Source: Alphaproteobacteria bacterium (GTDB lineage: Bacteria > Pseudomonadota > Alphaproteobacteria > UBA6615). From it: DNA of 64,000 bases. The notes below the pieces were generated by a model that saw only the letters and a list, made by a program, of their open reading frames with translations, was not told the DNA's origin and did not search any database. This document shows, one piece after another, positions 1-64,000 of the stretch. The DNA lies in the NCBI GenBank assembly GCA_021774575.1, contig JAJFIX010000023.1, positions 4,166-68,165 of the forward strand, written 5' to 3'. Positions within the stretch are counted from its first letter, which is position 1; the number at the start of each line of letters is the position of its first letter. The position numbers and the translations under genes are program-made.

Positions 1-1
1 A

Positions 2-751
2 AAATGGGCCCGGTTTGCCACCTATGCTGTTGGTCTGCTGATTGGTGCTGGCATGTGGCAATATTTCGGTGCCCGTGGAAACCAGTTGGCTTCGGCGTCC
101 CTAACCGAGACATTTTCTCGCTTTATTCGCCTTATCGAAAACGGTGAATTACCGACGGCCGTCGCCAATTCCATGCAGCTTTATGTCGCCGGTTTTAGTG
201 CCGCGATTATAGCAGCCAGTGCGCTCGGATTGTTGATGTCTAGAATTCGGTTTTTGCGGGTCGGAATCGAAAACTACGTGATGCTTTTATACGCGACGCC
301 GATGGTTGCGGTTGTGCCGTTCATCTCGTCGCTGCTCGGCCCATTTTTCATGGCTAAGTTTGTAGTGGTGTTCCTGTTCGGGTTTTTCCCGGTGCTCTAC
401 AATACATTGGAAGGGGGGCGCAGCCTGCGCCCCGAATTGGTCGAGGTCGCAACGTCTTTTCGGTCGGGGGAGATGGCGCTCTGGCGTGATCTCTTAATCC
501 CATACACGCTGCCCTTTATTCTGACCGGTGTTCGACAGGGCGCGGGTCGCGCCCTGGTCGGCGTCGTTGCTTCCGAATTCCTCGTCAGTAGTAGCGGCAT
601 GGGCGGGATGATCCGGTATTATGATGGAAACTATATTATCGAGGGCGTCTTCGCGACGGTCATAGTATTGACGGCAATTGGCGTCTTGCTGATGTGGCTC
701 GGTCGTCTGCTCGAGGACCGATTCGCGGCGTGGCGGGGGCTCAATCGATGA
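2..751 (+). CDS. ABC transporter permease (NitT/TauT-like inner-membrane component), 5' end outside window
   Basis: Frame 2 is open from base 2 (KWARFATYAVGLLIGAG precedes the first ATG at 53), so the gene starts upstream of the window. It is a multi-TM protein with a permease EAA-type loop (VEVATSFRSGEMALWRDLLIPYTLPFILTGVRQGAGRALVG). Its stop overlaps the next start (ATGA at 748-751). Confidence 0.85.
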   Translation, partial: KWARFATYAVGLLIGAGMWQYFGARGNQLASASLTETFSRFIRLIENGELPTAVANSMQLYVAGFSAAIIAASALGLLMSRIRFLRVGIENYVMLLYATPMVAVVPFISSLLGPFFMAKFVVVFLFGFFPVLYNTLEGGRSLRPELVEVATSFRSGEMALWRDLLIPYTLPFILTGVRQGAGRALVGVVASEFLVSSSGMGGMIRYYDGNYIIEGVFATVIVLTAIGVLLMWLGRLLEDRFAAWRGLNR

Positions 752-1566
752 CAGCGGTTACTCAGCACTCTTCGATGCAGGAAGAAACAACATTAAGGCG
801 TATCCTTCGGTCGGCGGCTTTCGCCAAGATTATCGTCGGCATCGTAATATTGTTGGTTTGGCAGCTAAGTATGGATTTTTTTGCTGCCGACTACGTCGCT
901 AGGCCCCTTGGTATTATTGAGGCATTGCCGTCTGTAATTGAGCATCCGAGATTTTTCCCGGCGATTAAGAACACCCTCGGCGCTGTGTGTGTAGGGCTGG
1001 TCATTGCCCTTTTCTTCGGTGTCATCGTTGGTGTTCTTATGGGGCGCATCAAGGTGGTCGATCGGCTGCTGATATTCTACGTTGTTGGGTTTTATGCCAT
1101 GCCAATGGTGGCAATTGTGCCGGTGCTGACCCTCTGGTTCGGTTCGGGCGGCACGACCCGCATGGCAATCATTTTATTCGCCGGATTCTTTTCGATTGTC
1201 CTCAATATGAGCGATGGCGCGCGGGCGACGCCGCCGGAATTTATTGAGGTGGCTCGGGCCTATCGCGCCAAGCCGTGGCATGTCTGGTTCGGTATTGCCA
1301 TACCCTCGGCGATGCCCTACCTGCTCGCAGGCATAAGGCTGGCTGCCGGTCGTGCTTTGGTCGGGGCTATCGTTGCCGAGATGATTGTCGGCGTACCGAG
1401 AAGCATGGGTAATTTTATTCGGTTGGAGGCGGGCAATCTGCGCCATGATGAGGCCTTTGTTGCGGTGCTCGTACTGGCGTTATTTGGCGTTGGAATTGAG
1501 CTTTTACTCAACCAGTCGACCCGAATTTTCCTGCCGTGGTACCGGCGCGAAGGTCGAGGTGCCTAG
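748..1566 (+). CDS. ABC transporter permease (second membrane component)
   Basis: Paralog of the upstream permease with the same loop (EVARAYRAKPWHVWFGIAIPSAMPYLLAGIRLAAGRALVG). I prefer the ATG at 748, which forms an ATGA overlap with the upstream stop, over the GTG at 694 listed in the ORF track. Confidence 0.85.
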   Translation: MTAVTQHSSMQEETTLRRILRSAAFAKIIVGIVILLVWQLSMDFFAADYVARPLGIIEALPSVIEHPRFFPAIKNTLGAVCVGLVIALFFGVIVGVLMGRIKVVDRLLIFYVVGFYAMPMVAIVPVLTLWFGSGGTTRMAIILFAGFFSIVLNMSDGARATPPEFIEVARAYRAKPWHVWFGIAIPSAMPYLLAGIRLAAGRALVGAIVAEMIVGVPRSMGNFIRLEAGNLRHDEAFVAVLVLALFGVGIELLLNQSTRIFLPWYRREGRGA

Positions 1567-2749
1567 CCACACAGATGCGGTCGCAGGTCTGCTGGCAGCC
1601 GAGCACCCACGGTTTACCGATGCCGAATTTGCCCGTCGCCGGGCCGTTCTCGAAACACTCATGGAACAGAACGGCGTCACCCAACTTTTGGTTTATGGTG
1701 CAAGTCGAACGGGATCGGCAGTTCAATGGCTGACCGGTTGGCCGGTTACGGCTGAGGCTGCGATTGTTGTTGCGCCGGGCGAGCGCGACATCATGTTTGC
1801 TCAATATTTCAATCATCTGCCGCTGGCCCGAAAGATGGCGCGGGACGCCGAAATACGCTGGGGCGGGCCGTCGACAATTGGCGCCGTCGTTGCCGAACTT
1901 GGGCGTCGGCTCGGCGGCCCGACAGGTCGGCTCGGGATTTTGGGGCCAGTCGGATACAAAATGCATGGGGCCCTGGTTGATCTGGCCGGTTCGGTCGTAG
2001 ATCTCGGTCCCGCCTACGGTGCCGTGCGCCTAAACAAGTCCGATGAGGAAATTAATTGGCTGCGGGTAGGGGCGGCTTTCAGCGACCTCGGTGTGGCGGG
2101 GCTGCGCGAACAGGCGCGGGCAGGCCATACCGAACATCAGCTTGCCGATATTGTCGAGCGCTCTTATGTGCCCCTGGGTGGTGCCACTCACATCCATTAT
2201 CTTGGCGCGACATCAATGGATGCGCCCGGCGTCGCGGTCCCTCGGCAATTCACTTCCGGTCACAAAATCAGTAAAGGCGACGTCGTCACGGCAGAACTCA
2301 GCGCAGCTTTTTGGGGCTATGCCGGTCAGGTGTTACGAAGTTTTATCGTTGGTGCAGCGCCGACGCCGCTTTATCGAGATTTGATGGGTGTGGCGGAAAA
2401 CGCGTTTGAGGCCATCACCGGCAAAATACGGCCCGGGGTGCATGTGCAGGCGCTGGTCGACGCGGCGGGGCTGATCGGTGAGGCAGGTTTTACCACGATA
2501 GACGACGTAGTGCACGGCTATGGCGGCGGATATCTGCCGCCGGTTTTGAGTGCGCCGGGCCGGGCCGACAATACCGTGCCCGACATGAAACTTACCGAGG
2601 GAATGGTGCTGGTGGTTCAGCCCAATGTGGTTACCTTGGATGAGAAGGCGGGGGTACAGACCGGCGAACTCGGCATCGTCACCAAAACCGGTTTTGAGAG
2701 CCTGCATCATGCGCCCCGCGGCTTTTTGGAAATAGAGGGAGGAAATTGA
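1559..2749 (+). CDS. M24-family (creatinase / Xaa-Pro peptidase-like) hydrolase with non-canonical metal-ligand positions
   Basis: Pita-bread C-domain pattern (GDVVTAELSAAFWGYAGQVLRSF, HGYGGGY, EGMVLVVQPNV, GELGIVT) plus a creatinase-type N-domain. The 1385-1558 part of the ORF overlaps the permease in another frame. A GTG at 1559 overlapping the permease stop gives about 397 aa. Confidence 0.7.
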   Translation: MPSHTDAVAGLLAAEHPRFTDAEFARRRAVLETLMEQNGVTQLLVYGASRTGSAVQWLTGWPVTAEAAIVVAPGERDIMFAQYFNHLPLARKMARDAEIRWGGPSTIGAVVAELGRRLGGPTGRLGILGPVGYKMHGALVDLAGSVVDLGPAYGAVRLNKSDEEINWLRVGAAFSDLGVAGLREQARAGHTEHQLADIVERSYVPLGGATHIHYLGATSMDAPGVAVPRQFTSGHKISKGDVVTAELSAAFWGYAGQVLRSFIVGAAPTPLYRDLMGVAENAFEAITGKIRPGVHVQALVDAAGLIGEAGFTTIDDVVHGYGGGYLPPVLSAPGRADNTVPDMKLTEGMVLVVQPNVVTLDEKAGVQTGELGIVTKTGFESLHHAPRGFLEIEGGN

Positions 2750-2750
2750 C

Positions 2751-3809
2751 GTGGATGCACTGGTCCAGGCGGCGATCACCCATTGGGCGCCGCGCTTTGT
2801 CGCCAACGGCGTTCCGTTCACCGATTTTCAAGAGGTAACGGCCGGAATTGAGACGTGGGATCAATGGTGTGGTGCCTGGAGCGCGCGGGCGGCCATCCAT
2901 GAAGGAATTGGACGCGGCGAGCTCGATGATGGCCATAATTTGAGCGCGGCCCAGCATTTAAGCGCGGCGGCGGTTTGTTATCATTTCGGCAAATATCTTT
3001 GCGTTCATGATCGCGAAGAAATGCAGGTTGCTCATATGAAAGCAGTTGCGTGCCGAAATCTCGCCTTGCCGCATCTCGCCCCGCCAGGGGGGCGCGTTGA
3101 AATTCCCTACGAAGGCGGAACGCTTTTTGGCAATCTTCGCAAGCCGAGCGGTGCCCAATGCCCGCCCATTGTCGTCATGTGCATGGGGCTTGATTCGGCC
3201 AAAGAGGAAATGGATGCCTATGAGGTGAGCTTCCTCGAGCGTGGGTTGGCGACCCTGGCATTTGATGGGCCAGGGCAGGGCGAGGGGGAGTATGACTTCG
3301 TCATTCGCCACGATTATGAAAAGCCGGTGGCGGCGGTCCTGGATTGGCTGAGCGGATGCACCGATATCGATGCGAAGTCCGTGGCCATCTGGGGGGTCAG
3401 CTTGGGCGGTTATTACGCTGCCCGCGCGGCGGCTTTCGAGCCACGCATAAAGGCCGCCGTCACCCTTTCCGGGCCCTTCAATTGGGGGGCGATTTGGGAA
3501 AGTTTGCCGCCCATCACCCGCAAGGCATTCGAGGTACGTGCCGGCTGCGCCAACGAGGAAGAGGCGCACGCCAGGGCGAAGGACTTGGCGCTTGATGGGA
3601 TTGCCGAAAAAATTACCTGCCCTATATTCATTGTCGGCGGCAAGCGTGACCGGGTCATCCCGTGGCAGGATGCGGCGCGTTTGGCGGCCGAGGCCTCGGG
3701 CCCGGTAGTGCCCCTGATGATCGAGGATGGCGGACATGTGGCCAATAATCGAGGGTATCTATACCGCACCCAAACGGCGGATTGGCTGGCTGAACAGCTT
3801 CGCAATTGA
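2751..3809 (+). CDS. alpha/beta-fold hydrolase (dienelactone hydrolase / FrsA-like)
   Basis: Nucleophile elbow GVSLGG. C-terminal Asp/His region (GGKRDRVIPW, EDGGHV). GTG start 1 nt after the upstream stop, with GAGGGAGGAAA upstream. Confidence 0.75.
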   Translation: MDALVQAAITHWAPRFVANGVPFTDFQEVTAGIETWDQWCGAWSARAAIHEGIGRGELDDGHNLSAAQHLSAAAVCYHFGKYLCVHDREEMQVAHMKAVACRNLALPHLAPPGGRVEIPYEGGTLFGNLRKPSGAQCPPIVVMCMGLDSAKEEMDAYEVSFLERGLATLAFDGPGQGEGEYDFVIRHDYEKPVAAVLDWLSGCTDIDAKSVAIWGVSLGGYYAARAAAFEPRIKAAVTLSGPFNWGAIWESLPPITRKAFEVRAGCANEEEAHARAKDLALDGIAEKITCPIFIVGGKRDRVIPWQDAARLAAEASGPVVPLMIEDGGHVANNRGYLYRTQTADWLAEQLRN

Positions 3810-3887
3810 CAGGCGCGGCCCGAAATGGAATCCTAGGATAGTTTTATGCAATCGTTTGCACAGCTTTCTAAGGCAGAGGAAAAATTT

Positions 3888-5189
3888 ATGAATATTCAAC
3901 GGCCGGATCCGACCATCGTTACACCCGATCTCGATGACCCACGGTTTTTGTGGGGGCGGCCGATACCCGCGCCTGGTCATAGTGCCGTTGATTTTGAGGA
4001 ACGGGTGAGTTTCAGCCGGCTGCATAGTTACCGGCTGGCCCGCGCCAGGTCGGCGCTGAAAAAGTCCAATCTCGGCGCGTTCCTTTGCTTCGACAATAAT
4101 AACATCCGCTATATAACCTCGACCTGCATCGGCGAATGGTCTCGCGACAAGGTCGCGCGCTATTCTTTGCTGGCTGGCGATGATGAGCCCTATTTGTGGG
4201 ATTTTGGATCTGCGGCGGCCCATCATCGGCTCACCGCCCCGTGGCTGGAAACCGACCATTGCAAGGCCGGTTTGGTCGGTTTGCGGGGCTCGGTTACGCC
4301 AAAGGCAAATCTTTATAAAAAGGCGGCGGAGGAAATTCATGACCTGCTCAAGTCGGCCGGTGTTGCCGACCAGCCATTAGGTGTCGACATTGTCGAATTG
4401 CCGATGATTTTTGCCTTGCAAGAGTGCGGTATCGAGGTAGTCGACAGCCAGCAGATCTTGCTCAACGCCCGTGAAATTAAGAGCATGGACGAAATTACCC
4501 TGCTCAATATGGCGGCGACCATGGTCGATGGCGCCTACCAGGTCATTGCGGAAAATTTGAAGCCGGGAATGCGCGAAAATGACCTTGTCGCCCTGGCCAA
4601 CAAGTTTCTCTACGAGCATGGCTCAGATGATGTGGAAGCGATCAACGCGGTTTCGGGCGAACGCTGTAACCCCCACCCCCATAACTTTACCGATCGTATG
4701 TATCGTCCGGGGGACCAAGCCTTCTTCGATGTCATCCAATCCTATATGGGGTATCGGACATGTTATTACCGGACATTGAATGTCGGTAAGGCCTCGATGC
4801 CCCAGCGTGACGCCTATAAGCAGGCGCGCGAATGGCTGGACGCGGCAATCAACATGGTCAAGCCGGGTGTAACCACCGATCAAATTGCCGCCGTATGGCC
4901 TAAAGCCCAGGATTTTGGGTTCGAAAACGAGATGGAGGCCTTCGGCCTTCAGTTTGGGCACGGGCTTGGCATGGCACTGCATGAGCGTCCGGTGATCAGC
5001 CGCCTCATATCCTTCGACGATCCTATTGAGCTGAAGGAAGGCATGGTTTTTGCTCTGGAAACCTATTGCCCGGCGAGTGATGGCGTCTCGGCGGCCCGGA
5101 TCGAAGAAGAGGTCGTGGTCACCCCGAACGGCGCCCAGGTGATCACCCTGTTCCCGGCCGATGAGCTTTTCATCGCCAATCAGTATTAG
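3888..5189 (+). CDS. M24-family (creatinase/prolidase-like) hydrolase, second paralog
   Basis: Pita-bread motifs GDQAFFDVIQSYMGYRTCYYRT, FGHGLGMALHERP, EGMVFALETY and ARIEEEVVVT. I prefer the ATG at 3888 (GAGGAA 8 nt upstream), but the ATG at 3846 is also possible. Confidence 0.75.
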   Translation: MNIQRPDPTIVTPDLDDPRFLWGRPIPAPGHSAVDFEERVSFSRLHSYRLARARSALKKSNLGAFLCFDNNNIRYITSTCIGEWSRDKVARYSLLAGDDEPYLWDFGSAAAHHRLTAPWLETDHCKAGLVGLRGSVTPKANLYKKAAEEIHDLLKSAGVADQPLGVDIVELPMIFALQECGIEVVDSQQILLNAREIKSMDEITLLNMAATMVDGAYQVIAENLKPGMRENDLVALANKFLYEHGSDDVEAINAVSGERCNPHPHNFTDRMYRPGDQAFFDVIQSYMGYRTCYYRTLNVGKASMPQRDAYKQAREWLDAAINMVKPGVTTDQIAAVWPKAQDFGFENEMEAFGLQFGHGLGMALHERPVISRLISFDDPIELKEGMVFALETYCPASDGVSAARIEEEVVVTPNGAQVITLFPADELFIANQY

Positions 5190-5207
5190 GCTTTTTTAAA
5201 TGCTTCA

Positions 5208-5239
5208 CGCCCTCCGCGCCTTTATCGGTGCGGGGGGCG
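5208..5239 (+). terminator. possible imperfect GC-rich hairpin after the M24 gene
   Basis: CGCCCTCCGCGC ... GTGCGGGGGGCG forms an imperfect inverted repeat, followed by the T-containing tract cttcatttcgtctt. Weak call. Confidence 0.3.
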
Positions 5240-5272
5240 CTTCATTTCGTCTTGAGATAGGAATATCGAAAC

Positions 5273-6739
5273 ATGGCACCTGACAGTCTGCCGGCCCTCA
5301 AAACCGGACTTTTCATTGGCGGCGCATGGCGGGACGCTTCGGATGGCGGCACCATCGAGGTGATCAACCCGGCAACCGAAACGGCGATTGCGTCGGTTGC
5401 CAGCGCGACGGCCCAAGACGCCATGGCAGCGGTTGATGCGGCGGATTTGGCCGCGCCGGCTTGGGCGGCGACGAGCCCACGTGAGCGCTCCGAAATCCTA
5501 CGTCGGGCTTTCGATCTTATGACCGCTCGTAAGGATGAAATTGCTCGGCTGATTGTTTTAGAAAACGGCAAGGCGCTGCCCGACGCCCAGGGCGAGGCGG
5601 CCTATGCCGCCGAGTTCTTCCGTTGGTATGCCGAAGAGGCGGTGCGCAATATCGGCGATCTCTATACCGCGCCTTCGGGGGCAAATCGCATCATGGTGAC
5701 CCAGCAACCGGTCGGTATTGCGCTGTTGATTACGCCGTGGAATTTTCCTGCGGCAATGGGCACCCGCAAGATCGGCCCGGCGCTTGCCGCCGGATGCACG
5801 GTGATCTTAAAACCGGCATCGGAGACACCGCTGACTGCGTTACTGATTGCCGATATTTTGGCCGAGGCCGGTGTCCCCGACGGGGTGGTTAATGTCATTT
5901 CCGCGCGTGGGTCTTCGGGGGTGCTGGAACACATCCTTGACGATGATCGGGTGCGCAAACTGTCTTTCACCGGCTCGACGGAAGTGGGGCGAACCTTGCT
6001 GCGCCAGGCAGCGAACACAATCGTCAACTGCTCGATGGAGTTGGGCGGGAACGCACCTTTTCTGGTGTTTGCCGATGCCGATATCGATGCGGCGGTCGAG
6101 GGTGCCATGGTGGCAAAAATGCGCAATGGGGGCGAGGCCTGCACGGCGGCCAATCGGTTTTATGTCGAAGCCTCGGTGGCAGATATATTTGCCGAGAAAT
6201 TTGCCACCGCCATGTCGGCGTTGAAAGTCGGCCCCGGCCTGGATGCGGATGTGCAACTCGGGCCACTGGTTAATGCCGAGGCGCGCGAGACCGTGCAGGC
6301 CTTTGTCACCGATGCGCTGGACCGTGGGGCGAAGCTGGTTACCGGTGGGCTGGTCACCGGCGGCGCGGCTCCCGAGGGTACCGGTTATTTTTACCCGCCG
6401 ACGGTGCTCTCTAATGTCGATCCGAAATCGGATCTTTGCCATGATGAAATTTTTGGGCCGGTGGCGCCGATCATTCCGTTTACCTCCGAGGACGAGGCCG
6501 TCGCACAGGCCAACGACACCGAATATGGACTGATTTCATATATTTATACCGCCGACATCGCCAAGGGATTGCGCGTTGCCGAGCGGATAGACTCAGGAAT
6601 GGTCGGGCTCAACCGTGGTGTGATCTCGGATCCCGCCGCGCCGTTCGGCGGCATGAAGCAGAGCGGCATTGGGCGGGAGGGCGCCCATGACGGCATGCTC
6701 GAATTTTTAGAGAAAAAATATATTGCGCTCAGCTGGTAG
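5273..6739 (+). CDS. NAD(P)+-dependent aldehyde dehydrogenase (succinate-semialdehyde dehydrogenase-like)
   Basis: ALDH signatures: ITPWNFP, FTGSTEVG, MELGGNAP, catalytic Cys in NGGEACTAANR, and the C-terminal GGMKQSGIGREG. Confidence 0.9.
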   Translation: MAPDSLPALKTGLFIGGAWRDASDGGTIEVINPATETAIASVASATAQDAMAAVDAADLAAPAWAATSPRERSEILRRAFDLMTARKDEIARLIVLENGKALPDAQGEAAYAAEFFRWYAEEAVRNIGDLYTAPSGANRIMVTQQPVGIALLITPWNFPAAMGTRKIGPALAAGCTVILKPASETPLTALLIADILAEAGVPDGVVNVISARGSSGVLEHILDDDRVRKLSFTGSTEVGRTLLRQAANTIVNCSMELGGNAPFLVFADADIDAAVEGAMVAKMRNGGEACTAANRFYVEASVADIFAEKFATAMSALKVGPGLDADVQLGPLVNAEARETVQAFVTDALDRGAKLVTGGLVTGGAAPEGTGYFYPPTVLSNVDPKSDLCHDEIFGPVAPIIPFTSEDEAVAQANDTEYGLISYIYTADIAKGLRVAERIDSGMVGLNRGVISDPAAPFGGMKQSGIGREGAHDGMLEFLEKKYIALSW

Positions 6740-7760
6740 GCGGAACTTGGCCCGTTGACCCGCGTACGACAAGGTGCGGGGTCAACTCCATTGTGCCTGT
6801 TTTTGGGTTTTCGCCTGACAGGCGCCCAAGCATTGCTTGGGCGGCAGCCGCCCCCATTTTCCTGAGAGGGACGCTGACGGTTGTCAATGGCGGAGCCAAG
6901 CGGTCGACGATCGGCATGTCATTGAAGCCGACGATGGAAATGTCGGCCGGGCAGTTTAAATTCAGCGCCTCACTCGCCGCGTAACATCCCAAGGCTTGCA
7001 TATCGTTCCCGGCGACAATTGCCGTTGGCGGTGACGGCTGGTCCATCAGCGCAATCAGGGCCCGCTGACCCTCGGCCTCGCTGAAGGCATCGCAGGCGGC
7101 GATATTGGCAGGGGGACAGTCGAGACCATGGGCGGCCATGGCATGGCGAAACCCGGCAATTCTGCGATGGCCGGTTGACAGTCTTTCCGGACCGGCGATA
7201 TGGGCAATGCGCCGGTGGCCGAGGGCCGCCAGATGATCGACGGCGACCCGAATGCCCGCAGCATCGTCGGTCAGGATACAGTCAATATTTTCGACCTGGG
7301 TGGCGCGGTTGATCAGCACCAAGGCAAGCTTGTCATCGATTATGTCGCGAACCAATTTATCGTCGCGCCGGGCGGTGGCGAGGATCAGGCCATCGACCTG
7401 ACGGCCACGCATGGCGGCGATTAATGTTTCTTCGCGCGCCGGGTCATTATCGGTGTTGGCCAGGATTACCGTGTAATTTGACTGACCGAGCACTTCCTCG
7501 ATGCCGCGTATGAGCGGGGGGAACACCGGATTGGTTAAGTCGGGAATGATCACCCCGATGGTAAAAGATCGACTGGTTCGAAGGGAATAAGCAAAAAGAT
7601 TGGGTCGGTAGCCAAGTTCCTTTGCCGCTGCGGCGACGGCGGTGGCAATTTCAGGGGAAACCATGCCGCGTGTCGCTGGATTAAGAACCCGCGACACCGT
7701 TGATGAATGGACGCCGACCTTGGCGGCCACGTCTTTTAAGGTTATGCGCTCGTTGCTCAT
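6729..7760 (-). CDS. LacI-family transcriptional regulator
   Basis: N-terminal HTH ITLKDVAAKVGVHSSTVSRVLN followed by a periplasmic-binding-protein-like sugar-binding fold. Start taken at MSNERITL (7760). The ORF extends to 7877, and ATGs at 7787 and 7781 are alternatives. Confidence 0.85.
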   Translation of the reverse strand: MSNERITLKDVAAKVGVHSSTVSRVLNPATRGMVSPEIATAVAAAAKELGYRPNLFAYSLRTSRSFTIGVIIPDLTNPVFPPLIRGIEEVLGQSNYTVILANTDNDPAREETLIAAMRGRQVDGLILATARRDDKLVRDIIDDKLALVLINRATQVENIDCILTDDAAGIRVAVDHLAALGHRRIAHIAGPERLSTGHRRIAGFRHAMAAHGLDCPPANIAACDAFSEAEGQRALIALMDQPSPPTAIVAGNDMQALGCYAASEALNLNCPADISIVGFNDMPIVDRLAPPLTTVSVPLRKMGAAAAQAMLGRLSGENPKTGTMELTPHLVVRGSTGQVPPTS

Positions 7761-7891
7761 TTTCCCTGGGCTCGACTGCATCTTCATGTTTTGCCTTCGT
7801 AAGGCTCTTGGCGTATAAAATTTCACCATGTTCTGCAAACGATTGCACGAACATTCGTTCATGAGAGTTTTAAGCATTGAAGGGTGATCTA

Positions 7892-8827
7892 ATGGCCGAG
7901 ATAGATTTGAAAAAATATTCCATTGGCTGGATTGGTGCCGGACGTATGGGATATCCGATGGCCGAACGGTTAATCAAGGCTGGCTGTGATGTTACAGTCT
8001 ATAACCGGACCAAGGCCAAAGCAGAGCCCCTGGCCGCCCTGGGAGCCAAGCTCGCCGATAGTCCGGCCGATCTTGCGGATCGTGATATTGTCTTTACCAT
8101 GGTCTCCGGCCCAGCCGATTTGCTGCAGGTGACTGGCGGGGAGCAAGGTGTCTTGTCGGTTTCGGGAACAGTGCCGAAAATGCTCATCGATTGTTCGTCG
8201 GTATCTGAGGAAGCTTCGGCCGAAGTGCGTGCGGCGGCGGCAAAACTTGGAGTGGCGATGCTGGCCGCGCCGGTCAGCGGCAATGGCAAAGTCGTCAAAG
8301 CCGGCAAACTTTCCATCGTTGCATCGGGGCCGCAAGAGAGTTTCGAAATCGCTGAGCCCTATCTTGATGTGATTGGGGTCGGGGTCTCTTATGTCGGCGA
8401 CGGCGAACTCGCGCGGATGGTCAAGATTTGCCACAATGTCCTGCTTGGGGTGGTTATCCAGAATTTGGCGGAAATAACCGTATTGGCGGAAAAAGGCGGC
8501 GTTCCGCGCCATGCCTTCCTCGATTTTATCAATAAGAGTGTGATGGGATCGATGTTTACCAAATATAAGACACCGGGCATGGTTAATCTCGATTACGCGC
8601 CGACCTTCACCCCGCCGCTTCTACGCAAGGATTTAGAGCTCGGGCTGGCAGCAGCCAAGCGGCTTGGAGTGCCGATGCCGGTAACCGTGACCACGTCAGA
8701 GATTGTCCAAGCGGCCATCGGCCTCGGGCATAGCGAAAAGGATTTCTCCATACTGCTCGATATGCAAGCCAAGGCGTCGGGGATGGAGCTGAAATCCGAA
8801 GAGATGGAGGTCGATACCGGCCTCTAA
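7892..8827 (+). CDS. NAD(P)-binding beta-hydroxyacid dehydrogenase (3-hydroxyisobutyrate / 2-hydroxy-3-oxopropionate reductase family)
   Basis: Rossmann motif IGWIGAGRMGYPMA, an SGxxxxxxxG-type central motif (PVSGNGKVVKAGKLSIVASG) and a 6PGDH-like C-domain. Divergent from the LacI gene. The ATG at 7892 has GAAGGG upstream. Confidence 0.85.
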   Translation: MAEIDLKKYSIGWIGAGRMGYPMAERLIKAGCDVTVYNRTKAKAEPLAALGAKLADSPADLADRDIVFTMVSGPADLLQVTGGEQGVLSVSGTVPKMLIDCSSVSEEASAEVRAAAAKLGVAMLAAPVSGNGKVVKAGKLSIVASGPQESFEIAEPYLDVIGVGVSYVGDGELARMVKICHNVLLGVVIQNLAEITVLAEKGGVPRHAFLDFINKSVMGSMFTKYKTPGMVNLDYAPTFTPPLLRKDLELGLAAAKRLGVPMPVTVTTSEIVQAAIGLGHSEKDFSILLDMQAKASGMELKSEEMEVDTGL

Positions 8828-8848
8828 TTCCAGTAAGTAGGGAAAAAC

Positions 8849-9544
8849 CTAGTTAACAGTGGGCGTAATTTGCGCGATTAAATCCTCGATAGAGCCGCCG
8901 TTTCGGCGCAAAATCGTTGCAAATTCCGTCTTCTGGGACTGCAGAAAACTCTTATTATTGATCGCTAAATCCAGCACCTTCGGCTGGCCTTCAATAACGT
9001 CGATAGTCCAGATAATAGGCGACGAAAAATGATCGGTCACCAGGACCGTGTTGACTTCAAATCTCCGGTTCTCGGATTCAGGACTATCGATTTCATTTGT
9101 GGCAAATATCTCGAAATGCCCGGTTGTTGGGAGGTTATCAACAACTGTGCTCGCCACAAATTCGGTCAAGGCGACAATGAAATGTTCTTTTTCCTCGTCG
9201 CTTGCAGTGATCCAGTGGCGGCCGAGGGTCAGCCGGGCAATCGCTTCCGTGGCGAAGGACGTGGTAAATGTGTCGCGCATCGCGGCGCGGCGCTCCAGGG
9301 GCTCAAGGGACGCATCCGTCAGCGCTGTAACGCCCTGCGCAGTCAAAACCTGGATAAATTGAGGGGCAACTAGGCTATTTGAGCTGCCAGCCCCGTCGGG
9401 CATTGCTGTAACCGGCTGACTGATGGTGAGAAGCATCAACGCCCAGGCGGCGCACGCAATAAAATGCCTTGCGCCTGCGGTCATTATTTTACCACTTAGA
9501 GGTGAGTTGCCGTCATTGGTTTGTTTGTTCATCAGGCGGGTCAC
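8849..9544 (-). CDS. MlaC/Ttg2D-family periplasmic lipid-binding protein, paralog 1
   Basis: Signal-like N-terminus. Core resembles E. coli MlaC: LGRHWITASDEEKEHFIVALTEFVAST, then VLDLAINNKSFLQSQKTEFATILRRNGGSIEDLIAQI (compare MlaC [30 protein letters not shown]). Start is uncertain among 9544 GTG, 9532 ATG and 9484 ATG. Confidence 0.75.
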   Translation of the reverse strand: MTRLMNKQTNDGNSPLSGKIMTAGARHFIACAAWALMLLTISQPVTAMPDGAGSSNSLVAPQFIQVLTAQGVTALTDASLEPLERRAAMRDTFTTSFATEAIARLTLGRHWITASDEEKEHFIVALTEFVASTVVDNLPTTGHFEIFATNEIDSPESENRRFEVNTVLVTDHFSSPIIWTIDVIEGQPKVLDLAINNKSFLQSQKTEFATILRRNGGSIEDLIAQITPTVN

Positions 9545-9778
9545 TTCGAATTTGTTATTATCACTGAGGTGACGAACTGATATTGGGTATCTGAAATAAC
9601 AGAATACCCAGCAAGGGCTGATCGATGGCAGCCAGCGAGAGCCGCCTCGGCACCAGGGGACATTACCCCATAATTTAGTTGCTGAGAAAGCGCAAATTAG
9701 GGAAAATCGTTGCTATTAGGTCACAAATGGACCTGAAGTGCTGTGGATAGATGTGCTCTGGTTTTCGGGAGGCGGCGG

Positions 9779-10576
9779 TTATCCTGCGATTTCATCGATT
9801 AAGGCCGGGATTGATCCTCCCACTTGCCGTAAGATTTCGGCAAATTCCGCGCGTTGGGTCAGCAGGAAACTGCGCCCAGCAAAGGTTGCATCAAGTATGC
9901 GCAATTTGCCGTCGGTGGTAACCACGGACCACAAGACCTCGCCCTGGACGTCTGCGGATGAAAACAAGGACCTTACTTCAATGAGCGTGTCGGTCCGCTC
10001 CACCGCATCGACCTGACGTGCCGAAACAACCTCGATTCGGCCGTTCGGCGGAAATCCCTCAATGAGTTGCTTGGCCAGAAAACCGCCCAGGATTGCTCTA
10101 AATTGATCGCGTTCTCCCTCGTCGGCCTTGTTCCAGGCGCGGCCGAGGACGATCCGACTAATTTCCTGGGTAGCGAACTTTTGGTCGAAGAGATCACTGA
10201 AAAATTGACGCAATAGAGCCGGGCTGTTGGTTTGGTCGTTAAGCGCCGTAATGCTCGTCTGGGCGAGGTCGTTGATAAATTCTGGGGCTAGAGCAATAGA
10301 ATCCTGGCCATTCTGCGCCAATTGCAAAGGGGTGGCGGAGTTGATGGATCGCATATGTTCGGGCGACGATGGTGGGCCGGCCGCTAAGGGGGGCGTTACC
10401 AATGCTGCAGTTATTGCGATTAAAATACCTGCTCCGGCCGCAGTCCTCACAGAACTTGCGAGCAGGGATACGAAATATTTAGCCAACAGATTATTAGGAT
10501 ATTTCACTGAGCACCTATTCGTTAATGTTTTCGATTTTGCCGAAACGGCGAAAATTTGGAATTTAAAAATATTCAT
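9779..10576 (-). CDS. MlaC/Ttg2D-family periplasmic lipid-binding protein, paralog 2
   Basis: Contains LGRAWNKADEGERDQFRAILGGFLAKQL and ILDATFAGRSFLLTQRAEFAEILRQVGGSIPALIDEI, with a hydrophobic N-terminal signal/anchor. Confidence 0.75.
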   Translation of the reverse strand: MNIFKFQIFAVSAKSKTLTNRCSVKYPNNLLAKYFVSLLASSVRTAAGAGILIAITAALVTPPLAAGPPSSPEHMRSINSATPLQLAQNGQDSIALAPEFINDLAQTSITALNDQTNSPALLRQFFSDLFDQKFATQEISRIVLGRAWNKADEGERDQFRAILGGFLAKQLIEGFPPNGRIEVVSARQVDAVERTDTLIEVRSLFSSADVQGEVLWSVVTTDGKLRILDATFAGRSFLLTQRAEFAEILRQVGGSIPALIDEIAG

Positions 10577-10606
10577 GCTGGCGCGAATGGCGCAGCTGTT
10601 TTGCGG

Positions 10607-11341
10607 CTAACGCCCCAATGTTTCAATGAGTCCATCCAAAGATCCTCCATTGCGTTGGAGAATGCGGTCAAAATCTCCCTTTTGCCCGAGAAGAAAGCTC
10701 GTCCGGGCAAAGGTAATATCAAGTATTTTCATTTCACCATCGACCGTTGCCACGATCCATGGAACTCTGGCGGAAAAATTTTGGCCGACAAAAACGGTCA
10801 CTACTTCGGTCTGCGGTAAGCCGAGCTCCGATTGTCCGGCCAGGGAGGCGCCGCGTACCTGAAAGCGACCATCGGGCACCCGGTCAATGATGACGTCGGC
10901 CAAGTGGATCGCCAGCACATCAAGAAAGGCGTCGCGCTGCTCTATCGATGCCGTTGACCAGATGCGACCGAGGACCGCCTGGCCGATTTGCTCCGACGCA
11001 AAAGCCGAGGAAAAAATTTGGCGAAATATCTCATGGGCCAATTGCCGACTTGTCTGGGCTTGGGTCAACGCGGCAAGACCCGCATCGATCACGGTGTCGA
11101 CGAAAATTGACGCGACATTGGTCGGGTCATCTGGCGCCTGAAAAATCCAGCGCGGCCCAATCGGTGTCGCGTTTTGGTTCGCAATTGGGCGAGCGGTCTC
11201 GGCAAAGCCAATGCTTGAAGTGAAAATTGCCACAGCTAGGCAAAATGCCAAACTCGCACCCGCTGTCGCAACAGGGCCGAAGGACACGAGAATTGCCGCG
11301 CCTGCGCGCCTAATTGAGTTATGTATAAATACTGTATTCAC
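10607..11341 (-). CDS. MlaC/Ttg2D-family periplasmic lipid-binding protein, paralog 3
   Basis: Contains LGRIWSTASIEQRDAFLDVLAIHLADVI and ILDITFARTSFLLGQKGDFDRILQRNGGSLDGLIETL, with an N-terminal signal/anchor. Confidence 0.75.
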   Translation of the reverse strand: MNTVFIHNSIRRAGAAILVSFGPVATAGASLAFCLAVAIFTSSIGFAETARPIANQNATPIGPRWIFQAPDDPTNVASIFVDTVIDAGLAALTQAQTSRQLAHEIFRQIFSSAFASEQIGQAVLGRIWSTASIEQRDAFLDVLAIHLADVIIDRVPDGRFQVRGASLAGQSELGLPQTEVVTVFVGQNFSARVPWIVATVDGEMKILDITFARTSFLLGQKGDFDRILQRNGGSLDGLIETLGR

Positions 11342-11671
11342 TGTTCTTTACGTGGCCAGGATATGAATTTTACTAACACTGTCGTGCCGGTTACTCGCTC
11401 ATAGTATCCGTATGGGCATAGTATAGTGTTATATATGTCTTTGTCGCGAAAATTTTTATAAGTTGAGTGAAAGATATATTAAATTGATATTCCGGAAAAA
11501 CACAGAATATGCCCACTTATCGGCCGCCCGCACATGACCCGCACATAAATTGACCAGATCAACCTGCACAATCGCGCAACCGCGTGGTCAGGTGCCAATC
11601 GCTAAGTTACGGCATCATTTGTGTGCGATATCTGGAATGCTGTTCAGAGACCGAGAGCTGTGCACTCAAAA

Positions 11672-11685
11672 TTGACCTGGATCAA
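11672..11685. promoter_or_regulatory. candidate FNR/CRP-family binding site TTGACCTGGATCAA
   Basis: TTGA-N6-TCAA palindrome matching 9 of 10 specified positions of TTGAT-N4-ATCAA. It lies in the AT-rich 500-bp divergent intergenic region, about 160 bp upstream of the ATG at 11843. An Fnr-type regulator with the ETVSR recognition motif is encoded in the downstream operon. Confidence 0.45.
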
Positions 11686-11842
11686 GTTTTTCTTCCAAAA
11701 TTCCAATAAAGACCATGATTAGGCGGAATAAACGGTAAAATGTTGATGCATGTCAATGTTCCACCCGTATTCGGTCACTACTTTTCAATTATCAATATTG
11801 CCATTGTTCTCTGTTCGAGAGCGCTCCAAAAAGGAGATCCCA

Positions 11843-13240
11843 ATGACCCCTAAACTATCAAAACTTTTTCGACTCGTTATTGCCCCGGCGGCTCTGTCTG
11901 TTGCGCTCATGGTTCAGCCGGTGGCCGGATCGTTTGCGCAATCCGACGGCCCCGGCGATGGTTGGACAACGCCGCTTGCCGAGCAACTCGGTGTTCGATT
12001 GGTCCAACGGTTCGATTCCTCGGGTGAAGATGCCTGGGATCCGCTAGCCCATCCCAACGTCTTTATTACAACCGAGGGGCCCGGATATGGCGGCCTGTTA
12101 AGTGGTGTCACCCAGCCGGGTATCGCTATTATTGACTCCGATACCCGTGAAGTTGTGGCTCATCAGAGCTATGACGTTCTCGCCCTTGGCTGGGAAAATG
12201 TGTTCGAACCCCACGGGCTCGGCGTTTCTCCTGACGGGCAATGGATTTATCTGCCAAGTGGCGAGGGATCCTTTTCCTCGGTCGGCAAAGGTCGGTTGCT
12301 GGTCATTAACGCGCGCACACTGAAACTGGACAAAATTTTAGGACTGCGCGGTCAACCCCATCACGCCAAATCCTTCACGATGCCGGACGGAACGGGCCTT
12401 GCCTATGTTTATGGCTGGGGCCAACCGATGTTTGCGATGGACCCCAGTGATGATAATCGCGTTGTCGGGGGATTGGATTTCAATGCAATGGGTATCGAGG
12501 GATATCTATATTTTGCCTCCCCCGAGGGCGACGAGATCATTGCCAGTGGGCGTTTTCGACGCGGTGTAGCGAGAAATGAGTTACATGGCAATGTGATGGT
12601 TCGCATCGATACGTCTGACTGGAGCTTGATTGACTATGTTCCAGTTGCTGACAGCACCCCTGTCTGGGTCTCTTTTAGCGCAGACGGCGAGAATGCGTAT
12701 TTCAGCGGTGGTCACTCTAGCCTCGTATTCAAATACGACCGGATCGGGGACGAGGTGACGTCGCACGCACGCGCTGGCGTTGAAGGTCCGTACGGTGTGC
12801 ATTTAGGTTGGGATGACACCTTCCTTTATGCGGTTGGCAAGGGCGAAGGATCCCACAATCGCGGTAAAGTATTGGGGCTTATCAATACCGATCTGATGGA
12901 TAGGTCAACCCGGCCAATGGATCAGTTTACGACAAACTGCTTGCGTGGCGATCACGGCACGCTTCATCCTGATCCGGATGCGAATGAGTTGTGGATTACC
13001 TGCAATTCGAGCTTTGAAATTGTGGTTTTTGACCTCGACCGTAACGAAGTCTCAGCCAGAATTCCGATGCCGAACGGTGGTAGCACTCACTCCGGCTCTT
13101 TCCTTCAATATGCAGGCTGGAATGGCGAAGTCGTCGCCGACCAGAACGGGCTTCAAGGCAGCGCACTTACCCTGAAGCGCCAACTGCTCGGGTTGGAGGG
13201 TGCCGAAACGGTGCCCGCCGATGAGCTAGTGGGCGACTAA
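11843..13240 (+). CDS. secreted beta-propeller protein with recurrent blade histidines; function unknown, possible metallo(copper)-oxidoreductase
   Basis: The ATG at 11843 is preceded by AAGGAG. Sec signal MTPKLSKLFRLVIAPAALSVALMVQPVAGSFA. Repeated propeller-like segments carry His (EPHGLGVSPDGQWIY, QPHHAKSF, GGHSSLVF, YGVHLGWDD, GDHGTLHPDPDANELW, GGSTHSGSF). The coding call is solid and the functional call is speculative. Confidence 0.7.
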   Translation: MTPKLSKLFRLVIAPAALSVALMVQPVAGSFAQSDGPGDGWTTPLAEQLGVRLVQRFDSSGEDAWDPLAHPNVFITTEGPGYGGLLSGVTQPGIAIIDSDTREVVAHQSYDVLALGWENVFEPHGLGVSPDGQWIYLPSGEGSFSSVGKGRLLVINARTLKLDKILGLRGQPHHAKSFTMPDGTGLAYVYGWGQPMFAMDPSDDNRVVGGLDFNAMGIEGYLYFASPEGDEIIASGRFRRGVARNELHGNVMVRIDTSDWSLIDYVPVADSTPVWVSFSADGENAYFSGGHSSLVFKYDRIGDEVTSHARAGVEGPYGVHLGWDDTFLYAVGKGEGSHNRGKVLGLINTDLMDRSTRPMDQFTTNCLRGDHGTLHPDPDANELWITCNSSFEIVVFDLDRNEVSARIPMPNGGSTHSGSFLQYAGWNGEVVADQNGLQGSALTLKRQLLGLEGAETVPADELVGD

Positions 13241-13283
13241 CGGATCGGCGACGGTAGGAGATACCGTCACCAACACGTCAGAA

Positions 13284-13306
13284 GGGGGATAGCCCCGCTA
13301 TCCCCC
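13284..13306 (+). terminator. strong stem-loop (attenuator or partial terminator) after the first operon gene
   Basis: GGGGGATAGC-CCC-GCTATCCCCC forms a 10-bp perfect stem 44 nt after the stop at 13240. There is no clear U-tract (gcctcttc). Confidence 0.4.
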
Positions 13307-13344
13307 GCCTCTTCAAACCACTGCCCAATTCAGAATTTAGCAAA

Positions 13345-14616
13345 ATGTTTGCGCGACGAATGACCAAGGAGATGGCTGTGCTGAACAAACTGAAATCGAA
13401 TGCCGGATTAGGTGTCATTGCCGGAGCGGCCATTTGCACCACTGCAATTTTCCTTGTTGTTTCAAGCAGCGCCCAATCCCAAGCGCCTGCGATCAGCGAC
13501 GCGTCGCCGCAAGTTGAAAACGGCCGGGACATATTTATGACAGCGGGGGGCGTTGGTTGTGCAGCCTGTCACGGAATTTTTGGTGAAGGCGATGTCGGCA
13601 TCGGCCCTTATGCGCGCGGTGTGAATAGGGCGTCGATCGACGCGGCGCTAGAATCCATTGCCGAAATGTCCTTCCTTCGAAGTTCGGTACGCGGCCAATC
13701 CATCGACGATATTGCTGCCTATACGGAGTGGCTCGGCAATCATCAACTGGTAAAGACCCTCGCCAAGCGCGGCCGTTTTATTCCCGACAGCGTATCCGTC
13801 CGTCCAAACACATTGATCCAGCTGGTTATATCTAATGCCAGCCGGTTTCCCCGCACCTTTGCCAGTGACGATATGGGTATCGGTGAGATTTCCGTGGATG
13901 GACGTGAGGTCGCAGAAATTATCTGGACGTCGCCTAGTGAGGAGGGAACTTTCACCCTACGTTGCTTGGATTGCCGGATTACCGATCAGCAACTTTCTAT
14001 CCAAATTTCGAATGACGCTGCGCCCTTCACCCCCGTTTCTGGGCCACCGGTTGAGGTGGCGAATACGCCTGCACCAGCCGTTCAGACAGCGGCGGATTTG
14101 GACTTGATCGACCGCGGTCGAGATATTTTTCTCAATGCCGGTGAGGTGGGGTGCACGGCCTGTCATGGCTCTTACGCCGAAGGCGATGTTGGAATTGGTC
14201 CTTATAATAGAGGCCTCGATGAAGACGATATTCGTCTGGCGTTGGCTAATGTCGATGCGATGCGTTTCCTGCAGCAACAACTAGACGATGAACAAATTCA
14301 TCAAGTCGCTGCCTATTACGGATGGCTGGGTGATCACCAGCTTTTCAAAACGCGCATGATCCGTGGGCAATTCTTTCCGAATAGAATTCGGGTGGCGCCG
14401 GGGGCGGCTATTCAGTTGGCGATTACCAATCGCGCTCGTTCCCCTGGTGCATTTTTTAGCGCCGACATGGGGATTGAACCCTTCGTTGTCCAAGGTTTGG
14501 AGACGGTCGATTTTTTCTGGACCGCGCCAAGGGTTGAAGCCGAATTCACCCTGCGCTGCGCCGATTGCGCGACATCAGATTGGCTGACCATCGAGACGAC
14601 GCAGGCTGCACGATAG
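13345..14616 (+). CDS. periplasmic di-haem protein: internal duplication of [class-I cytochrome c + cupredoxin-like beta-sandwich]
   Basis: Two CxxCH motifs (CAACH at 13558-13572, CTACH at 14152-14166) lie exactly 594 nt (198 aa) apart. Each is followed by FxPxxxxVxPxxxIQLxIxN ... FTLRCxDC. N-terminal signal/anchor present. Start is uncertain between 13345 and 13378. Confidence 0.8.
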   Translation: MFARRMTKEMAVLNKLKSNAGLGVIAGAAICTTAIFLVVSSSAQSQAPAISDASPQVENGRDIFMTAGGVGCAACHGIFGEGDVGIGPYARGVNRASIDAALESIAEMSFLRSSVRGQSIDDIAAYTEWLGNHQLVKTLAKRGRFIPDSVSVRPNTLIQLVISNASRFPRTFASDDMGIGEISVDGREVAEIIWTSPSEEGTFTLRCLDCRITDQQLSIQISNDAAPFTPVSGPPVEVANTPAPAVQTAADLDLIDRGRDIFLNAGEVGCTACHGSYAEGDVGIGPYNRGLDEDDIRLALANVDAMRFLQQQLDDEQIHQVAAYYGWLGDHQLFKTRMIRGQFFPNRIRVAPGAAIQLAITNRARSPGAFFSADMGIEPFVVQGLETVDFFWTAPRVEAEFTLRCADCATSDWLTIETTQAAR

Positions 14617-14635
14617 GGCAGGAAAGGGAAAAGCT

Positions 14636-16063
14636 ATGACAAATTTGAATGTCGCCAACCGCCCGTCCTTCAAGCCCGTCCGAAGAACTTGGGCCGCTGT
14701 GGGCCGATCCTGGGGAGGGTCGCATCCCCGGCTGGTCGCAATTTTTTCCTTACTTGCCGCTCTCGTCGTCTCGTCTGCTTGGCTAGCATTTCCCTATATT
14801 CTTGAAGGCCGTGGGCTCATTGCCGATGTCGGCGACACGGTGCAGACCGAGCGCCGCGACCGCGCGACTACGGTCGGGCAGCTGCTCACCCGTTATGCCG
14901 ATGGGCTGGGCGGGGCGGAAATCGACATGCTCTACGCGACACCGCGTTTTTTCGAAATCGCGGGGCAAGCCTCAAGCTATGATCAATACCGGCCCGATCA
15001 ATACATTGTGTTTATGATTAATGAGACGACCCATATCGAGGACCTGCCGCAACAGTTGCCCGAGGCGACCTTGATCGTCGATGGAAAGACGTATCAACCG
15101 GTCGATATTGAAGGGCCCATTGATGTCGTTCACCATCGATCCTCAACGGTTCGTTTTGCCGCGATTGACGCCAATGGCCAGCCGATTATTCCTGCCGATA
15201 CAAGCGAAATTGAACTCAGCCTTGTCGGCGATTGGGGCGACGCCGGGATGCCACGTACCGCATCATGGGATTTGCCGATCGATTATGCCGAGACCTATGA
15301 CGCAGGAATTTGGACACCTGTGATGGTTTTTGCCCTTGCGGCGGGCTTGTTGTCGGCAGTTTTGACCCCGTGTTTGCTGCAATTGCTGGCGGTTTATTTT
15401 GTCACCCTTGTTGGAGTTTCGGCTGAGAGTGGTGGTGGTAGTGGCAGTGCTTCTGCCTCCGGCCCTGGGGGCCGAAAAATGTTATATGCAGCGCTGGCGT
15501 TTGTGGCCGGTTTTACAGTTCTCTACACGGTTGCGGGTGCCGCGATCGGCTATGCCGGCAAGGAAATGCAGATATTGTCTGCCGAATGGAGCCGTCACGT
15601 TGGCATTGCGTCGGGACTTTTGATCATTGCAATGGCAATTTGGTTCGGTATCAGGTCGCGGGCACCGATGGTCTGTAAAATCCCGTTGCCCGGCGCGGTT
15701 GCTCGGTTTGACAAACGCGGCGTCATCGGCTCGGCGCTCGTCGCCGCCGGTTTTTCGCTGGGCTGCATGACATGCTTTAGCGGTGCGATTGTCGCGACCC
15801 TCCTCGTCTATGTCGGTGCGTTGGGGAGTGCCTCAATCGGAGCACTGGTTCTCTTCCTGTTCTCGATCGGTGTTGGAATTCCGTTCTTGGCCGGAGCGCT
15901 GTTCCTGTCCCGAGCCACTCGGGCAATGGCATGGGTGTCGAAATTTTCGCCCCAGATCGGTTTCGTTTCGATGGTGCTGATGGCTGGGTTCGGCGTGCTC
16001 CTGATTACCGATAATTTTCACGAAGTGAGCAATCTCATTTACCCATGGCTCGGTTTGGGGTGA
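14636..16063 (+). CDS. membrane protein: N-terminal anchor + ~190-aa periplasmic domain + CcdA/DsbD-like (cytochrome c biogenesis transmembrane region) domain
   Basis: The C-terminal half is polytopic with membrane-embedded Cys (AVLTPCLLQLL and SLGCMTCFSG), as in thiol-disulfide or metal transporters of the CcdA/DsbD family. RBS GGAAAGGGAAAAG. Confidence 0.7.
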   Translation: MTNLNVANRPSFKPVRRTWAAVGRSWGGSHPRLVAIFSLLAALVVSSAWLAFPYILEGRGLIADVGDTVQTERRDRATTVGQLLTRYADGLGGAEIDMLYATPRFFEIAGQASSYDQYRPDQYIVFMINETTHIEDLPQQLPEATLIVDGKTYQPVDIEGPIDVVHHRSSTVRFAAIDANGQPIIPADTSEIELSLVGDWGDAGMPRTASWDLPIDYAETYDAGIWTPVMVFALAAGLLSAVLTPCLLQLLAVYFVTLVGVSAESGGGSGSASASGPGGRKMLYAALAFVAGFTVLYTVAGAAIGYAGKEMQILSAEWSRHVGIASGLLIIAMAIWFGIRSRAPMVCKIPLPGAVARFDKRGVIGSALVAAGFSLGCMTCFSGAIVATLLVYVGALGSASIGALVLFLFSIGVGIPFLAGALFLSRATRAMAWVSKFSPQIGFVSMVLMAGFGVLLITDNFHEVSNLIYPWLGLG

Positions 16064-16105
16064 ACCGGAATGCTGGTTGATTGGTTCCAATTTGGAGGTA
16101 GGAAA

Positions 16106-16447
16106 ATGAAAAAACTTTTGATCCATGCGGCTTTGGCATTCTTTGTCCTGACGCCGGTTGTCCTGGCGTCAGGGGCAGCAAATGCGGCCGAGCGCGATAT
16201 CACGTTGACTGTTCTCATGACTTGCCCGACGTCCGAACCACCGTTGGTCCGAAAAACGCTGCTTGACGTCAATGGCGTGAGCGAGGTCGCGGTATCCTAT
16301 TCAGACAAAAATGCATATGTGATTTTCGATGATGCGGTGACGAATGAAATGGAACTGATTGCCGCGATTAATGAGATTGGGCTGCGGACGTCACGTGATG
16401 AGGATGGGGGGGATATGGAAGCCATGGATGATATGAGCGAAATGTAA
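16106..16447 (+). CDS. secreted HMA-like (heavy-metal-associated fold) protein with degenerate metal motif and Asp/Met-rich tail
   Basis: GGAGG RBS. Signal MKKLLIHAALAFFVLTPVVLASGAANA. MTCPTS replaces the canonical MTCxxC, followed by VNGVSEVAVSYSDKNAYVIFDD (HMA beta-alpha-beta-beta pattern). C-terminus is DEDGGDMEAMDDMSEM. Confidence 0.55.
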   Translation: MKKLLIHAALAFFVLTPVVLASGAANAAERDITLTVLMTCPTSEPPLVRKTLLDVNGVSEVAVSYSDKNAYVIFDDAVTNEMELIAAINEIGLRTSRDEDGGDMEAMDDMSEM

Positions 16448-16490
16448 AAATTGATCGCTCGGGCTTGAGCAAGAGACACGAGGGCAGAAA

Positions 16491-17660
16491 ATGACAAGTT
16501 TCAAATCAATGATGGTCTTAAGCGCCGGATTTCTCCTTTTGGGTACGGCGGTTGCATTCGCTGTGCGAGAACCAAATGTGTCGCTCGCCGTTAGTGATAT
16601 TGAAAAATATGTGTTCGTTCCCAGTTTGGGGTCGGCCGACATTACGGTGATTGACAGTCGGAATAATTCTGTTGTCGGGACGATTGATCTTGACGAAATC
16701 CCGGACCGGTTGGTCGTGTCTTCCGCCGTCGGCCAGCTTATTGTCAGCAATCTAGAAAGTCGCACCGTTACATTGATCGATATAGAGACCGGCGATGAGA
16801 CTGCCGAGATCGCCCTAGATATAACGCCGCAATCCCTGGTCATGAGCCCCGAGGGGTATCTGGTCGCTGTGAGCGATGTTGATGCCGGCGTCGTCGCCGT
16901 GATTTCGTTGCACCGTGGCGTTGAAGTTTCGAGGATAGACAATCTTTCGGCGCCCTCTGGGTTAACTTTCAGCGATGATGGGTCGTTACTTTATGTTCCA
17001 GATGGTGCGTCAAATTCGATCAAACTTATCGATATCGTCCAAGGTAGGGCGTTTGGGGAGTTACCACTATCTGCTGGCAACCCTGATGGAGTAGGCGACC
17101 CGGAAATGCTCAGCGCCGTCACCAGAAGTGCCAATGGTCGCTTTGGCTTTTGCGCCATCGGTCATGCCGAGGAGCTTGCCATATTTGATTTTGGAACCGA
17201 GCAACGGGTCAAGACGCTCAAATTGGGTAACCAGCCTTCGCGGCCTTTCGGCACCGCGGATGGGCGATATATTATGGTGGCAAACAACGGTGATCGCACC
17301 GTGTCGATTATTGATACGCAGACCTTTGATATTGCCGCAACGCTGCCCGGGGCCGCCGATGTTACAGCAATTAACACCGGTTGGTTTGAGACCGTGGCCT
17401 TCGTCATCAGCGAAAGTGAGGACAAAGCGATCATCCTCGACCTCATGGATTTACGTAAATCTGGTGAGATTGAATTACCGAGTTCTCCCGGTCCAGGTGT
17501 CGTGACTCCCGACGCAGCGACACTTTATGTTGCGCTTAGCGATACCGATAGCGTCGCGGTGATCGATACACGGTCACGCCGGGTGACGGCAATTATCGAT
17601 AATGTAGGAACCCAGCCGCGAGGCGCGACAATGGCGCGAACGAATAATTATTGCCATTAG
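16491..17660 (+). CDS. secreted YVTN-family beta-propeller repeat protein
   Basis: Signal peptide. Repeated motifs of the type LYVPDGASNSIKLIDI, IMVANNGDRTVSIIDTQT and LYVALSDTDSVAVIDTRS. Confidence 0.8.
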   Translation: MTSFKSMMVLSAGFLLLGTAVAFAVREPNVSLAVSDIEKYVFVPSLGSADITVIDSRNNSVVGTIDLDEIPDRLVVSSAVGQLIVSNLESRTVTLIDIETGDETAEIALDITPQSLVMSPEGYLVAVSDVDAGVVAVISLHRGVEVSRIDNLSAPSGLTFSDDGSLLYVPDGASNSIKLIDIVQGRAFGELPLSAGNPDGVGDPEMLSAVTRSANGRFGFCAIGHAEELAIFDFGTEQRVKTLKLGNQPSRPFGTADGRYIMVANNGDRTVSIIDTQTFDIAATLPGAADVTAINTGWFETVAFVISESEDKAIILDLMDLRKSGEIELPSSPGPGVVTPDAATLYVALSDTDSVAVIDTRSRRVTAIIDNVGTQPRGATMARTNNYCH

Positions 17661-17704
17661 GCCCGACACCCTAGGTCAGCAACAAACTCGGGAGGTTGTG
17701 CAAA

Positions 17705-18361
17705 ATGAAAGAAAATTTTCGCCTTGGAATATATGGCAGCCTGGGACTGCTGCTTTGCGCCGCTACCGTAGCCGCCCTGTTGCTGATTAATAATCGCTTG
17801 GCGCCTGAAATCTCGGATCCGCCGCTTGAAATTGATGCGGCAATTATCGACCCAGGGGGACCATTTGCACTGGTCGATCATCAAGGAAAATCGGTAACCG
17901 ACCGTGATTTTCTCGGTCGATATCTACTGGTTAATTTTGGTTATACATTCTGTCCCGACATTTGCCCCACGACGCTCGGCCAAATTACCGTCGCGATGGA
18001 CCTGCTCGGTGAGAATGCGAACAAGGTTCAACCCGTGTTTATCACCGTCGATCCGGAGCGGGACTCAATTGAAGTTTTGGCCCGCTATATGAATTTTTTT
18101 CACCCTCAATTGATCGGCTTGACCGGCTCATCCGACCAGATCGCCAATGTCGCCCGGGTCTATATGGTTCACTACGCCCAGGCCGAGAGGGTCGAAGAGG
18201 CAAGCTATTATTCGGTCGATCACAGTAGCTTCATATACCTCATGGGGCCGGAAGGAGAATTTAGGGACGTCATTGCTTATGGAACTCTACCGCAGGAAAT
18301 GGCGTCGCTCATTGAGCGCCATATTTCAAACGATAGCTCGGCGTCCGGGGACGGCCAGTAA
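17705..18361 (+). CDS. SCO1/SenC family copper chaperone / thiol-disulfide oxidoreductase
   Basis: N-terminal TM anchor, CPDICP motif (FGYTFCPDICPTT), and a conserved downstream His (VDHSSFIYLMGPEG). GGGAGG RBS lies before the ATG at 17705. Confidence 0.9.
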   Translation: MKENFRLGIYGSLGLLLCAATVAALLLINNRLAPEISDPPLEIDAAIIDPGGPFALVDHQGKSVTDRDFLGRYLLVNFGYTFCPDICPTTLGQITVAMDLLGENANKVQPVFITVDPERDSIEVLARYMNFFHPQLIGLTGSSDQIANVARVYMVHYAQAERVEEASYYSVDHSSFIYLMGPEGEFRDVIAYGTLPQEMASLIERHISNDSSASGDGQ

Positions 18362-18414
18362 GGGGAAAGCCAGATAGCCGGATAACCGGGGTAACGAAGA
18401 TTGGAGGTAAATCC

Positions 18415-19194
18415 ATGCCAATGAAAAAGCAAAAAGATCCACTTTGCGGCATGATACTTCATGCAGAGCGTGGCAAATGCGCTTCCTGCGAAGTTCGGGC
18501 ACTCTCAATCTGCGCGCCTCTGGATCGGTCCGCTCTGGAAGTGCTGGCTGACTTGTCGGAGGTGGTAAATTTTAGGAAGGGTGACAGTATCTGCGCCGAA
18601 GGCGATCCGGTGGATTATTTTTTTACCGTGCAGTCCGGGGCACTGAAGACGTGTCGGTTACAGTCGGGGCGCCGTGACCTTGTGACCGGCTTTTTGTTTG
18701 GCGGAGATTTCCTCGGCCTGGCATTCTTTGCCGGGCAAATTGAGGCGGATACTCATTACCCATATGCCGTCAGGGCCTTAAGCAAGGGCCGCCTGTGTCG
18801 GCTGCCAAGACAGGCATTTTCCAAATTCATTGCCGATTATCCGCTTATTGAGAAACAAATTTTGGCAAAAATTTCGTTGAAACTGGAGCAGGCGGAAAAT
18901 CATATCCTGTTGCTTGGCAGAAAGAATGCGCGAGAAAAAATCTCTTCTTTCATTTTGCAACTTGATGACGCGCAGAGATTTGCTCGTCAAAATCTGGAGA
19001 GTGATTTTCAAGGTGTCGATACCGTTGATTTTCCTTTGGCGCGCCATGATATTGCCGATTACCTGGGAATGACTCCCGAAACAGTCAGCCGTGCCTTAAC
19101 TCAGCTGAAGGAAGACGGCTTGATCCGGCAACTCAGCTCACGCTGTGTTGCGCTCGTCCAGCGACAAATGTTGGAAGAGATAGCCGCAGGGTAG
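18415..19194 (+). CDS. Crp/Fnr-family transcriptional regulator, FnrN/FnrL-type with N-terminal Cys cluster
   Basis: N-terminal C11, C22-x2-C25-x7-C33 plus central Cys residues. Contains a cNMP-binding-like beta-roll. C-terminal HTH HDIADYLGMTPETVSRALTQLKEDG carries the E--SR motif used by FNR to read TTGAT half-sites. Confidence 0.9.
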   Translation: MPMKKQKDPLCGMILHAERGKCASCEVRALSICAPLDRSALEVLADLSEVVNFRKGDSICAEGDPVDYFFTVQSGALKTCRLQSGRRDLVTGFLFGGDFLGLAFFAGQIEADTHYPYAVRALSKGRLCRLPRQAFSKFIADYPLIEKQILAKISLKLEQAENHILLLGRKNAREKISSFILQLDDAQRFARQNLESDFQGVDTVDFPLARHDIADYLGMTPETVSRALTQLKEDGLIRQLSSRCVALVQRQMLEEIAAG

Positions 19195-19220
19195 ACGGGG
19201 GGTTAGGTGTTCAAAAAGAA

Positions 19221-19260
19221 GCCCCGCCAGCTGGATGAAGCTGACGGGGCCTGTATTTTT
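19221..19260. terminator. bidirectional rho-independent terminator between convergent genes
   Basis: GCCCCGCCAGC-tggatgaa-GCTGACGGGGC hairpin, flanked by caaaaagaa on the left and ctgtattttt on the right. It sits between the fnr-type gene (+) and the cytochrome c gene (-). Confidence 0.6.
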
Positions 19261-19275
19261 GTGATCGATACGGGT

Positions 19276-19641
19276 TTATTGAGTGGCTAGAAATTCAACA
19301 ATGTCGGCGGCGTCTTGGGCATCTCCGACGCCGGGAAAGGCCATGCTGGTGTCGGGTACGAGTACTTGAGCCTCGGCAATGTACAGCAATAGCGTCTCTT
19401 CATCCCAGGTGAGACCAGATCCTTTCATCGCGTCGGAATATTCGAAATCGGCGAGGTCGGCCGCGGGTCGTCCGATAACACCGGCCAGGCTCGGCCCGAT
19501 GATATTTTCGCCAGCCGTCAAAGAATGGCACGCAGCGCAGACCTGAAACAGGTCTTCACCCCGCGCGGCGTCTTGGGCCAGTATAGGCGTTCCGCTCGCC
19601 AGCACTATTGCGGTCGCCATTATTGATATTGTTGCTTTCAT
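19276..19641 (-). CDS. class I c-type cytochrome (c2/c550-like), secreted
   Basis: Signal MKATISIMATAIVLASGTPILA, haem motif CAACHSL, and a distal Met region (DTSMAFPGV). RBS GGAAGGAA. Confidence 0.9.
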   Translation of the reverse strand: MKATISIMATAIVLASGTPILAQDAARGEDLFQVCAACHSLTAGENIIGPSLAGVIGRPAADLADFEYSDAMKGSGLTWDEETLLLYIAEAQVLVPDTSMAFPGVGDAQDAADIVEFLATQ

Positions 19642-19760
19642 AGCCGATTCCTTCCGTCATTCAGTCATTCAGTTGAGTAAGAACGAATAATCGGCATAAA
19701 AGCCGCCGACTTGGCATGCGACCGATTGTATGCAAGGTAGCTAATTGGTGCTGATTTTCC

Positions 19761-19774
19761 ATGATCTATGTCAG
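19761..19774. promoter_or_regulatory. weak FNR-like half-conserved site ATGATCTATGTCAG
   Basis: Matches 7 of 10 positions of TTGAT-N4-ATCAA, about 120 bp upstream of the cytochrome c start. Low confidence. Confidence 0.25.
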
Positions 19775-19902
19775 CATTCCAGTTGATTAGGAAGCTAAGG
19801 CAGCTCCTTTAGTGGCCGTCTCGATGGATCTATCGCGGGAAAACGATGGTCCGAATCGACTAGATGGCGTGGTTTTGGAAAAACGACTCTAACCGCCCCT
19901 CC

Positions 19903-20329
19903 CTATCCACAGATTTAGGGGCTCGATAAGTAAATTATCCATAGGGACGGTGACCCGGTATTTGGATCGTATCTATTTTTACGTACCGCGTGGAGATGCC
20001 GCTGTTCAAATTCGGGAAATTGCCCCTGTGGACAAATACGAATTTGTGTACAGGTTTTGGTAGTCATGTCGGGTTATCCACAGAGGTGGCGCCTATTTGC
20101 AACACCCAAATGAACTATTCCATATAATTCGGTCGAGCTATAGATTTGTTGGGCCCGTGAGTTGGTGCAACTACAAGACCGACTGAACTGTCCTAAGACC
20201 GTTGTGCAGTCTGAACTTTATGAAGGTTTTTCAATTCAATTTACGTCGCTGGAACGGCTCAAAAGTGGCCCAATTTGGGGGTCGGTTATCGAGCCGATTG
20301 CCTGTGGAAAAAACATGGTTTCATCCACA
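19903..20329. promoter_or_regulatory. cluster of six DnaA-box-like 9-mers (one perfect TTATCCACA)
   Basis: Sites: CTATCCACA 19903-19911 (+); TTATCCATA 19935-19943 (+); TGTGGACAA 20027-20035 (-, TTGTCCACA); TTATCCACA 20074-20082 (+, perfect); TGTGGAAAA 20303-20311 (-, TTTTCCACA); TCATCCACA 20321-20329 (+). All fall in an approximately 0.8-kb non-coding stretch. Confidence 0.5.
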
Positions 20330-20531
20330 GGGCTGTGTACTGTTCTGAGTTGTGGCGAGACCGTGGCTTGGACATCGGGGGAATCAATGAATATCGAAAC
20401 ACTGCCTTCAGCGGCAGTGTGCTGCTCTTGGCAAGGTATAACCTGTCGGGGTTGCGCAAATGTGGGGGCGTGCTTTGGACGATAACCGTTTTCGATCGCG
20501 GTTATTTGGCCGGCCGTTTTCTTGCCGATTA

Positions 20532-23500
20532 ATGCAATACAGAAATGACGGGCCTTCGAGGTCATTTCTGCATTTGGCTGCAGTCGCGCTCTTTTCTGCG
20601 TCACTTTTGGGCTTTGGCGGAGATGCTGTTGCGCAGAGCGTGGATTGGGTGCTCAACCTCAACGACACCGGCTCCGATCCGACCGCCGCCGGTGGAACCA
20701 TCACCTACAATATCAACGTTTCCAATAACGGGGCCGACCCAGCACCAGTGACGACGATCGATCTCGACGTGCCCGCAGGGACAACGCTCGCGGCGACGAG
20801 CGGGACGATCACCGGGTGCGCACCGGTCCCGACTGCCGGGCCTGCCACCGTTACCTGTACGATTCCGGCATTGGCGGCGGGGGGGGCTGTCGATCTGTCA
20901 GCCGATGTCGTTCCGGTCGCTTCGGGAACTGTGACCATCGGCGCGCACGTGCCGACCACCGTGGGCGCAGTAACCGATTTCGATACGGCTAACAACGATC
21001 AAACTGAAAACACGACGATTACCGCAGGGGCGGATGTCGAATTGCTGATTTCCGGGCCAGCCACAGCGGCTTCGGGCAGCCAGATTAGTTACAGCTTTGA
21101 TGCAACCAATAACGGCCCCGATCCGGCGTCAAACCTGACCCTGAGTTTTCCTATACCGACGGGGGTTTCCAACATCACCGAACCGCCGGGCTGTTCCCTG
21201 TCTGCGAGCACCTATACTTGTGCGGTCTCAGGGCCTCTCGCGCCGGGTGCCAGTGTCTCGCTGGTTTTTGACGTTCAGATTTCCGCTGCCTCCGGGTCGA
21301 CGGTGACGCCGGTCGCAACTATCTCCGTCGGCTCGCCAGTTGATCCGCTGGCCAGCAACAACACCGACAGTCTCGACACAGATATCACAGCGGGAACCGA
21401 TCTTCGTATCACCAAATCGCGGAGCCCATCGGGCACGCTTCTGGTTGGCGATACCGTAACCTTCACCCTTGCTGGAAGCTACACCGGTGACGACCCCAGC
21501 GGGATCACAATAACCGACACCATCCCGGCAATCTACGCCATCCAATCGGTTACGCCGTCTGCCGGTAGCGGGTTTGCCTGCACCGTGACCTTGCAGGATA
21601 TTTCCTGCTTGCGGGCGACAGGTGCTGGTCCGGGGGGCAATGTTTCCTTGGGCTCTATCTCCATTGTGGCAACAGCCATAACGGCAGGATCGGCTGTTAA
21701 TACAGCGACCATCGTCGCGACAGGCCCTGTTGATTCAAACCTCTCAAACAATAGCGACACCGACGGCGGTGCGACAATCCAAGATCCAACTGTCGATCTG
21801 CGGGCGAACAAGTCCGGTCCAAATCCGCCGCTCATTGTTGACGGCAATAGTTATGATTTTTCGATCAGCGCTACCAATATCGGCAATGCAGATTTTTTCG
21901 GTACGATCGTTCTAACCGATAGTCTGCCGGCGGGGTTGACGGCGACCGGATTTGTCTTGAACGGATGGACTTGCGCGCCGGTTCCCGCAGCAGTGTTGCC
22001 CATTGCGGGCCCAGCGGTGATTGAATGCACGCAAATTTTTACCTCCGGAAGTCCACTCGCCTCCGGTGCGACGACTTCGAGTGCCGTTATACAGACGACG
22101 GCCACTGCGTCGGGAACCATCACCAACAGTGTCACGGTCTCTTCCCCCGATGCAAATATTGCAGACAGCAATTCTGGCAATGACGTTGCGACCACGACCG
22201 TTACCGGCAGCACACTCGGCGCCTCGGCCGATATTCTCGTCGAGAAGACGGCTAGCCTTGCCACACTGCCGGCAGGCGATGTGCAGACCTTTACCCTTCG
22301 TGTGGTCAATAACGGTCCCATCGCTTCAGCCAACATTACTCTCACCGACAGTCTGTCCGGATTGATCAACAATTCGGTGGGGCCGACCGGTGCTGGGTTG
22401 ATCAGCGTCGACGACACTTCGTCGGTAGGGTTGGCTACGGGGCTGACATGTTCCACCGCCTCGTCGGGGGGCAGCTCTCGCCTCTTGACCTGTACCATCG
22501 TGAATTTGCCGGTCTGTGTGGGCGCCGACTGCCCGATCATCACTGTGCAAGTTCGCCCCGGCGGCAATGGCGGTTCGCGGACCAACACAGCCGACGCTAT
22601 TTCTTCGGTCACCGTCGATTCCGATCTGACGAATAATTCGGCCAGCGCTACTTTCACAGTAGAGCCCCGCGCCGATATGACCGTGACCAAGGTCTCGTCG
22701 CCGTCTCCGGCTACCGCCGGGCAAGATCTGACCTATGTTCTCACCGCGCGAAATATCAGCAATGGTCTCAGTGCTGCAGCGAGTGTGACGATAACCGATA
22801 CGCTGCCGAACAATGTAACTTTTGTCTCCGCATCGCCCTCGGCTGGGAGCTGCACGACCACGCCGATACTCAATTCGACGACCGGTGCTGGCAACAATAC
22901 GGTGAGCTGTTCTCTTGGCACGATCAATAACGGCGCCCAGCGGACGGTGACGATTGTCACGCGGCCGAACTTCGTGACCCGCGGCACCACTCTTTCCAAC
23001 AATGTGACCGTTGCCACGACGACGATCGAGACCGATGGCACCAACAATTCGGCGATCAATCTGACCCCGGTTGTGGTTCCTGTGCTCGACCTTCTGGTAA
23101 ACAAGACCGATAGCGTCGACCCTGTCGCGGTTGGGGATGACACGGTCTTTTCTATTTCGGTGCAGAATATTGGCCCATCGGCGGCTGAAAACGTCGTTTT
23201 TACCGATGTTATGCCGCCGTCTCGGCTGAGCTTCCAATCTGTCATCGTCTCAGCGGGGGGGAGCTGCCTAACGGTTCCTGCGGTCGACAGCTTCGGGCAA
23301 ACCCTTGAATGCGACTTTCCGCGGCTTCTTGCGGGCACCTCGGAGACAATAACGGTCACCATGCGGGGCACCGAAAAGGGTACAGTATTCAACACAGCCG
23401 ATGTGACGTCCGATGAGGTTGTCGCCGGATTTGATACCAACACCACCAACAATAATGTAATGGAGCAGACGACGGTCCGTTCCAAGGCAGACCCCGAAGT

Positions 23501-26500
23501 AGTGAGCAAAGTGGCTTCGGTTAATCCGGTCAATTTGCGCGACAATTTCAATTTTGTCATTACGGTTCGCAACAATTCCGGTGCGGGTCTGGCTGAAGCT
23601 GATGATGTCCTGGTTTCCGACACGCTACCGACGGGTATGGTTTTGACGGGGCCGCCAACCGTCACAGCCGGGCTGGCCAATGTCACAGGCTCAACCTGTA
23701 CTGGGCTTGCCGGTGAGACGTCGTTTACGTGCGACCTTGGGACATTTACCGGAGGAGGAACGGCGGAAATCACCGTGCCGGTCGAAATTACCTCGGTGAG
23801 CTCTAACCCGCAGACTATTGTTAACACGGCGTCGATCACGACCTCATCGCTTGATGTCAATTCGGCGAACAATACGAACTCGGGTTCGGTCGATGTGAAC
23901 TCTTCGTCAATCTCTGGCAGCCTCTTTCGCGATTTTACGGACGACGGTGCGATCACGGCTGGAGACACCGGGATCGGCGCTGTGACGATGACGCTCACCG
24001 GTACCAGTGCCGATGGCGCCGCAATTTCGCGGACCGTTGCGACGGCAGCCGATGGGACATTCACATTTGCCCTGCTGCCCGAGGGCAACTATACGATTAC
24101 ACGCGGCACACCTTCGGAGCCTAATCTGGTAGACGGGACCGACACGCCGGGGACTGCCGGCGGAACAGTCAGCGCGCCGATCACGATCGCCGGTATCTCG
24201 CTGGGCGGGAATACGGCCGCAGCGAATTATCTCTTTGCGCTGATCCCCCAGGCCTCTATCGGCATTGCCAAGACAGTGCAGTCGGGGCCGACACCCAATG
24301 CAGACGGGTCTTACAATGTTACTTTCCGGCTGACCGTCGAAAATTTGAGCCTTGAGGCCTTGGAGAACATTGTAGTGGACGACGCCCTTGCCGGCGCGTC
24401 CCCTTTGTTTGGGGCCTTCAGTGCCCTGGCAACCCCGGCGACGGATCCGCTGGCGCGCGGGAGTTACACCATCCTGGCGGCACCTTCGGGAAGTTGCGGC
24501 GGTTTGCAAGCTGGGTTCGACGGTAACGCCGCACAAACAGTGGCCACCGGTTTTGGGCTAGCCATCGGCGCCACCTGCACCATCGACCTGATACTTCGTG
24601 TGCAACCCAGTGTTCCGTTCCCGCCGGTTCTGGCCTCGGGCGGGCGGTACGAGAACCAAGCCACCGTCGATGGGCAAGGCGCTGTCACCGGCCAAACTTC
24701 GGCCACCAACGCGCAACTTGCCGACAGTTCAGATAATGGCGTCAACCCCGATCCAAACAGTAATAGCCAGGCCAACGAAGCGGGCGAGAACGATCCGACG
24801 CCGGTTGATCCGGTCTATGTGCGGTCCGTCGGATTGGTGAAGACGGTCGATACCGGCGCCCTTTCAACACCGGCGGTCGCAGGCGATATTTTGACCTTTG
24901 GCTTCACGGTGACCAATACCGGTGACGTGACGTTAACCGGTCTGACACTAGCGGATCCGCTGCCCGGCATTTCGGTCTCGGGCGGGCCGATTGCGAGCCT
25001 GACACCGGGCGCGTCGGACAGCCTAACCTTTACCGCGACCTATACGCTCACCCAGGCCGATGTCGACGCCGGGCAGGTGGTGAACCAGGCCACGGTTTCC
25101 GGTATTGATCCATTTGACGGGACGGTGACCGATCCATCGGGTACGACGACCACCAATGACACGCCCCTGACGACGACGCTTACGCCGGGACCGGCGATTG
25201 GGCTGGTTAAGACCGCCAATGCTTCGGGGCTTTCAAGCCCGTCGGTTGTTGGAGAGCGGATCACCTATTCGTTCGCCGTCACCAATACGGGCAATGTGAC
25301 GCTGTCGAATGTAACGCTAACCGATATCCTGCCGGGGATCGTAATCTCGGGCGGTCCAATCGCAACGCTGGCGCCGGGTGCGACCGACGCTACGACTTTC
25401 ACCGCGACCTACGACATCCTGCAATCGGATATCGACGCGGGCCAAGTATCGAACCAAGCAACCGCGACCGGCTCGCCTCCATTTGGCGCGGATGTAAACG
25501 ATTTATCGGGCACGACGACAGGCAACGATACGCCAACCGTCTCGTCGGTCACCCAGGCCCCGGCGATTGATCTTCAAAAGACGGCCGATGACAGCGCCTT
25601 TCTGGTGACCAGCGCGGTACCCGGCGACACCTTGCCCTTTACTTTCCAGGTTACCAATATCGGCAACACGACTCTAACCGGTATCACGATAACAGATCCG
25701 TTGCCGGGGATTGTCATCACCGGTGGACCGATTGCAAGTCTCGCGCCCGGGGCGACGGATAGCACTACGATTTCTGGCAGTTACTCGATCACTGCCGCCG
25801 ACATCCTCGCGGGGCAAATAGATAATACGGCGACAACGACCGGCACCTACACAGACTCCGGCGGTAGTCCCCAGACCGTGACCGACACCGATAGTGCGAC
25901 AGGTATTGTCGTTGCCATCGACGCCAACCCGGAAATCTTTCCGCCATTCACCACCGATGGCGGCACGACGACATCAATGCTTGCCTCCGATAGCGTGGCC
26001 AACCAGCCGGCGACCCTGGCGAATGTGACGATTTCGGTCGTCACCACTGACCCGGAATTGACCCTTGATCCGGCAACGGGACTGATCACGCTCGCTCCTG
26101 GAAATCCGGCAGGTGAGTATTTCGTGACGTATCAGATTTGCTCGACTGCCAGTCCAGCGGTTTGCGACACGGCGATCGAAACCGTGACCCAGAGTGCGAT
26201 CCCCTCGATTGAAGCCACGAAAACGCAAGTCTTGACCGACAATGGCGATGGAATCGACGGCGTTGGCGACACGCTCACCTATACGATCACCGTGGAGAAT
26301 ACCGGCAATGTTCCGGTCGAAAACATTGCCCTGACCGACACGCTCACCACGCTCAACACCGGCTTTGGATTAACGCTCGACGGCGGTCCGACTTTCGTCT
26401 CCGCAAGTTCCGGGTCCCTCGAAGGTGATCTGGCGATTGGCGAAACGGCCACCTATACGGCAAGTTTCACGCTGACTATTGATGCCTTAATCGGTGGTGG

Positions 26501-29500
26501 CACGTCGAACACAATAACTGTCGACGCCTTGCCGGTTTTTGGCCCGGCCGTGCCGGGCACGCCGGCGCCGATCCTCGATGTTTCCGATGACGGCGACGAT
26601 GGCGATGGAAATACGACCGAAGATCCCACCCAATTCCCGATCGCGTCTTCACTGGCCGCGAGCGGGCTCACGGTGACAAAGACCACCCCACGAGGGATCG
26701 TCGAACGGGGGCAGATCGTGCCGTATACGATTGCCATCCGGAACGACAATCCGGTCGTTTCGGGCCAGCTCGATATCGTTGATGTTTTGCCGCCGGGGTT
26801 CCTCTACTTGGATGGATCGGCAACCCTAGACGGCACGCCATTCTCGGTCGATGTTGCTGGACGGGTCGTCACTTGGCCCGACGTGCCGGTGCCGCCCCTT
26901 ACCACCGTCACGGCGACCTTATCGGCCCGCATCACCACCGGTGCGCCGTCCGGCGAATTGGTCAACCGGGCGAGTGCGCGCAATCCGAACGACAATACCC
27001 CCCTCGCGCCGGTCGCCACCGCGACGGTCCGCATTCTTCCCGAGGCGGTCTTTGATTGTGGCGACGTGATCGGCAAAGTGTTCGATGATCGTGATCGCGA
27101 CGGTTATCAGAACCCGGATAGGTCGGAGCCGGGTATCCCGGGTGTTCGGTTGGTGGGGATTGACGGCACGACAATTGTGACCGATGAGTTCGGCCGGTTT
27201 CACGTGCCCTGTGCGATGCTGCCGGATGATCGCGGCACAAATTTCATTTTGAAAATCGACCCCCATTCATTGCCCGCCGGTTATGGGATGACGTCGGAAA
27301 ATCCGCGGATCGTCCGGTTGACTCGCGGCAAACTGACGGAAATGAACTTTGGCGCGACGGCCGAAAACATTGTGCGCATCGATCAGAACGCCCGTGTTTT
27401 TGTGCCCCAATTTGGTGGGCAATTCGACCTCATTGCGGCGCGCCCAGTCGGGCTTTCGGCCTTGGTCGACCAGATCGCGCTGGACCCACAACGCCCGACC
27501 GAAATTCGCGCGATGGCGGCCGGTATTGATATTCGGTTCGACACCCTGGACGAACGCCGCTTCCTGAATGTCACGACTATGGGTCTTCGCGCCGCCTACC
27601 GGGCCGGCGAGACGGTCATATTTCGGACCTCGTCCAATTATCCGCGCTTTATTGTTCGATCTGAAATCCGCATCCGCGATCGGTCCCACCGACGGCTGAT
27701 TGCCGTATTGCCGGTACTGCCGAATGGCCAAATGCCATGGATGGTCCCCCAAAGTGGGACGGGCGAATTCGATTATGTGTTGCGGGTCTATGACGGGCGG
27801 GGGCGTTACGATGAAACCGAGCCGCTTTCCCTGGTGCGCACGGCCCGTTCTTTTAACACCCATGAAACGGTGCGTGGTGCCGCCATAGCGCCGGGCGAGG
27901 GCGAGGATCGTACTGCCATTCGCAACATACCGATCCGGGGTGGTCTGGTGACGGCGGCGGGAGAAGGTTTGGCCCCGGGCACCCGCGTCTTGGTTATGAG
28001 TGAGGAAGTGACCGTCGATCTTTCCGGTCGATTTGTGGTCAGCCGGATCTTGCCGGTTGGGGAGCATGAGGTCGCCGTCGATGTTGCCCATGCCGGTCAG
28101 GTATCGCGGGTCGTGCGCAACATCGAAGTTCCGGCGCTGACAGCATTCAGTGTCGGGATCGTCGATTTGACCATCGGCAAGCAGCTTGAGAACGACCTGG
28201 CCGATGCGGATCCAGATTATGATGATACCTATGCTGAAGGAAGGCTGGGCTATTACGGCACTGCGATTCTTCCCGACGGCACCCGTGTCACCATGTCGGT
28301 CGATACCGGGAACGGCTCGCTCAAAGACGCGTTCCGCCGTCTCGACGACCGGGATCCGCGTGACGTTCTCCAACGGCTCGACGAGGACGATCTCTATCCG
28401 ACATATGGTGACGATAGCACCGCATATGACGATGCGCCGACGTCGGGACGGGCATATTTTCAGATCGAACGTGGCGGGGCCAGATTAACCTGGGGCGATT
28501 TCCAATCGGCGATTGCCGGGCCGGAATTTCTGGCCGGAAAGCGAAATTTATACGGCGTGGACCTGAATTATACGTCACCCGTGGTCACGACCCGTGGCGA
28601 TGCCCGCGCTCAATTATCCGCTTACTTCGCCCAACCCGATACGTTGCCGGCACGGGACATAATGCGGGGCACCGGCGGTTCGGTGTATTTTTTATCACGC
28701 CAAGATATCAATAATGGTTCGGAAACGGTGACAGTGCAGATCCGGGATCCGCAAACAGGGCGCATCATTTCGACGACAACATTGGTGGCGGACCTCGATT
28801 ATGACATCAATAATATTCAAGGCGTCATTGTCCTGGCGGCGCCACTGGCTTCGTCGACGACTGACGGCGGATTGATATCGTCGGGTGTCGTTGGAGAATT
28901 CGACGTCAACCTGGTGGTTCAATATGAATATACGCCGACGGCTGGCGACTTGGATGGCGCCTCGGGTGCCGGACGGGTCGAGTTATGGGCGCGGAACAAT
29001 TTGCGCCTGGGCATTACCGGCATGCGCGAGAATACCGGCGTGGCCGATCAAGATATGTTCGGTGCCGATCTGCGCTGGAACCTTGGCGAGACAAGCTATG
29101 TTGAGACAGAGTTTGCGCAGACGGTTGGCCCCGGCTTTGGGCGCACGCTCTCGGCCAATGGCGGGCTGACCCTGGATATGACGGGGCCGGGAACCGGCAC
29201 GCGCGCCGACGCGCTCCGGGTCGATGGTCATCTCAATTTCGCCGAATTAAATTTCGGGCTGGAAGGGCATCTGGATTTCTACTACGAGCGCAAGGACGCT
29301 GGATTTGCCACGTTAAACGAGGATATTGCCGAAGACCGAGAGTTGGTCGGCCTCTCTTCGGAGTTGGCGCTTTCACCCCGATTGCGACTTGGCATCGATG
29401 TCGAAGATTTCCAGAAGCAAGGGCGCGAGCATACGCAGACGAGCGAAGTGCGGGCGTCTTATAGTCTAAACAGAGTTTTGACCCTGTCCGGCGCCGTCGA

Positions 29501-30791
29501 ATATCTGGATCAGCGGGTGGCGGGTGACCCGAATGAAACCGGCCAACGGACTGATGCAGCGGTGCGGCTAGACTATGTGCCTAGCCCGGATTTGCGGCTC
29601 TATGGTTTTGGACAGTCGACGGTTGATGTCTCCGGCCAACTTCAAGACTATGACCGTGGCGGCTTTGGCTTCAATGCGCGGGTCAGCGAGAAGGTTGATC
29701 TGGCGCTGGAGGCCTCCGACGGCTCAACCGGTCTTGGTGGTAACGCCAGACTGACCTACCGGCCGACCCCGGATGACGAGGTTTATCTTGGCTATGTCCT
29801 CGATCCAAACCGCACGGCGCCGACTAACAATCTGAGCGGTGCGGCGGATAACGGCACCTTTGTAATGGGTCGGCGGGTCCAGCAAACGGACTCAATGTCC
29901 TATTATGGTGAGCATAAATGGGATCTCTGGGGCGACCGGCGATCGATCGCGCGGACATTTGGTGTGTCCTATACGCCGGATGCGCGCTGGTCTGTTTCCG
30001 GTGCGATTGAAAACGGCGAGGTACGCGATGAAATCAACGGTGACTTTGACAGGACCGCTGTCTCTCTGGGCCTCGGTTATGGGGGCGAGGGTCGCGTAGA
30101 CGCAAGGTTGCGAATTGAATACCGGGTGGAAGATGGCGAAACGATCACCCAAGATCGGGAGACCTGGGCGCTGCTCGGCGGGCTCAATTACCGCGTCAGT
30201 GATGACTGGCGCGCGCTTGCCAGTGTCGACACGCATATCTCGCAAAGTGACCAGAGCGCATTTCTCGATGGCGAATTTGTTGAAGCGATCATTGGCTACG
30301 CCTACCGGCCGGTCGACAATGAACGACTGAACGTCCTTTTCAGATATCGCTACCTCTATGATTTGCCCGGACCCGATCAGGTGACGGCCGACGGATCGAC
30401 CGACGGGCCGTCGCAGGTCAGTCATGTGCTGTCGGTTGACGGTAACTATGACTTGACGCGGAAGCTAACCGTCGGCGCCAAGTATGGGTACCGCCTGTCC
30501 CAAACCGCTCCGCGCGGCACCCAGGTGTTTAGTGATGCAACGGCGCAACTGGCCGTCCTACGAGCTGACTGGCACGTCGTACATAAATGGGACATTCTTG
30601 CCGAGGGACGAACCCTGATTTCCGAGGAAATCGACACCACGGAATACGGAGCCCTGACCGGCGTCTATCGCCATCTTGGGAACAGTCTGAAGATTGGGCT
30701 GGGATACGAGTGGGGGCAAGTTTCCGACGACATGGCGAATATCGACTATCAGGGCCAGGGTGTTTTTCTCAACTTGCTGGGTAAATTTTAA
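20532..30791 (+). CDS. giant surface repeat protein (DUF11 / Cna-B / SdrD-B-like Ig-fold repeats) with large C-terminal beta-barrel-like region
   Basis: One uninterrupted ORF (20460-30791). Signal-like MQYRNDGPSRSFLHLAAVALFSASLLGFGGDAVAQS begins at the ATG at 20532, and 20460 is the alternative. There are many repeats of the type xxYTxxVxNxGPxxAxxVxxTDxLPxG, SdrD-B-like segments (FRDFTDDGAITAGDTGIGAVTMTLTG...; GKVFDDRDRDGYQNPDRSEPGIPGVRL), and three exact-period 123-aa repeats. The last ~770 aa are rich in alternating-hydrophobic strands and end in LLGKF (terminal Phe, OMP-type). Confidence 0.9.
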   Translation: MQYRNDGPSRSFLHLAAVALFSASLLGFGGDAVAQSVDWVLNLNDTGSDPTAAGGTITYNINVSNNGADPAPVTTIDLDVPAGTTLAATSGTITGCAPVPTAGPATVTCTIPALAAGGAVDLSADVVPVASGTVTIGAHVPTTVGAVTDFDTANNDQTENTTITAGADVELLISGPATAASGSQISYSFDATNNGPDPASNLTLSFPIPTGVSNITEPPGCSLSASTYTCAVSGPLAPGASVSLVFDVQISAASGSTVTPVATISVGSPVDPLASNNTDSLDTDITAGTDLRITKSRSPSGTLLVGDTVTFTLAGSYTGDDPSGITITDTIPAIYAIQSVTPSAGSGFACTVTLQDISCLRATGAGPGGNVSLGSISIVATAITAGSAVNTATIVATGPVDSNLSNNSDTDGGATIQDPTVDLRANKSGPNPPLIVDGNSYDFSISATNIGNADFFGTIVLTDSLPAGLTATGFVLNGWTCAPVPAAVLPIAGPAVIECTQIFTSGSPLASGATTSSAVIQTTATASGTITNSVTVSSPDANIADSNSGNDVATTTVTGSTLGASADILVEKTASLATLPAGDVQTFTLRVVNNGPIASANITLTDSLSGLINNSVGPTGAGLISVDDTSSVGLATGLTCSTASSGGSSRLLTCTIVNLPVCVGADCPIITVQVRPGGNGGSRTNTADAISSVTVDSDLTNNSASATFTVEPRADMTVTKVSSPSPATAGQDLTYVLTARNISNGLSAAASVTITDTLPNNVTFVSASPSAGSCTTTPILNSTTGAGNNTVSCSLGTINNGAQRTVTIVTRPNFVTRGTTLSNNVTVATTTIETDGTNNSAINLTPVVVPVLDLLVNKTDSVDPVAVGDDTVFSISVQNIGPSAAENVVFTDVMPPSRLSFQSVIVSAGGSCLTVPAVDSFGQTLECDFPRLLAGTSETITVTMRGTEKGTVFNTADVTSDEVVAGFDTNTTNNNVMEQTTVRSKADPEVVSKVASVNPVNLRDNFNFVITVRNNSGAGLAEADDVLVSDTLPTGMVLTGPPTVTAGLANVTGSTCTGLAGETSFTCDLGTFTGGGTAEITVPVEITSVSSNPQTIVNTASITTSSLDVNSANNTNSGSVDVNSSSISGSLFRDFTDDGAITAGDTGIGAVTMTLTGTSADGAAISRTVATAADGTFTFALLPEGNYTITRGTPSEPNLVDGTDTPGTAGGTVSAPITIAGISLGGNTAAANYLFALIPQASIGIAKTVQSGPTPNADGSYNVTFRLTVENLSLEALENIVVDDALAGASPLFGAFSALATPATDPLARGSYTILAAPSGSCGGLQAGFDGNAAQTVATGFGLAIGATCTIDLILRVQPSVPFPPVLASGGRYENQATVDGQGAVTGQTSATNAQLADSSDNGVNPDPNSNSQANEAGENDPTPVDPVYVRSVGLVKTVDTGALSTPAVAGDILTFGFTVTNTGDVTLTGLTLADPLPGISVSGGPIASLTPGASDSLTFTATYTLTQADVDAGQVVNQATVSGIDPFDGTVTDPSGTTTTNDTPLTTTLTPGPAIGLVKTANASGLSSPSVVGERITYSFAVTNTGNVTLSNVTLTDILPGIVISGGPIATLAPGATDATTFTATYDILQSDIDAGQVSNQATATGSPPFGADVNDLSGTTTGNDTPTVSSVTQAPAIDLQKTADDSAFLVTSAVPGDTLPFTFQVTNIGNTTLTGITITDPLPGIVITGGPIASLAPGATDSTTISGSYSITAADILAGQIDNTATTTGTYTDSGGSPQTVTDTDSATGIVVAIDANPEIFPPFTTDGGTTTSMLASDSVANQPATLANVTISVVTTDPELTLDPATGLITLAPGNPAGEYFVTYQICSTASPAVCDTAIETVTQSAIPSIEATKTQVLTDNGDGIDGVGDTLTYTITVENTGNVPVENIALTDTLTTLNTGFGLTLDGGPTFVSASSGSLEGDLAIGETATYTASFTLTIDALIGGGTSNTITVDALPVFGPAVPGTPAPILDVSDDGDDGDGNTTEDPTQFPIASSLAASGLTVTKTTPRGIVERGQIVPYTIAIRNDNPVVSGQLDIVDVLPPGFLYLDGSATLDGTPFSVDVAGRVVTWPDVPVPPLTTVTATLSARITTGAPSGELVNRASARNPNDNTPLAPVATATVRILPEAVFDCGDVIGKVFDDRDRDGYQNPDRSEPGIPGVRLVGIDGTTIVTDEFGRFHVPCAMLPDDRGTNFILKIDPHSLPAGYGMTSENPRIVRLTRGKLTEMNFGATAENIVRIDQNARVFVPQFGGQFDLIAARPVGLSALVDQIALDPQRPTEIRAMAAGIDIRFDTLDERRFLNVTTMGLRAAYRAGETVIFRTSSNYPRFIVRSEIRIRDRSHRRLIAVLPVLPNGQMPWMVPQSGTGEFDYVLRVYDGRGRYDETEPLSLVRTARSFNTHETVRGAAIAPGEGEDRTAIRNIPIRGGLVTAAGEGLAPGTRVLVMSEEVTVDLSGRFVVSRILPVGEHEVAVDVAHAGQVSRVVRNIEVPALTAFSVGIVDLTIGKQLENDLADADPDYDDTYAEGRLGYYGTAILPDGTRVTMSVDTGNGSLKDAFRRLDDRDPRDVLQRLDEDDLYPTYGDDSTAYDDAPTSGRAYFQIERGGARLTWGDFQSAIAGPEFLAGKRNLYGVDLNYTSPVVTTRGDARAQLSAYFAQPDTLPARDIMRGTGGSVYFLSRQDINNGSETVTVQIRDPQTGRIISTTTLVADLDYDINNIQGVIVLAAPLASSTTDGGLISSGVVGEFDVNLVVQYEYTPTAGDLDGASGAGRVELWARNNLRLGITGMRENTGVADQDMFGADLRWNLGETSYVETEFAQTVGPGFGRTLSANGGLTLDMTGPGTGTRADALRVDGHLNFAELNFGLEGHLDFYYERKDAGFATLNEDIAEDRELVGLSSELALSPRLRLGIDVEDFQKQGREHTQTSEVRASYSLNRVLTLSGAVEYLDQRVAGDPNETGQRTDAAVRLDYVPSPDLRLYGFGQSTVDVSGQLQDYDRGGFGFNARVSEKVDLALEASDGSTGLGGNARLTYRPTPDDEVYLGYVLDPNRTAPTNNLSGAADNGTFVMGRRVQQTDSMSYYGEHKWDLWGDRRSIARTFGVSYTPDARWSVSGAIENGEVRDEINGDFDRTAVSLGLGYGGEGRVDARLRIEYRVEDGETITQDRETWALLGGLNYRVSDDWRALASVDTHISQSDQSAFLDGEFVEAIIGYAYRPVDNERLNVLFRYRYLYDLPGPDQVTADGSTDGPSQVSHVLSVDGNYDLTRKLTVGAKYGYRLSQTAPRGTQVFSDATAQLAVLRADWHVVHKWDILAEGRTLISEEIDTTEYGALTGVYRHLGNSLKIGLGYEWGQVSDDMANIDYQGQGVFLNLLGKF
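24831..25937 (+). repeat. three in-frame tandem repeats of 369 bp (123 aa) inside the giant gene
   Basis: Repeat starts GLVKTVDTG (24831), GLVKTANAS (25200) and DLQKTADDS (25569) are spaced exactly 369 nt apart. The shared body is ...TNTGNVTL(T/S)xxTLxDxLPGIxISGGPIAxLAPGAxDxxTFTATYxxxQxDxDAGQxxNQATxxG. A fourth, diverged unit occurs near 26210. Confidence 0.85.
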
Positions 30792-30965
30792 TACTCGACG
30801 GAATTGGGGGTGGTGCCCAAATTAGGAGCAAAAGCCATATTGTGGTTAATTATTAGTCATTAATAGGTAGGCTTCACATCAAAATTTCGTTGCAATTTTG
30901 AGTGTAATATAAAATATATAATAAGAACAATGAGTTATATGATTTCTCCCGGGGCAAGAGAAAAC

Positions 30966-30982
30966 CTGGCACGGCACATGCA
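30966..30982 (+). promoter_or_regulatory. sigma54 (RpoN) -24/-12 promoter upstream of urtA
   Basis: CTGGCACGGCACATGCA versus consensus YTGGCACGrNNNTTGCW, with a single mismatch in the -12 element. It lies about 60 nt upstream of the urtA ATG. An AT-rich region sits upstream. Confidence 0.55.
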
Positions 30983-31042
30983 TACCTGACGGTGACAGGC
31001 CAAAGAGGCCAATGTTGCTGTTTTACCGATGGAGAAATCAAA

Positions 31043-32317
31043 ATGAATAATTTATTGCGCACAGCCGCGCTCGCCGGCGTCATCGCTGGGTCTGCCGCTT
31101 TTTCAGGCGGCGCACAGGCCGCCGATACGATCAAAGTCGGCGTGCTTCATTCACTCTCGGGCACCATGGCGATTAGCGAAACAACGCTGAAAGATACGGT
31201 GTTGATGCTTGTCGACAGTTTGAATGCCAATGGTGGTCTGCTCGGCCAACAGGTTGAGGCGGTTGTCGTCGATCCGGCATCGGACTGGCCGCTGTTTGCC
31301 GAAAAAGCCCGCGAACTCCTGGAAGTTGAGGAGGTCGACGTCATTTTCGGCAACTGGACATCGGTTTCGCGAAAATCGGTTTTGCCGGTGGTCGAAGAGC
31401 TGAATGGATTGTTGTTTTATCCGGTTCAGTATGAGGGCGAAGAAAGCTCCCGCAACGTTTTCTATACCGGTGCGGCACCCAACCAGCAGGCGATACCGGC
31501 AGTCGAGTATCTGATGAGCGATGCCGGAGGTGCGGCCGAGCGTTGGGTTTTGCTGGGCACCGATTACGTCTATCCGCGTACGACCAACAAAATTCTTCGG
31601 GCTTTCCTGCATGAAAATGGCGTCGATGACGCAGATATTATCGAGAGCTACACCCCGTTCGGACACTCTGATTGGCAAAATATCATTGCCGAAGTCGGTG
31701 ATTTTGCTTCTCAGGGCAAGCGCACGGCGGTCATTTCGACGATCAATGGTGATGCCAATGTGCCGTTCTATAAGGAGCTTGGAAACCAAGGCATTTCTGC
31801 CGAGGACGTTCCCGTCGTTGCATTCTCGGTCGGAGAGGAAGAGCTTTCCGGTCTCGATACGAGCAATTTGATTGGGCATCTGGCCGCGTGGAACTATTTC
31901 CAGAGTGTCGATACGCCGGCAAACCGGGCATTCATCGATCAGTGGCACGCCTATATTGGCGACGATAGCCGGGTCACCAACGATCCGATGGAAGCACATT
32001 ATATCGGCTTTAATATGTGGGTTCAGGCGGTAGAGCTTGCCGGAACAACCGATGTCGATGCGGTGCGAACGGCAATGTATGGCCAAGAGGTGGCGAACCT
32101 GACCGGCGGAACCGCGGTCATGAACACCAATCATCATCTGTCCAAGCCTGTGCTGATCGGTGAGATTCTTGATGACGGTCAGTTTGATGTTGTCTGGCAG
32201 ACCGACGGTCTCGTCCGTGGCGACGCCTGGTCGGATTTCCTGCCGGAAAGTCAAAATCTAGTCTCTGACTGGTCGGCACCGTTTAGCTGTGGCAACTGCC
32301 CGCGGCCGGCAAACTAG
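31043..32317 (+). CDS. urtA: urea ABC transporter substrate-binding protein
   Basis: Signal MNNLLRTAALAGVIAGSAAFSGGAQA followed by IKVGVLHSLSGTMAISE, typical of UrtA (LivK-like fold). GGAGAA RBS. Followed by urtBCDE. Confidence 0.9.
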   Translation: MNNLLRTAALAGVIAGSAAFSGGAQAADTIKVGVLHSLSGTMAISETTLKDTVLMLVDSLNANGGLLGQQVEAVVVDPASDWPLFAEKARELLEVEEVDVIFGNWTSVSRKSVLPVVEELNGLLFYPVQYEGEESSRNVFYTGAAPNQQAIPAVEYLMSDAGGAAERWVLLGTDYVYPRTTNKILRAFLHENGVDDADIIESYTPFGHSDWQNIIAEVGDFASQGKRTAVISTINGDANVPFYKELGNQGISAEDVPVVAFSVGEEELSGLDTSNLIGHLAAWNYFQSVDTPANRAFIDQWHAYIGDDSRVTNDPMEAHYIGFNMWVQAVELAGTTDVDAVRTAMYGQEVANLTGGTAVMNTNHHLSKPVLIGEILDDGQFDVVWQTDGLVRGDAWSDFLPESQNLVSDWSAPFSCGNCPRPAN

Positions 32318-32411
32318 TCTGTCGACGAATTGATTGGACGGTCGGAGCGCTAAGTCACTGGCGCTCCGGCCTCTGGTTTTTCCAAAACCATCATGAGAAC
32401 ACCGGGTGCCT

Positions 32412-34034
32412 ATGTCCCTCCTCAACCGTTTTGCCGTTCTCCTTTTTTGCTTGGTTGCCGTTGGTGCGCTTGTGCCGTCAAATGGGTCGGCGGCTGATCT
32501 CGATACGATCATCGCGCTCGGGTCGGATGGTTTTGCGGAGAAAGTTGCGGCGATTGAAGCGGTCGCGTCGCAAGGTGGTGAAAATGCAATTCCGGTTCTC
32601 GAAGCTTTTCTCGAAGGCAATCTCTATGTGGTTAAGGCGGATCTAAAAACCGTCATAGCCCGAGAGGAGGGCACGGCCTTTATCCTTATCGATCCGGTCA
32701 CGCTCGATGAAATCGGCCAGGTCGACAGCGATGCCATTAGAAAAATTCGGACCAATAATCGGTTGCGCGGCATCATCCGGGGCGCGATTGGCGGCTTGCA
32801 GCTCTTTAGTAGCGACCGGGGTGAACGCATCGTCGCCGCCGAGGCGGTATTTAAATCGCGAAAGATCGAGATGATCCCACGTCTGGAGTTGGCTCTAGCC
32901 AGGGAAGAAGACGAAAGAGCTCGCACGCAATTAGAGTTGGCGTTGGCGGCCACCCAGCTCACGGTATCTGGAAATAAGGCGCTGCAACTTGCGGCTATCG
33001 AGACATTGTCAGGGCATACCAGCCAGGACATCCGGTCACTACTCGCGGCGAAAATTTCTAACACCAGCGATAATGAGGTGCGGGATTCCGCCCAGCTCGC
33101 CGTTGAGGAGATCGAGGCACGACTGGCATTCCGGGGAAATATTGCCAATATTTTTCGCGGCGTCAGCCTTGGTTCTGTTCTTCTGTTAGCTGCTGTTGGA
33201 TTGGCGATCACCTTCGGCGTGATGGGGGTGATCAATATGGCGCATGGCGAATTGATCATGATTGGCGCTTACACAACTTTTGTCGTGCAAGATTTGTTTC
33301 GGTCCTATCTGCCCGATTGGTTTGGCTATTCACTTTTTGTCGCCGTGCCCGCTGCATTCATGGTTGGCGGTTTGATCGGTATTCTCATCGAGCGATTTAT
33401 GATCCGCTTTCTTTATGGGCGGCCCCTCGAAACGCTTCTGGCGACATGGGGCCTTAGTCTCATTTTGCAGCAGGCGGTGCGCACGATTTTCGGCCCGACC
33501 AATCGTGAGGTCGGCAACCCGAGTTGGATGAGCGGCAGTCTGGAGGTCGCCGGTGGGCTCGCGCTGACTTATAATCGGATCTATATCATCCTCTTTTCAA
33601 TATTGGTTGTCGGGCTACTGGCGCTCCTAATGCGCAAGACCAGTTTTGGCCTGCAAATGCGTGCGGTAACCCAGAACCGGCGCATGGCCGGGTCAATGGG
33701 CATTCGTTCCGGTCGGGTGGATGCACTGACCTTCGGTCTTGGTTCGGCGATTGCCGGTATTGCCGGCGTTGCTCTCAGCCAAATAGACAATGTCAGCCCC
33801 AATCTAGGCCAAGCCTATATCATCGATAGCTTCCTTGTCGTCGTTTTGGGCGGGGTCGGTAATTTGTGGGGGACGGTTGTCGGAGCGCTTACCCTAGGCA
33901 TGACCAACAAATTTCTGGAGCCATATGCAGGCGCCGTACTGGCCAAAATTTTCGTGTTGGTGGCAATAATTTTATTCATCCAAAAAAGACCCCGAGGCAT
34001 GTTCGCCCTCAAAGGTCGTGCGGTGGAGGGGTAG
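32412..34034 (+). CDS. urtB: urea ABC transporter permease with long N-terminal periplasmic (HEAT-like repeat) domain
   Basis: The C-terminal ~290 aa is a LivH-like permease (AVGLAITFGVMGVINMAHGE...). About 240 aa of N-terminal extension carries a signal peptide. GTG at 32406 is an alternative start. Confidence 0.9.
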   Translation: MSLLNRFAVLLFCLVAVGALVPSNGSAADLDTIIALGSDGFAEKVAAIEAVASQGGENAIPVLEAFLEGNLYVVKADLKTVIAREEGTAFILIDPVTLDEIGQVDSDAIRKIRTNNRLRGIIRGAIGGLQLFSSDRGERIVAAEAVFKSRKIEMIPRLELALAREEDERARTQLELALAATQLTVSGNKALQLAAIETLSGHTSQDIRSLLAAKISNTSDNEVRDSAQLAVEEIEARLAFRGNIANIFRGVSLGSVLLLAAVGLAITFGVMGVINMAHGELIMIGAYTTFVVQDLFRSYLPDWFGYSLFVAVPAAFMVGGLIGILIERFMIRFLYGRPLETLLATWGLSLILQQAVRTIFGPTNREVGNPSWMSGSLEVAGGLALTYNRIYIILFSILVVGLLALLMRKTSFGLQMRAVTQNRRMAGSMGIRSGRVDALTFGLGSAIAGIAGVALSQIDNVSPNLGQAYIIDSFLVVVLGGVGNLWGTVVGALTLGMTNKFLEPYAGAVLAKIFVLVAIILFIQKRPRGMFALKGRAVEG

Positions 34035-34037
34035 GGG

Positions 34038-35153
34038 ATGGCGCGAAAATCGATCTTTTTCTTTCTCCTCGGAGATCGCGGCGGGCAAATTCTTCTGGGT
34101 TTGCTGATGGTTTCTGCCGTGGCTATCCCAGTGCTCAATCTCTTGGTTCCCCCGACCTCGTTTTTTCATGTCCCGACCTTCATGGTCAGCTTGTTTGGGA
34201 AATATCTGACATTTGCGCTACTGGCTTTAAGTGTCGATTTGATCTGGGGTTTCTCGGGCATCCTATCCCTGGGCCATGGTGCATTTTTTGCCCTTGGTGG
34301 CTATGCGATGGGCATGCATCTGATGCGCCAGATCGGTGATCGCGGGGTCTATTCAAATCCGATCTTGCCCGATTTCATGGTGTTTCTTGATTGGCAGGAA
34401 TTGCCTTGGTTTTGGCTTGGGTTTGATAATTTTGCCTTCGCTGCTCTGATGGTGGTCGTTGCACCGGGGGCGCTGGCCTTCGTATTTGGCTGGTTTGCGT
34501 TTCGCTCCCGGGTGACCGGGGTCTATTTTTCAATCATCACCCAGGCCATGACATTTGCCTTGATGTTGGCATTTTTTCGCAATGATATGGGGTTTGGCGG
34601 CAATAACGGCCTTACCGATTTCAAGGATATTCTGGGTTTCAGCCTGCAGGCCGATGGGACACGCGCCGCGCTCTTTTCCGCATCCGCCATCGCGTTGGCG
34701 CTGGGTTATCTATTATGTCGTTTCATTGTGACCTCACGTTTCGGTCAAGTCTTGGTGGCGATCAGGGATGCAGAGAGTAGGGCGCGGTTTCTCGGCTATC
34801 GCGTCGAGCATTACAAACTCTTTGCCTTTGTCGTTTCGGGGGTTTTGGCCGGGGTAGCTGGAGCTCTTTATGTCCCGCAAGTCGGTATCATTAATCCCAG
34901 CGAATTTACCCCGGCCCGCTCGATAGAAATCATAATCTGGGTGGCGGTTGGTGGGCGCGGCACCCTCTATGGTGCCGTACTCGGGGCAATCATAATTAAT
35001 TATGCGAGAAGCTATTTCACCGGCGCCTTGCCCGAGGCTTGGTTGTTTATTCTCGGTGGATTATTCATCCTCACAACGATTTTTCTACCCAGGGGCATTA
35101 CCGGTTCCATTCCAAGTTTTTCGTTTGGTGGGAAAAAGGAGGCCGCGAAATGA
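34038..35153 (+). CDS. urtC: urea ABC transporter permease
   Basis: LivM-like permease (LSLGHGAFFALGGYAMGM, GGNNGLTDF). Position in the urt operon supports the call. Confidence 0.9.
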   Translation: MARKSIFFFLLGDRGGQILLGLLMVSAVAIPVLNLLVPPTSFFHVPTFMVSLFGKYLTFALLALSVDLIWGFSGILSLGHGAFFALGGYAMGMHLMRQIGDRGVYSNPILPDFMVFLDWQELPWFWLGFDNFAFAALMVVVAPGALAFVFGWFAFRSRVTGVYFSIITQAMTFALMLAFFRNDMGFGGNNGLTDFKDILGFSLQADGTRAALFSASAIALALGYLLCRFIVTSRFGQVLVAIRDAESRARFLGYRVEHYKLFAFVVSGVLAGVAGALYVPQVGIINPSEFTPARSIEIIIWVAVGGRGTLYGAVLGAIIINYARSYFTGALPEAWLFILGGLFILTTIFLPRGITGSIPSFSFGGKKEAAK

Positions 35154-35896
35154 GCGCCACGGGCAATGTCCTCTATCTCGATAATGTGTCGGTGAGCTTC
35201 GATGGATTCAAAGCATTGAACGGCTTGAATTTATATCTCTCGACAGGGGAATTGCGGGCGATCATCGGGCCCAACGGTGCCGGAAAAACGACAATGATGG
35301 ATGTTGTGACGGGCAAGACCAAACCGGATTCGGGCAAAATATTTTTCAAAGGTGATCTTGAATTAACCAGATTTGATGAGGCACAAATCGCCAATTTGGG
35401 GGTCGGCCGAAAATTCCAGAAGCCAACGGTATTCGAAAACCAAACGGTGTTTGAAAACCTCGAATTAGCCTTGAAGGGAACGCGCGGGCTGTTGCCCGCC
35501 CTGTTTCATCGACGGACAAGAGCACAGGACGCGCGGATTGAAGAGGTCTTCGATATAATAAACCTCAACTCTGAGCCCGACAAATTGGCTGGCTCCTTGT
35601 CGCACGGTCAAAAGCAATGGCTTGAGATCGGAATGTTGTTGATGCAGGACCCGGAATTACTGCTGGTCGATGAGCCTGCGGCGGGCATGACCGACAGGGA
35701 AACCGAGCAAACGGCGGAGCTCTTAAAAGAAATCGCGAAATCTCATTCGGTTGTTGTCGTCGAGCATGACATGGAATTCGTGCGGGCCCTTGATTGCCGG
35801 GTCACGGTTTTGCACGAAGGCAGCACAATTGCCGAGGGCTCCTTGGCACATGTGCAAAATGATGAGCGTGTCATCGAAATATATCTGGGGCGATAG
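35150..35896 (+). CDS. urtD: urea ABC transporter ATP-binding protein
   Basis: ATGA overlap with urtC. Walker A GPNGAGKTT, signature LSHGQKQWLE, Walker B LLLVDEPAAG. Confidence 0.9.
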   Translation: MSATGNVLYLDNVSVSFDGFKALNGLNLYLSTGELRAIIGPNGAGKTTMMDVVTGKTKPDSGKIFFKGDLELTRFDEAQIANLGVGRKFQKPTVFENQTVFENLELALKGTRGLLPALFHRRTRAQDARIEEVFDIINLNSEPDKLAGSLSHGQKQWLEIGMLLMQDPELLLVDEPAAGMTDRETEQTAELLKEIAKSHSVVVVEHDMEFVRALDCRVTVLHEGSTIAEGSLAHVQNDERVIEIYLGR

Positions 35897-35899
35897 ATC

Positions 35900-36595
35900 A
35901 TGCTCAAAATCCAGGAGGTCGATCTTTTTTACGGCGCCAGCCAGGCTTTGCGCGGCGTCAATTTGCAGGCGGAAAAAGGCCAGGTCACATGCGTCATGGG
36001 CCGCAATGGCGTCGGAAAAACCAGTTTGATGAATGCGGTTGTTGGCCAGCAAGCGATTGCCGGTGGCAAAATATTATGGGAGGGCGAAAATATTGGCGCA
36101 TTCTCTACCTCCAAGCGCGCGGCAAAGGGAATAGCTTATGTGCCTCAAGGCCGGGAGATATTTCCGTTGCTTAATGTGAAGGAAAACCTGCAAACCGGTT
36201 ATGCGGCGCTGCCGCGTAGCTTGCGCCATGTTCCCGATGAGATATTCCATTTGTTTCCGGTCTTGAAAGATATGCTGGGGCGTCGCGGCGGTGACCTTTC
36301 CGGCGGTCAACAGCAGCAGCTCGCGATTGCCCGTGCCTTGGTAACTCGCCCCCGGTTGCTGGTTTTGGACGAGCCGACCGAGGGCATACAGCCGTCGATC
36401 ATCAAGGATATTGCACGAGTCATTCGGATGCTGCGCGATGGTGGTGATATAGCGATATTGCTGGTCGAACAATATTTCGAATTCGCTCGCGATTTGGCCG
36501 ATGCCTTTGTCGTAATGGAGCGGGGAGAAATTGTGCTGTCGGGGACCGGTCAGGATATGGTTGAATCGGAGGTGCGGCGCCACCTGACCGTATAG
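35900..36595 (+). CDS. urtE: urea ABC transporter ATP-binding protein
   Basis: Walker A GRNGVGKTS, signature LSGGQQQQLA, Walker B LLVLDEPTEG. Confidence 0.9.
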   Translation: MLKIQEVDLFYGASQALRGVNLQAEKGQVTCVMGRNGVGKTSLMNAVVGQQAIAGGKILWEGENIGAFSTSKRAAKGIAYVPQGREIFPLLNVKENLQTGYAALPRSLRHVPDEIFHLFPVLKDMLGRRGGDLSGGQQQQLAIARALVTRPRLLVLDEPTEGIQPSIIKDIARVIRMLRDGGDIAILLVEQYFEFARDLADAFVVMERGEIVLSGTGQDMVESEVRRHLTV

Positions 36596-36597
36596 GC

Positions 36598-37479
36598 ATG
36601 ACCGATGAGAGCTCTCAAATGGCAACTACCCTTCAAGAATCCAGACCCACAGCGCTGACTAAATTACAGCGCGGTGACGGTGCTGTGGAGTTGGGGCTCT
36701 CCCACACCGATGGCCGCACTCGGTTGAGCCATCTTTATCAGCGCGCCCCGGCAAAACTCTTGATGCCCGATCCGGCGCCGGGTGATCCGCTCACCGCCGT
36801 GATTGCGACGATCTCGGGTGGGCTAACCGGTGGTGATCGGTTGTCGGTCTCAGTCAAAGCTGGTCAGGAGACGGAGGCGTTAGTGACAACGCAAGCGGCG
36901 GAGAGAATTTATCGCTCGGTGGGGCCGGACGTTGAAATGGAGATTGAGATTGAGGTGGATCGTGGGCGCTTGGAATGGTTGCCTCAGGAGACAATTTTGT
37001 TTGATGGGGCAAAGTTGCGGCGACGAACGCATATACGGGCTGAAGCCGGCGCGACGATTTTGGCTGGTGATATGGTTACGTTTGGGCGGCGCGCGCGGGG
37101 CGAACGTTTTCACACCGGTGCGCTGCTTGATAGTTGGCGGGTGACGCGGGCGGGAAAACTCATTTGGGCGGACGGGTTATGCCTCGGCCCGGAACCTGCT
37201 TCCATGCTTGAACATCCGGCCGGGTTGGCTGGTGCCGCCGCGTTCGCCAGCATGGTTGTCGTTGCCGACAATGTTCAACCCTTTAAAGAAGTCGCGCAAA
37301 AAATCTTGTCCGACGTGTCGGTTTTTGCCGGTGTCACCGAGGTGAATTCGGTATTATTACTGCGCATGTTGGATGAAGATGCGACGGTTTTGCGCGACAC
37401 CTTCGGCGGAGTTTGGTGCCGGATGAGACATGAAATGTTTGGCTTTCCGGCGCGCCTGCCGCGACTTTGGTATTGTTGA
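36598..37479 (+). CDS. ureD: urease accessory protein UreD
   Basis: About 290 aa with UreD-like features ([31 protein letters not shown]). Lies immediately upstream of ureABC and starts 3 nt after the urtE stop. Confidence 0.85.
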
Positions 37480-37510
37480 TCGCCGATATAGAAAAGAGAG
37501 GGTGGCAAAA

Positions 37511-37813
37511 TTGCTCCTGACACCACGCGAAAAAGATAAACTCCTAATTTCGATGGCCGCCATCGTGGCCCGGCGCCGTCTTGAGCGGGGCGTCAAGCTG
37601 AACCATCCCGAAGCGATTGCCCTGATTTCAGATTTCGTCGTCGAGGGCGCGCGCGATGGACGCGCGGTTGCCGAATTGATGCGTGACGGCGCCACGGTAT
37701 TGACCAGGGACCAGGTCATGGAGGGGGTTGCCGAAATGATACGCGACATTCAAGTCGAAGCGACCTTTCCCGACGGGACCAAATTGGTCACCGTTCATGA
37801 ACCAATTCGTTGA
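37511..37813 (+). CDS. ureA: urease subunit gamma
   Basis: (M)[38 protein letters not shown] is the canonical UreA N-terminus. A TTG start at 37511 gives the canonical 100 aa (GAGAGGGTGG upstream). GTG at 37502 is an alternative. The ATG at 37430 lies inside ureD. Confidence 0.9.
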
Positions 37814-37826
37814 GTGAGGTGAGCCA

Positions 37827-38150
37827 ATGATACCGGGGGAATTAATCATCGCCGGCGGCGAAATAACGCTGAATGAAGGTCGCCCGACCTCTGTTTTAAC
37901 TGTCACCAATATGGGAGATCGACCAGTTCAAGTCGGATCGCATTATCATTTTTTTGAGGTCAATGCTGGGTTGGAATTTGACCGCGATAGAGCGCGTGGC
38001 ATGCGCCTGGATATTCCTGCCGGAACGGCGGTCCGGTTCGAACCGGGTCAGACCCGAGACGTTCAACTCGTCGCTATCGGCGGGACGCGGATCATTCATG
38101 GGTTTAACAATCTCGTCGGTGGCCCATTGGAGGGTAAGGACCGTGGCTAA
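37827..38150 (+). CDS. ureB: urease subunit beta
   Basis: [21 protein letters not shown]...[17 protein letters not shown] is the canonical UreB sequence. Confidence 0.9.
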
Positions 38151-39855
38151 TAAAATCGATCGCGCTGCCTATGCCCGCATGTTCGGCCCGACGGTCGGCG
38201 ACAAGGTTCGACTGGCCGACACCGAGCTGTTTATTGAAGTTGAAGAAGACCGAACGCTCTATGGCGAAGAAGTAAAATTTGGCGGTGGCAAAGTCATTCG
38301 TGACGGTATGGGCCAAAGCCAGGTCTCGCGCGCCGACGGTGCGATGGATACGGTTATTACCAACGCCCTCATTCTCGATCATTGGGGGATCGTCAAGGCG
38401 GATATTGGATTGCGTGACGGGCGAATCGCGGCAATTGGCAAAGCCGGAAATCCCGATACCCAGGACGCGGTCGATATTATTATCGGACCCGGCACGGAAA
38501 TAATCGCTGGCGAAGGCAAAATCGTTACGGCGGGTGGGCTTGATGTCCACATTCATTTCATTTCCCCCCAGCAAATAGACGAAGCCCTCTATTCGGGGAT
38601 TACCACGATGTTGGGCGGCGGCACGGGGCCGGCTGCGGGGACCAATGCGACCACCTGCACACCAGGCGCCTGGCATATCGGGCGGATGCTGCAAGCCGGC
38701 GAGGCCTTCCCGATGAATTTGGGGTTTTACGGTAAGGGCAATGCGTCGCAACCGACCGCCCTTGAGGAGCAGGTACTCGCCGGTGCCTGTGGCCTCAAAC
38801 TTCACGAGGATTGGGGCACGACACCGGCGGCGATCAGCCAGTGTCTTGATGTTGCCGACGCGATGGATGTGCAGGTCCTGATTCACACCGACACGCTGAA
38901 CGAATCCGGTTTCGTCGAAAATACCTTGGCCGCTTTTGAGGGGCGAACCATCCACACCTTCCACACCGAAGGCGCCGGGGGCGGTCATGCGCCCGATATC
39001 ATCAAAGTTTGCGGCGAACAGCATGTTCTACCATCCTCGACAAATCCAACTCGGCCCTTCACCGTCAATACCCTTGAAGAGCATCTCGATATGCTGATGG
39101 TTTGCCACCATCTCGATCCCCGTATTCCCGAGGATGTGGCCTTTGCCGAGAGCCGCATTCGTAAAGAAACGATTGCGGCTGAAGATATTCTCCACGACCT
39201 TGGCGCTTTTTCCATGATCGCGTCGGACAGTCAGGCGATGGGCCGGGTCGGCGAAGTTATCATTCGCACCTGGCAGACAGCCGACAAAATGAAGCGTCAG
39301 CGCGGCCCATTGCCCGGGGAAACCGGCGAAAACGACAATCTTCGGGCCAAGCGCTATGTCGCCAAATATACGATCAACCCGGCGATCGCCCAGGGTATCG
39401 ACCGCCATGTCGGTTCGGTAGAAGTTGGCAAATTGGCCGACTTGGTTATTTGGGCTCCGGAATTTTTCGGTGTCAAACCCGAGGCTGTATTGAAATGTGG
39501 GAGCATTGCCGCCGCGCCGATGGGCGATCCGAACGCGTCGATACCGACCCCTCAGCCGGTTCATTATCGACCGATGTTTGCCGCCTTCGGCCGGTCGAAT
39601 ATTGCCAGCTCCGTTACCTTCGTCAGTGCCGCGTCGATGAATGAGGGCTTGGATAAACGCCTCGGCTTAACCCGCGAACTTCTACCGGTCGCCAATACCC
39701 GTGGCGGGATTTCCAAGGCGTCGATGATCCATAATGACGCGACACCGCAGATTGAGGTCGACCCGGAAACATACGAAGTTCGGGCCGATGGCGAGTTGCT
39801 GACCTGCGAACCGGCAGAGATATTGCCAATGGCGCAACGCTATTTCCTCTTTTAA
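38143..39855 (+). CDS. ureC: urease subunit alpha
   Basis: A GTG at 38143 overlaps the ureB stop and gives 570 aa starting (M)[28 protein letters not shown]. Ni-site motifs [15 protein letters not shown] and MVCHHL are present. Confidence 0.9.
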
Positions 39856-39869
39856 TTGATGGATTTTTG

Positions 39870-41072
39870 ATGACCGGAATGGAACGCGCACTTCGATATT
39901 ATCCACCCGGTGACTGGCCCGCCGATCAGGCGTTGGAACATGTCACCCTCGATTTCGATCGACGTCATCGACGCCGGATCCGCCTGGTTTCAGATCGGGA
40001 CAAGCCCTATTTATTAGACCTGGAGAAGGCGGTGGCGATGACCAATGGCGGTGGGTTGGCGCTTGAGGGCGGCGGTTGGTTAGCCGTTCGCTCGGCGGCC
40101 GAACCGTTGCTTGAAATTAGAGCGCGTGACGATGCGCACCGCACCCGCATCGCATGGCATCTTGGTAATCGGCATTTACCGGTGCAAATTTGCGGTGACG
40201 CCTTGCGAATACGCGACGATCATGTGATCGCCGATATGGTGCGCAAACTGGACGGCGACGTTACCGCCTTGGACGCTGCCTTTGATCCCGAGGGCGGCGC
40301 CTATGGGGTCGGTCAGGTGCAAGGTCACAGTCATGGGAATGGGAATGGGAAAGGCCACGACCATTCAGCTGCGGCGGCGCCGACGACTGATGTCCTTTAC
40401 AAGCTTCTGACTTGGGTATCGCCATCCTATCCCATTGGGGCCTACACCTACTCCCATGGGCTCGAATATGCGGTCGAAACCGGCCGCGTGTCTGATTTGA
40501 CCAGTTTGTTTTCCTGGCTCGAGGCGCTTATCGGAAATGGCGGTGCCTGGATCGACGCCGTCATGCTGGCCCGCGCATGGGTTGCTACTAACAGAAGTGA
40601 CGAGCCGAAATTGCTCGAAATTGCCATTTGGGCCGCCGCCTTTCGCGCCACTTCCGAGACGTCACTGGAAGCTATAGCCCAGGGGCGCGCCTTTGCCGAT
40701 GTGACCTGCTCGGTGTGGGATACGCCCGTACTTGGCGCGCTCTGCGAACGCCATGATGGGGCTGTTACCCATCCCGTGGCGATGGGGATCGCCTGCGCAG
40801 AGCATAAGATTGGTCTTGGCGAGGCGTTGAACGCCTATCTTCATGGGTTCCTTGCCAACCTTGTTTCGGCGTCAATCAGGCTGGGAGTTATCGGGCAGAG
40901 TGACGGGCAGATGGCAATTAAAATGGGAGAAAATGTGGTTGCCGAAACAGTGAAGCGAGCCAAAGAAATGTCGGATGGTGAAAATTTTGAAGCTTTGGGG
41001 ACAGGGACGGTAATGGCCGATTGGACATCGATGATGCATGAAAACCAATATTCAAGGCTGTTCCGGTCATGA
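39870..41072 (+). CDS. ureEF: UreE-UreF fusion protein (urease accessory)
   Basis: aa 1-166 are UreE-like (GNRHLPVQI, His-rich tail [14 protein letters not shown]). They run without stop or in-frame start codon into a UreF-like domain ([25 protein letters not shown]...). Single 400-aa ORF. Confidence 0.8.
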
Positions 41073-41704
41073 CTGGCGGATCGAATGGCTTCTCAGGTCC
41101 GCTGCGCGTTGGTATTGGCGGCCCGGTGGGTACGGGAAAGACGGCGCTGGTCGATGCATTATGTAAAGGCTTGCGTGACCGCTATGATATCGCCGCAATC
41201 ACCAACGATATCTACACCCGTGAAGATGCCGAGTTTCTGACCCGGTCCGGTGCGCTTTCCCCCGATCGGATTGCCGGGGTCGAGACCGGCGGGTGTCCCC
41301 ATACGGCAATCCGCGAGGATGCGTCGATCAATCTCCTTGCCATCGCCGATATGAATAAGCGATTTCCCGATTTGGAACTAATTTTTATCGAGTCCGGTGG
41401 CGATAATTTAGCTGCTACTTTTTCGCCCGAACTGGCTGATTTGACGATTTATGTGATCGATGTTTCAGCCGGCGACAAAATTCCGCGTAAAGGCGGACCG
41501 GGTATTACCCGGTCCGACCTGTTGGTCATCAATAAGATCGACCTTGCCCCCCATGTTGGCGCCGACTTAGGTGTCATGGAGAGGGACGCCAAGAAAATGC
41601 GCGGCGACCGTCCCACCCTTTTTGCCAATATCAAAGCGGGCGCCGGGGTTGAAGAAATCGCCGATTTTATCTCAACGACCGGCGGGTTGGGTAATCAAGT
41701 CTGA
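41069..41704 (+). CDS. ureG: urease accessory GTPase UreG
   Basis: P-loop [16 protein letters not shown], and NKIDLAP (NKxD). ATGA overlap with the upstream gene. Confidence 0.9.
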
Positions 41705-41705
41705 G

Positions 41706-42596
41706 TCATGACCCTGAACCCGCACCTTCGATCTTGTCTTGGGTTTTTGTCGCAAAGTCGTCGGCGTCATGGCGTTCGCGAAGCTGTTCTTCGAGTGGGC
41801 CGTTGGCGCGGTTAACCATCCGTCCACGTTGCACGGCTTCCCGCTGCCAAATTTCATCGGCCCATCTGCCCAGGTTTTTGTAAGATGGTGCGTCCAGAAA
41901 TTCTGCCGCGCTGTAAACTTTGTTCAAAATGAGCGCGCCGTACCACGGCCAGATGGCGATGTCGGCAATGGTGTATTCATCACCGCACATATATTGATTG
42001 CCGGCCAAACGACGGTCGAGCAGGTCTAGTTGGCGCTTTACTTCCATGGTAAAACGGTCGATGCAATATTCGATCTTTACCGGGGCGTAGGTATAGAAAT
42101 GGCCAAACCCACCACCAAGATACGGGGTGGCCCCCATTTGCCAGAAAAGCCATGACAAACATTCGGCGCGCAGAGCCGGGTCACTGGGCAAGAACGCGCC
42201 ATGTTTTTCGGCAAGATAAAGCAAGATAGAGCCGGATTCAAAGACACGGGTGGGTGTTGGCGTGCTGTGATCCATCAGTGCCGGAATTTTGGAATTTGGG
42301 TTAATATCGACAAACCCGCTGCCAAATTGCTCGCCATCATCGATGCTGATCCGCCAGGCATCATATTCGGCCTCGCCAATGCCTAACGCCAGCAGCTCTT
42401 CAAGCATTATCGTGACCTTCACGCCGTTCGGCGTTGACAGCGAGTAAAGTTGCAAAGGGTGTTTGCCGACAGGTAGCTCCTGATCGTGAGTAGCACCGGC
42501 AACCGGGCGGTTGATTTTTGCAAACTTACCCCCGTTCTCAGTCCCCATCTCCCATTTCCAGACCTTGGCCGGCTCGTAGGGTAAGTTCGTGTCCAT
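41706..42596 (-). CDS. yghU: Nu-class glutathione S-transferase, YghU-like
   Basis: Collinear with my recollection of E. coli YghU (PAKVWKWE, GGKFAKINRPVAGATH, LPVGKHPLQLYSL, FESGSILLYLAEK, GGGFGHFYTYAPVKIEY, DEYTIADIAIWPW). The ATG at 42596 has GGAG upstream, and 42608 is an alternative. Confidence 0.85.
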   Translation of the reverse strand: MDTNLPYEPAKVWKWEMGTENGGKFAKINRPVAGATHDQELPVGKHPLQLYSLSTPNGVKVTIMLEELLALGIGEAEYDAWRISIDDGEQFGSGFVDINPNSKIPALMDHSTPTPTRVFESGSILLYLAEKHGAFLPSDPALRAECLSWLFWQMGATPYLGGGFGHFYTYAPVKIEYCIDRFTMEVKRQLDLLDRRLAGNQYMCGDEYTIADIAIWPWYGALILNKVYSAAEFLDAPSYKNLGRWADEIWQREAVQRGRMVNRANGPLEEQLRERHDADDFATKTQDKIEGAGSGS

Positions 42597-42819
42597 TTTT
42601 AACTCCATTCCGATTACGCTGGATCATTGTTTGCTCTAGGCGATCATTCTTCCGGGTGTTTTTTACCTGGTGTGATTGACCGAAGCTAGCCCGCAGTCAA
42701 ATTTCAATGACACGCGAGGGGCGGTGCAAGTAGCTTGAGCCGTGCGCGGATTTCGTTCAGGTTCAGGTCAGGTTTATGCGCTATGGATTCTGTCTCCCTA
42801 GGGCGAAAAGGAACGTTTG

Positions 42820-43479
42820 ATGCGGGTTCTGTTAATTGAGGATGACGAGATCCTAGGCCAAGCCGTGCGCGATCAAATTGCTGCCGACGGGCACGCAGTC
42901 GATTGGATGCAGCGATTGGATGATGCCGAAGTGAGCGCGCGCAGCGTGGCCTATGACCTAGTGCTGCTTGACCTATTGCTTCCCGACGGACTCGGGCTTG
43001 ATTTCTTGCAGCAGCGCAGAAAGGCCGGTGACGTGACACCGGTCATTATCCTTACGGCGCGCGACCAGATTTCCGACCGCATTGCCGGGTTGAACGCTGG
43101 GGCCGACGATTACCTGGTCAAACCGTTTGACCTTTCTGAATTGACGGCTCGGGTGGCCGCTGTGGCCAGACGCTACGCCGGCAACCCGAACCCACTTGTC
43201 CACCAGGGGGATCTTGAAATTGATCTGGCGGCCCGTGCGGTATATCGGGCGGGTCAGCTCGCCGATCTGACGGCGCGCGAATGGACGCTCTTGGAAGCCT
43301 TGCTTCAGCGACCGGGGACAATTTTATCCAAGAGCCAACTCGAAGATCGCCTGTATGAATTTGGCGGAGAGGTGGAGAGCAACACGATCGAGGTACATGT
43401 TAGCCGCCTCCGTAAGAAACTGGGACACGACCATATCGAGACTGTGCGCGGCATGGGTTACCGAATGGGGCAAACATGA
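42820..43479 (+). CDS. OmpR-family response regulator
   Basis: Receiver domain (MRVLLIEDD, DLVLLDLLLPDG, KPF) plus a winged-helix output domain (EVHVSRLRKKLG...IETVRGMGYR). Confidence 0.9.
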   Translation: MRVLLIEDDEILGQAVRDQIAADGHAVDWMQRLDDAEVSARSVAYDLVLLDLLLPDGLGLDFLQQRRKAGDVTPVIILTARDQISDRIAGLNAGADDYLVKPFDLSELTARVAAVARRYAGNPNPLVHQGDLEIDLAARAVYRAGQLADLTAREWTLLEALLQRPGTILSKSQLEDRLYEFGGEVESNTIEVHVSRLRKKLGHDHIETVRGMGYRMGQT

Positions 43480-44807
43480 CAAAGTCTCCAAGCCTGCGGC
43501 GCCAACTCAGCATTGGGATTGCTGCGGGGATCAGTTTCATCTGGATCATTGCGACCGTCGCTGCCGGCCTGATCATTCGCCATGAGCTAGACGAACTTTT
43601 TGACAGCGGTCTTCAGGAAACAGCACAACGCATCTTGCCCCTAGCCGTGGTTGATATCTCGAACCGGGAAGGCCCGATCTCGGCGCAGCGTAGCCCGACG
43701 GTCGGAGTGCATGACGAATATCTGACTTATTTGGTCCGCGATCAATCCGGCAATATCTTGTTACAGTCGCATGACTCAGATCCGGCGACCTATCTTGGGG
43801 AACCGGTTTTGGGATTTCGCGATACGGCGACCCATCGTATCTACGGTGAAGCAGCGGTAAGCGGAACGATTATCGTTGAGGTAGCCGAGCCACTGGCACA
43901 TCGACGTGAAGCGACATTTGAAGCGACCCTTGCGTTTGTTGGTCCCCTTCTGCTCCTTCTGCCGATTAGTCTTCTGGGTGTATGGCGGCTCGTTTGGCAG
44001 AGCATGCGCCCGGTGTTGGCATTCCGAACGGAGGTCGAGGCGCGCGGGGGTGGTGATTTGTCGCCTGTTTCTACGGATAAATTATTTTCCGAAATTCGCC
44101 CGATTGGCCAGGCCGTAAACCAACTGATGGATCGACTGCGCAAGTCGCTCGAATCCGAGCGCAGCTTTGCGGCAAACAGCGCCCACGAGCTGCGAACACC
44201 GATTGCAGCGTCCCTTGCCCAAACCCAGCGATTGATTGCTGAGGTTCCGGCGGGACCACTGCACGACCGAGCTGTCCGAATTGAGGCATCGCTACACCAT
44301 CTCGCCTCCTTGTCGGAAAAGCTCTTGCAGCTGGCAAGGGCCGAAGGCGGTGGCCTGCTGTCGGAATCGCGCCAGAATCTCGTATTGGCCCTCGAGCACC
44401 TTGTTGAAGATTTTCGGCAACAGCCGGAGAATCACAATCGTCTCAGCTTGACTGTTCCCATGTCTGGAGCGGCCATGTCGCGTATGGATTTAGACGCCTT
44501 TGCAATATTGGTCCGCAATATTATCGAGAACGCGCTGAAACATGGTAACCCCGACGAACCCATTGATATCAGTTTGTCCGACGATGGAGTGGTGCGTGTG
44601 GTTAACGCCGGTCCGGTGGTGGACGCTGGTTCGTTGGCGCAGCTAAAAAGCCGGTTCGAACGCGGTGGCACACAGGCCGGCGGGACAGGGCTTGGGCTGG
44701 CAATTGCCGACGCTATCGCGACGGGGGCAGGCGGCAGCCTTCTTCTCCTGTCGCCAGCCACGGACAGGCAGGAAGGATTTGAGGTCGTTCTGCAATTGCC
44801 ACAATGA
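43476..44807 (+). CDS. sensor histidine kinase (2 TM, HAMP, HisKA, HATPase_c)
   Basis: H-box FAANSAHELRTPIA, N-box NIIENALKHG, G-boxes GTGLGLAI. ATGA overlap with the regulator. Confidence 0.9.
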   Translation: MTKSPSLRRQLSIGIAAGISFIWIIATVAAGLIIRHELDELFDSGLQETAQRILPLAVVDISNREGPISAQRSPTVGVHDEYLTYLVRDQSGNILLQSHDSDPATYLGEPVLGFRDTATHRIYGEAAVSGTIIVEVAEPLAHRREATFEATLAFVGPLLLLLPISLLGVWRLVWQSMRPVLAFRTEVEARGGGDLSPVSTDKLFSEIRPIGQAVNQLMDRLRKSLESERSFAANSAHELRTPIAASLAQTQRLIAEVPAGPLHDRAVRIEASLHHLASLSEKLLQLARAEGGGLLSESRQNLVLALEHLVEDFRQQPENHNRLSLTVPMSGAAMSRMDLDAFAILVRNIIENALKHGNPDEPIDISLSDDGVVRVVNAGPVVDAGSLAQLKSRFERGGTQAGGTGLGLAIADAIATGAGGSLLLLSPATDRQEGFEVVLQLPQ

Positions 44808-44878
44808 GGTAGCGCGCAAGTCGACGATAGTCGGTGTCTATCTGCGGTCAAATGTATTTATTTTGCTGCCTTAATTTG

Positions 44879-44911
44879 GAACGCCCTCGCCCCTGAGGGG
44901 GCTTCGCGTTC
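44879..44911 (+). terminator. possible GC-rich hairpin downstream of the kinase gene
   Basis: GAACGC-CCTCGCCCC-TGA-GGGGGCTTC-GCGTTC forms outer and inner stems with an internal loop. No clear U-tract. Confidence 0.35.
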
Positions 44912-45088
44912 AAATTCATATCATCTCCAAAAACTAGATTGGCGTCGGGAATATCCCTGTGACCTTGCCGATATTCTACGGCTAACGAAGCAGTTTCGCA
45001 CCTGAATGAAAATAAATTTCTCCGTCAGGTTCCCTTCAGGAAGGGGTGCGATATTGCGGCATCATAATTCAAAATAGGAACTCGACAG

Positions 45089-45550
45089 ATGAAACTGAAA
45101 CTCACGATTGCCGCAATGCTGATGGGCCCTTTAGGGGCTGGCGCTGCTTACGCCGCCGATGATGATTGCTCCGTCCCGCTCGCCGATTGGCAGCCGACTG
45201 ACGCGGTGCAGCAGTTGGCCGATACACAAGGTTGGGACGTACAACAGATCCAGGTTGATTCCGGATGTTACGAAATTAGCGGATTGGACAGGCTAGGCCG
45301 AGCGATCGAGGTAACGTTGAACCCGGCGTCACTCGCGATCGTGGAGATTGGTCATGACGGAGATGACGGCCGTGGAAATGATGACCGTGACGACGATGGT
45401 CGTGACGACGATGGTCGTGACGATGATTTCGATCGCGATGATGATGACGACAACGACGACAATGACAATGATAATGACGACGACAATGACAATGACGACG
45501 ACAATGACAATGACAATGACAATGACGACGACGACGACGACGACGATTAA
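45089..45550 (+). CDS. secreted PepSY-domain protein with 64-aa poly-Asp/Asn/Arg tail
   Basis: Signal MKLKLTIAAMLMGPLGAGAAYA. PepSY-like core (WDVQQIQVDSGCYEISGLDRLGRAIEVTLNPASLAIVEI). The tail DGDDGRGNDDRDDDGRDDDGRDDDFDRDDDDDNDDNDNDNDDDNDNDDDNDNDNDNDDDDDDDD contains 42 Asp in 64 residues by my count. Confidence 0.7.
   Translation: MKLKLTIAAMLMGPLGAGAAYAADDDCSVPLADWQPTDAVQQLADTQGWDVQQIQVDSGCYEISGLDRLGRAIEVTLNPASLAIVEIGHDGDDGRGNDDRDDDGRDDDGRDDDFDRDDDDDNDDNDNDNDDDNDNDDDNDNDNDNDDDDDDDD
45356..45547 (+). repeat. low-complexity GAY/AAY codon tandem repeats (gacaatgac / gacgatggtcgtgac units)
   Basis: Direct reading shows gacgacgatggtcgtgac twice in tandem, then runs of gacaatgac, gacgacgac and similar, encoding the acidic tail. 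Confidence 0.85.
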
Positions 45551-45642
45551 TGCCGTCGCGGTGGTCTGCGATTCGGCACAAAATAGGCATTATCGCATCA
45601 CCGTGTAGCGGTCTTTTCATCGAATGGTTTTGGTGCATTTCC

Positions 45643-45672
45643 GTTGCCTCGCTCACTCCGGAGCGAGGCAAC
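45643..45672. other. perfect 12-bp stem / 6-nt loop hairpin in the intergenic region
   Basis: GTTGCCTCGCTC-ACTCCG-GAGCGAGGCAAC lies between the PepSY gene and the DUF2271 gene. No U-tract. Could be an attenuator or an RNA-stability/processing element. Confidence 0.5.
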
Positions 45673-45803
45673 ACCGGACCTTAACGCCACCGGATTTGCA
45701 ACCTGAACAGACGAGCAAAGCAATTTTCAAATTCCTTTCGGCGTCGCACCGATCTTTAACGTCGAAATGCATCGACGAAACCGTTTTGACTGGAGACCAA
45801 GCC

Positions 45804-46274
45804 ATGAAATCGCCTTTGGCAGCGTTGACCATAGCCACCACACTTGCCTTGCCAAGCCTAGCCATGGCTGGCCCAGTGACCCTCAGCACTGAAATGAATA
45901 GTTACGGTGGTGATGGCGCTTATCTCGTACTTTATGTGACCGATGCGGAGGGTGCTTACATCGGCACGCTCTGGATGTCGGGTGGCAAGTCGAAATATTA
46001 CAGCCATCTCAGTGATTGGACACGTGCATCAGGTGGTAACTTACAGGAAATCAATGGCATTACCGGCGCGAGCGTTGGCGCTGGCGCGACATTGAACGTA
46101 ACGCTGGAACTTGCCGACGCCCTGTTCGAGGCGGGGTACGAGCTGCACATAGATAGCTCGGTTGAGGACATGCGAGACGTTCCGTCAGAGATCGTCGTGC
46201 CCTTAACCGTCGAAGGCGCCGGCCAAGCTGTTACCGGCAGCCGATACATCAAATCCTTCACCTATGACCGGTAG
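45804..46274 (+). CDS. periplasmic DUF2271-like protein carrying an ApbE-type flavinylation motif
   Basis: Signal MKSPLAALTIATTLALPSLAMA. GDGAYLVLYVTDAEGAYIGTLWMSGGKSKYYSHLSDW is DUF2271-like as I recall the family. The NGITGASVG motif (TGAS at 46062-46073) fits the [S/T]GA[S/T] flavinylation site. Confidence 0.65.
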   Translation: MKSPLAALTIATTLALPSLAMAGPVTLSTEMNSYGGDGAYLVLYVTDAEGAYIGTLWMSGGKSKYYSHLSDWTRASGGNLQEINGITGASVGAGATLNVTLELADALFEAGYELHIDSSVEDMRDVPSEIVVPLTVEGAGQAVTGSRYIKSFTYDR

Positions 46275-46299
46275 GAATCTCTAACGAAGGACGGGTATC

Positions 46300-48510
46300 A
46301 TGCTCCGCCGACTTCACAATGTACCGGGTCTGTTTGCCGCCCTCTTTATCAGTGTTTTAGCTCTAAGCGGAGTTGTTCTTGCGATCTATCCGGCAGTGGA
46401 CAGGGCCGAGGCAGTGTCCGTTTCGACGAGCCAGATCAGCGCCCTCGATCTGGCCGTTCGGGTTGTTCAAAACCATCCCCAAGTTGAGCAAATCAGGCAC
46501 ACTGCGTCGGGCAAAGTCATTGTCTTTTATTTCGAGAACGGTCGCTCGGTCTCACTTATCGTTGACCCGGAAAATGGTCAATCCGTAACAGATTACGTGC
46601 CATCGGGGATCGAGCGATGGGTGACCAATTTACACCGCTCCCTCTTTCTGGGCGATGGAGGACGGATAGCGGTGGGAGCGGGAGCGCTGGCACTCTTGTT
46701 GCTGACAATATCGGGATTACAGATGACTGCGCGGCGCATGGGGGGCTGGCACAGGATTTTTCACAGGGCTCGTGGTACGGGGATGCAGCGATTGCATGTT
46801 GACCTGGGAAGGTCGGTGGTGTTCGGCCTTATGTTTTCTTCGGTTACCGCCCTTTATTTGGTGCTCGCGACATTCGAAGTGATCCCAGACGGTATGTCAC
46901 AAGGCCCGGTTTTCCCGAGCGAGGTAAATGGCGGCCCGACAATGCGGGTAGATCAGATCGGAGCCCTACATAGTGTCGGCTTGGCCGAACTGCGTGAGCT
47001 GACGTTTCCCTATCCAGGTGACCTTACCGATGTGTTCAGCATCAAAACGGCCAAGGGGGAGGGCTTTATTGACCAGGCCACGGGGCAGTTTTTGGTGTGG
47101 CAGGATCATGGTCTCGCACTTCGAATTTATGAATTTATTTATATGTTGCATACTGGACAGGGACTGTGGTGGTGGGGCCTAATCCTTGGGGCGACGGTTT
47201 TATTCATTCCAGTAATGGGGCTTACCGGGTTTTTCGTTTGGTGGCGGCGTCGCCATTCTTACCAGCGTCCGAAGCAAAACATTGCCGTGTGCGCGGCCGA
47301 CACAATCATCCTTATCGGCAGCGAAAGTGGAAGCAGTTGGGCCTTCGCTGGTACTCTACACAATGCTCTGACGGCAGCCGGGCATAAAGTGCATTGTGGC
47401 TCATTGAGCAGCTTTAAGTCGGACTATGCGTCGGCCGAACGCATGTTTATTTTGGCCGCGACCCATGGCGATGGCACCGTCCCAGAATCGGCCAAGGGAT
47501 TTCTTTCCCGTGTAAAATTGCTTGCTACACCGCCTCCATTTTCGGTGACCATACTTGGCTTTGGCGATCGTCAGTTCCCTAAATTTTGCCGGTATGCGAA
47601 AGATGTGAGCGAGACCCTGGCTAAAATGGGTTGGAAGACCTTGTTGCCTTTTGCCACCATCGATCGCCAGTCGGCGCAAGAATTCGCGCGCTGGGGGCGG
47701 AACCTGTCGCAGGTCATGGGCGAAAATTTTGCACTGGTGCATAAGCCTATACGCCCCAAATGCACGACCTTGACCCTTCATTCACGCAGTGATTATGGGG
47801 CTGAAACACAAGCGCCCACGGCCATCCTGCGGTTCTTATTGCCAGAGCGCGGACCGGCAGCGCGGCTCATTGGCCGTGCCCTGCCACGTTTTTCCGCCGG
47901 CGATTTGGTCAGTATCTTGCCGCCCAACAGCGATGTGCCGCGGGACTATTCTCTGGCCTCTTCGAGGAATGAAGGGATGCTGGAAATATGCGTGCGCAAG
48001 CATCCTGACGGGTTGTGCTCCACCCATCTGCATGATTTGCAGCCGGGTGATACGACCCAGGCTTTTATCAAACGCAATCTCGGATTTCGGCCAGCTCCGG
48101 GTCGGAAATCGGTGATCTTAATCGGCGCGGGCACGGGTGTGGGTCCGCTGGCGGGCTTTATCCGCGATAACACGTCGCTTCGCCCGATGCATCTATATTT
48201 TGGCGTGCGCGATCGGACTTCGGATTTTCTCTACGGCGACGACTTTGACAAATGGCTAGCCGACAAACGACTGACCAGTCTCAACACAGCCTCCTCGCGC
48301 GCTCCCGACCATAGCTATGTGCAGGACCGCTTGCTGCAAGATGCGGATCATTTGCGCGTCCTGATCGCGAAGGGGGCCCAGATCATGGTTTGCGGCGGGC
48401 GAGATATGGCCGCAGGCGTGTTGGAGGCGCTGAATGACGTTCTGGCTCCGATAGGTATGGAGCCGGCAACACTCAAAATTCAGGGAAGGTATCTTGAAGA
48501 TGTTTACTAA
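46300..48510 (+). CDS. PepSY-associated TM protein fused to flavodoxin-like and FAD/NAD(P)H-binding (sulfite reductase flavoprotein / CPR-like) domains
   Basis: The N-terminal ~330 aa has PepSY_TM-like helices. A flavodoxin-like block follows (TIILIGSESGSSWAFAGTL). The FNR-type motifs RDYSLAS and VILIGAGTGVGPLAGF are present, and the protein ends with the C-terminal YLEDVY. Confidence 0.85.
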   Translation: MLRRLHNVPGLFAALFISVLALSGVVLAIYPAVDRAEAVSVSTSQISALDLAVRVVQNHPQVEQIRHTASGKVIVFYFENGRSVSLIVDPENGQSVTDYVPSGIERWVTNLHRSLFLGDGGRIAVGAGALALLLLTISGLQMTARRMGGWHRIFHRARGTGMQRLHVDLGRSVVFGLMFSSVTALYLVLATFEVIPDGMSQGPVFPSEVNGGPTMRVDQIGALHSVGLAELRELTFPYPGDLTDVFSIKTAKGEGFIDQATGQFLVWQDHGLALRIYEFIYMLHTGQGLWWWGLILGATVLFIPVMGLTGFFVWWRRRHSYQRPKQNIAVCAADTIILIGSESGSSWAFAGTLHNALTAAGHKVHCGSLSSFKSDYASAERMFILAATHGDGTVPESAKGFLSRVKLLATPPPFSVTILGFGDRQFPKFCRYAKDVSETLAKMGWKTLLPFATIDRQSAQEFARWGRNLSQVMGENFALVHKPIRPKCTTLTLHSRSDYGAETQAPTAILRFLLPERGPAARLIGRALPRFSAGDLVSILPPNSDVPRDYSLASSRNEGMLEICVRKHPDGLCSTHLHDLQPGDTTQAFIKRNLGFRPAPGRKSVILIGAGTGVGPLAGFIRDNTSLRPMHLYFGVRDRTSDFLYGDDFDKWLADKRLTSLNTASSRAPDHSYVQDRLLQDADHLRVLIAKGAQIMVCGGRDMAAGVLEALNDVLAPIGMEPATLKIQGRYLEDVY

Positions 48511-48511
48511 C

Positions 48512-49516
48512 ATGAAACGCCACGCATTGAACGGGGAGACGATGGGAACCCGTTGGTTCGTTCTGGTTTATGCCCCAGCGACGACGGATATTGAGGCTCT
48601 TGAGATCGCCCTCGCCGCCGCGGTGGGTCGGGTGGATAATCAAATGTCTACGTGGAAGCTCGATAGCGACCTGATGCGCCTAAACGCGACGCCTCCGGGC
48701 CAATGGATCTCGCTGCCGCCGGAATTGACCTTTGTGTTGGCCAAAGGATTGGAAATTGGACGAGCCTCGGGTGGCGCCTTCGATATTGGACTAGGTGATC
48801 TCGTCAATGCGTGGGGTTTTGGTCCCGCTAGGAATGCACCCGACCCGGCGGCAATTCAGTCCTGCCTTGGTCGGGTACGATCACCGACCCACGAACTTCT
48901 GGAACTCGATAGGGCATCGTGCCGAGCGCGTATGAGTGCGCCGGTGCAGATCGATTTGTCGGGCATTGCCAAAGGTTTCGGCGTGGATGAGATGGTACGG
49001 GTTTTAGAGAGCTTTTCCATTGAAAACGCATTGGTCGGTCTTGACGGCGAACTCAAAGCCTTAGGTGCAAAACCAGGCGGCACGCCTTGGGCGGTGGCGG
49101 TTGAAAAACCTGACTATGACCGTCGGAGTCCGATGGGGGTGGTCGCGCTGCAAAACTCAGCCATCGCAACCTCGGGTGACTATCGCCATTGGGTCGATGT
49201 CGGCGCGACACGTTTGTCCCACACAATGGTGCTGTCGCGCGGCGGTCCGGTAAATAACGCAATAGCCTCGGTGACGGTATTAACCGCGGACTGTGTTGAC
49301 GCCGATGCCTGGGCAACAGCGTTGCTTGTGCTGGGCGAGTCCGAGGGCGCCAAACTTGCCGAAAAAAACAAATTGGAGGCGCTGATCGTCTCTCGAACCA
49401 GCACCGGTCTGCATAAAGTATGTGTCGGCCCGGTATGGCAAGAATCACAGCCAAAGTTAGCTATGCTGGGTACCGTCGTGAGTTCAATGTTGAAGCTCGG
49501 ACGCGCCGAAATTTGA
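48512..49516 (+). CDS. apbE: ApbE-family FAD:protein FMN transferase
   Basis: Contains GETMGTRWFVLVYAP, AFDIGLGDLVNAWGFG, DLSGIAKGFGVD, AIATSGDYRHW and DADAWATAL. I prefer the start at 48512, just after the upstream stop, but TTG 48494 and ATG 48500 are possible. Confidence 0.85.
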   Translation: MKRHALNGETMGTRWFVLVYAPATTDIEALEIALAAAVGRVDNQMSTWKLDSDLMRLNATPPGQWISLPPELTFVLAKGLEIGRASGGAFDIGLGDLVNAWGFGPARNAPDPAAIQSCLGRVRSPTHELLELDRASCRARMSAPVQIDLSGIAKGFGVDEMVRVLESFSIENALVGLDGELKALGAKPGGTPWAVAVEKPDYDRRSPMGVVALQNSAIATSGDYRHWVDVGATRLSHTMVLSRGGPVNNAIASVTVLTADCVDADAWATALLVLGESEGAKLAEKNKLEALIVSRTSTGLHKVCVGPVWQESQPKLAMLGTVVSSMLKLGRAEI

Positions 49517-49641
49517 GGCAATTTGGCCGAAAAAACTCAAAAGGCGCGCCGAATAAGAGGGCAATGTGAGGTATTGCTGTCGGGCAGATTGACGGGGGTT
49601 TGTTTATGGGAGTACATGAATAGCGTTTGAGGACTTAGGGT

Positions 49642-51018
49642 GTGTTCGTGAAGGAATTTTGGACCATACGAGGTTGGGGCTTCGTCGTCGGAGCCTGTGT
49701 TTTTATTTTTGCCGCCCACATGTTTTACGGTGCGAATACGAACGCTTTGTCGATGATATTTGCCGCCGCCGCTTATATCTTGTGCGGTCTCGCATTTGCG
49801 CTGACATTTCGGGTGGAAAGCAACGAATTTTTGGTGCGCCATCGCGTCTTGATGTTGCTGTTTCTATTCATTCTCGTTGCTGGTTTTTTGCAGCTTACGC
49901 CATTTGGAATCGGTGGTCCCCATCCGCTCTGGCTTAACCTTGATGGGCCTTCGGCGGTGACCCTTGACCGGGATGCAACTCAACGCGCGTTGCGCCATTT
50001 CGGCGCTGTGGGAGCGGTATTTCTATTCGGCGCGGCACTGGCTGCCGATTCTCGCCGTGCCCGTCTCTTCTTCCAGGTGCTGATGATAGCAATTGCCGCC
50101 TATTCGATCTGGGCGTTCGCGGCGTTTATGCTGGACACTGGGGCGTTATATGGTGTCGAGCGACCGTACCATCGTGGTCGGCTCGCTGCTAGTTTTCTAT
50201 CGGCCAATAGCGCGGCGACATTGTTTGGGACTTTCGGGGTGCTGGCAATGGCGGAAATTCTTCAAGCGCTTCGATATCGGGACGGGCGCGCCGCAACGCG
50301 CGCCGCAATAATCGAGATCCGCTTGCGTCGCGCGGCTTTGCCCGTAATCGCCCTGGCCTTTGCGATGACGTGCCTAGCATTGACCGCTTCGCGCGCGGGT
50401 ATTGCCGTTTCAGGCGCTGCATTGCTCATCCTCATCGGCTGGGAATTGCTTGGCAATAATCATCGTCGCTTGTCGTGGCGTGTTCCAGCGGCCGTTGCCG
50501 CTATCTCCGCCGGCGCTCTGCTTACTGTCACGATGCTCTCCGGCGAACTTGCGGTATCACGGTTTGGCGAAATCGAGACCACTTTGTCCGGGCGCACCCA
50601 ACTCTTTGAAGCTCATTGGGGGGCATTTAAGCAGGCACCGTGGTCCGGCCAGGGGCTGGGTACGTTTCACGTTATCAATCAATTAATCCAGACTTCAAAT
50701 AACTGGCAAAATCTAAATTTTAGCGGCGCAACCCACAACGTTTTCATCCAAGCGCTGGAGGAAGGCGGCGTTCTTATTGCACTACCGCTATTTGCCTTGG
50801 TCGGCCTCATACTGATCCAAATTTTTTACGGGATCGGGCGCCGTCGGCGCATGGCGGGCCGACTGCGCGCTATATTGATCTTCGGTTTTGTGGTGATTGG
50901 CCATGGGACCGTTGATTACGCACTTGAGGTGCCGTCGATTGCTTTGTATTGGGCTTTGCTGCTGGGAGTAGGGGCTGGTTTGGCCGTGGCACGATCAAAG
51001 TCTAGGTCGCCGCGCTAG
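49642..51018 (+). CDS. O-antigen ligase / polymerase-like (Wzy_C domain) membrane protein, ExoQ-like
   Basis: About 11 predicted TM segments. LALTASRAGIAVSGAALL motif region and a periplasmic loop with GQGLGTF. GTG start with GAGGA upstream. Confidence 0.7.
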   Translation: MFVKEFWTIRGWGFVVGACVFIFAAHMFYGANTNALSMIFAAAAYILCGLAFALTFRVESNEFLVRHRVLMLLFLFILVAGFLQLTPFGIGGPHPLWLNLDGPSAVTLDRDATQRALRHFGAVGAVFLFGAALAADSRRARLFFQVLMIAIAAYSIWAFAAFMLDTGALYGVERPYHRGRLAASFLSANSAATLFGTFGVLAMAEILQALRYRDGRAATRAAIIEIRLRRAALPVIALAFAMTCLALTASRAGIAVSGAALLILIGWELLGNNHRRLSWRVPAAVAAISAGALLTVTMLSGELAVSRFGEIETTLSGRTQLFEAHWGAFKQAPWSGQGLGTFHVINQLIQTSNNWQNLNFSGATHNVFIQALEEGGVLIALPLFALVGLILIQIFYGIGRRRRMAGRLRAILIFGFVVIGHGTVDYALEVPSIALYWALLLGVGAGLAVARSKSRSPR

Positions 51019-51693
51019 TTACCGGCGAGGGACAAAATTTGTTCCCAAAACTTGTTCGATGGCCTCAATCGCGCCGTCCTCGGCTCGCCGGTTTTCAAGG
51101 CGTGCTAGCAGCTCCGTCAGCCAATTGCGACCCCATGCCGTTGTGCCAAAATTACGCAGCGACCGACGTGCAGCTAATTGTAGGTTGTCGTCAAGGTCTT
51201 GCCACAAGCTTAAGGTAAATTCGATTCGCCATTGTTGAAAGGACAGGTTGCCGTAGGGGATGGTATCAAATGAGTGCCGTAATGCATCTTGGCCCATGGA
51301 GCCCAGTCGCCCGGCTTGGATCGTATTGACATAGGCGAGGCGAGCCCAGGCGTCACCTTGTGCAGGGTTGCGAGCTAGACCAGCATAGCTCTCTGTGCGT
51401 ATACGATCAAAATCCAGTGGACGTTCGGTGAGTGCCAGACGGGCGGCCTGATGATGTAATCTTCCGGTTTCGCGTCGGTCGACTAGTAATTCTCGAGCCT
51501 CGGTGAGCGCGGTGGCTCTGGCTATATCTGACGGGGCCTCTGTGGCCCGGGAAAGCGCTGCGTCAACCTTATCGGCCCGAAGATCCCACCGGCCATAGTT
51601 CGCGGTAGAAATTGCGGCGAGAAAACATAGCATGGGTAATACCCAATGCAGCAGGCCAATTAGTGGCCCATTAAATTTCAGTTGCCGCCTCAT
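51019..51693 (-). CDS. hypothetical membrane-anchored protein, translationally coupled to the BY-kinase gene
   Basis: An N-terminal TM (LIGLLHWVLPMLCFLAAI) is followed by an alpha-helical-looking soluble part. ATGA overlap with the upstream stop. I recognise no family. Confidence 0.55.
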   Translation of the reverse strand: MRRQLKFNGPLIGLLHWVLPMLCFLAAISTANYGRWDLRADKVDAALSRATEAPSDIARATALTEARELLVDRRETGRLHHQAARLALTERPLDFDRIRTESYAGLARNPAQGDAWARLAYVNTIQAGRLGSMGQDALRHSFDTIPYGNLSFQQWRIEFTLSLWQDLDDNLQLAARRSLRNFGTTAWGRNWLTELLARLENRRAEDGAIEAIEQVLGTNFVPRR

Positions 51694-53993
51694 CCTTCGG
51701 CATAATAGTTTTTATAACTATTGTAGAAATATCCGGTATCGCCATTTCCGTATCTTCCCTGTGCGTCCATATCGACAAGGCTCAAGGCAACGCCGGCAAT
51801 CGGAGCGTGGGCGGCGGTTAAGATGTCGACCGCCGATTTGACTGCTTTGCGGTGAGTCTTATTCCATCGCGCCAACATGATTACGGCGTCAGCGGTGGCG
51901 GCGAGAGTACGGGTTTCTGTGACCGCCAACAACGGCGCCGTATCGATGACAATAAAATCGTAGCGCGTTCGCAATTGCGCCTGCAGCGATTGCATTTGGT
52001 CGGATCCAAAGACATCCCGCGGCGTCTGATGCGCTGACGCAACCGGAAGAATATCAAGGCCGGTTTTTGGGTCGGTGATCAGGGCATTGTCCAATGGAAT
52101 TTCGCCGGCAAGGACTTCCAGCAGTCCAAACTTGCGTTGCTCACCTATATTTTGGGTGAGGATATGTCGACGTAAGTCGCAGTCGAGCAAGATGGTCTTT
52201 GCCCCGAGCAACTGAGATATCTGGGCCAAACAGTGTGCCGCAGCGGTCTTGCCCTCGTTCGGCAGAGCCGAGGTTACGATAACTGTTTTTGTTTCCCGGT
52301 CTAGATTGGAATAGGTGACTGAGGCGCGCAGCGCCCGGAATGCCTCTGCAAAACCCGAGAGTGGGACTTCAGCAATATAGTCGGCCGGTTGGCGTCCACT
52401 GGCACGCTCCTTCGGCAATTTGGGGATAGAGGTTAACAACGGCATGCCAAGTTCGCGTTCGACGTCTTCTGCTCCACGTAACCCTGTTTCCAGCATTTCG
52501 GCGATGAAAACGGCGCTCGTGCCCGCCATGCCAGCAAGCATGAGAGCCAGCAAACCGGCGAGACTCAAGCTCGGGAAACTCGGATTTATCGGAATTGATG
52601 CCCGAGAAATGATGCGGGCATCGGCTTGTTGGAGGCTCGCAGCCTCGTTGGTTTGCTTGAAACGGGTTAGGAAGGAATCATACAATGCGCGGTCGGTCTC
52701 TGCCTCGCGCTGCAGTTCACGCAACCTTACCATCGCCGTGTTGTTGCGAATTAACTCGCCGCGCTGGTTTTCAACGCTTGACTCAAGAGAGGATAATTGT
52801 TGACGGGCGACACTAACTTCACTTTCCAGCCCGGAGACGATCCGCCTGATTTCACGATTGAGCGCCGTTCCCAAGTCGGCAATTTCGCGCTGAACCCGTT
52901 GTATTTCCGGGTGTCGATCGCCATAACGGCTCGACAAATCTGCTTTTTCACGCAGAACTTCCGATTGCTGATTGCGCAAATCTCGAACGACGTCTGATGA
53001 CAGGACTTCAATGACCGCTTCGCCATTGCCGCCACCGCTGAGCTGGCGGCGCGCGGCGGCTAACCGTGCTTCGCGCTCGGTAAGGTCAGCCCGCAATATG
53101 ATCAATTGCCCGTTTAAATCGATGATTTGTTGTTGGGTTAGTGTGGTTCCATTGGCATCAAGCAGGCCTTCTTCGGCGCGATAGAGTTCAACGGCGCGTT
53201 CGCCAGCTTGAACGCGCTCAGCTAGGTTGCCGAGCCGGTCGCTAAGCCAATTATTGGCGAGTTCAGTCGCCTCGAATTGGGCCTCCAACTGGTCGACGAG
53301 ATAGAGATCCGCCAGCCCGTTGGCCAGCAGGGCAGCCTGTTCTGAACGTTCGCTTTTAACCGAGACCAGGATGACATGAGTGAGGCCTGATCGCCTGACC
53401 TCCACCGCATTGCGTAGCGTATTGATCGTTGATTCGCGCTCGGTCCGCAGCATATCTTCTGGTGTTTGGAGCTGTTGCGCTTCTGATGGCACCAGGGCGC
53501 GCAGCAATCCGAAAACGGCTGAGCCGGCGTTGCGAATCCAGGACAGGGGACCATTGCTCTCATCGCTAACTTGGCTATTCCATTCGCCATCTGCCATCAA
53601 ATCAAGGTCCTCAACCAACCGTGCGGCCAGGGCGTGGGACCCAATAATTTGAACTTCTGTATCGACCACCGCCGAGTCCGGTGGCAAGCCGGAAAGCACC
53701 GATTCGATATCGACAACCTGCTGCTGTCGCGGGTCAACGATGAGTTCGACGGTGCCCGTATATATCGGCGTCAACTGTAGAATGATCAATATGGCGAGTG
53801 AAAAGACTGCACCTGAAACGATCGCGGCCAGAGTTAAACGGCGACGCGCGATTGCTATGAGCTGGTGCAAATCGATGAAATTTGGAACAGCTGACGGCAT
53901 CGACGAGTAACTATTGGCCGGTTCGGTTGTGCCCGATACACCGGCGGCTTCTCGATTGACTGGCTGTTGGCTCATCGGGCGCCTATCTGTCAT
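51690..53993 (-). CDS. polysaccharide co-polymerase / tyrosine autokinase (Wzc/ExoP/GumC family)
   Basis: Wzz-like N-domain with a long coiled-coil periplasmic region and a second TM. Walker A VTSALPNEGKT, Walker B-like FIVIDTAP, and the Tyr-rich tail GRYGNGDTGYFYNSYKNYYAEG. Confidence 0.9.
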   Translation of the reverse strand: MTDRRPMSQQPVNREAAGVSGTTEPANSYSSMPSAVPNFIDLHQLIAIARRRLTLAAIVSGAVFSLAILIILQLTPIYTGTVELIVDPRQQQVVDIESVLSGLPPDSAVVDTEVQIIGSHALAARLVEDLDLMADGEWNSQVSDESNGPLSWIRNAGSAVFGLLRALVPSEAQQLQTPEDMLRTERESTINTLRNAVEVRRSGLTHVILVSVKSERSEQAALLANGLADLYLVDQLEAQFEATELANNWLSDRLGNLAERVQAGERAVELYRAEEGLLDANGTTLTQQQIIDLNGQLIILRADLTEREARLAAARRQLSGGGNGEAVIEVLSSDVVRDLRNQQSEVLREKADLSSRYGDRHPEIQRVQREIADLGTALNREIRRIVSGLESEVSVARQQLSSLESSVENQRGELIRNNTAMVRLRELQREAETDRALYDSFLTRFKQTNEAASLQQADARIISRASIPINPSFPSLSLAGLLALMLAGMAGTSAVFIAEMLETGLRGAEDVERELGMPLLTSIPKLPKERASGRQPADYIAEVPLSGFAEAFRALRASVTYSNLDRETKTVIVTSALPNEGKTAAAHCLAQISQLLGAKTILLDCDLRRHILTQNIGEQRKFGLLEVLAGEIPLDNALITDPKTGLDILPVASAHQTPRDVFGSDQMQSLQAQLRTRYDFIVIDTAPLLAVTETRTLAATADAVIMLARWNKTHRKAVKSAVDILTAAHAPIAGVALSLVDMDAQGRYGNGDTGYFYNSYKNYYAEG

Positions 53994-54047
53994 TCGACCG
54001 ACGCATGGCCGTAAAATTAGTGGGGGAGCTAATCAAATTAGTGGAAA

Positions 54048-55616
54048 TTATAGTTTTAAAATCACCGAAAGGAGCAGGCTGTTGACCTGATGATCGGCGC
54101 CGGATAGGGCTCCGGTGGAGTTGCGTTTGGAAAAATTATACGAGGCGCCGATTTCCGTATTGCGGTTTATTAGATACTTCACACCTGTGTTCAAATTGTA
54201 ATTTATATCGTCACGATCGACGGCATCGAATTCCTCGAGAGAATAGCCAATGCCGCCGCTTATAATGAGGTTGCGTAGTAGCTCATGATCGGCATTCAGG
54301 TTCGCGTTTGTAACAAAAATACCGCCCGAACCTGGAACGCCGGAATCGGAAATTTCGCGGGAGATATTAAACGCGACGGTCGTCAATCCGGTGGGAAACC
54401 ACTCGACACCGCCACGTGCCGTGAATCCGTTCATATTGCCCAGAGACGCGCCTTCGAAGCGCTGGCTGGTATAGCCAACGGACAACTCGCCCCGTACCAA
54501 ATTTGAAATATCGAAGGTCGATCCGACGAGGATTTCATAACCCCATGAATCACGATCAAGGGGAACCGTCGGTGGTTGCAAATCGTAAGACCGCTCGTTC
54601 CAACCCAAATCGACGAAAACGGATGTATCGGGACTGACCGCATATTCGTTGCGCAGTCCTGCGGAAAGGACATAACGATCTCGGTCGTCCTGGTCGACCG
54701 CCACACCGGTGCTTGTCACCCCATCGTCATAATTATAGGTCATGAATTCAAAACGCCCGGCAAAACGTAAGCGATTGAGTTCCTGGGATGCTGCGGCGTA
54801 GGCGGTAAGTGTGTCAAATTCGGTCGGTTCGATGGTGCCGCCAGCGGAACTCGATGACGATCGCGCTTCATGGGTGAGGTCATAGCGGATACCCGCGCCC
54901 ACTGCTGTGGTGCTTGATACGTCTACCTCTCCGTCGGCAAAAAACCCATAGTCCAAATGGCTTTCATCATCGAAATCAAAGAAATGAGCATAGTCGGTGT
55001 AGGCCCCAGCTTTGAGCGAATGGCGAGACCACATTGACGCAATATCGATTTTCGGGCTGATCGTCAGGATGACGTCCCCCTCTTCGCCAAAATCGGTGGC
55101 GAAGATATTGTCATTGAATTCAAGGTCGGTGGTCAGAGACGGGTCCAGCATGAAAGAGGAAATGCGAAGACCCTTTTGGTCGAAGGCGGGGCGAGTCCGT
55201 TCGGCAACACTAACGTTGCGCGACGGGTCGCTACCGTTTGATTCAGCCCCGCGCCTTGGCCCTGCACTCTGTGCGACAATATAATTTCTCGGCCTCGATG
55301 TTGGCACAGCAACGCCGCTGCCGAGAACATGGGTATCTGCGTCGGCGGATACGGTATTTGCACTATCTGCTGTGGCGGCTTCTGCTTCGATGGCAGTGTC
55401 AGCATCTGAAACGGGCACTGTACGGGGCTGCTCAGGGGATTCGATTGACGCTACAGTAGCGCCGTCCACTTCATGCATCGCCTTATATGCCGGGTGATCG
55501 TACCAGGTTCCGCGAAAAATTTCCGCAGAGGCGGAGGCCGACAGGCCAGATATTCCAACGGCAGCCACACAAAACCCGGTCGCTAAACCAAATCCAATCA
55601 AACATTTGTCACGCAT
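54048..55616 (-). CDS. putative outer-membrane beta-barrel protein associated with polysaccharide export
   Basis: Signal MRDKCLIGFGLATGFCVAAVGISGLSASASA. The C-terminal ~380 aa has alternating-residue beta-strand patterns with aromatic girdles (e.g. IGASYNFSKRNS, NSLLLSVILKL). The family assignment (BBP2/OmpL-like) is an inference. Confidence 0.6.
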   Translation of the reverse strand: MRDKCLIGFGLATGFCVAAVGISGLSASASAEIFRGTWYDHPAYKAMHEVDGATVASIESPEQPRTVPVSDADTAIEAEAATADSANTVSADADTHVLGSGVAVPTSRPRNYIVAQSAGPRRGAESNGSDPSRNVSVAERTRPAFDQKGLRISSFMLDPSLTTDLEFNDNIFATDFGEEGDVILTISPKIDIASMWSRHSLKAGAYTDYAHFFDFDDESHLDYGFFADGEVDVSSTTAVGAGIRYDLTHEARSSSSSAGGTIEPTEFDTLTAYAAASQELNRLRFAGRFEFMTYNYDDGVTSTGVAVDQDDRDRYVLSAGLRNEYAVSPDTSVFVDLGWNERSYDLQPPTVPLDRDSWGYEILVGSTFDISNLVRGELSVGYTSQRFEGASLGNMNGFTARGGVEWFPTGLTTVAFNISREISDSGVPGSGGIFVTNANLNADHELLRNLIISGGIGYSLEEFDAVDRDDINYNLNTGVKYLINRNTEIGASYNFSKRNSTGALSGADHQVNSLLLSVILKL

Positions 55617-55829
55617 ATAATACGAACTCCACGAACTGCTACTGCTTCAAAATCAATTACGTAATGCCCAATGTGACACCATTTTGCCAGTAATTTTTTA
55701 AAATTTAGCTGGCTGGGAACAAGGAACTCTTGCGTATTTAACACAGGGTTGGAAGTTATTGCAACTTTTGGATTTAACGGAATTATTAGGTGTTACTAAT
55801 GCGGGAGTTAAGGGTGTCTTTGGAACTCT

Positions 55830-56075
55830 TCCGGCCTCGGCTATTTATCCGTTGCGGGTGGGTCTGTCCATTTTGGTCGGACTGATATAATTCAAGGTCG
55901 CATGCGTCCTTTACCGGTTGTATAAGATTCGATGTAGTCGAAGATTTGGCTCTTTGCTTGCTTCTGGTGGGCAAAGTTGCGGTGGAGAGGATAACCGCAT
56001 GCCTCAGAGGCTAGGTGTGTCCCGAGCAATTTAAAGCTTACCTCCAATGTCATCGGCGCGTAATTAAAGTTATGT
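55830..56075 (-). mobile_element. IS3-family transposase OrfB C-terminal remnant (stop and frameshift disrupted)
   Basis: My minus-strand translation gives ...EVSFKLLGTHL...NFAHQKQAKSQIFDYIES / (frame change) LYNR*RTHATLNYISP. This matches the conserved IS3 C-terminus (ESFFxxLKxE...AxxxIFxYIExFYNxxRxHSxLxYxSP) but is interrupted by TAA and a frameshift. Confidence 0.5.
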
Positions 56076-56264
56076 TTTTTTCCACCATTGCCTATGCATA
56101 TTAATTTTCCGGATCAGTCCCGCAGGAAGCCTTTCGTGATTATTCCCTAGGTTGTAGCCCAAGTATTTCATACCGTTACGGATTATATAGGTGGGAAGCA
56201 AATGATAGGTCTTGTGTCCGTGTAGATAAAGTAATTCGGACTTCAAATACTGTATACCTTCCTC

Positions 56265-56600
56265 TTAGGGCTTTCCAAGGGGCGCCAATACCCAGTTTTC
56301 GTATTTGTGAAAGGCGCCGATGTCAAAATGTCGCTTGAAATCCTCCCAAATAGTATGGCTGTGTGAATGGTAGATTTTCGCTTCCGTTGAATGCGCCAGG
56401 GCGTATCCGGCTAAAATCAATTTTGCACCGGCGTAGGTATCCTCCCCCAGAATCAGATTCACCCGGAGTCCGCCGGTTTCTTCGCCGCGCAAGCCATCCA
56501 GCACAGTCCGGATTTTTTCTTCCGCCGAGTATTGTTTGCGGCGGATGTCCTTGATTGCCTTGGCTGCACCCGTCTGTCGGGTCTCCGATTTCTGCCTCAT
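56265..56600 (-). pseudogene. chimeric ORF: IS3-family OrfA N-terminal fragment (56478-56600) fused to a glycosyltransferase C-terminal fragment
   Basis: MRQKSETRQTGAAKAIKDIRRKQYSAEEKIRTVLDGLRGEE is the HTH-containing N-terminus I associate with IS3-family OrfA. It is abruptly followed by ILGEDTYAGAKLILAGYALAHSTEAKIYHSHSHTIWEDFKRHFDIGAFH, which resembles the C-terminal part of rhamnan-synthesis/GT-type enzymes. Confidence 0.45.
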
Positions 56601-56723
56601 CTGCGTTCCCTTCGGTCACTACGATGAGCCAGAATTCCTCTCTTATGCAATACCGCTAATCTGTTCCATAGGCGCTGACGTCAAACAGTATGTTTCCGGT
56701 CATGTATTTCAGCATAACAATAT

Positions 56724-57620
56724 CTATCTGCAGATAGAGGCAAAAATTGATGCCAGGCCGAATGGCCATGATTCGTGCAGAACTGACCAAATTGAGGGTT
56801 TTGCCATCGAATTAGGTGCTGAAGTAGCAGCGGCATGGCCCTTAAGAGTAAAGCGGTTTGACGCCATGGACCGAATTTGCCAAATGCCGAATAACGCGAA
56901 GAACAAGCCGGTCAAAGCATAAACAACGTTACATCCAAAACATGGATTTGGGTATAAAGTCCAAAAAAATTGTTCCCAAAAATTAATAGACGGGAGAGGT
57001 TGGGTAATAGTTGCCACCAGCTCAAAGCTACGTAGCGCTCCTCCAGTTGAAATTTGGCGGAAACAAATTTTATGATTACTTGCCCAACTACAAATAATCC
57101 CATAATAAATAGCATAGTGCGGTTTGTGGCATCATGTGGCCCCCAAAATGCCCAAATATACATGACCGATAGGGCCAGAATTGGGGTAAAAAACAGCCAT
57201 TTAGGAGACGGGATTAACCATCGGCGGCCATCCCAACCCTCTCTTCCAAATGTTTTAAGCGAAAACTGTGCTATGCCAAAGCTGGCAGCTATGCTCACCA
57301 GCGTGGCCATGGCGTTTACTGAACCAAAACTCCAAAATCAGCCGCACCGAGTTTACGTGCCACTAGCATGTTGACAAAAAACATGGAACCGGAGCCGATG
57401 AGTGCCCCGCCCATAGAAGGGATATGTGCGGAAAGTGTCGTTGGGCGGATTGCCAAATAGGCAAGTTAGCAAAATAGGAGGGGTATATACGAACAGGTAT
57501 CCTATTGGCGGGGTTCCCGCTATCAACGGCCTGCAGCACGGCCTCTTTCTTGAGTTCATTCCTGAGCCAAATATGACTTTTTATTTTAATGCCTCCCATG
57601 GTTACAAAACTACCCAGCAA
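56724..57620 (-). pseudogene. Wzx/MOP-type polysaccharide flippase pseudogene (multiple frameshifts, 3' truncated)
   Basis: The minus strand reads ...GGALIGSGSMFFVNMLVARKLGAADFGVLVQ*. A 1-nt shift near 57321-57330 continues as NAMATLVSIAASFGIAQFSLKTFGREG... (ORF 56912-57310). A further frame change leads to ORF 56724-57017. Hydrophobic flippase-like sequence is split over at least 3 frames. Confidence 0.5.
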
Positions 57621-57678
57621 AGCGTATGCAAGCTAGGGACAGTCTAGCTGCGCCCGGTCCTATATCGCGCCAAATCTT

Positions 57679-59160
57679 CTAATACACATTTTCATTTTTC
57701 AACAAAGCCAGGCCGGTAAGCCAAAAAACAATCTTCAGGTCCAACCAGGCCGACCATCTGTCAATGTAATCTAGGTCGAATTTAATTCGGTTTTCCATCT
57801 TCGTTGGGTCGCCGGTTTCGCCGCGCCAGCCATTGACTTGGGCCCATCCAGTTATGCCGGGTTTAACCTTGTGACGGTTGGCGTACCGTTCGATGATTTT
57901 GCCGTATTTGCTGTTGTGAATCAGGGCGTGGGGGCGGGGGCCGACCAAGGACATTTCTCCGGTAAACACGTTCAGGAACTGGGGTAATTCGTCCAGGCTT
58001 GTCCTGCGTAGGAACCGACCGACACGGGTTATCCTTGTATCGTTTTTCGTTGCCTGTTTTAGGCGAGAGGAGGCACTGTCTTCAAGCACACTCATTGAGC
58101 GAAACTTTAGGACGTTGATGACTTGGTGATTTAGTCCATGCCGCTGTTGGCGGAAAATTACCGGCCCAGGACTACTCAGTTTGACGGCTAGGGCAATGAA
58201 ACCAAGAAGCGGAGCTAAAAGTATGAGCGCGGCGCCGGCGATAGAAATATCCATGACGCGCTTCACGCATAGATTCCAGCCGACGAGCGCCGATTTGCGG
58301 ATCTCGATGACATTGGTGCTGCCTAGGCGGCGAATATTAGCTTGCCGTAAATGTCGACCGACCAAGTCGGTGTAAAGGCAGACTTGGGTGGCCAGGGCGC
58401 CGAGTTCATCAAGGGCGCTGACGATCCTCTCTTGGGCAATCTCGGGTACCATAACCACAATGAAATCGACCGGATTCGAACGGCAATACTCGATTAGACC
58501 AGCAAGACCGACCTTCAGTTGGCTGGTCTCGTCCTGGTCGTTGGCGCCATCGAATATGCCTACAATTTCGTATCCGGTATAGCCCAAAGTATCGGCAAAA
58601 TCCCGGCAGTCCTGTCGGTCGCCCAGGATTGCAACTCGTTGCCGGAAATAGCCGCGTCGAACAAGCGCCGCCAGCGTTGCCGCCGCCAGAGTTCGGATAC
58701 CGATCACGCCAATCAGGCTGAAACCAGCCCAAACGATCATCCAGCCGCGCGAGTAATCTTGGCCAATTTTAAGCAAATAGCCGAGTGCGGTCAGAGAGAA
58801 GAACATCGTGGTAATGGCAACGAATATGGCGCTTGCACGCACCGGCATGCGGTGATGAAACGAATCGGTATCGTAAAGGTGACGCGTCCTAAACAGAATG
58901 CTAGCAAAAATCATTCCGACAATGCCGATGGCAAAATATTCACCGAGGCCATTCGCCGTTGCCAAATAGAGATCGAGATAAGCATACTTAGCCAAAATTG
59001 CGGCGGTTAGAATGGTTGCGGCGTCGCCGATCGCCAGGAGATCGGCAATCATCTTCGGCGTGACCGTTTTGACCAGGCCCCGGCGTCGCTTCTGCGCTGC
59101 CGACAGAGGCTGCGGCCTCAATTCGGGGAATTCTAGGGAAGTTGAATTTGTCAAAGACAT
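57679..59160 (-). CDS. exopolysaccharide-priming undecaprenyl-phosphate hexose-1-phosphate transferase (WbaP/ExoY-like bacterial sugar transferase)
   Basis: Four or five N-terminal TM segments, a central Rossmann-like region, and a C-terminal sugar-transferase domain (RFLRRTSLDELPQFLNVFTGEMSLVGPRPH, KPGITGWAQV). Confidence 0.9.
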   Translation of the reverse strand: MSLTNSTSLEFPELRPQPLSAAQKRRRGLVKTVTPKMIADLLAIGDAATILTAAILAKYAYLDLYLATANGLGEYFAIGIVGMIFASILFRTRHLYDTDSFHHRMPVRASAIFVAITTMFFSLTALGYLLKIGQDYSRGWMIVWAGFSLIGVIGIRTLAAATLAALVRRGYFRQRVAILGDRQDCRDFADTLGYTGYEIVGIFDGANDQDETSQLKVGLAGLIEYCRSNPVDFIVVMVPEIAQERIVSALDELGALATQVCLYTDLVGRHLRQANIRRLGSTNVIEIRKSALVGWNLCVKRVMDISIAGAALILLAPLLGFIALAVKLSSPGPVIFRQQRHGLNHQVINVLKFRSMSVLEDSASSRLKQATKNDTRITRVGRFLRRTSLDELPQFLNVFTGEMSLVGPRPHALIHNSKYGKIIERYANRHKVKPGITGWAQVNGWRGETGDPTKMENRIKFDLDYIDRWSAWLDLKIVFWLTGLALLKNENVY

Positions 59161-59250
59161 AAATACTAATGCTAAAGTGCTATAATTGCGGGGGACTCTT
59201 AACTAGTCGAATACGAGTTAGCGCCAATAATGTCGTCAGGTCAATTCAAT

Positions 59251-59652
59251 TTAGTCTTGCCTTGCCGAGTGGTGCGAGAAAACCCAGCAAAAAAATCGGT
59301 TCGCAAGTCGCGCCAAAAAAGCACCGGCAACCACGCCAACTGTATTAACCAGAGCATCGGAGAAGGACACCATGCGACCGGGGGTTTGAGTTTGGGCAAG
59401 CTCAATACCTACTCCAACTAATATGAGATAAAGCAGGGCGGCCAAGATCGGCAATGGTTGACGCAGCGCAACAGCAATCCACCCCGCGAGAGCGAAATAA
59501 ACGGCAAAATGCAGAATCTTATCGTTTTGGTGATGCACAGGCGGCGCAAATTGCGGCATCAGTGATGTGATTGTAACCCCCAGGATCACTGCGAGCCAAA
59601 GACCTAAAATCCCGAACCGTATGCCGGTCCACTGTACGATACCTTGCTTCAT
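59251..59652 (-). CDS. VanZ-like family membrane protein
   Basis: 133 aa starting at the ATG at 59652 (GAGGA upstream). Contains DKILHFAVYFALAGW and GIELAQTQTPGRMVSFSDALVNTVG. The upstream part of the 221-aa ORF is probably not translated. Confidence 0.7.
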   Translation of the reverse strand: MKQGIVQWTGIRFGILGLWLAVILGVTITSLMPQFAPPVHHQNDKILHFAVYFALAGWIAVALRQPLPILAALLYLILVGVGIELAQTQTPGRMVSFSDALVNTVGVVAGAFLARLANRFFCWVFSHHSARQD

Positions 59653-59783
59653 ACGTCCTCTACTGACTGGCGCCGACCTATAAACCAACAAAGTTACCCT
59701 TGCAATATGTAGGGGCAAAATGTGGGGTTGTTGATCGGCTGTGTTGCTGCTGTTATCCTCGTGGATAACACGGTTGGCCTGGA

Positions 59784-60635
59784 GTGTTTCCTCGGCCCGT
59801 AGCGCTATGGGCGTCGTTGATTTTGCCAAAGACCCTGCTAAACAGATTTTTTCGGCGTCGTTCGGCCGTTCCCGCCGAGACAGCGCGCATGCCTGACGGC
59901 CAAATTGTCTACGCAATTGGCGATATCCACGGGCGCGACGATTTACTGCAAGAGTTGGTTGCGAAAATTACCACGAATATTATCAGTGGAACTGGTACTG
60001 GAATGAGCGAGGGCTCGCTCAAACCGGTGCTGATATTTCTCGGCGATTACATCGACCGAGGGAGCGGGGCTAAGGCTGTTATCGATTTTCTCTTATCAAA
60101 TGTGATGGCACCGTTCGAGACGCGGTTCCTACGCGGTAATCACGAGGCCAGCTTGTTGGACTTTCTTCGCGACGGTGTAGGCGGCCCACAATGGGCGCAA
60201 TATGGTGGTTTAGATACTTTGCGGGCATACGGGGTCGTGCCGCCGGCTAGAATGTTTGACCCGAACGCCTGGGCGCGCGCCAGAGAGCAGCTGGCTGAGT
60301 GCCTGCCGCGGGCACATCTACGTTTTTTCGAGATGCTTGAACCTTATGCGATCTACGGTGGCTATTGTTTTGTGCATGCTGGCCTCCGTCCTGGGGTGCC
60401 AATCGCCGACCAGGCCGAAGAGGATTTGATGTGGATTCGTGATGAATTTTTGAACCATAACCGGCCTTTTGAACATATCGTAGTGCACGGTCACTCAGCG
60501 AGTATGGAGCCCGACCAAGGTAAATTCCGAATGGGTATAGATACCGGCGCCTATATTACAGGGCGGCTAACCTCTGCCCGTTTCGAAGCGGACCAAGTTT
60601 CGTTTATTCAGACTGGTCCAAATAGGGCGTCTTAG
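59784..60635 (+). CDS. metallophosphoesterase (PPP-family Ser/Thr phosphatase 1 / PrpA-like)
   Basis: Motifs GDIHGR, GDYIDRG, GNHE and HAG...VHGH. Start is uncertain: GTG 59784, TTG near 59823, or ATG 59889. Confidence 0.8.
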   Translation: MFPRPVALWASLILPKTLLNRFFRRRSAVPAETARMPDGQIVYAIGDIHGRDDLLQELVAKITTNIISGTGTGMSEGSLKPVLIFLGDYIDRGSGAKAVIDFLLSNVMAPFETRFLRGNHEASLLDFLRDGVGGPQWAQYGGLDTLRAYGVVPPARMFDPNAWARAREQLAECLPRAHLRFFEMLEPYAIYGGYCFVHAGLRPGVPIADQAEEDLMWIRDEFLNHNRPFEHIVVHGHSASMEPDQGKFRMGIDTGAYITGRLTSARFEADQVSFIQTGPNRAS

Positions 60636-60790
60636 TTTATGTTGATAATGTTCATTTTCGAGCGTACAGGCTCGTAGTATCACCAGCGTGACAAGCAACC
60701 AACGAGCTGGCGCATAGGCAGGCAACGCCCTTGGCCGTCTCCTTGGAGTGTTGGAATTTGACAGTATATCGAATATTTGAGGTAGTTCGT

Positions 60791-61396
60791 ATGAAGCAAA
60801 TAATTATAGTTTTCATATGCTTGGCACTCATCGTCGGCCTTGCTGCGTGTGGCGGGGGGGATTTTTCCAATTTTCGTGACAGCGATCTCGGCACTGATGG
60901 TGAACATTCCGAAATCGGCCTCGGCACTGCAGCTAGCACCGAGTACGAGCTTGGGGCGGGCGACCAGCTGCGGCTGATCGTGTTCGGAGAGGAAGATTTG
61001 TCCGGGGAATTTCTGGTCGACGGCTCCGGGTATGTGTCGCTGCCGTTGATTGGCGAAGTTCAGGCGGAAAATCACACCGTGCGCGAATTTCAACAAGCGG
61101 TGGAAGAAGAGCTACGGGGAGGGTTCTTAAATGAACCCAGGGTTAGTGCCGAAGTTTTGAATTTTCGGCCGTTCTACATAATGGGTGAGGTCGAGACCCC
61201 TGGAGAATACCCCTATACCGACGGTTTGACCGTGCTCAAGGCCGTCGCCACCGCTGAGGGTTTTACCTTTCGAGCTAATACGCGCCGGGTTTTTATCAAG
61301 CGGGCAGGTGAGGAGGGCGAAATTGAGGCGCCGCTGACCACTGAAACGCAAGTGTTTCCCGGCGATACGGTTCGTATCGTCGAACGGTTTTTCTAG
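60791..61396 (+). CDS. polysaccharide export outer-membrane lipoprotein (Wza/GumB/ExoF-like; Poly_export + SLBB)
   Basis: Lipobox LIVGLAAC. Contains YELGAGDQLRLIVFGEEDLSGEFLVDGSGYVSLPLIGEVQA and FYIMGEVETPGEYPY. Confidence 0.85.
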   Translation: MKQIIIVFICLALIVGLAACGGGDFSNFRDSDLGTDGEHSEIGLGTAASTEYELGAGDQLRLIVFGEEDLSGEFLVDGSGYVSLPLIGEVQAENHTVREFQQAVEEELRGGFLNEPRVSAEVLNFRPFYIMGEVETPGEYPYTDGLTVLKAVATAEGFTFRANTRRVFIKRAGEEGEIEAPLTTETQVFPGDTVRIVERFF

Positions 61397-61420
61397 AAGT
61401 TGACTTGAGGTTGCATAAAT

Positions 61421-61445
61421 GCCCCTAAACGGGGTATGTTTTGTT
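61421..61445 (+). terminator. possible short rho-independent terminator after the export gene
   Basis: GCCCC-taaac-GGGGT followed by atgttttgtt. The stem is short. Confidence 0.35.
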
Positions 61446-61506
61446 GCTCGGCTTGGTGGTCGAGCGTTCTTAAGGTGCATGAGTCTTTGAATCAGGAATT
61501 ATAGTT

Positions 61507-61956
61507 ATGGCAGTATTTTTGAAGAGGGTTCTCGTTGCTGCAATGTTGGCAGTATTGCCGATGGCGGCGATCGGCATAACAAATTCGGTGGTTGCACAGA
61601 GCCTAACTCCTGCGGAGCAGCTCGCCCAGCAGATTGAGGCAGCGATAGCCGCGCTGGGGCCCGATGCGACGGAGGCCGATATATTGGCCGAGATATCCAG
61701 TGTGGTCGCCTCCAGCAATGTGTCGAACGCTGTTGCCTTAAGCGCCCTTGGAATTGTTCAAACGAACGCGAATAATTCAAATAGCCCGGTCGCGGCAACA
61801 ATTGGTGGTGCCGTGAGTTCAGCCATTACCACGCGGACAGCGAATAACACTGGTGGCAGCGGCGGTGGATCCGGAGGCAGCGGTGGCGGCCTTGGCGGCG
61901 GTCCAAATACCGGTGGCGGTGGTGGCGGCGGCGGTGGCTCGGATTACACGGGTTAA
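61507..61956 (+). CDS. small secreted protein with poly-Gly/Ser C-terminus (hypothetical)
   Basis: Signal MAVFLKRVLVAAMLAVLPMAAIGITNSVVA, an Ala/Ser-rich middle, and the tail GGSGGGSGGSGGGLGGGPNTGGGGGGGGGSDYTG. I recognise no family. Confidence 0.5.
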   Translation: MAVFLKRVLVAAMLAVLPMAAIGITNSVVAQSLTPAEQLAQQIEAAIAALGPDATEADILAEISSVVASSNVSNAVALSALGIVQTNANNSNSPVAATIGGAVSSAITTRTANNTGGSGGGSGGSGGGLGGGPNTGGGGGGGGGSDYTG

Positions 61957-62274
61957 TTCGCGACCCCCGTCTCGAACACAGAGCCTGGGGTATGGTGGGC
62001 GTCGCCACGAAAAGGCGCGCCCTCTTACCGCGAGTCTACTTCTGAAGCTATTTACGGTTGTTGCCGCGACGTGGTGGTTTGTCGACCTCTTGGCGACTCG
62101 CAATTTATATACCAAGGGCGGTCACGTTTGTTTCTAACGCCGTCGAAATTCTAGACTAGGCGCGTTAATCGATCGCATTGCAGCATTCGACAGGCACTGG
62201 CCTGTGTCCCGTTTTACACTTTTCAGTATTGCATTCGGGCGATTGAGAAAATAGTTCGAGAATTTTAAGCTGCC

Positions 62275-62619
62275 TCATTCGCCTACTTTTTTGAGTGCAA
62301 CAGGGTCGCCGTGGGGGGTCGATAAATATGCTTGCGTCCAGGCGTGTTTGAGATCGGCAAGGTCACTTGCATTCGCCAAGTCACGGGCAATAAGAAATTC
62401 CTCGAACGTGACCAGCCAAATATCATAATAGTCAGACCCGTCTTTGGGTGACCCGTTATTGTTGGCGAGCTTTAGCGCGATGGCGAATTGATCGGTCCAG
62501 TCTGACCATGAAAAATGGCCGCTGGCAGAGAGGGTATGTGTGACGGCGAAAAGCTCGGCGTGCCATGGTTCAGCGAATGCAGGTTCGGTTTTCTCGGTTC
62601 CGGCGTCATGCGGGGGCAA
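62275..62619 (-). CDS. nitrile hydratase accessory (activator) protein
   Basis: FAEPWHAELFAVTHTLSASGHFSWSDWTDQFA...YYDIWLVTFEEFL matches the NHase accessory/P14K-like family pattern (beta-subunit-homologous). Overlaps nthB by 14 nt. Confidence 0.8.
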   Translation of the reverse strand: MPPHDAGTEKTEPAFAEPWHAELFAVTHTLSASGHFSWSDWTDQFAIALKLANNNGSPKDGSDYYDIWLVTFEEFLIARDLANASDLADLKHAWTQAYLSTPHGDPVALKKVGE

Positions 62620-63277
62620 TGTAGCTCTCCCAAAGATCGACGGTTACCGTATCATGACCTGACGCCATTTCGCCCCAAAGTTCACGGGCGGTAAAGCGCA
62701 CGGTATAGAGATGTTGTGGGTCCTCCCCGGCAAGTTTTGCATTGGTATCGGGAAACACATGGGCGCCATGGCCGCTGATAATTTCTCCGATATGTCCACG
62801 AACATAGCGCGGCAACCGTGTATGACCGGAATGCATATGGCGCGCAGTTCGCACCGTGTCGCCAATACTAAACGCGGGCGGCGAAGAGGTTGCACGCGAG
62901 GAGGGGCGGCCGCGGGGAAGAAATTGCACTAACTCTGCAGTATCGACCGGCGGAGTGGCGACATCTGCGCCCGGACGTGGTTGCCCGGCAGAAATTTCTT
63001 CGGTGGTGACCAGGCCGGTGCTGACCATCAAATTGACTAGCCCGGCCAGCCATTTTTCGTAATAGGAAAAACCCAGATAATCTGCCGGAGGCAGGCATTC
63101 AATTGAATGGCGGCCACCGTCGATATTCCATTTGCGCCAGAATCCCATCAAAGATCGTATCGCCATAACCCGGGGTTCCCAGTCGGCATGAAAAACCGGC
63201 TCGTCACCTTCCCTGTCATCCTCTATGGGGATCGGTCCGAACCCTTCCACGCCGCCGAGATCGTGAACACCATCCAT
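62606..63277 (-). CDS. nthB: nitrile hydratase beta subunit
   Basis: Canonical N-terminus MDGVHDLGGVEGFGPI, followed by FHADWEPRV and YYEKWLAGL. Confidence 0.9.
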   Translation of the reverse strand: MDGVHDLGGVEGFGPIPIEDDREGDEPVFHADWEPRVMAIRSLMGFWRKWNIDGGRHSIECLPPADYLGFSYYEKWLAGLVNLMVSTGLVTTEEISAGQPRPGADVATPPVDTAELVQFLPRGRPSSRATSSPPAFSIGDTVRTARHMHSGHTRLPRYVRGHIGEIISGHGAHVFPDTNAKLAGEDPQHLYTVRFTARELWGEMASGHDTVTVDLWESYIAPA

Positions 63278-63293
63278 GGGTTATGCCTCTACT

Positions 63294-63914
63294 CTAGCCC
63301 GCCTGAGGTTGAGCGGCGAGGCCAGTGCCGATCATGGAATTTCGCGTAACCAAAGATGCAAGCGTATCTAGCGAGAGAGCTTCGCTCCCTTCGGGACGTT
63401 GTGGAATGACCAGATAGCGAATTTCCGCGGTCGAATCCCAGACCCGGATTTCGGTATCGGCGGCCAGTGTAATGCCGAATTCGGCGAGTACGCCCCGCGG
63501 GTCGCGAACCACCCGGGCGCGATAAGTTGCGGATTTGTACCAGACCGGCGGTACGCCGAGCACCGGCCACGGGTAGCACGAACACAAGGTGCAGACGACG
63601 ACATTGTGGGTATGGGCCGTATTCTCGACCGCGACCATATGTTCGCCTTGCAGGCCGGAATAGCCGAGCTCGGAAATGGCTGCCGTGGCGTCGGCGAGCA
63701 ACCGGCTTCGATAGTCGGGGTCGCTCCAGGCGCGCGCAACCACGCGAGCGCCGTTTTGCGGGCCGATTTTATTTTGATAGGCGTCAATCATTGCGTCGAC
63801 GGCAGCTGGGTCGACAAGGCCCTTTTTGACCAGCAGGGTTTCGACTGCCTTCACCCGCAGGGCGGGGTCTGGCGGCAGTAACGCATGAGCATGCTGTTTG
63901 TGTGTGTCAGCCAT
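63294..63914 (-). CDS. nthA: nitrile hydratase alpha subunit, cobalt type
   Basis: The metal-binding claw [15 protein letters not shown] (VCTLCSC is the Co-type; Fe-type is VCSLCSC). Start taken at [10 protein letters not shown] (63914), although the ORF extends to 63983. Confidence 0.9.
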
Positions 63915-64000
63915 AATCTGGAACCACAATGGGTAGGTCGAAAATTGAGATTTAGAATATGTCTTTGGCAAAGGATCTGGCAATGAGTAATTGGACCTGG

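What the first reader, a model, noticed from the sequence alone, without database searches (positions are those of the whole stretch)
11672..19641. FNR-linked periplasmic copper/haem redox operon built around an uncharacterised His-rich beta-propeller
Seven tightly packed + strand genes (gaps of 19-104 nt) encode the following:
- a secreted beta-propeller
- a duplicated cytochrome c/cupredoxin-like protein
- a CcdA/DsbD-like membrane protein with an extra periplasmic domain
- a degenerate HMA protein
- a YVTN propeller
- SCO1/SenC
- an FnrN/FnrL-type regulator

A soluble cytochrome c is convergent, and a TTGACCTGGATCAA box lies upstream. The layout of one structural gene, a strong hairpin (13284-13306), and then electron-transfer and metal-delivery accessory genes mirrors periplasmic metalloenzyme operons such as nos or mau. 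I cannot map this gene set to any named pathway. The inference is an oxygen-responsive periplasmic copper-dependent oxidoreductase with its own cytochrome c wire and copper-insertion machinery. The substrate is unknown.
Basis: partly seen in the sequence, partly recalled or inferred. Interest (0 to 1): 0.72.

Follow-up and report, generated by a model that had tools for sequence, protein, structure and literature searches.

The report
Unstudied periplasmic copper-propeller redox operon
This operon encodes a secreted beta-propeller with a set of invariant histidines, its own cytochrome c partner and copper-delivery proteins; it is conserved across many uncultured bacteria but never studied, and is most likely a new family of copper redox enzymes with an unknown substrate.

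Summary
Seven co-directional genes (11843-19194) and a convergent cytochrome c gene are present as described. Two FNR-type boxes lie upstream, not one.

The first gene (P1) has no Pfam family. It has no sequence match to NosZ, the new lactonase-type NosZ, thiocyanate dehydrogenase or SBP56. Its model is a lactonase/YVTN-type propeller (pLDDT 87).

Across 87 homologues from at least eight phyla, six histidines are invariant and two more nearly so. Four of the invariant ones sit at the entry of the innermost strand of their blade or hairpin.

Synteny in 58 informative loci:
- 53 have a c-type cytochrome next to or fused to P1.
- 39 have the DsbD-type membrane protein, which carries a CopC/CrdA-like domain with three invariant His and four invariant Cys.
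- In the proteobacterial clade a YVTN propeller, SCO1 and sometimes PCuAC follow. Chloroflexi have YtkA-like chaperones instead.
- No copper-resistance or nir/nor/nos families ranked among the 25 commonest neighbour families.

Best reading (0.6): a periplasmic, cytochrome c-linked, probably multicopper propeller oxidoreductase with its own maturation set, under FnrL control in this genome. The substrate is unknown. The fnr gene, the convergent cytochrome and the cupredoxin-like domain are lineage-specific, not core.

The parts
11672..11685 (.). FNR/FixK-type box 1, TTGACCTGGATCAA. Its centre lies 164 nt upstream of the P1 ATG.
   Evidence: 3 matches in the window against 0.29 expected. The identical box lies upstream of P1 in the closest relative, L011.
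11743..11756 (.). FNR/FixK-type box 2, TTGATGCATGTCAA. Its centre lies 93 nt upstream of the P1 ATG.
11843..13240 (+). P1: a Sec-secreted lactonase/YVTN-type beta-propeller, 465 aa. H125, H174, H175, H339, H372 and H417 are invariant; H71 and H376 are nearly so. The GKGExSHN motif is invariant. This is the presumed catalytic, metal-binding subunit.
13250..13306 (+). Two stem-loops in the P1-P2 spacer (13250-13268 and 13284-13306), with no T tract. They may be an mRNA stability or attenuation element.
   Evidence: MFE -35.7 kcal/mol, z = -3.56. Sequence. Not listed as a terminator.
13345..14616 (+). P2: two tandem units. Each unit is a monohaem cytochrome c (CxxCH plus Met) followed by a cupredoxin-like domain with an invariant C-x-[DN]-C pair and no conserved His. 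This is the presumed electron-transfer partner of P1.
   Evidence: Pfam. Unit alignment. The unit is fused to the C-terminus of P1 in 640-700-aa homologues.
14636..16063 (+). P3: a membrane protein. Its periplasmic Ig-like domain has invariant E130, H133, H166, H167, R168 and W211. Its DsbD_TM domain has invariant C246, C347, C377 and C380.
16106..16447 (+). P4: a secreted HMA/MerP-like protein with a single Cys (MTCPTS) and a Met/Asp-rich C-terminal tail.
   Evidence: An orthologue is found only in L011.
16491..17660 (+). P5: a secreted YVTN beta-propeller that ends in a conserved NNxCH-COOH motif.
   Evidence: Conservation in 22 sequences. Present in 19 of 28 close-clade loci.
17696..18361 (+). 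P6: membrane-anchored SCO1/SenC, with CxxxC and His motifs.
   Evidence: (169.7 bits), and 18 of 28 close-clade loci.
18415..19194 (+). P7: an FnrL/FnrN-type Crp/FNR regulator. C22-x2-C25-x7-C33 plus a central Cys fit an O2-sensing Fe-S site.
   Evidence: It is not found next to P1 in any other locus.
19219..19252 (.). A 14-bp GC-rich hairpin between the convergent fnr and cytochrome c genes. It has a T tract on the minus strand and so acts as a terminator.
19276..19641 (-). P8: a secreted CycA/c550-like monohaem cytochrome c, convergent with the operon. It is a possible general electron carrier and is not part of the conserved set.
   Evidence: No counterpart in other loci.

Best explanation
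The operon encodes a periplasmic oxidoreductase of an uncharacterised family.

P1 is the catalytic subunit. It is a lactonase/YVTN-type beta-propeller. Its invariant histidines are placed as expected for a polynuclear metal centre at the propeller hub, and that metal is most likely copper. NosZ and thiocyanate dehydrogenase have such centres.

Electrons enter or leave through a dedicated c-type cytochrome, P2. In this clade P2 is joined to a cupredoxin-like domain with a Cys pair.

P1 is exported unfolded by Sec, so the metal must be inserted in the periplasm. The inferred maturation set is:
- P3, which combines a CopC/CrdA-like His3 domain with a Cys-bearing DsbD-type membrane domain, and would handle copper and/or reducing equivalents.
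- SCO1, plus PCuAC or YtkA in other genomes.
- The HMA-like protein P4, with its Met-rich tail.
- The YVTN propeller P5, with its C-terminal Cys-His.

In this genome FnrL switches the operon on at low oxygen through two FNR boxes.

Shown here: gene content, conservation, synteny, folds and motifs. Inferred: metal identity, hub geometry, catalysis, regulation and the roles of P3, P4 and P5. The substrate is unknown. By analogy and by neighbourhood, a small inorganic or organosulfur or nitrogen compound is most likely.
For: P1 family and fold:
- P1 belongs to a large unnamed family. There are 407 hits, and the top 120 are at least 54% identical. There are 84 clusters at 50% identity with E<1e-30.
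- H125, H174, H175, H339, H372 and H417 are invariant. H71 (94%) and H376 (89%) are nearly so. This holds across 87 sequences at 33-100% identity from Proteobacteria, Chloroflexi, Acidobacteria, Gemmatimonadetes, Symbiobacteriaceae, Trueperaceae and Actinobacteria.
- H125, H174/175, H372 and H417 precede the innermost strands that start at 126, 172, 370 and 419. H339 is in a loop between strands 328-333 and 344-349.

Cytochrome partner:
- A c-type cytochrome is adjacent or fused in 53 of 58 informative loci.

Membrane partner:
- P3 is present in 39 of 58 loci. It has three invariant His in its periplasmic domain and four invariant Cys in its membrane domain.
- Its N-domain resembles the copper proteins CrdA, CopC and YcnJ-CopC.

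Copper chaperones:
- SCO1 is in 18 and P5 in 19 of 28 close-clade loci. PCuAC is in 6.
- YtkA-like proteins and TlpA/CcdA-like proteins occur in Chloroflexi loci that lack the cupredoxin domain.
- The roles of Sco, PCuAC, CtaK(YtkA), TlpA and CcdA in copper-site assembly are reviewed in PMC9145763.

Export and regulation:
- The P1 leader has no twin-arginine motif.
- There are two FNR boxes and an FnrL-like gene with a Cx2Cx7C motif. The same box is found in L011.

Neighbourhood:
- Among 150 same-strand neighbours, no copper-resistance or denitrification family ranks in the 25 commonest families.
Against: - No metal content, spectroscopy or activity data exist.
- I could not read the model coordinates, so the clustering of the histidines at the hub is inferred from strand positions, not measured.
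- The cupredoxin-like domain lacks the His and Met ligands of CuA or type-1 sites. It is absent from half of the family.
- P5, SCO1 and PCuAC are confined to the proteobacterial clade. In principle they could serve respiratory oxidases.
- FNR control is not a family trait.
- Several fused P1-cytochrome genes stand alone, without accessory genes nearby (and L019 and L023).
Confidence: 0.6

Rival explanations
1. It is a periplasmic copper-homeostasis system rather than a metabolic enzyme. The propeller would sequester Cu(I) or oxidise it, passing the electron to cytochrome c when O2-dependent CueO cannot work. P3, P4 and SCO1 would act like Scs/Cop proteins.
For: - Almost every accessory protein is a copper- or thiol-handling type.
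- The P3 N-domain is closest to the copper-resistance protein CrdA. It also resembles the ScsB N-domain.
- P4 is MerP/CopZ-like with a Met-rich tail.
- FNR control fits the higher toxicity of Cu(I) under anoxia (established knowledge).
Against: - Among 150 neighbours, no P-type ATPase, multicopper oxidase, Cus or CopCD family ranks in the 25 commonest families, and none appears in the six annotated contexts.
- No copper-responsive regulator was seen next to the operon in the window.
- Conservation is very high (55-80% across classes) and includes invariant K334, E336, S338, N340 and D371 around the histidines. This looks like a catalytic site.
- The P3 N-domain lacks the CxxC motif of ScsB.
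Confidence: 0.14
2. The propeller uses another metal such as Fe, Zn or Mn, or no metal at all. An iron example would be the four-His site of carotenoid-oxygenase propellers. SCO1 and the DsbD-like protein would then act only as thiol-disulfide reductants for the Cys pair in P2 or the C367-C388 pair in P1.
For: - A histidine ring at a propeller hub also binds Fe(II) in carotenoid oxygenases, and Zn in AztD (established knowledge).
- C367 and C388 co-vary in 51 of 87 sequences, which looks like a disulfide.
- The Cys pair in P2 could be a redox disulfide.
- Sco proteins can act as reductants (PMC9145763).
Against: - PCuAC, YtkA-like and HMA-like proteins are copper chaperones, not reductants.
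- Eight conserved His, including an HH pair, is the pattern of the polynuclear copper sites of TcDH and NosZ. The TcDH ligand list is given in PMC6504805.
- The P3 N-domain resembles Cu-binding CopC and CrdA.
Confidence: 0.12
3. It is an assembly module for respiratory haem-copper oxidases or other cuproenzymes. The two propellers would be chaperones, expressed at low O2 together with the cbb3 oxidase.
For: - SCO1, PCuAC and CcdA-like proteins are classical oxidase assembly factors (PMC9145763).
- FnrL regulons include cbb3 biogenesis genes (established knowledge).
Against: - No oxidase genes appear in the window, and no oxidase family ranks in the 25 commonest neighbour families.
- P1 is fused to a cytochrome c in 12 of 58 loci, and some of those genes stand alone. 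That fits a redox enzyme, not a chaperone.
- The P1 + cytochrome + P3 core persists where SCO1 and PCuAC are absent.
Confidence: 0.06
4. It is a very divergent member of an already characterised enzyme: a nitrous-oxide reductase (clade I, II or III) or a thiocyanate dehydrogenase.
For: - The domain inventory of fused forms (propeller + cytochrome c + cupredoxin-like) is the same as that of cytochrome-containing NosZ.
- The pattern of an HH pair plus single His residues recalls the CuZ and TcDH ligand sets.
Against: - No hit of P1 to any NosZ model or to L-NosZ NF052460 at E<=0.1.
- Remote relatives of P1 score 33-69 bits where they match that model, against a cut-off of 700.
- No NosZ or TcDH chain was found by sequence or profile in the PDB at E<=10.
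- The order of the His motifs differs: a single His precedes the HH pair.
- The leader is Sec-type, not Tat-type.
- No nosDFYL or nosR genes appear in the annotated contexts or among the 25 commonest neighbour families.
- The cupredoxin-like domain lacks the CuA ligands.
Confidence: 0.06

Closest known systems
Nitrous-oxide reductase NosZ (clades I and II, including the cytochrome c-bearing cNosZ)
   Same: - It is a periplasmic propeller whose histidines, from the innermost strands, hold a polynuclear copper centre at the hub.
- It is paired with a cupredoxin domain and, in cNosZ, a cytochrome c.
- It has dedicated maturation genes and is expressed at low O2.
   Different: - There is no sequence or profile similarity.
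- The order of the His motifs differs.
- The P2 cupredoxin-like domain has only C-x-[DN]-C, without the His and Met of CuA. It lies after the cytochrome and is missing in half of the family.
- The accessory set is DsbD-like, SCO1, PCuAC and YVTN rather than NosDFYL/R.
Thiocyanate dehydrogenase TcDH (trinuclear copper propeller)
   Same: - It is a propeller with a copper cluster in the central tunnel. The cluster is held by seven His, including an HH pair, plus Lys, Glu and Asp.
- A c-type cytochrome is the redox partner.
- copC and copD flank the gene in Thioalkalivibrio (PMC9456337; PMC6504805).
- P1 likewise has invariant K334, E336 and D371 near its histidines, and P3 has a CopC-like domain.
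   Different: - TcDH is Tat-exported, whereas P1 has a Sec-type leader.
- The accessory genes differ.
Lactonase-type (clade III) NosZ, NCBIfam NF052460
   Same: It is also a recently recognised copper enzyme built on a lactonase/YVTN-type propeller, and it is abundant in uncultured bacteria (PMC13477213 and PMC13502197).
   Different: - P1 gives no hit to NF052460 at E<=0.1.
- P5 and remote P1 relatives reach only 33-69 bits against a cut-off of 700, through generic YVTN repeats.
- L-NosZ is picked up by NosZ HMMs (PMC12569097). P1 is not.
CuA-site assembly pathway (Sco, PCuAC or CtaK/YtkA, TlpA, CcdA)
   Same: SCO1, PCuAC or YtkA-like proteins, a DsbD/CcdA-type membrane protein and TlpA-like thioredoxins accompany the propeller in different lineages (PMC9145763).
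   Different: - The target is not a cytochrome oxidase subunit.
- The DsbD-type protein carries an extra His3 Ig-like domain and an additional invariant CxxC.
CopC-CopD / YcnJ copper importers and ScsB
   Same: The architecture matches P3: a periplasmic Ig-like copper-binding domain fused to a polytopic membrane domain.
   Different: - The membrane domain of P3 is DsbD_TM, not CopD.
- The N-domain has no CxxC, unlike ScsB or DsbD-alpha.

Membership tests
NosZ (clade I/II nitrous-oxide reductase) | Match to NosZ sequence models (TIGR04244, TIGR04246) or to solved NosZ chains | tested here: not met
   [not shown]
NosZ (clade I/II nitrous-oxide reductase) | CuA cupredoxin domain with the H...C-x3-C-x3-H-x2-M ligand set | tested here: not met
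   The P2 cupredoxin-like domain keeps only C-x-[DN]-C and has no conserved His or Met.
NosZ (clade I/II nitrous-oxide reductase) | nosDFYL and nosR/nosB accessory genes in the cluster | tested here: not met
   None appear in the annotated contexts or among the 25 commonest families of 150 same-strand neighbours.
Lactonase-type NosZ (clade III, NF052460) | Score at or above the curated cut-off (700 bits) of the equivalog model | tested here: not met
   P1 gives no hit. P5 scores 43 bits. Nine of ten remote P1 relatives score 33-69 bits and one gives no hit.
Thiocyanate dehydrogenase | Sequence similarity to TcDH (PDB 5F75 and related) with the K103/H135/H136/H206/E288/D314/H381/H437/H482/H528 pattern | tested here: not met
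   No TcDH chain was found at E<=10. P1 has an HH pair and single His residues, but in a different order (ligand list from PMC6504805).
Thiocyanate dehydrogenase | Tat signal peptide | tested here: not met
   The P1 leader MTPKLSKLFRLVIAPAALSVALMVQPVAGSFA has no RR motif. Homologues lack it too.
SBP56 / methanethiol oxidase | Pfam SBP56 domain | tested here: not met
   P1 has no Pfam family at E<=0.1.
YVTN/lactonase-type beta-propeller superfamily (fold level) | Propeller fold similar to the 6-phosphogluconolactonase, YncE and S-layer YVTN domains | tested here: met
   [not shown]
Hub-metal propeller enzymes (functional class) | Conserved metal ligands from several blades converging on the central channel | tested here: inconclusive
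   The invariant His sit at the entry of the innermost strands of blades 2, 3 and 7 and of the C-terminal hairpin.
Hub-metal propeller enzymes (functional class) | Bound copper and catalytic turnover | not testable with these tools
   This needs ICP-MS, EPR and enzyme assays.
DsbD/CcdA family (P3) | DsbD_TM domain above the Pfam cut-off, with conserved membrane Cys residues | tested here: met
   PF02683 scores 43.7 bits against a cut-off of 27.1. PC246 is invariant, as are C347, C377 and C380.
ScsB / DsbD (full-length) | Periplasmic N-terminal domain carrying a redox CxxC | tested here: not met
   The N-domain has no conserved Cys. Instead E130, H133, H166, H167 and R168 are invariant.
SCO1/SenC (P6) | PF02630 domain with CxxxC...H copper ligands | tested here: met
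   169.7 bits. C86, C90 and H176 are conserved in 17 sequences.
FNR (O2-sensing Crp/FNR regulators; P7) | cNMP-binding and Crp HTH domains plus an N-terminal Cys cluster for [4Fe-4S] | tested here: met
   Domains found. C22-x2-C25-x7-C33 and a central Cys are visible in the sequence. FnrL is the best NCBIfam match, but at 138 bits against a cut-off of 300 P7 is not an FnrL equivalog.
HMA copper chaperones (P4) | GMxCxxC metal-binding motif | tested here: not met
   The motif is MTCPTS, with the second Cys replaced. The L011 orthologue has MTCPQS. HMA scores 21.3 bits, below the cut-off of 24.8.

The most novel reading that the evidence does not exclude
P1 would found a third, independently derived lineage of hub-copper beta-propeller oxidoreductases, after NosZ and thiocyanate dehydrogenase. 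It would have a new maturation route: a CopC-like/DsbD-type fusion protein plus a YVTN chaperone with a Cys-His tail.

It would catalyse a cytochrome c-linked reaction not yet assigned to any enzyme in abundant uncultured sediment, groundwater and soil bacteria (Woeseiaceae, Arenicellaceae, SAR202 and other Chloroflexi, Vicinamibacterales).

The neighbouring DddP-like, TauE and sulfonate-type genes in gammaproteobacterial loci and in this window point to a candidate reaction. That is oxidation of sulfite or of a volatile organosulfur product released to the periplasm. Reduction of a nitrogen oxide under low O2 is the alternative.
Probability: 0.35. Interest if true: 0.85.

Novelty: new variant of a known kind. 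Interest (0 to 1): 0.7.

Why it matters
Only a handful of enzymes build a multi-copper catalytic site in the hub of a beta-propeller. Each of them, NosZ and thiocyanate dehydrogenase, turned out to control an environmentally important reaction.

This family is well conserved and spread over at least eight phyla. Almost all of its members come from uncultured organisms that dominate marine sediments, aquifers and soils. It has no Pfam model and no name.

A defined operon with a clear redox partner, a defined set of maturation genes and a likely inducing signal (low O2 through FnrL) makes the family experimentally tractable. The whole cluster can be expressed, the metal measured and substrates screened.

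If the substrate is a nitrogen or sulfur species, element-cycle budgets and gene-based surveys are currently blind to it.

Tried and rejected
- A link to L-NosZ through remote relatives. The 1.84-billion-protein profile search gave only generic YVTN proteins beyond the family, and none approaches the L-NosZ cut-off.
- The Sideroxydans cupredoxin/SCO1/cytochrome cluster (Slit_1812-1818). It consists of multicopper-oxidase-type proteins and is unrelated.
- Literature searches. Seven term combinations found no paper describing this gene set. The He et al. 2025 L-NosZ paper is not held.
- FNR boxes as a family trait. They occur in 4 of 79 loci against about 2.5 expected, so they are not enriched.
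- Plasmid origin. There is no megablast match.
- Organism name. An exact look-up gave no accession or name. The closest genome is an alphaproteobacterial MAG at 74% identity.
- Homologues of a single P2 unit. The word-indexed search returned only 3 hits, which is uninformative.
- Pfam assignment of the P3 N-domain. None was found.
- His-His distances in the model. The coordinates are not exposed by the tools.

Full report
**Observation**

The ORF list shows seven co-directional genes between 11843 and 19194, plus a convergent gene at 19276-19641, exactly as reported. The gaps are 104, 19, 42, 43, 35 and 53 nt.

Pfam and NCBIfam confirm each label.
- P2 has two CxxCH cytochrome c domains, each followed by Cupredoxin_1.
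- P3 has a DsbD_TM domain (43.7 bits) behind about 220 extra residues.
- P4 is a sub-threshold HMA/MerP-like protein whose motif is MTCPTS.
- P5 is a YVTN propeller.
- P6 is SCO1/SenC (169.7 bits).
- P7 is a Crp/FNR protein closest to FnrL (138 bits, below the 300-bit equivalog cut-off), with a Cx2Cx7C motif.
- P8 is CycA/c550-like.

The box TTGACCTGGATCAA lies at 11672-11685. A second box, TTGATGCATGTCAA, lies at 11743-11756. The window holds three matches against 0.29 expected.

The hairpin at 13284-13306 is real and has a companion at 13250-13268. The spacer folds at z = -3.56. There is no T tract, so it is not a classical terminator. A strong hairpin at 19219-19252 separates fnr from the convergent cytochrome gene.

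**The propeller (P1)**

P1 has no Pfam family. In NCBIfam it has only an 18.6-bit, far sub-threshold match to the YVTN-type repeat model TIGR03866.

Sequence and profile searches against all PDB chains find only the YVTN S-layer domain 1l0q. NosZ and thiocyanate dehydrogenase are not found, even at E<=10.

The big protein database holds 407 relatives. The best 120 are 54-80% identical. They are unnamed, or called 'YncE'. Some are 640-700 aa because a cytochrome c/cupredoxin unit is fused to the C-terminus.

An exhaustive profile search finds 84 clusters at 50% identity with E<1e-30. Beyond them it finds only generic YVTN proteins. Where those match the lactonase-type NosZ model they score 33-69 bits, against a cut-off of 700.

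**Conserved residues**

I aligned 87 homologues taken from 80 genome loci at 33-100% identity.
- H125, H174, H175, H339, H372 and H417 are invariant.
- H71 is conserved in 94% and H376 in 89%.
- The GKGExSHN motif is invariant, as are D371, Y318 and W385.
- C367 and C388 co-vary (present in 51 of 87), so they look like a clade-specific disulfide rather than ligands.

H125 (FEPHG), H174/175 (QPHHA), H372 (GDHG) and H417 (STHSG) occupy the same position. Each is the residue that enters an innermost strand; those strands start at 126, 172, 370 and 419. In propellers this position faces the central channel on the top face. That is where the CuZ and TcDH ligands lie (PMC9456337; TcDH ligand list in PMC6504805).

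This geometry is an inference.

**Conserved neighbourhood**

Six annotated contexts and 80 genome loci were compared. Nearly all of the loci come from MAGs:
- Woeseiaceae, Arenicellaceae and Porticoccaceae;
- alpha- and betaproteobacteria;
- Chloroflexi, SAR202 and Limnocylindria;
- Vicinamibacterales, Gemmatimonadetes, Symbiobacteriaceae, Trueperaceae and Acidimicrobiia.

Of 58 loci with at least 3 kb downstream of P1:
- 53 have a c-type cytochrome next to P1 or fused to it;
- 39 have P3;
- 20 have P5;
- 20 have SCO1;
- 6 have PCuAC;
- 10 have a secreted alpha/beta-hydrolase.

P5, SCO1 and PCuAC are essentially confined to the clade that is at least 53% identical to the window protein. In the distant clade the partner is a plain monohaem cytochrome without the cupredoxin-like domain.

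In that distant clade, YtkA-like proteins sit between the cytochrome gene and P3. An extra CcdA-like protein and TlpA/ResA-like thioredoxins can also be present. YtkA is of the CtaK type, the Bacillus counterpart of PCuAC (PMC9145763).

The universal core is therefore propeller + cytochrome c + P3. Lineage-specific copper chaperones are added to it.

The fnr gene and the convergent cytochrome occur only here. FNR boxes upstream of P1 are found in 4 of 79 other loci, against about 2.5 expected. One of those four is the closest relative, L011, which has the identical box.

**The partners**

P2. Each unit has CxxCH with a distal Met, then a cupredoxin-like domain. The only invariant candidate ligands in that domain are C-x-[DN]-C, in the loop where CuA carries its Cys pair. 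No His or Met is conserved.

P3. In 43 sequences the periplasmic domain keeps E130, H133, H166, H167, R168 and W211. The membrane domain keeps PC246, C347 and C377-x2-C380.
- The N-domain model (pLDDT 86) is an Ig-like sandwich.

P5 ends in a conserved NNxCH-COOH motif.

P4 has a single Cys and a Met/Asp-rich tail.

All of this fits periplasmic copper handling. None of it is proof.

**Interpretation**

The best-supported reading is a periplasmic, cytochrome c-linked metalloenzyme. Its propeller carries a polynuclear centre, probably copper, that is assembled after Sec export by a dedicated set of proteins. In this genome it is placed under FnrL control.

Rival readings:
- Copper detoxification. 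This is weakened by the neighbour census: among 150 same-strand neighbours, no ATPase, MCO, Cus or CopCD family ranks in the 25 commonest families. It is also weakened by the enzyme-like conservation of the site.
- Another metal, or thiol chemistry only.
- An oxidase-assembly module. No oxidase genes appear in the window, and natural P1-cytochrome fusions argue against it.
- A very divergent NosZ or TcDH. Every sequence test failed.

**A lead on the substrate**

The gene at 3846-5189 encodes a DddP-like M24 protein. Its best NCBIfam match is DddP at 108 bits against a cut-off of 600. It aligns over its full length to the DddP structures 4S01 and 4B28.

It is 73% identical to a gene beside the P1 cluster in a gammaproteobacterial contig. 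Strong orthologues lie within 9 kb of P1 in ten gammaproteobacterial loci.

Those loci also carry some of the following:
- an SSADH-like aldehyde dehydrogenase;
- a LacI regulator;
- an HIBADH/sulfolactaldehyde-reductase-like dehydrogenase;
- a TRAP transporter;
- GST;
- in three loci, a TauE/SafE exporter.

This suggests a link to osmolyte or organosulfur catabolism, with sulfite or a volatile sulfur compound as possible periplasmic substrates. However, the module is absent from the other lineages. It is only a lead.

**Novelty**

No paper in the held library describes this gene set. The family works like the known hub-copper propellers but fails every membership test for them. I rate it a new variant of a known kind, with a 0.35 chance that it is an independent third lineage with new chemistry.

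Noticed in passing
window 1385-8827; L008 14891-20152; also L006, L019, L030-L032, L034, L039, L040, L042: A second conserved module lies beside the propeller cluster in this alphaproteobacterial window and in ten gammaproteobacterial loci. It holds a DddP-like M24 enzyme (73% identical between the window and L008), an SSADH-like aldehyde dehydrogenase, LacI and an HIBADH/sulfolactaldehyde-reductase-like dehydrogenase (58% identical). It also holds transporters: TRAP in the gammaproteobacteria, a taurine/sulfonate-type ABC permease here. Three loci add TauE/SafE. It may be an osmolyte or organosulfur pathway that feeds the propeller enzyme.
   Followed up: partly
window 16491-17660 (C-terminus at 17646-17657): The YVTN propeller P5 ends in NNYCH-COOH. 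N385, N386, C388 and H389 are each conserved in at least 90% of 22 sequences (the window protein plus 21 orthologues). This looks like a terminal metal-binding tail.
   Followed up: partly
L011, L015, L002, L010 (after SCO1); L050, L062, L063, L065, L066, L082 (between P1 and the cytochrome gene): A secreted alpha/beta-hydrolase with a G-x-S-N-G-G motif (Pfam Esterase) recurs inside the cluster in both Proteobacteria and Chloroflexi. It is missing from this window, where fnr occupies that end of the operon.
   Followed up: partly
L049, L060, L086: Some Chloroflexi and Maritalea loci carry two or three tandem paralogues of the propeller gene.
   Followed up: no
window 8849-11341 (- strand): Three tandem, diverged MlaC-family paralogues with signal peptides sit between the catabolic module and the propeller operon. 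An MlaC gene also lies 4 kb upstream of P1 in L010.
   Followed up: no
window 20460-30791 (+): This is a 3443-aa secreted protein with 9 DUF11 repeats, 4 DUF7507 repeats, and CARDB and SdrD_B domains. Its C-terminal third has no Pfam match. It lies immediately downstream of the operon.
   Followed up: no
window 30992-41704: This region holds a urea ABC transporter (UrtA-type Peripla_BP_5, two permeases, two ATPases) followed by a urease cluster. In that cluster UreE and UreF are encoded by one ORF, 39867-41072, which contains UreE_N, UreE_C and UreF.
   Followed up: no
window 45089-49516: Four genes sit in a row: PepSY_2, DUF2271, a 736-aa PepSY_TM-flavodoxin-NAD_binding_1 fusion, and ApbE. 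This looks like a membrane flavoprotein reductase with its flavin transferase.
   Followed up: no
window 62606-63998 (- strand); box at 63774-63787: Nitrile hydratase beta and alpha subunit genes lie here. This is the family that also contains thiocyanate hydrolase. The window's third perfect TTGAYN4ATCAA match lies inside the alpha-subunit gene.
   Followed up: no
window 10000-20000: G+C content is 0.51-0.56 across the operon, against 0.56-0.61 in much of the flanking sequence. Together with the cross-class similarity of the neighbouring module, this may indicate horizontal acquisition.
   Followed up: no

What the first reader, a model, noticed from the sequence alone, without database searches (positions are those of the whole stretch)
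11843..13240. Beta-propeller with one histidine per blade-like segment, suggesting a hub metal centre
Segments spaced roughly one propeller blade apart carry His in similar local contexts: EPHGLGVSPDG, QPHHAKSF, ELHGNV, GGHSSLVF, YGVHLGWDD, GDHGTLHPDPD and GGSTHSGSF. Histidines lining the central channel of a seven-bladed propeller are how multinuclear copper sites are built in N2O reductase (CuZ) and thiocyanate dehydrogenase. I cannot align this protein confidently to either by eye.
Basis: inference. Interest (0 to 1): 0.6.

Follow-up and report, generated by a model that had tools for sequence, protein, structure and literature searches.

The report
Uncharacterised histidine-hub propeller redox enzyme operon
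This gene encodes a widespread but unstudied periplasmic seven-bladed propeller protein whose invariant histidines sit where known copper propeller enzymes bind their metal, and it travels with a cytochrome c partner and copper-insertion genes, so it is probably a new copper oxidoreductase of unknown substrate.

Summary
The ORF at 11843-13240 (+) is real and has its own ribosome-binding site. It is predicted with confidence to be a seven-bladed YVTN/lactonase-type propeller. Across 78 homologues (down to 32% identity), H124, H173, H174, H371 and H416 are invariant or nearly so, and H375 is 90% conserved. H248, H291 and H320 are not conserved.

H124, H173/H174, H371 and H416 lie at the N-terminal ends of the innermost strands of four adjacent blades. 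NosZ H326 and TcDH H381 bind copper at the same motif position. I could not obtain model coordinates, so convergence at the axis is inferred, not measured.

The gene heads a conserved operon:
- a cytochrome c plus bis-Cys cupredoxin-like protein, fused to the propeller in Woeseiaceae;
- a DsbD-like membrane protein with a periplasmic His3 site;
- a second propeller ending in Cys-His;
- Sco1, with PCuAC or YtkA-like chaperones elsewhere;
- an FnrL-like regulator, with two FNR boxes upstream.

Distant relatives carry fused type-1 copper or cytochrome c domains.

The protein fails the family models for NosZ clades I-III, and TcDH matches only weakly. Best reading: a new copper-type propeller oxidoreductase induced at low oxygen, substrate unknown.

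The parts
11672..11685 (.). FNR/CRP-type box TTGACCTGGATCAA, 158 bp upstream of the start codon
   Evidence: One mismatch to TTGAT-N4-ATCAA. Two of the four such sites in the 64-kb window lie in this 500-bp intergenic region. The identical box lies at -87 in the closest related locus L001.
11743..11756 (.). Second FNR/CRP-type box TTGATGCATGTCAA
   Evidence: Similar boxes lie at -91 to -114 in L005, L071 and L080.
11832..11836 (+). Ribosome-binding site AGGAG for the ATG at 11843
11843..13240 (+). Protein A, 465 aa: Sec-type signal peptide (judged by eye), then a 7-bladed YVTN/lactonase-type propeller. Predicted catalytic subunit.
   Evidence: No Pfam or NCBIfam family hit.
12050..12052 (+). 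H70 codon in the conserved N-terminal extension (92% conserved; specific to this subfamily)
12212..12214 (+). H124 codon (P-H-G-x3-S-P-D-G, start of the blade I inner strand), invariant
   Evidence: Same motif and spacing as NosZ H326 and TcDH H381.
12359..12364 (+). H173-H174 codons (start of the blade II inner strand), invariant across the whole superfamily
   Evidence: H173 aligns with TcDH copper ligand H482.
12839..12856 (+). Loop K333-G-E335-G-S-H338 (blade V B-C loop). K, G and E are conserved in the superfamily; S-H-N is invariant in this subfamily. pLDDT is below 50.
12950..12967 (+). D370-H371 (start of the blade VI inner strand; superfamily-invariant) through H375 (90%)
13088..13090 (+). 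H416 codon (just before the blade VII inner strand), invariant
13345..14616 (+). Protein B: two tandem modules, each a monohaem cytochrome c (CxxCH with a conserved Met) plus a cupredoxin-like domain with CxxC and no His
   Evidence: A single-module version is fused to the C-terminus of A in 12 of the 120 best homologues.
14636..16063 (+). Protein C: DsbD/CcdA-type membrane protein. Invariant periplasmic H133, H166 and H167; invariant C246, C377 and C380, C347 97% conserved.
   Evidence: Present in 40 of 62 related loci with enough flank.
16070..16447 (+). Protein D: periplasmic HMA/MerP-like protein with a single Cys (MTCPTS). All family scores are below their cut-offs.
   Evidence: Elsewhere found only in L001.
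16491..17660 (+). Protein E: second YVTN propeller without hub His, ending in the conserved C-terminal motif [ST]-N-N-x-C-H
17696..18361 (+). Protein F: Sco1/SenC copper chaperone with C86-x3-C90 and H176
18415..19194 (+). Protein G: FnrL/FNR-like regulator with C-x2-C-x7-C and the E-x2-S-R recognition helix

Best explanation
Protein A is the catalytic subunit of an uncharacterised periplasmic metallo-oxidoreductase linked to cytochrome c. Its seven-bladed propeller presents H124, H173/H174, D370/H371 and H416 at the top of the central channel, from the N-terminal ends of the inner strands of four adjacent blades. The loop K333-G-E335-x-S-H338-N adds further residues. Together these most likely hold two or three copper ions and the acid/base residues of the active site. 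Electrons pass between the respiratory chain and this site through protein B: a His/Met haem c, then a cupredoxin-like domain whose copper-ligand Cys is kept and whose His ligand is replaced by a second Cys. Proteins C (membrane protein with a periplasmic His3 site and invariant or near-invariant Cys residues), D (HMA-like), E (propeller with a Cys-His tail) and F (Sco1) deliver copper and keep the thiols reduced during assembly in the periplasm. An FNR-type regulator switches the operon on at low oxygen. The substrate is unknown; by analogy it should be a small inorganic or volatile molecule. Shown here: the fold, the conservation, the operon, the fusions and the FNR boxes. Inferred: the hub geometry, copper at the hub, the direction of electron flow and the roles of C, D and E.
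For: A confident 7-bladed propeller. Five His plus D370, K333 and E335 are invariant or nearly so across a superfamily sampled down to 22% identity. His are enriched among conserved positions. DSSP places H173/H174 and H371 in the first residues of inner strands, and H124 and H416 just before them. The motif P-H-G-x3-S-x-D-G is shared with NosZ ligand H326 and TcDH H381. A two-blade sub-profile hits TcDH-family chains at E = 1.5e-10, with H173 aligned to copper ligand H482. Cytochrome c/cupredoxin is fused to A in Woeseiaceae, and the fused model has pTM 0.83. Distant relatives carry fused type-1 copper or cytochrome c domains. Across 62 loci with enough flank, cytochrome c is present in 50, the DsbD-like gene in 40, the second propeller in 19 and Sco1 in 16. 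PCuAC and YtkA-like, multicopper-oxidase-like and blue-copper genes occur in other lineages. Sco1 has its CxxxC and His. FNR boxes and an FnrL-like regulator are present.
Against: No coordinates were available, so His-His distances were never measured. No model of a known metalloenzyme family is met. The best structural neighbours are non-metallo lactonase or YVTN proteins. Sco1 and PCuAC may serve only the Cys-containing cupredoxin domain of B, which leaves the hub metal undefined; it could be Fe or Zn. The bis-Cys cupredoxin domain, the second propeller and Sco1 are missing from many Chloroflexi-type loci. FNR boxes were found only in alpha- and betaproteobacterial loci.
Confidence: 0.58

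Rival explanations
1. It is a dehydrogenase like thiocyanate dehydrogenase. A trinuclear copper hub oxidises a sulfur compound (thiocyanate, sulfide, methanethiol or dimethylsulfide) and passes the electrons to cytochrome c (B) and on to a high-affinity oxidase.
For: TcDH-family chains are the best characterised-enzyme match for blades I-II (E = 1.5e-10), with H173 aligned to H482 and the H124 motif identical to that of H381. TcDH also has Lys, Glu, Asp and about 7 His in its site and uses a c-type cytochrome. A DddP-like M24 gene with aldehyde and hydroxyacid dehydrogenases lies next to the operon in the window and in 9 related loci.
Confidence: 0.2
2. It is a reductase for a nitrogen oxide (N2O or NO), built on the NosZ plan (propeller hub plus cupredoxin plus cytochrome c) but from an unrelated lactonase-type propeller. 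It would be a further N2O-reductase-like lineage.
Against: [quoted passage not shown] There is no CuA motif. Only 5-6 hub His are present instead of 7. No nos, nir or nor genes occur in the window or in 80 related loci. A study that added the clade III reference sequences found none in Woeseiaceae-rich sands.
Confidence: 0.13
3. It belongs to a copper-handling or tolerance system. A would be a periplasmic copper-binding protein or an oxygen-independent Cu(I) oxidase that uses cytochrome c, working with ScsB-like C, Sco1 and the HMA-like protein.
For: Every accessory gene is a copper or thiol-handling type. A multicopper-oxidase-like gene and a blue-copper gene sit directly upstream in L046. 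Cu(I) is more toxic without oxygen (general knowledge), which fits FNR control.
Against: No copper-sensing regulator (CueR, CopRS) and no efflux pump is linked. The invariant Lys/Glu/Asp/Tyr set looks catalytic. Fusion to electron-transfer domains is kept across the superfamily.
Confidence: 0.12
4. It is a non-redox YncE/YVTN-type binding protein or a lactonase-like hydrolase, and the conserved His are structural or bind Zn or Ca.
For: The best fold matches are the YVTN S-layer protein, 6-phosphogluconolactonases and YncE. Public annotation calls it a YncE family protein.
Against: Identity to these is 11-18%. No lactonase or YncE model is met for A. Recurrent fusion to cytochrome c or cupredoxin domains and the conserved copper-chaperone operon have no explanation under this reading.
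Confidence: 0.05

Closest known systems
Thiocyanate dehydrogenase (TcDH; PDB 5F75, 5OEX, 8Q9X)
   Same: A periplasmic propeller-only enzyme of about 470 aa, 7-bladed, with His-lined hub copper ions plus Lys, Glu and Asp, and a c-type cytochrome partner. Blades I-II match TcDH-family chains at E = 1.5e-10, with H173 on H482 and an identical H-x4-S-P-D-G motif at H124/H381.
   Different: No whole-protein sequence match. The other blades do not match. The order of ligand-bearing blades differs. The signal peptide is Sec-type, not Tat. The accessory genes differ: Sco1, a DsbD-like protein and a second propeller here, against CopCD or Cus plus a sigma-54 regulator in TcDH clusters.
Nitrous oxide reductase NosZ, clades I and II
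   Same: The same logic of a 7-bladed propeller hub site fed by a cupredoxin domain, and in some clade II enzymes by a fused cytochrome c. The His sits at the same blade-motif position as CuZ ligand H326. Low-oxygen regulation is shared.
   Different: No CuA motif: CxxC without His here, against C-x3-C-x3-H-x2-M in NosZ. Five or six hub His from four or five blades, against seven from six. No nosRDFYL genes. Model scores are far below their cut-offs.
Clade III lactonase-type NosZ (L-NosZ, NCBIfam NF052460; He et al. 2025, cited in PMC13477213)
   Same: A lactonase/YVTN-type propeller recruited as a redox enzyme. Canonical nos accessory genes are absent and cytochrome genes lie nearby.
   Different: The window protein gives no hit at E <= 10. 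Family members score under 20 bits and distant superfamily relatives at most 53 bits, against a cut-off of 700, and the registers are inconsistent.
SBP56 / methanethiol oxidase MtoX
   Different: No sequence-model hit for A. MtoX is an oxidase, not cytochrome-linked. The conserved residues differ.
YVTN / YncE / 6-phosphogluconolactonase propellers
   Different: They lack the invariant His/Asp/Lys/Glu set, the roughly 100 extra residues of conserved insertions, the redox-domain fusions and the copper-maturation operon.

Membership tests
NosZ clade I/II | Matches the NosZ family models (TIGR04244 or TIGR04246, cut-off 625 bits) | tested here: not met
   The window protein has no hit. Family members reach at best E = 6.7e-7. 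In the members scanned individually, propeller hits score 10-13 bits and the fused P0058 hit (14.9 bits) lies in the cupredoxin part. hhalign probability is 1%.
NosZ clade I/II | Seven CuZ His (H129, H130, H178, H326, H382, H433, H494 in P. stutzeri) | tested here: not met
   Only motif-level equivalence of H124 with H326 (blastp E = 0.3). Five to six hub His, with a different distribution over the blades.
NosZ clade I/II | C-terminal CuA cupredoxin domain (H583, C618, C622, H626, M629) | tested here: not met
   A has no such domain. The partner or fused domain has C-x2-C and no conserved His.
NosZ clade I/II | nosR/D/F/Y/L accessory genes in the cluster | tested here: not met
   The neighbours are cytochrome c/cupredoxin, a DsbD-like protein, an HMA-like protein, a YVTN propeller, Sco1 and FNR. 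There is no nosZ in 80 related loci.
Clade III L-NosZ | Matches NF052460 (cut-off 700 bits) | tested here: not met
   No hit for the window protein at E <= 10. Members scanned individually score 11-17.5 bits (best family E = 3.3e-6) and distant superfamily relatives up to 52.6 bits, in shifting registers.
Thiocyanate dehydrogenase | Whole-protein sequence similarity to TcDH (5F75) | tested here: not met
   No hit with the single sequence or the family profile at E <= 10. The superfamily profile gives E = 1e-5 over about 85 residues, against 1e-47 for a generic YVTN protein.
Thiocyanate dehydrogenase | Active-site set K103, H135, H136, Q156, H206, E288, D314, H381, H437, H482, H528, D529, R544 | tested here: inconclusive
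   Only two blades could be aligned: H173 on H482, H124 one column from H437, and the same motif as H381.
Thiocyanate dehydrogenase | Tat signal peptide (export of the folded protein) | tested here: not met
   The N-terminus MTPKLSKLFRLVIAPAALSVALMVQPVAGSFAQ has no twin-arginine motif (read directly from the sequence). TcDH is Tat-exported.
Lactonase (PF10282) / YncE (PF21783) / YVTN repeat | Passes the family model cut-off | tested here: not met
   No Pfam hit for A at E <= 0.01. NCBIfam YncE and yvtn models match some family members only weakly, far below the 400-bit YncE cut-off. The similarity is at fold level.
His-hub copper propeller oxidoreductases (functional class, not a sequence family) | Conserved His converge at the propeller axis | not testable with these tools
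   The structure tool returns no coordinates. Convergence is inferred from strand positions in DSSP and from motif equivalence with known ligands.
His-hub copper propeller oxidoreductases (functional class, not a sequence family) | Dedicated electron-transfer partner | tested here: met
   An adjacent cytochrome c gene in 50 of 62 loci, and fusions to cytochrome c, cupredoxin or type-1 copper domains.
His-hub copper propeller oxidoreductases (functional class, not a sequence family) | Copper is bound at the hub | not testable with these tools
   The evidence is only indirect: Sco1, PCuAC, YtkA-like and HMA-like genes in the cluster.

The most novel reading that the evidence does not exclude
The family is a previously unrecognised respiratory copper enzyme. 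The most striking version is a further lineage of nitrous oxide reductase, unrelated in sequence to the known ones, built from a lactonase-type propeller plus a bis-Cys cupredoxin and a cytochrome c. It would be carried by Woeseiaceae, Arenicellaceae, SAR202 and other Chloroflexi, Acidobacteriota and Gemmatimonadota. Woeseiaceae are abundant in sediments and, as I recall without having checked it here, have been described as N2O sources because many lack nosZ.
Probability: 0.12. Interest if true: 0.9.

Novelty: new variant of a known kind. Interest (0 to 1): 0.64.

Why it matters
As far as I recall, only NosZ, thiocyanate dehydrogenase and methanethiol oxidase are known to build a copper active site at a propeller hub, and each acts on a small gas or sulfur compound. 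This family would add another lineage. It has at least 85 clusters (at 50% identity) scoring E <= 1e-30, and it occurs in Woeseiaceae and many uncultured Chloroflexi, Acidobacteriota, Gemmatimonadota and Proteobacteria. It carries its own maturation genes: a DsbD-like protein with a His3 site, a propeller with a Cys-His tail, and a bis-Cys cupredoxin. None of these has been described in any paper I could find in the held library. If the substrate is N2O, NO or a volatile sulfur compound, marine-sediment and groundwater budgets for that compound would need revision. Even without a substrate, the operon gives a defined, testable system for copper-site assembly in the periplasm.

Tried and rejected
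- **Direct homology to NosZ.** I verified a P. stutzeri NosZ sequence against PDB 3SBP. hhalign against the family aligned only the fused cupredoxin part, at probability 1%. The best blastp pair was A 123-143 with NosZ 325-344, E = 0.3.
- **Membership of L-NosZ or Sec-type NosZ.** Hits were weak and their registers inconsistent. Rejected.
- **Whole-protein and family-profile searches of PDB sequences.** Only generic YVTN proteins were found. TcDH appeared only with a superfamily profile and a blade I-II sub-profile. A blade VI-VII sub-profile did not find it.
- **Measuring His-His distances.** Not possible: no coordinates are exposed.
- **Foldseek against AFDB50.** The library was unavailable.
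- **Plasmid collection.** No homologue.
- **Literature.** Ten full-text searches found no description of this family (for example). The He et al. 2025 paper is not held.
- **Periplasmic domain of protein C against PDB.** No match.
- **DosS identity of the GAF-GAF kinases in Chloroflexi loci.** No specific model matched, only NarX/NarQ-type kinase cores. Left open.
- **Cys366/Cys387 as metal ligands.** Rejected. They are present together in only about half of the family, so a disulfide is more likely.

Full report
**The object.** The finding's coordinates match a real gene. The longest ORF runs 11750-13240. The ATG at 11843 is preceded by AGGAG at 11832-11836, and all homologues begin there. 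The product (465 aa) starts with a Sec-type signal peptide without a twin-arginine motif. This is read directly from the sequence.

No Pfam family matches it at E <= 0.01. No NCBIfam model comes near its cut-off.

**Checking the histidine pattern.** Histidine is not over-represented: 13 of 465 residues. Conservation is what matters. I collected 80 related loci from species-representative genomes. Nearly all are MAGs of Woeseiaceae, Arenicellaceae, Porticoccaceae, Alpha- and Betaproteobacteria, Chloroflexota including SAR202, Acidobacteriota, Gemmatimonadota, Trueperaceae and Acidimicrobiia. I aligned 77 full-length homologues, down to 32% identity, with the window protein.

- Present in 100%: H124, H173, H174, H338, H416.
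- H371 in 99%, H70 in 92%, H375 in 90%.
- H320 in 36%, H291 in 51%, H248 in 14%.

Eight of 13 His are at least 90% conserved, against 63 of 452 other residues (odds ratio 9.9, p = 1.4e-4).

A search of 1.84 billion cluster representatives found 1585 proteins at E <= 1e-3, 269 at E <= 1e-10 and 85 at E <= 1e-30. In a 43-sequence alignment of full-length representatives down to 22% identity, Y136, H173, H174, K333, D370, H371, P376 and H416 are invariant. H124, Y317 and E335 are at least 90% conserved. H338, H70 and H375 mark the subfamily of the window protein.

**Where the histidines sit.** The structure tool gives no coordinates, so I could not measure distances. The argument is topological.

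The sequence has seven A-B units and seven C-D units of the YVTN repeat. DSSP places the inner (A) strands at about 123-129, 171-179, 219-225, 273-278, 316-321, 369-374 and 418-424.

- H124 sits immediately before the first strand residue.
- H173 and H174 are the third and fourth residues of their strand.
- H371 is the third residue of its strand.
- H416 is two residues before its strand.

In a closed propeller all A strands line the channel, and their N-termini lie on one face. These residues, from blades VI, VII, I and II, must therefore ring the channel mouth.

H338 lies in the B-C loop of blade V, on the same face. That loop has pLDDT below 50, as cofactor-dependent loops often do. Blades III and IV contribute E219 and P273 instead of His.

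The local motif of H124 (P-H-G-x3-S-P-D-G-x-W) has the same spacing as two known copper-ligand motifs:
- the P. stutzeri NosZ CuZ ligand H326 (P-H-G-x3-S-S-D-G-K-Y), with the sequence verified against PDB 3SBP, positions, and the ligand list from PMC8179356;
- the TcDH active-site His381 (A-H-Q-A-G-F-S-P-D-G).

**Relation to known copper propellers.** The family is not NosZ. There are no usable hits to the clade I, II or III models. hhalign matches only the fused cupredoxin part, at probability 1%. There is no CuA motif, and no nos genes occur nearby or in any related locus.

It is not TcDH by whole-protein criteria either. However, a sub-profile of blades I-II ranks TcDH-family chains third in the PDB (8q9x, E = 1.5e-10; 5f75, E = 2e-5). 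That is ahead of YncE and the lactonases. In this alignment H173 falls on TcDH H482, and H124 falls one column from H437. In the deposited chain 8yu5 the His aligned to H173 is replaced by Gln. Blades VI-VII give no such hit.

TcDH is therefore the closest characterised relative, but only distantly and only in part.

**The partners.** Downstream, on the same strand, lie the following genes.

- **B** has two modules, each a cytochrome c plus a cupredoxin-like domain. Across 23 modules the CxxCH motif, a Met (M108) and C207 are invariant, C210 is 96% conserved, and no His is conserved. A profile of the beta-sandwich domain hits a cupredoxin (4hcf, E = 3e-6) and nitrosocyanin (E = 5e-5). The first Cys aligns with the copper-ligand Cys. 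The second Cys sits three residues on, where C-x2-H cupredoxins have their His ligand (the ligand positions are from my knowledge of cupredoxins).
- **C** is a DsbD/CcdA-type membrane protein. H133, H166 and H167 in its periplasmic domain are invariant, as are C246, C377 and C380; C347 is 97% conserved.
- **D** is an HMA/MerP-like periplasmic protein, below the family cut-offs.
- **E** is a second YVTN propeller without hub His. It ends in a conserved [ST]-N-N-x-C-H carboxy-terminus.
- **F** is Sco1/SenC with CxxxC and His.
- **G** is an FNR-type regulator.

Among 62 related loci with enough flank, a cytochrome c gene follows A in 50. The DsbD-like gene is present in 40, the second propeller in 19 and Sco1 in 16. 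The order A-B-C-E-F is kept in 11.

Other lineages swap in equivalent parts:
- PCuAC between E and Sco1 in a betaproteobacterial contig;
- YtkA-like proteins, TlpA-like thioredoxins, a blue-copper protein and a multicopper-oxidase-like gene in Chloroflexota.

Distant superfamily members carry a C-terminal type-1 copper domain (H...C-x2-H-x2-M), a C-terminal cytochrome c or an N-terminal cytochrome c. Linkage to one-electron carriers across the whole superfamily is the strongest argument that the propeller is a redox catalyst.

**Regulation.** Two sites with one mismatch to TTGAT-N4-ATCAA lie at 11672 and 11743, in the 500-bp region upstream of A. Only four such sites occur in the 64-kb window, and 2.2 are expected by chance.

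Similar boxes lie 87-114 bp upstream of A in four alpha- and betaproteobacterial loci.

G is most similar to FnrL (138 bits, below the cut-off of 300). It carries C-x2-C-x7-C and the E-x2-S-R helix. From my knowledge of FNR proteins, these mark oxygen-sensing members that bind this box.

In 20 mostly Chloroflexota loci the cluster is instead flanked by a GAF-GAF-HisKA_3 kinase and a NarL-type regulator. That is the domain plan of DosS/DosR, but I could not confirm the identity.

**Interpretation.** The best-supported reading is a periplasmic oxidoreductase induced at low oxygen. Its active site is formed at the propeller hub by five superfamily-invariant His, with Asp, Glu and Lys, plus H338 in this subfamily. 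It is wired to the respiratory chain through haem c and a bis-Cys cupredoxin, and it is matured by copper- and thiol-handling proteins.

Copper at the hub is likely but unproven, because Sco1 and PCuAC might serve only the Cys-containing domain of B. The substrate is unknown. Ranked candidates:
- a sulfur-compound dehydrogenase on the TcDH model;
- a nitrogen-oxide reductase on the NosZ model;
- a copper-handling role.

No denitrification, sox or cyanase genes are linked.

**Verdict.** The protein is not a member of any described family. It is a new variant of the known kind "histidine-hub copper propeller oxidoreductase". I found no paper describing it in the held library.

Noticed in passing
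window 3846-5189 (also 1385-2749, 2751-3809, 5273-6739, 6729-7877 on the minus strand, 7877-8827); L009, L020, L021, L022, L024, L029, L030, L032, L069: A DddP-like M24 enzyme (NCBIfam DddP 108 bits over its full length, cut-off 600) sits beside the propeller operon in the window and in 9 related loci from three classes. It comes with an SSADH-like aldehyde dehydrogenase, a HIBADH-like dehydrogenase, a LacI regulator and ABC or TRAP transporters, and it often directly follows Sco1 on the same strand. This may be a functional link to catabolism of DMSP or another osmolyte.
   Followed up: partly
L048 11315-13029; also L051, L062 and two others: A SufS-type cysteine desulfurase and a SufU/NifU_N scaffold follow the DsbD-like gene inside the cluster in five Chloroflexota or Acidobacteriota loci. 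This raises the question of whether sulfur is supplied to the periplasmic site, as CuZ needs sulfide.
   Followed up: partly
window 17643-17660 (C-terminus of protein E): The second propeller ends in a strongly conserved [ST]-N-N-[LYF]-C-H carboxy-terminus (20 of 22 homologues). I know of no described counterpart. It may be a copper-binding tail, or a plug for the hub of protein A.
   Followed up: partly
window 14636-16063 (protein C): This DsbD-family membrane protein has an invariant periplasmic His3 set (H133, H166, H167) and a CxxC inside a transmembrane helix. It has no thioredoxin domain, and its N-terminal domain has no relative in the PDB. It may be a copper-insertion factor rather than a disulfide reductase.
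   Followed up: partly
L045 4622-7226; L048 13159-15773; L034 4700-7184 and about 17 other loci: A GAF-GAF-HisKA_3 sensor kinase with a NarL-type response regulator, and often an extra receiver-only protein, flanks the propeller gene in Chloroflexota-type loci. The architecture resembles DosS/DosR.
   Followed up: partly
P0182, P0192, P0179 (type-1 copper fusion); P0208, P0266 (C-terminal cytochrome c); P0239 (N-terminal cytochrome c): These belong to sister clades of the superfamily. They keep the PHG, HH, DH and DPHG motifs and the K-G-E loop, but they lack H338 and carry different fused electron-transfer domains.
   Followed up: partly
window 8849-11341 (minus strand): Three tandem, divergent MlaC/HpnM-like periplasmic lipid-binding protein genes lie directly upstream of the operon on the opposite strand.
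   Followed up: no
window 20460-30791: A giant 3443-aa protein made of DUF11, DUF7507 and CARDB repeats, probably a surface adhesin-like protein.
   Followed up: no
window 30992-42608: A Peripla_BP_5/6 substrate-binding protein and two branched-chain-type ABC permeases (30992-35153; substrate not identified), followed by a urease gene cluster: ureC-like at 37954-39855 and a fused UreE-UreF at 39867-41072.
   Followed up: no
protein A residues C366 and C387 (window 12938-12940 and 13001-13003): A Cys pair that is present or absent together in about half of the family. It is probably a periplasmic disulfide in blade VI rather than a metal ligand.
   Followed up: partly

Follow-up and report, generated by a model that had tools for sequence, protein, structure and literature searches.

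A long non-coding gap between two divergent genes carries a dense array of six DnaA boxes, which is most likely a lineage-specific, non-origin cluster of predicted high-affinity sites of a kind already known. The array lies in the window, by which we mean the whole 64,000-nucleotide stretch of alphaproteobacterial DNA that was analysed. Our preferred, though tentative, account of its function is that the array would make one or both of the divergent promoters DnaA-responsive and act in addition as a modest DnaA sink.

To our knowledge, the DnaA DNA-binding domain recognises TTATCCACA in essentially all bacteria. We defined a box as a 9-mer with at most one mismatch to TTATCCACA and scanned both strands. 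Within the 427 bp that had been singled out by the first-pass annotation, the scan returned exactly the six sites reported there, all with at most one mismatch, one of them perfect, and distributed over both strands. The features of the locus are the following.

19276-19641, minus strand: c-type cytochrome gene, 121 aa, with a signal peptide; start codon 262 bp from box 1.
19642-20531: non-coding gap between the divergent genes, 890 bp, 46-48% G+C against ~55% overall.
19874-19882, minus strand: possible weak box, TTTTCCAAA, two mismatches; the sole further site with at most two mismatches in the gap.
19903-19911, plus strand: box 1, CTATCCACA followed by g, one mismatch to TTATCCACA.
19935-19943, plus strand: box 2, TTATCCATA followed by g, one mismatch; same orientation as box 1, 32 bp start to start.
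20027-20035, minus strand: box 3, TTGTCCACA followed by ggg on the minus strand, one mismatch; forms inverted repeat I5 with box 4.
20074-20082, plus strand: box 4, TTATCCACA followed by g, perfect consensus; divergent from box 3 at a distance of 38 bp.
20208-20247: modestly A+T-rich, least stable stretch of the gap, 70% A+T over 40 bp, between boxes 4 and 5.
20301-20331: near-palindrome of 31 bp, CCTGTGGAAAAAAC-atg-GTTTCATCCACAGG, made up of the divergent boxes 5 and 6, which are 9 bp apart.
20303-20311, minus strand: box 5, TTTTCCACA followed by g on the minus strand, one mismatch.
20321-20329, plus strand: box 6, TCATCCACA followed by ggg, one mismatch.
20532-30791, plus strand: gene of a secreted repeat protein of 3,419 aa (the giant gene) with DUF11, DUF7507 and CARDB domains and a signal peptide; start codon 203 bp from box 6.

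The boxes follow one another along the gap in the order + + - + - +. The intervals between boxes 1 to 4, the best four adjacent boxes, are 23, 83 and 38 bp, with a mean of ~48 bp. The near-palindrome of boxes 5 and 6 was also recovered by the repeat search as inverted repeat I4, whose 14-nt arms are 86% complementary. Over the whole window we counted 18 boxes against 9.9 expected from dinucleotide shuffles; the earlier estimate of about 14, made with equal base frequencies, is close to these figures. The remaining 12 boxes are isolated, scattered singles, as had been noted, although one of the two examples quoted, 39897-39905, belongs at 39899-39907. No 427-bp span held more than three boxes in 1000 dinucleotide shuffles of the window. 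When the 890-bp gap itself was shuffled 20,000 times, the mean was 0.24 boxes and the maximum four, and the Poisson probability of at least six boxes is 2e-7. The 327 kb of other loci that we compared contain at most two boxes per 500 bp.

The six sites share more than the nonamer. All of them are followed by G and four of them by GG, and this trailing G is found at 6/6 cluster boxes but at only 1/12 scattered boxes (Fisher P = 4e-4). Likewise, five of the seven occurrences of the heptamer TCCACAG in the 64 kb fall in the cluster. The extended form of the cluster boxes is TnnTCCAyAG(G), with the strongest conservation at T4-G10 (TCCAyAG) and weaker conservation at box positions 1-3, where T1 is present in 5/6 boxes, T2 in 5/6 and A3 in 4/6. 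This form equals that of R1 of Escherichia coli, TTATCCACAGGG. An identical scan of verified E. coli sites gave TTATCCACAggg for R1 and TTATCCACAgta for R4 of oriC, and found the trailing g at three datA boxes and at DARS1 box II as well. Since the trailing G also marks verified sites of E. coli, it supports the view that the six sites are real DnaA boxes. At the level of sequence, the trailing-G extension is what high-affinity DnaA sites look like. An unbiased k-mer count revealed no second strongly repeated motif in the gap, and the heptamer GCCGATT as well as a 10-nt and a 21-nt inverted repeat stay at about chance level after multiple testing (rough estimate).

The only box of the window outside the cluster that has the cluster's extended form is the one at 9742-9750 (CTATCCACAg). 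It sits in a 234-bp gap upstream of the last of three tandem MlaC-like paralogues (8849-11341, minus strand), ~200 bp from the start codon.

The gap had been described as unusually long and non-coding, and this is borne out. With 890 bp, 19642-20531 exceeds every other gap in the window (median 35 bp), and the candidate open reading frames within it lack the coding GC1>GC2<GC3 pattern. The boxes fill the middle 427 bp and all lie at least 200 bp from either start codon. The right edge of the gap follows from starting the giant gene at ATG 20532, which we chose for its proper signal peptide; with this start, 203 bp from box 6, the region does lie upstream of the giant surface-protein gene, as proposed. 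The gap sequence is identical in two independent Logan assemblies (L001 and L002), and because these agree across the gap the junction is real and not an assembly chimera. There was no Rfam match in the gap even at E<=1, and the RNA folding of the gap flanks was no better than that of shuffled sequences (z-scores 0.12 and -1.0). Neither a sigma-70 consensus promoter nor, by motif search, an FNR site was found in the gap.

Several inverted repeats accompany the boxes. An imperfect 21-nt inverted repeat, I1, is 81% complementary and brackets almost the whole gap (19688-19708 and 20511-20531); each of its arms overlaps a terminator-like hairpin. No target-site duplication was seen at I1, and ~0.05-0.1 such pairs would be expected by chance according to a rough calculation. 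An 8-bp perfect hairpin, ACACTGCC..GGCAGTGT, lies at ~20397-20420, ~115 bp upstream of the giant gene. A 14-nt inverted repeat that is 93% complementary with an 11-nt loop (20536-20574) begins 4 nt past the giant gene's likely ATG and extends to the TTG that another gene caller uses as an alternative start. Either this repeat or the hairpin could have an effect on translation or transcription.

On the left of the cytochrome gene, a plus-strand gene cluster at 11750-19194 is headed by a 496-aa open reading frame that has no Pfam match. It also encodes a cupredoxin/cytochrome c fusion, a DsbD-like membrane protein, HMA-like, beta-propeller and SCO1 proteins, and a Crp/Fnr protein. By its content it looks like a copper/cytochrome maturation or redox module without close relatives (best Crp match 44%). 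Further to the right of the giant gene are urea ABC transporter and urease genes. In this part of the window, 38298-38582 on the minus strand matches Rfam RF02514 (5' ureB sRNA of Helicobacter; 114 bits, E = 2e-29) on the strand opposite the 5' portion of the gene for the urease large subunit. A conserved coding sequence, and not a genuine antisense RNA, is the probable reason for this match. The single 401-aa open reading frame at 39867-41072 on the plus strand combines UreE_N, UreE_C and UreF domains, and appears to be a fused ureE-ureF accessory gene.

The first-pass annotation had offered oriC as one candidate function, and here the evidence goes the other way. A replication origin is accompanied by a sign reversal of skew. 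To the left of the site, the plus-strand GC skew is +0.084 in plus genes, +0.040 in minus genes and +0.108 in intergenic DNA; to the right, the corresponding values are +0.083, +0.016 and +0.091. The replication and coding components of skew were separated by using the third codon positions of genes on each strand. The third-position skew is +0.010 in plus genes and +0.136 in minus genes on the left, and +0.003 and +0.144 on the right, where the compositionally odd giant gene was excluded. The replication-associated component is thus +0.073 on the left and on the right, with no sign change. The plus-strand skew is positive throughout and the cumulative GC skew climbs across the 64-kb window, with a small local maximum, not a minimum, near 20-21 kb that is due to the giant gene. 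Coding-strand bias does not switch at the site either; plus-strand coding amounts to 80% to the left and 76% to the right. From the skew, the replication origin is located somewhere to the left of this site.

The equipment of an origin is likewise missing from the surroundings. Pfam annotation of all main open reading frames in the 64-kb window revealed no dnaA, dnaN, hemE, DUF299, gidA, parAB or plasmid rep genes, which agrees with the absence of dnaA, dnaN, hemE and parAB recorded earlier. A motif search also agreed with the earlier observation that TTAA-N7-TTAA CtrA sites are absent. The gap holds no DnaA-trio runs ((WAR)x4), repeated 13-mers or iterons. No match to the IHF consensus WATCAANNNNTTR was found in 19642-20531 at zero or one mismatch, with the reservation that this consensus is that of E. 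coli and that the nucleoid protein of this lineage may differ. The 40-mer at 20208-20247 has 70% A+T, not much below the 75% of the E. coli DUE measured identically, and contains no repeats or DnaA-trios. Ranked by stability, the 30-mer at 20214 falls in the lowest 0.24% of the window, which has far more extreme stretches. GANTC sites are mildly enriched in the gap (four against 1.3 expected).

The least stable and most A+T-rich 100 bp of the window are found at 30846-30945, in the stretch that separates the giant gene from urtA. They carry one single-mismatch box, TTAACCACA, at 30841-30849.

An origin, whether a chromosomal oriC or that of a secondary replicon, is therefore the least probable of the explanations we considered and hardly to be expected. 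It could draw on the clustering of DnaA boxes within a long piece of non-coding DNA, on the modestly A+T-rich, low-stability stretch between boxes 4 and 5, and on the divergent box orientation, for which R1 and R4 of E. coli oriC offer a parallel. Against these stand the equal skew components and the similar intergenic skews on the two sides, the constant gene-strand bias, and the lack of neighbour or replication genes, DnaA-trios, CtrA sites, an IHF site and iterons. A unidirectional plasmid-type origin leaves the skew unflipped but needs a Rep gene and iterons; because both are absent, this variant is disfavoured as well.

The locus of the cluster has no close relatives. The cytochrome c protein has 100% matches from the same strain only; its next relatives reach at most 56% identity and are paralogues in unrelated contexts. 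The best relative of the Crp/Fnr protein shows 44% identity and no synteny. Homologues of the giant protein were searched with its first 500 residues in genome and metagenome collections. The N-terminal homologues, at 44-58% identity, come mainly from Rhodobacterales MAGs and Aliiroseovarius, with weaker matches at 30-38%. We compared 17 loci of such homologues (11 from genomes and six from metagenomes), which are not all independent, as at least two pairs seem to come from one contig or organism each, and which include two that are only 30% matches; at most one box occurs within 1 kb upstream, and there is no synteny with the window. Because the homologue loci have at most one upstream box, DnaA control is not a conserved trait of the giant-gene family.

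On the other side of the giant gene, the relatives of UrtA show 91, 86 and 84% protein identity, followed by Thalassospira at ~80%. The urt genes of the first three are ~72-80% identical in DNA, and the similarity ends exactly upstream of urtA; the giant gene and the box cluster are absent there. A metagenome scan gave no match to the palindrome of boxes 5 and 6, and a plasmid database compared with 6 kb around the site gave only weak SCO1 matches. By these comparisons the cluster is placed in a lineage-specific, variable region, where conservation would speak neither for nor against function.

The giant DUF11 gene stands out in composition, with a GC skew close to zero (third positions -0.083), whereas the remainder of the window has +0.08. 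This odd skew, together with the occurrence of N-terminal homologues in unrelated gene contexts, suggests that the gene may be mobile or rapidly relocating.

What the boxes might do has to be judged from their number, arrangement and setting. The alternative wording of the first-pass annotation, a titration or regulatory site, stands in so far as a non-origin DnaA-binding site fits all observations; the choice between the two is not narrowed further, there being no close relatives. Control of the flanking promoters remains our tentative preference. The excess of boxes is far beyond chance and their trailing G is that of verified E. coli sites. They occupy a non-coding gap between divergent genes, a setting shared with stable non-origin clusters of Bacillus subtilis (PMC2533591). 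The palindrome of boxes 5 and 6, ~200 bp ahead of the giant-gene ATG, resembles an operator, and the signatures of an origin are absent. This reading has to accommodate the lack of a recognisable sigma-70 consensus promoter and the distance of at least 200 bp between every box and the start codons. Six boxes are also more than an operator typically needs, and the homologous giant-gene loci, with one upstream box at most and no synteny, do not share the arrangement.

A dedicated DnaA-control locus of the datA or box-cluster type, at which post-initiation titration and/or hydrolysis of DnaA-ATP would take place and effects on the neighbours would be incidental, is possible but somewhat unlikely. 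Box number and density match those of E. coli datA under the identical scan, and the central position in a gap of exceptional length, 200 bp or more from both genes, would suit a separate element. In other lineages the cluster does not accompany the giant gene, and its boxes come closer to the consensus than the seven at the Caulobacter origin, which are weak or moderate (PMC6393856). However, datA requires IHF (PMC4585315), and no IHF consensus was found in the gap even at one mismatch. The mean spacing of ~48 bp across the best four boxes is outside the 3.7-21 bp of B. subtilis (PMC2533591), a review of replication control in Caulobacter describes no such locus (PMC6393856), and the cluster is not conserved among the loci compared. 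We are doubtful, to a slightly greater degree, about the narrower proposal of a datA-like sink or inactivation locus that does without a recognisable IHF site in an alphaproteobacterium. Even so, we would regard a datA-like locus as nearly as likely as promoter control, and both can coexist in known systems.

The gap could also hold a relic that has lost its function or is decaying, such as the DnaA boxes left over from the origin of a formerly independent or horizontally acquired element that became fixed in a variable region. Lineage specificity extends to the entire neighbourhood: the UrtA relatives are dissimilar upstream of urtA, and no relative exceeds 56% for cytochrome c or 44% for Crp. 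The imperfect repeat I1, in addition, brackets the gap. We consider a relic unlikely, since all six boxes still have at most one mismatch and a trailing G, which argues for ongoing selection; in addition there is no rep gene, iteron, transposase or target-site duplication, and the bracketing repeat is itself near chance. Less probable again is a different transcription factor whose TCCACAG-centred motif overlaps the DnaA consensus. The peak of conservation at T4-G10 and the dimer-like palindrome of boxes 5 and 6 would suit such a factor, but positions 1-3, although weaker, still fit DnaA usage, and the extended form is the very one of E. coli R1. Moreover, two of the boxes are direct repeats and two pairs are spaced 38 and 9 bp apart, unlike a fixed dimer operator.

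Under promoter control as the preferred reading, DnaA would occupy the six predicted boxes, probably starting at the perfect box 4 and at the palindrome of boxes 5 and 6. The bound array might then render one or both flanking promoters sensitive to how much DnaA the cell contains and in which state, and this response might in turn couple expression of the flanking genes to the replication cycle; we are less certain of these two later steps. As a side effect, at least six DnaA molecules would be kept from the origin.

In E. coli, B. subtilis, Streptomyces and Pseudomonas, clusters of DnaA boxes outside origins tune initiation and make gene expression follow the cell cycle. For alphaproteobacteria, the general view is that HdaA, CtrA and proteolysis take this part. 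If validated, the six-box cluster would extend the principle of non-origin DnaA-box clusters to the alphaproteobacteria. If it controls the giant surface-protein gene, adhesin expression would be tied to replication status. The practical value is limited, as this is a single, unconserved locus of an uncultured organism.

Among the DnaA-box loci that have been studied, the Caulobacter origin Cori is the one from an alphaproteobacterium to compare. It lies beside a duf299 open reading frame and contains hemE promoters, CtrA and IHF sites and seven weak or moderate DnaA boxes (PMC6393856). Our cluster resembles Cori in that its boxes are in a long intergenic region with mildly enriched GANTC sites, but it lacks the duf299 and hemE neighbours and the CtrA and IHF sites, and the skew around it is constant. 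The same review of replication control in Caulobacter mentions no locus of the datA or DARS type (PMC6393856).

In the DARS core, boxes I and II are oppositely oriented and 5 bp apart, and box III is adjacent to box II head-to-tail (PMC6868365). Scanning E. coli DARS1 placed box I at 813107 on the plus strand and boxes II and III at 813121 and 813133 on the minus strand, so that boxes I and II are convergent. The cluster has in common with DARS1 and DARS2 that oppositely oriented boxes are close together. Boxes 5 and 6, in contrast, are divergent (minus, then plus) and 9 bp apart, with no third box of up to two mismatches nearby, so the layout of the DARS core is not found in the cluster.

Greater similarity in number is found with datA, which has five DnaA boxes and whose activity depends absolutely on an IHF site between boxes 2 and 3 (PMC4585315). 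The datA locus lies close to the origin and drives hydrolysis of DnaA-ATP. Under the identical scan, E. coli datA gave four boxes in 250 bp and five in ~900 bp, compared with six in 427 bp for the cluster. Both are non-origin, largely non-coding loci in which about five consensus-like boxes of mixed orientation, mostly with a trailing G, are spread over a few hundred base pairs. They differ in the IHF site, which was not found in the gap with the E. coli consensus (and this may not be the consensus of the host), and in the orientation of the boxes, which are convergent in datA (+ + + - - -) and follow the order + + - + - + here.

Promoters offer a further comparison. Several boxes at the E. 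coli mioC and dnaA promoters make transcription DnaA-responsive (PMC4585315), as do multiple DnaA boxes in the oriCII region upstream of gidA in Pseudomonas aeruginosa (PMC13438810). The cluster, too, consists of multiple boxes upstream of genes. Unlike the cluster, which adjoins a cytochrome c gene and the giant gene, the mioC, dnaA and oriCII sites adjoin an origin or dnaA and overlap mapped promoters.

Finally, the stable DnaA clusters of B. subtilis are strictly intergenic and have four successive boxes that are on average 3.7-21 bp apart, with an A value above 0.3 (PMC2533591). With a mean distance of ~48 bp, our cluster is much less dense than these. It is like the clusters at yqeG-sda, ywlC-ywlB and yydA-yycS in being intergenic and in having several boxes with at most one mismatch. 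Several of the stable non-origin clusters of B. subtilis regulate neighbouring genes (PMC2533591), and the B. subtilis clusters combine regulatory and DnaA-sink roles beside genes that they possibly regulate (PMC2533591; PMC4585315).
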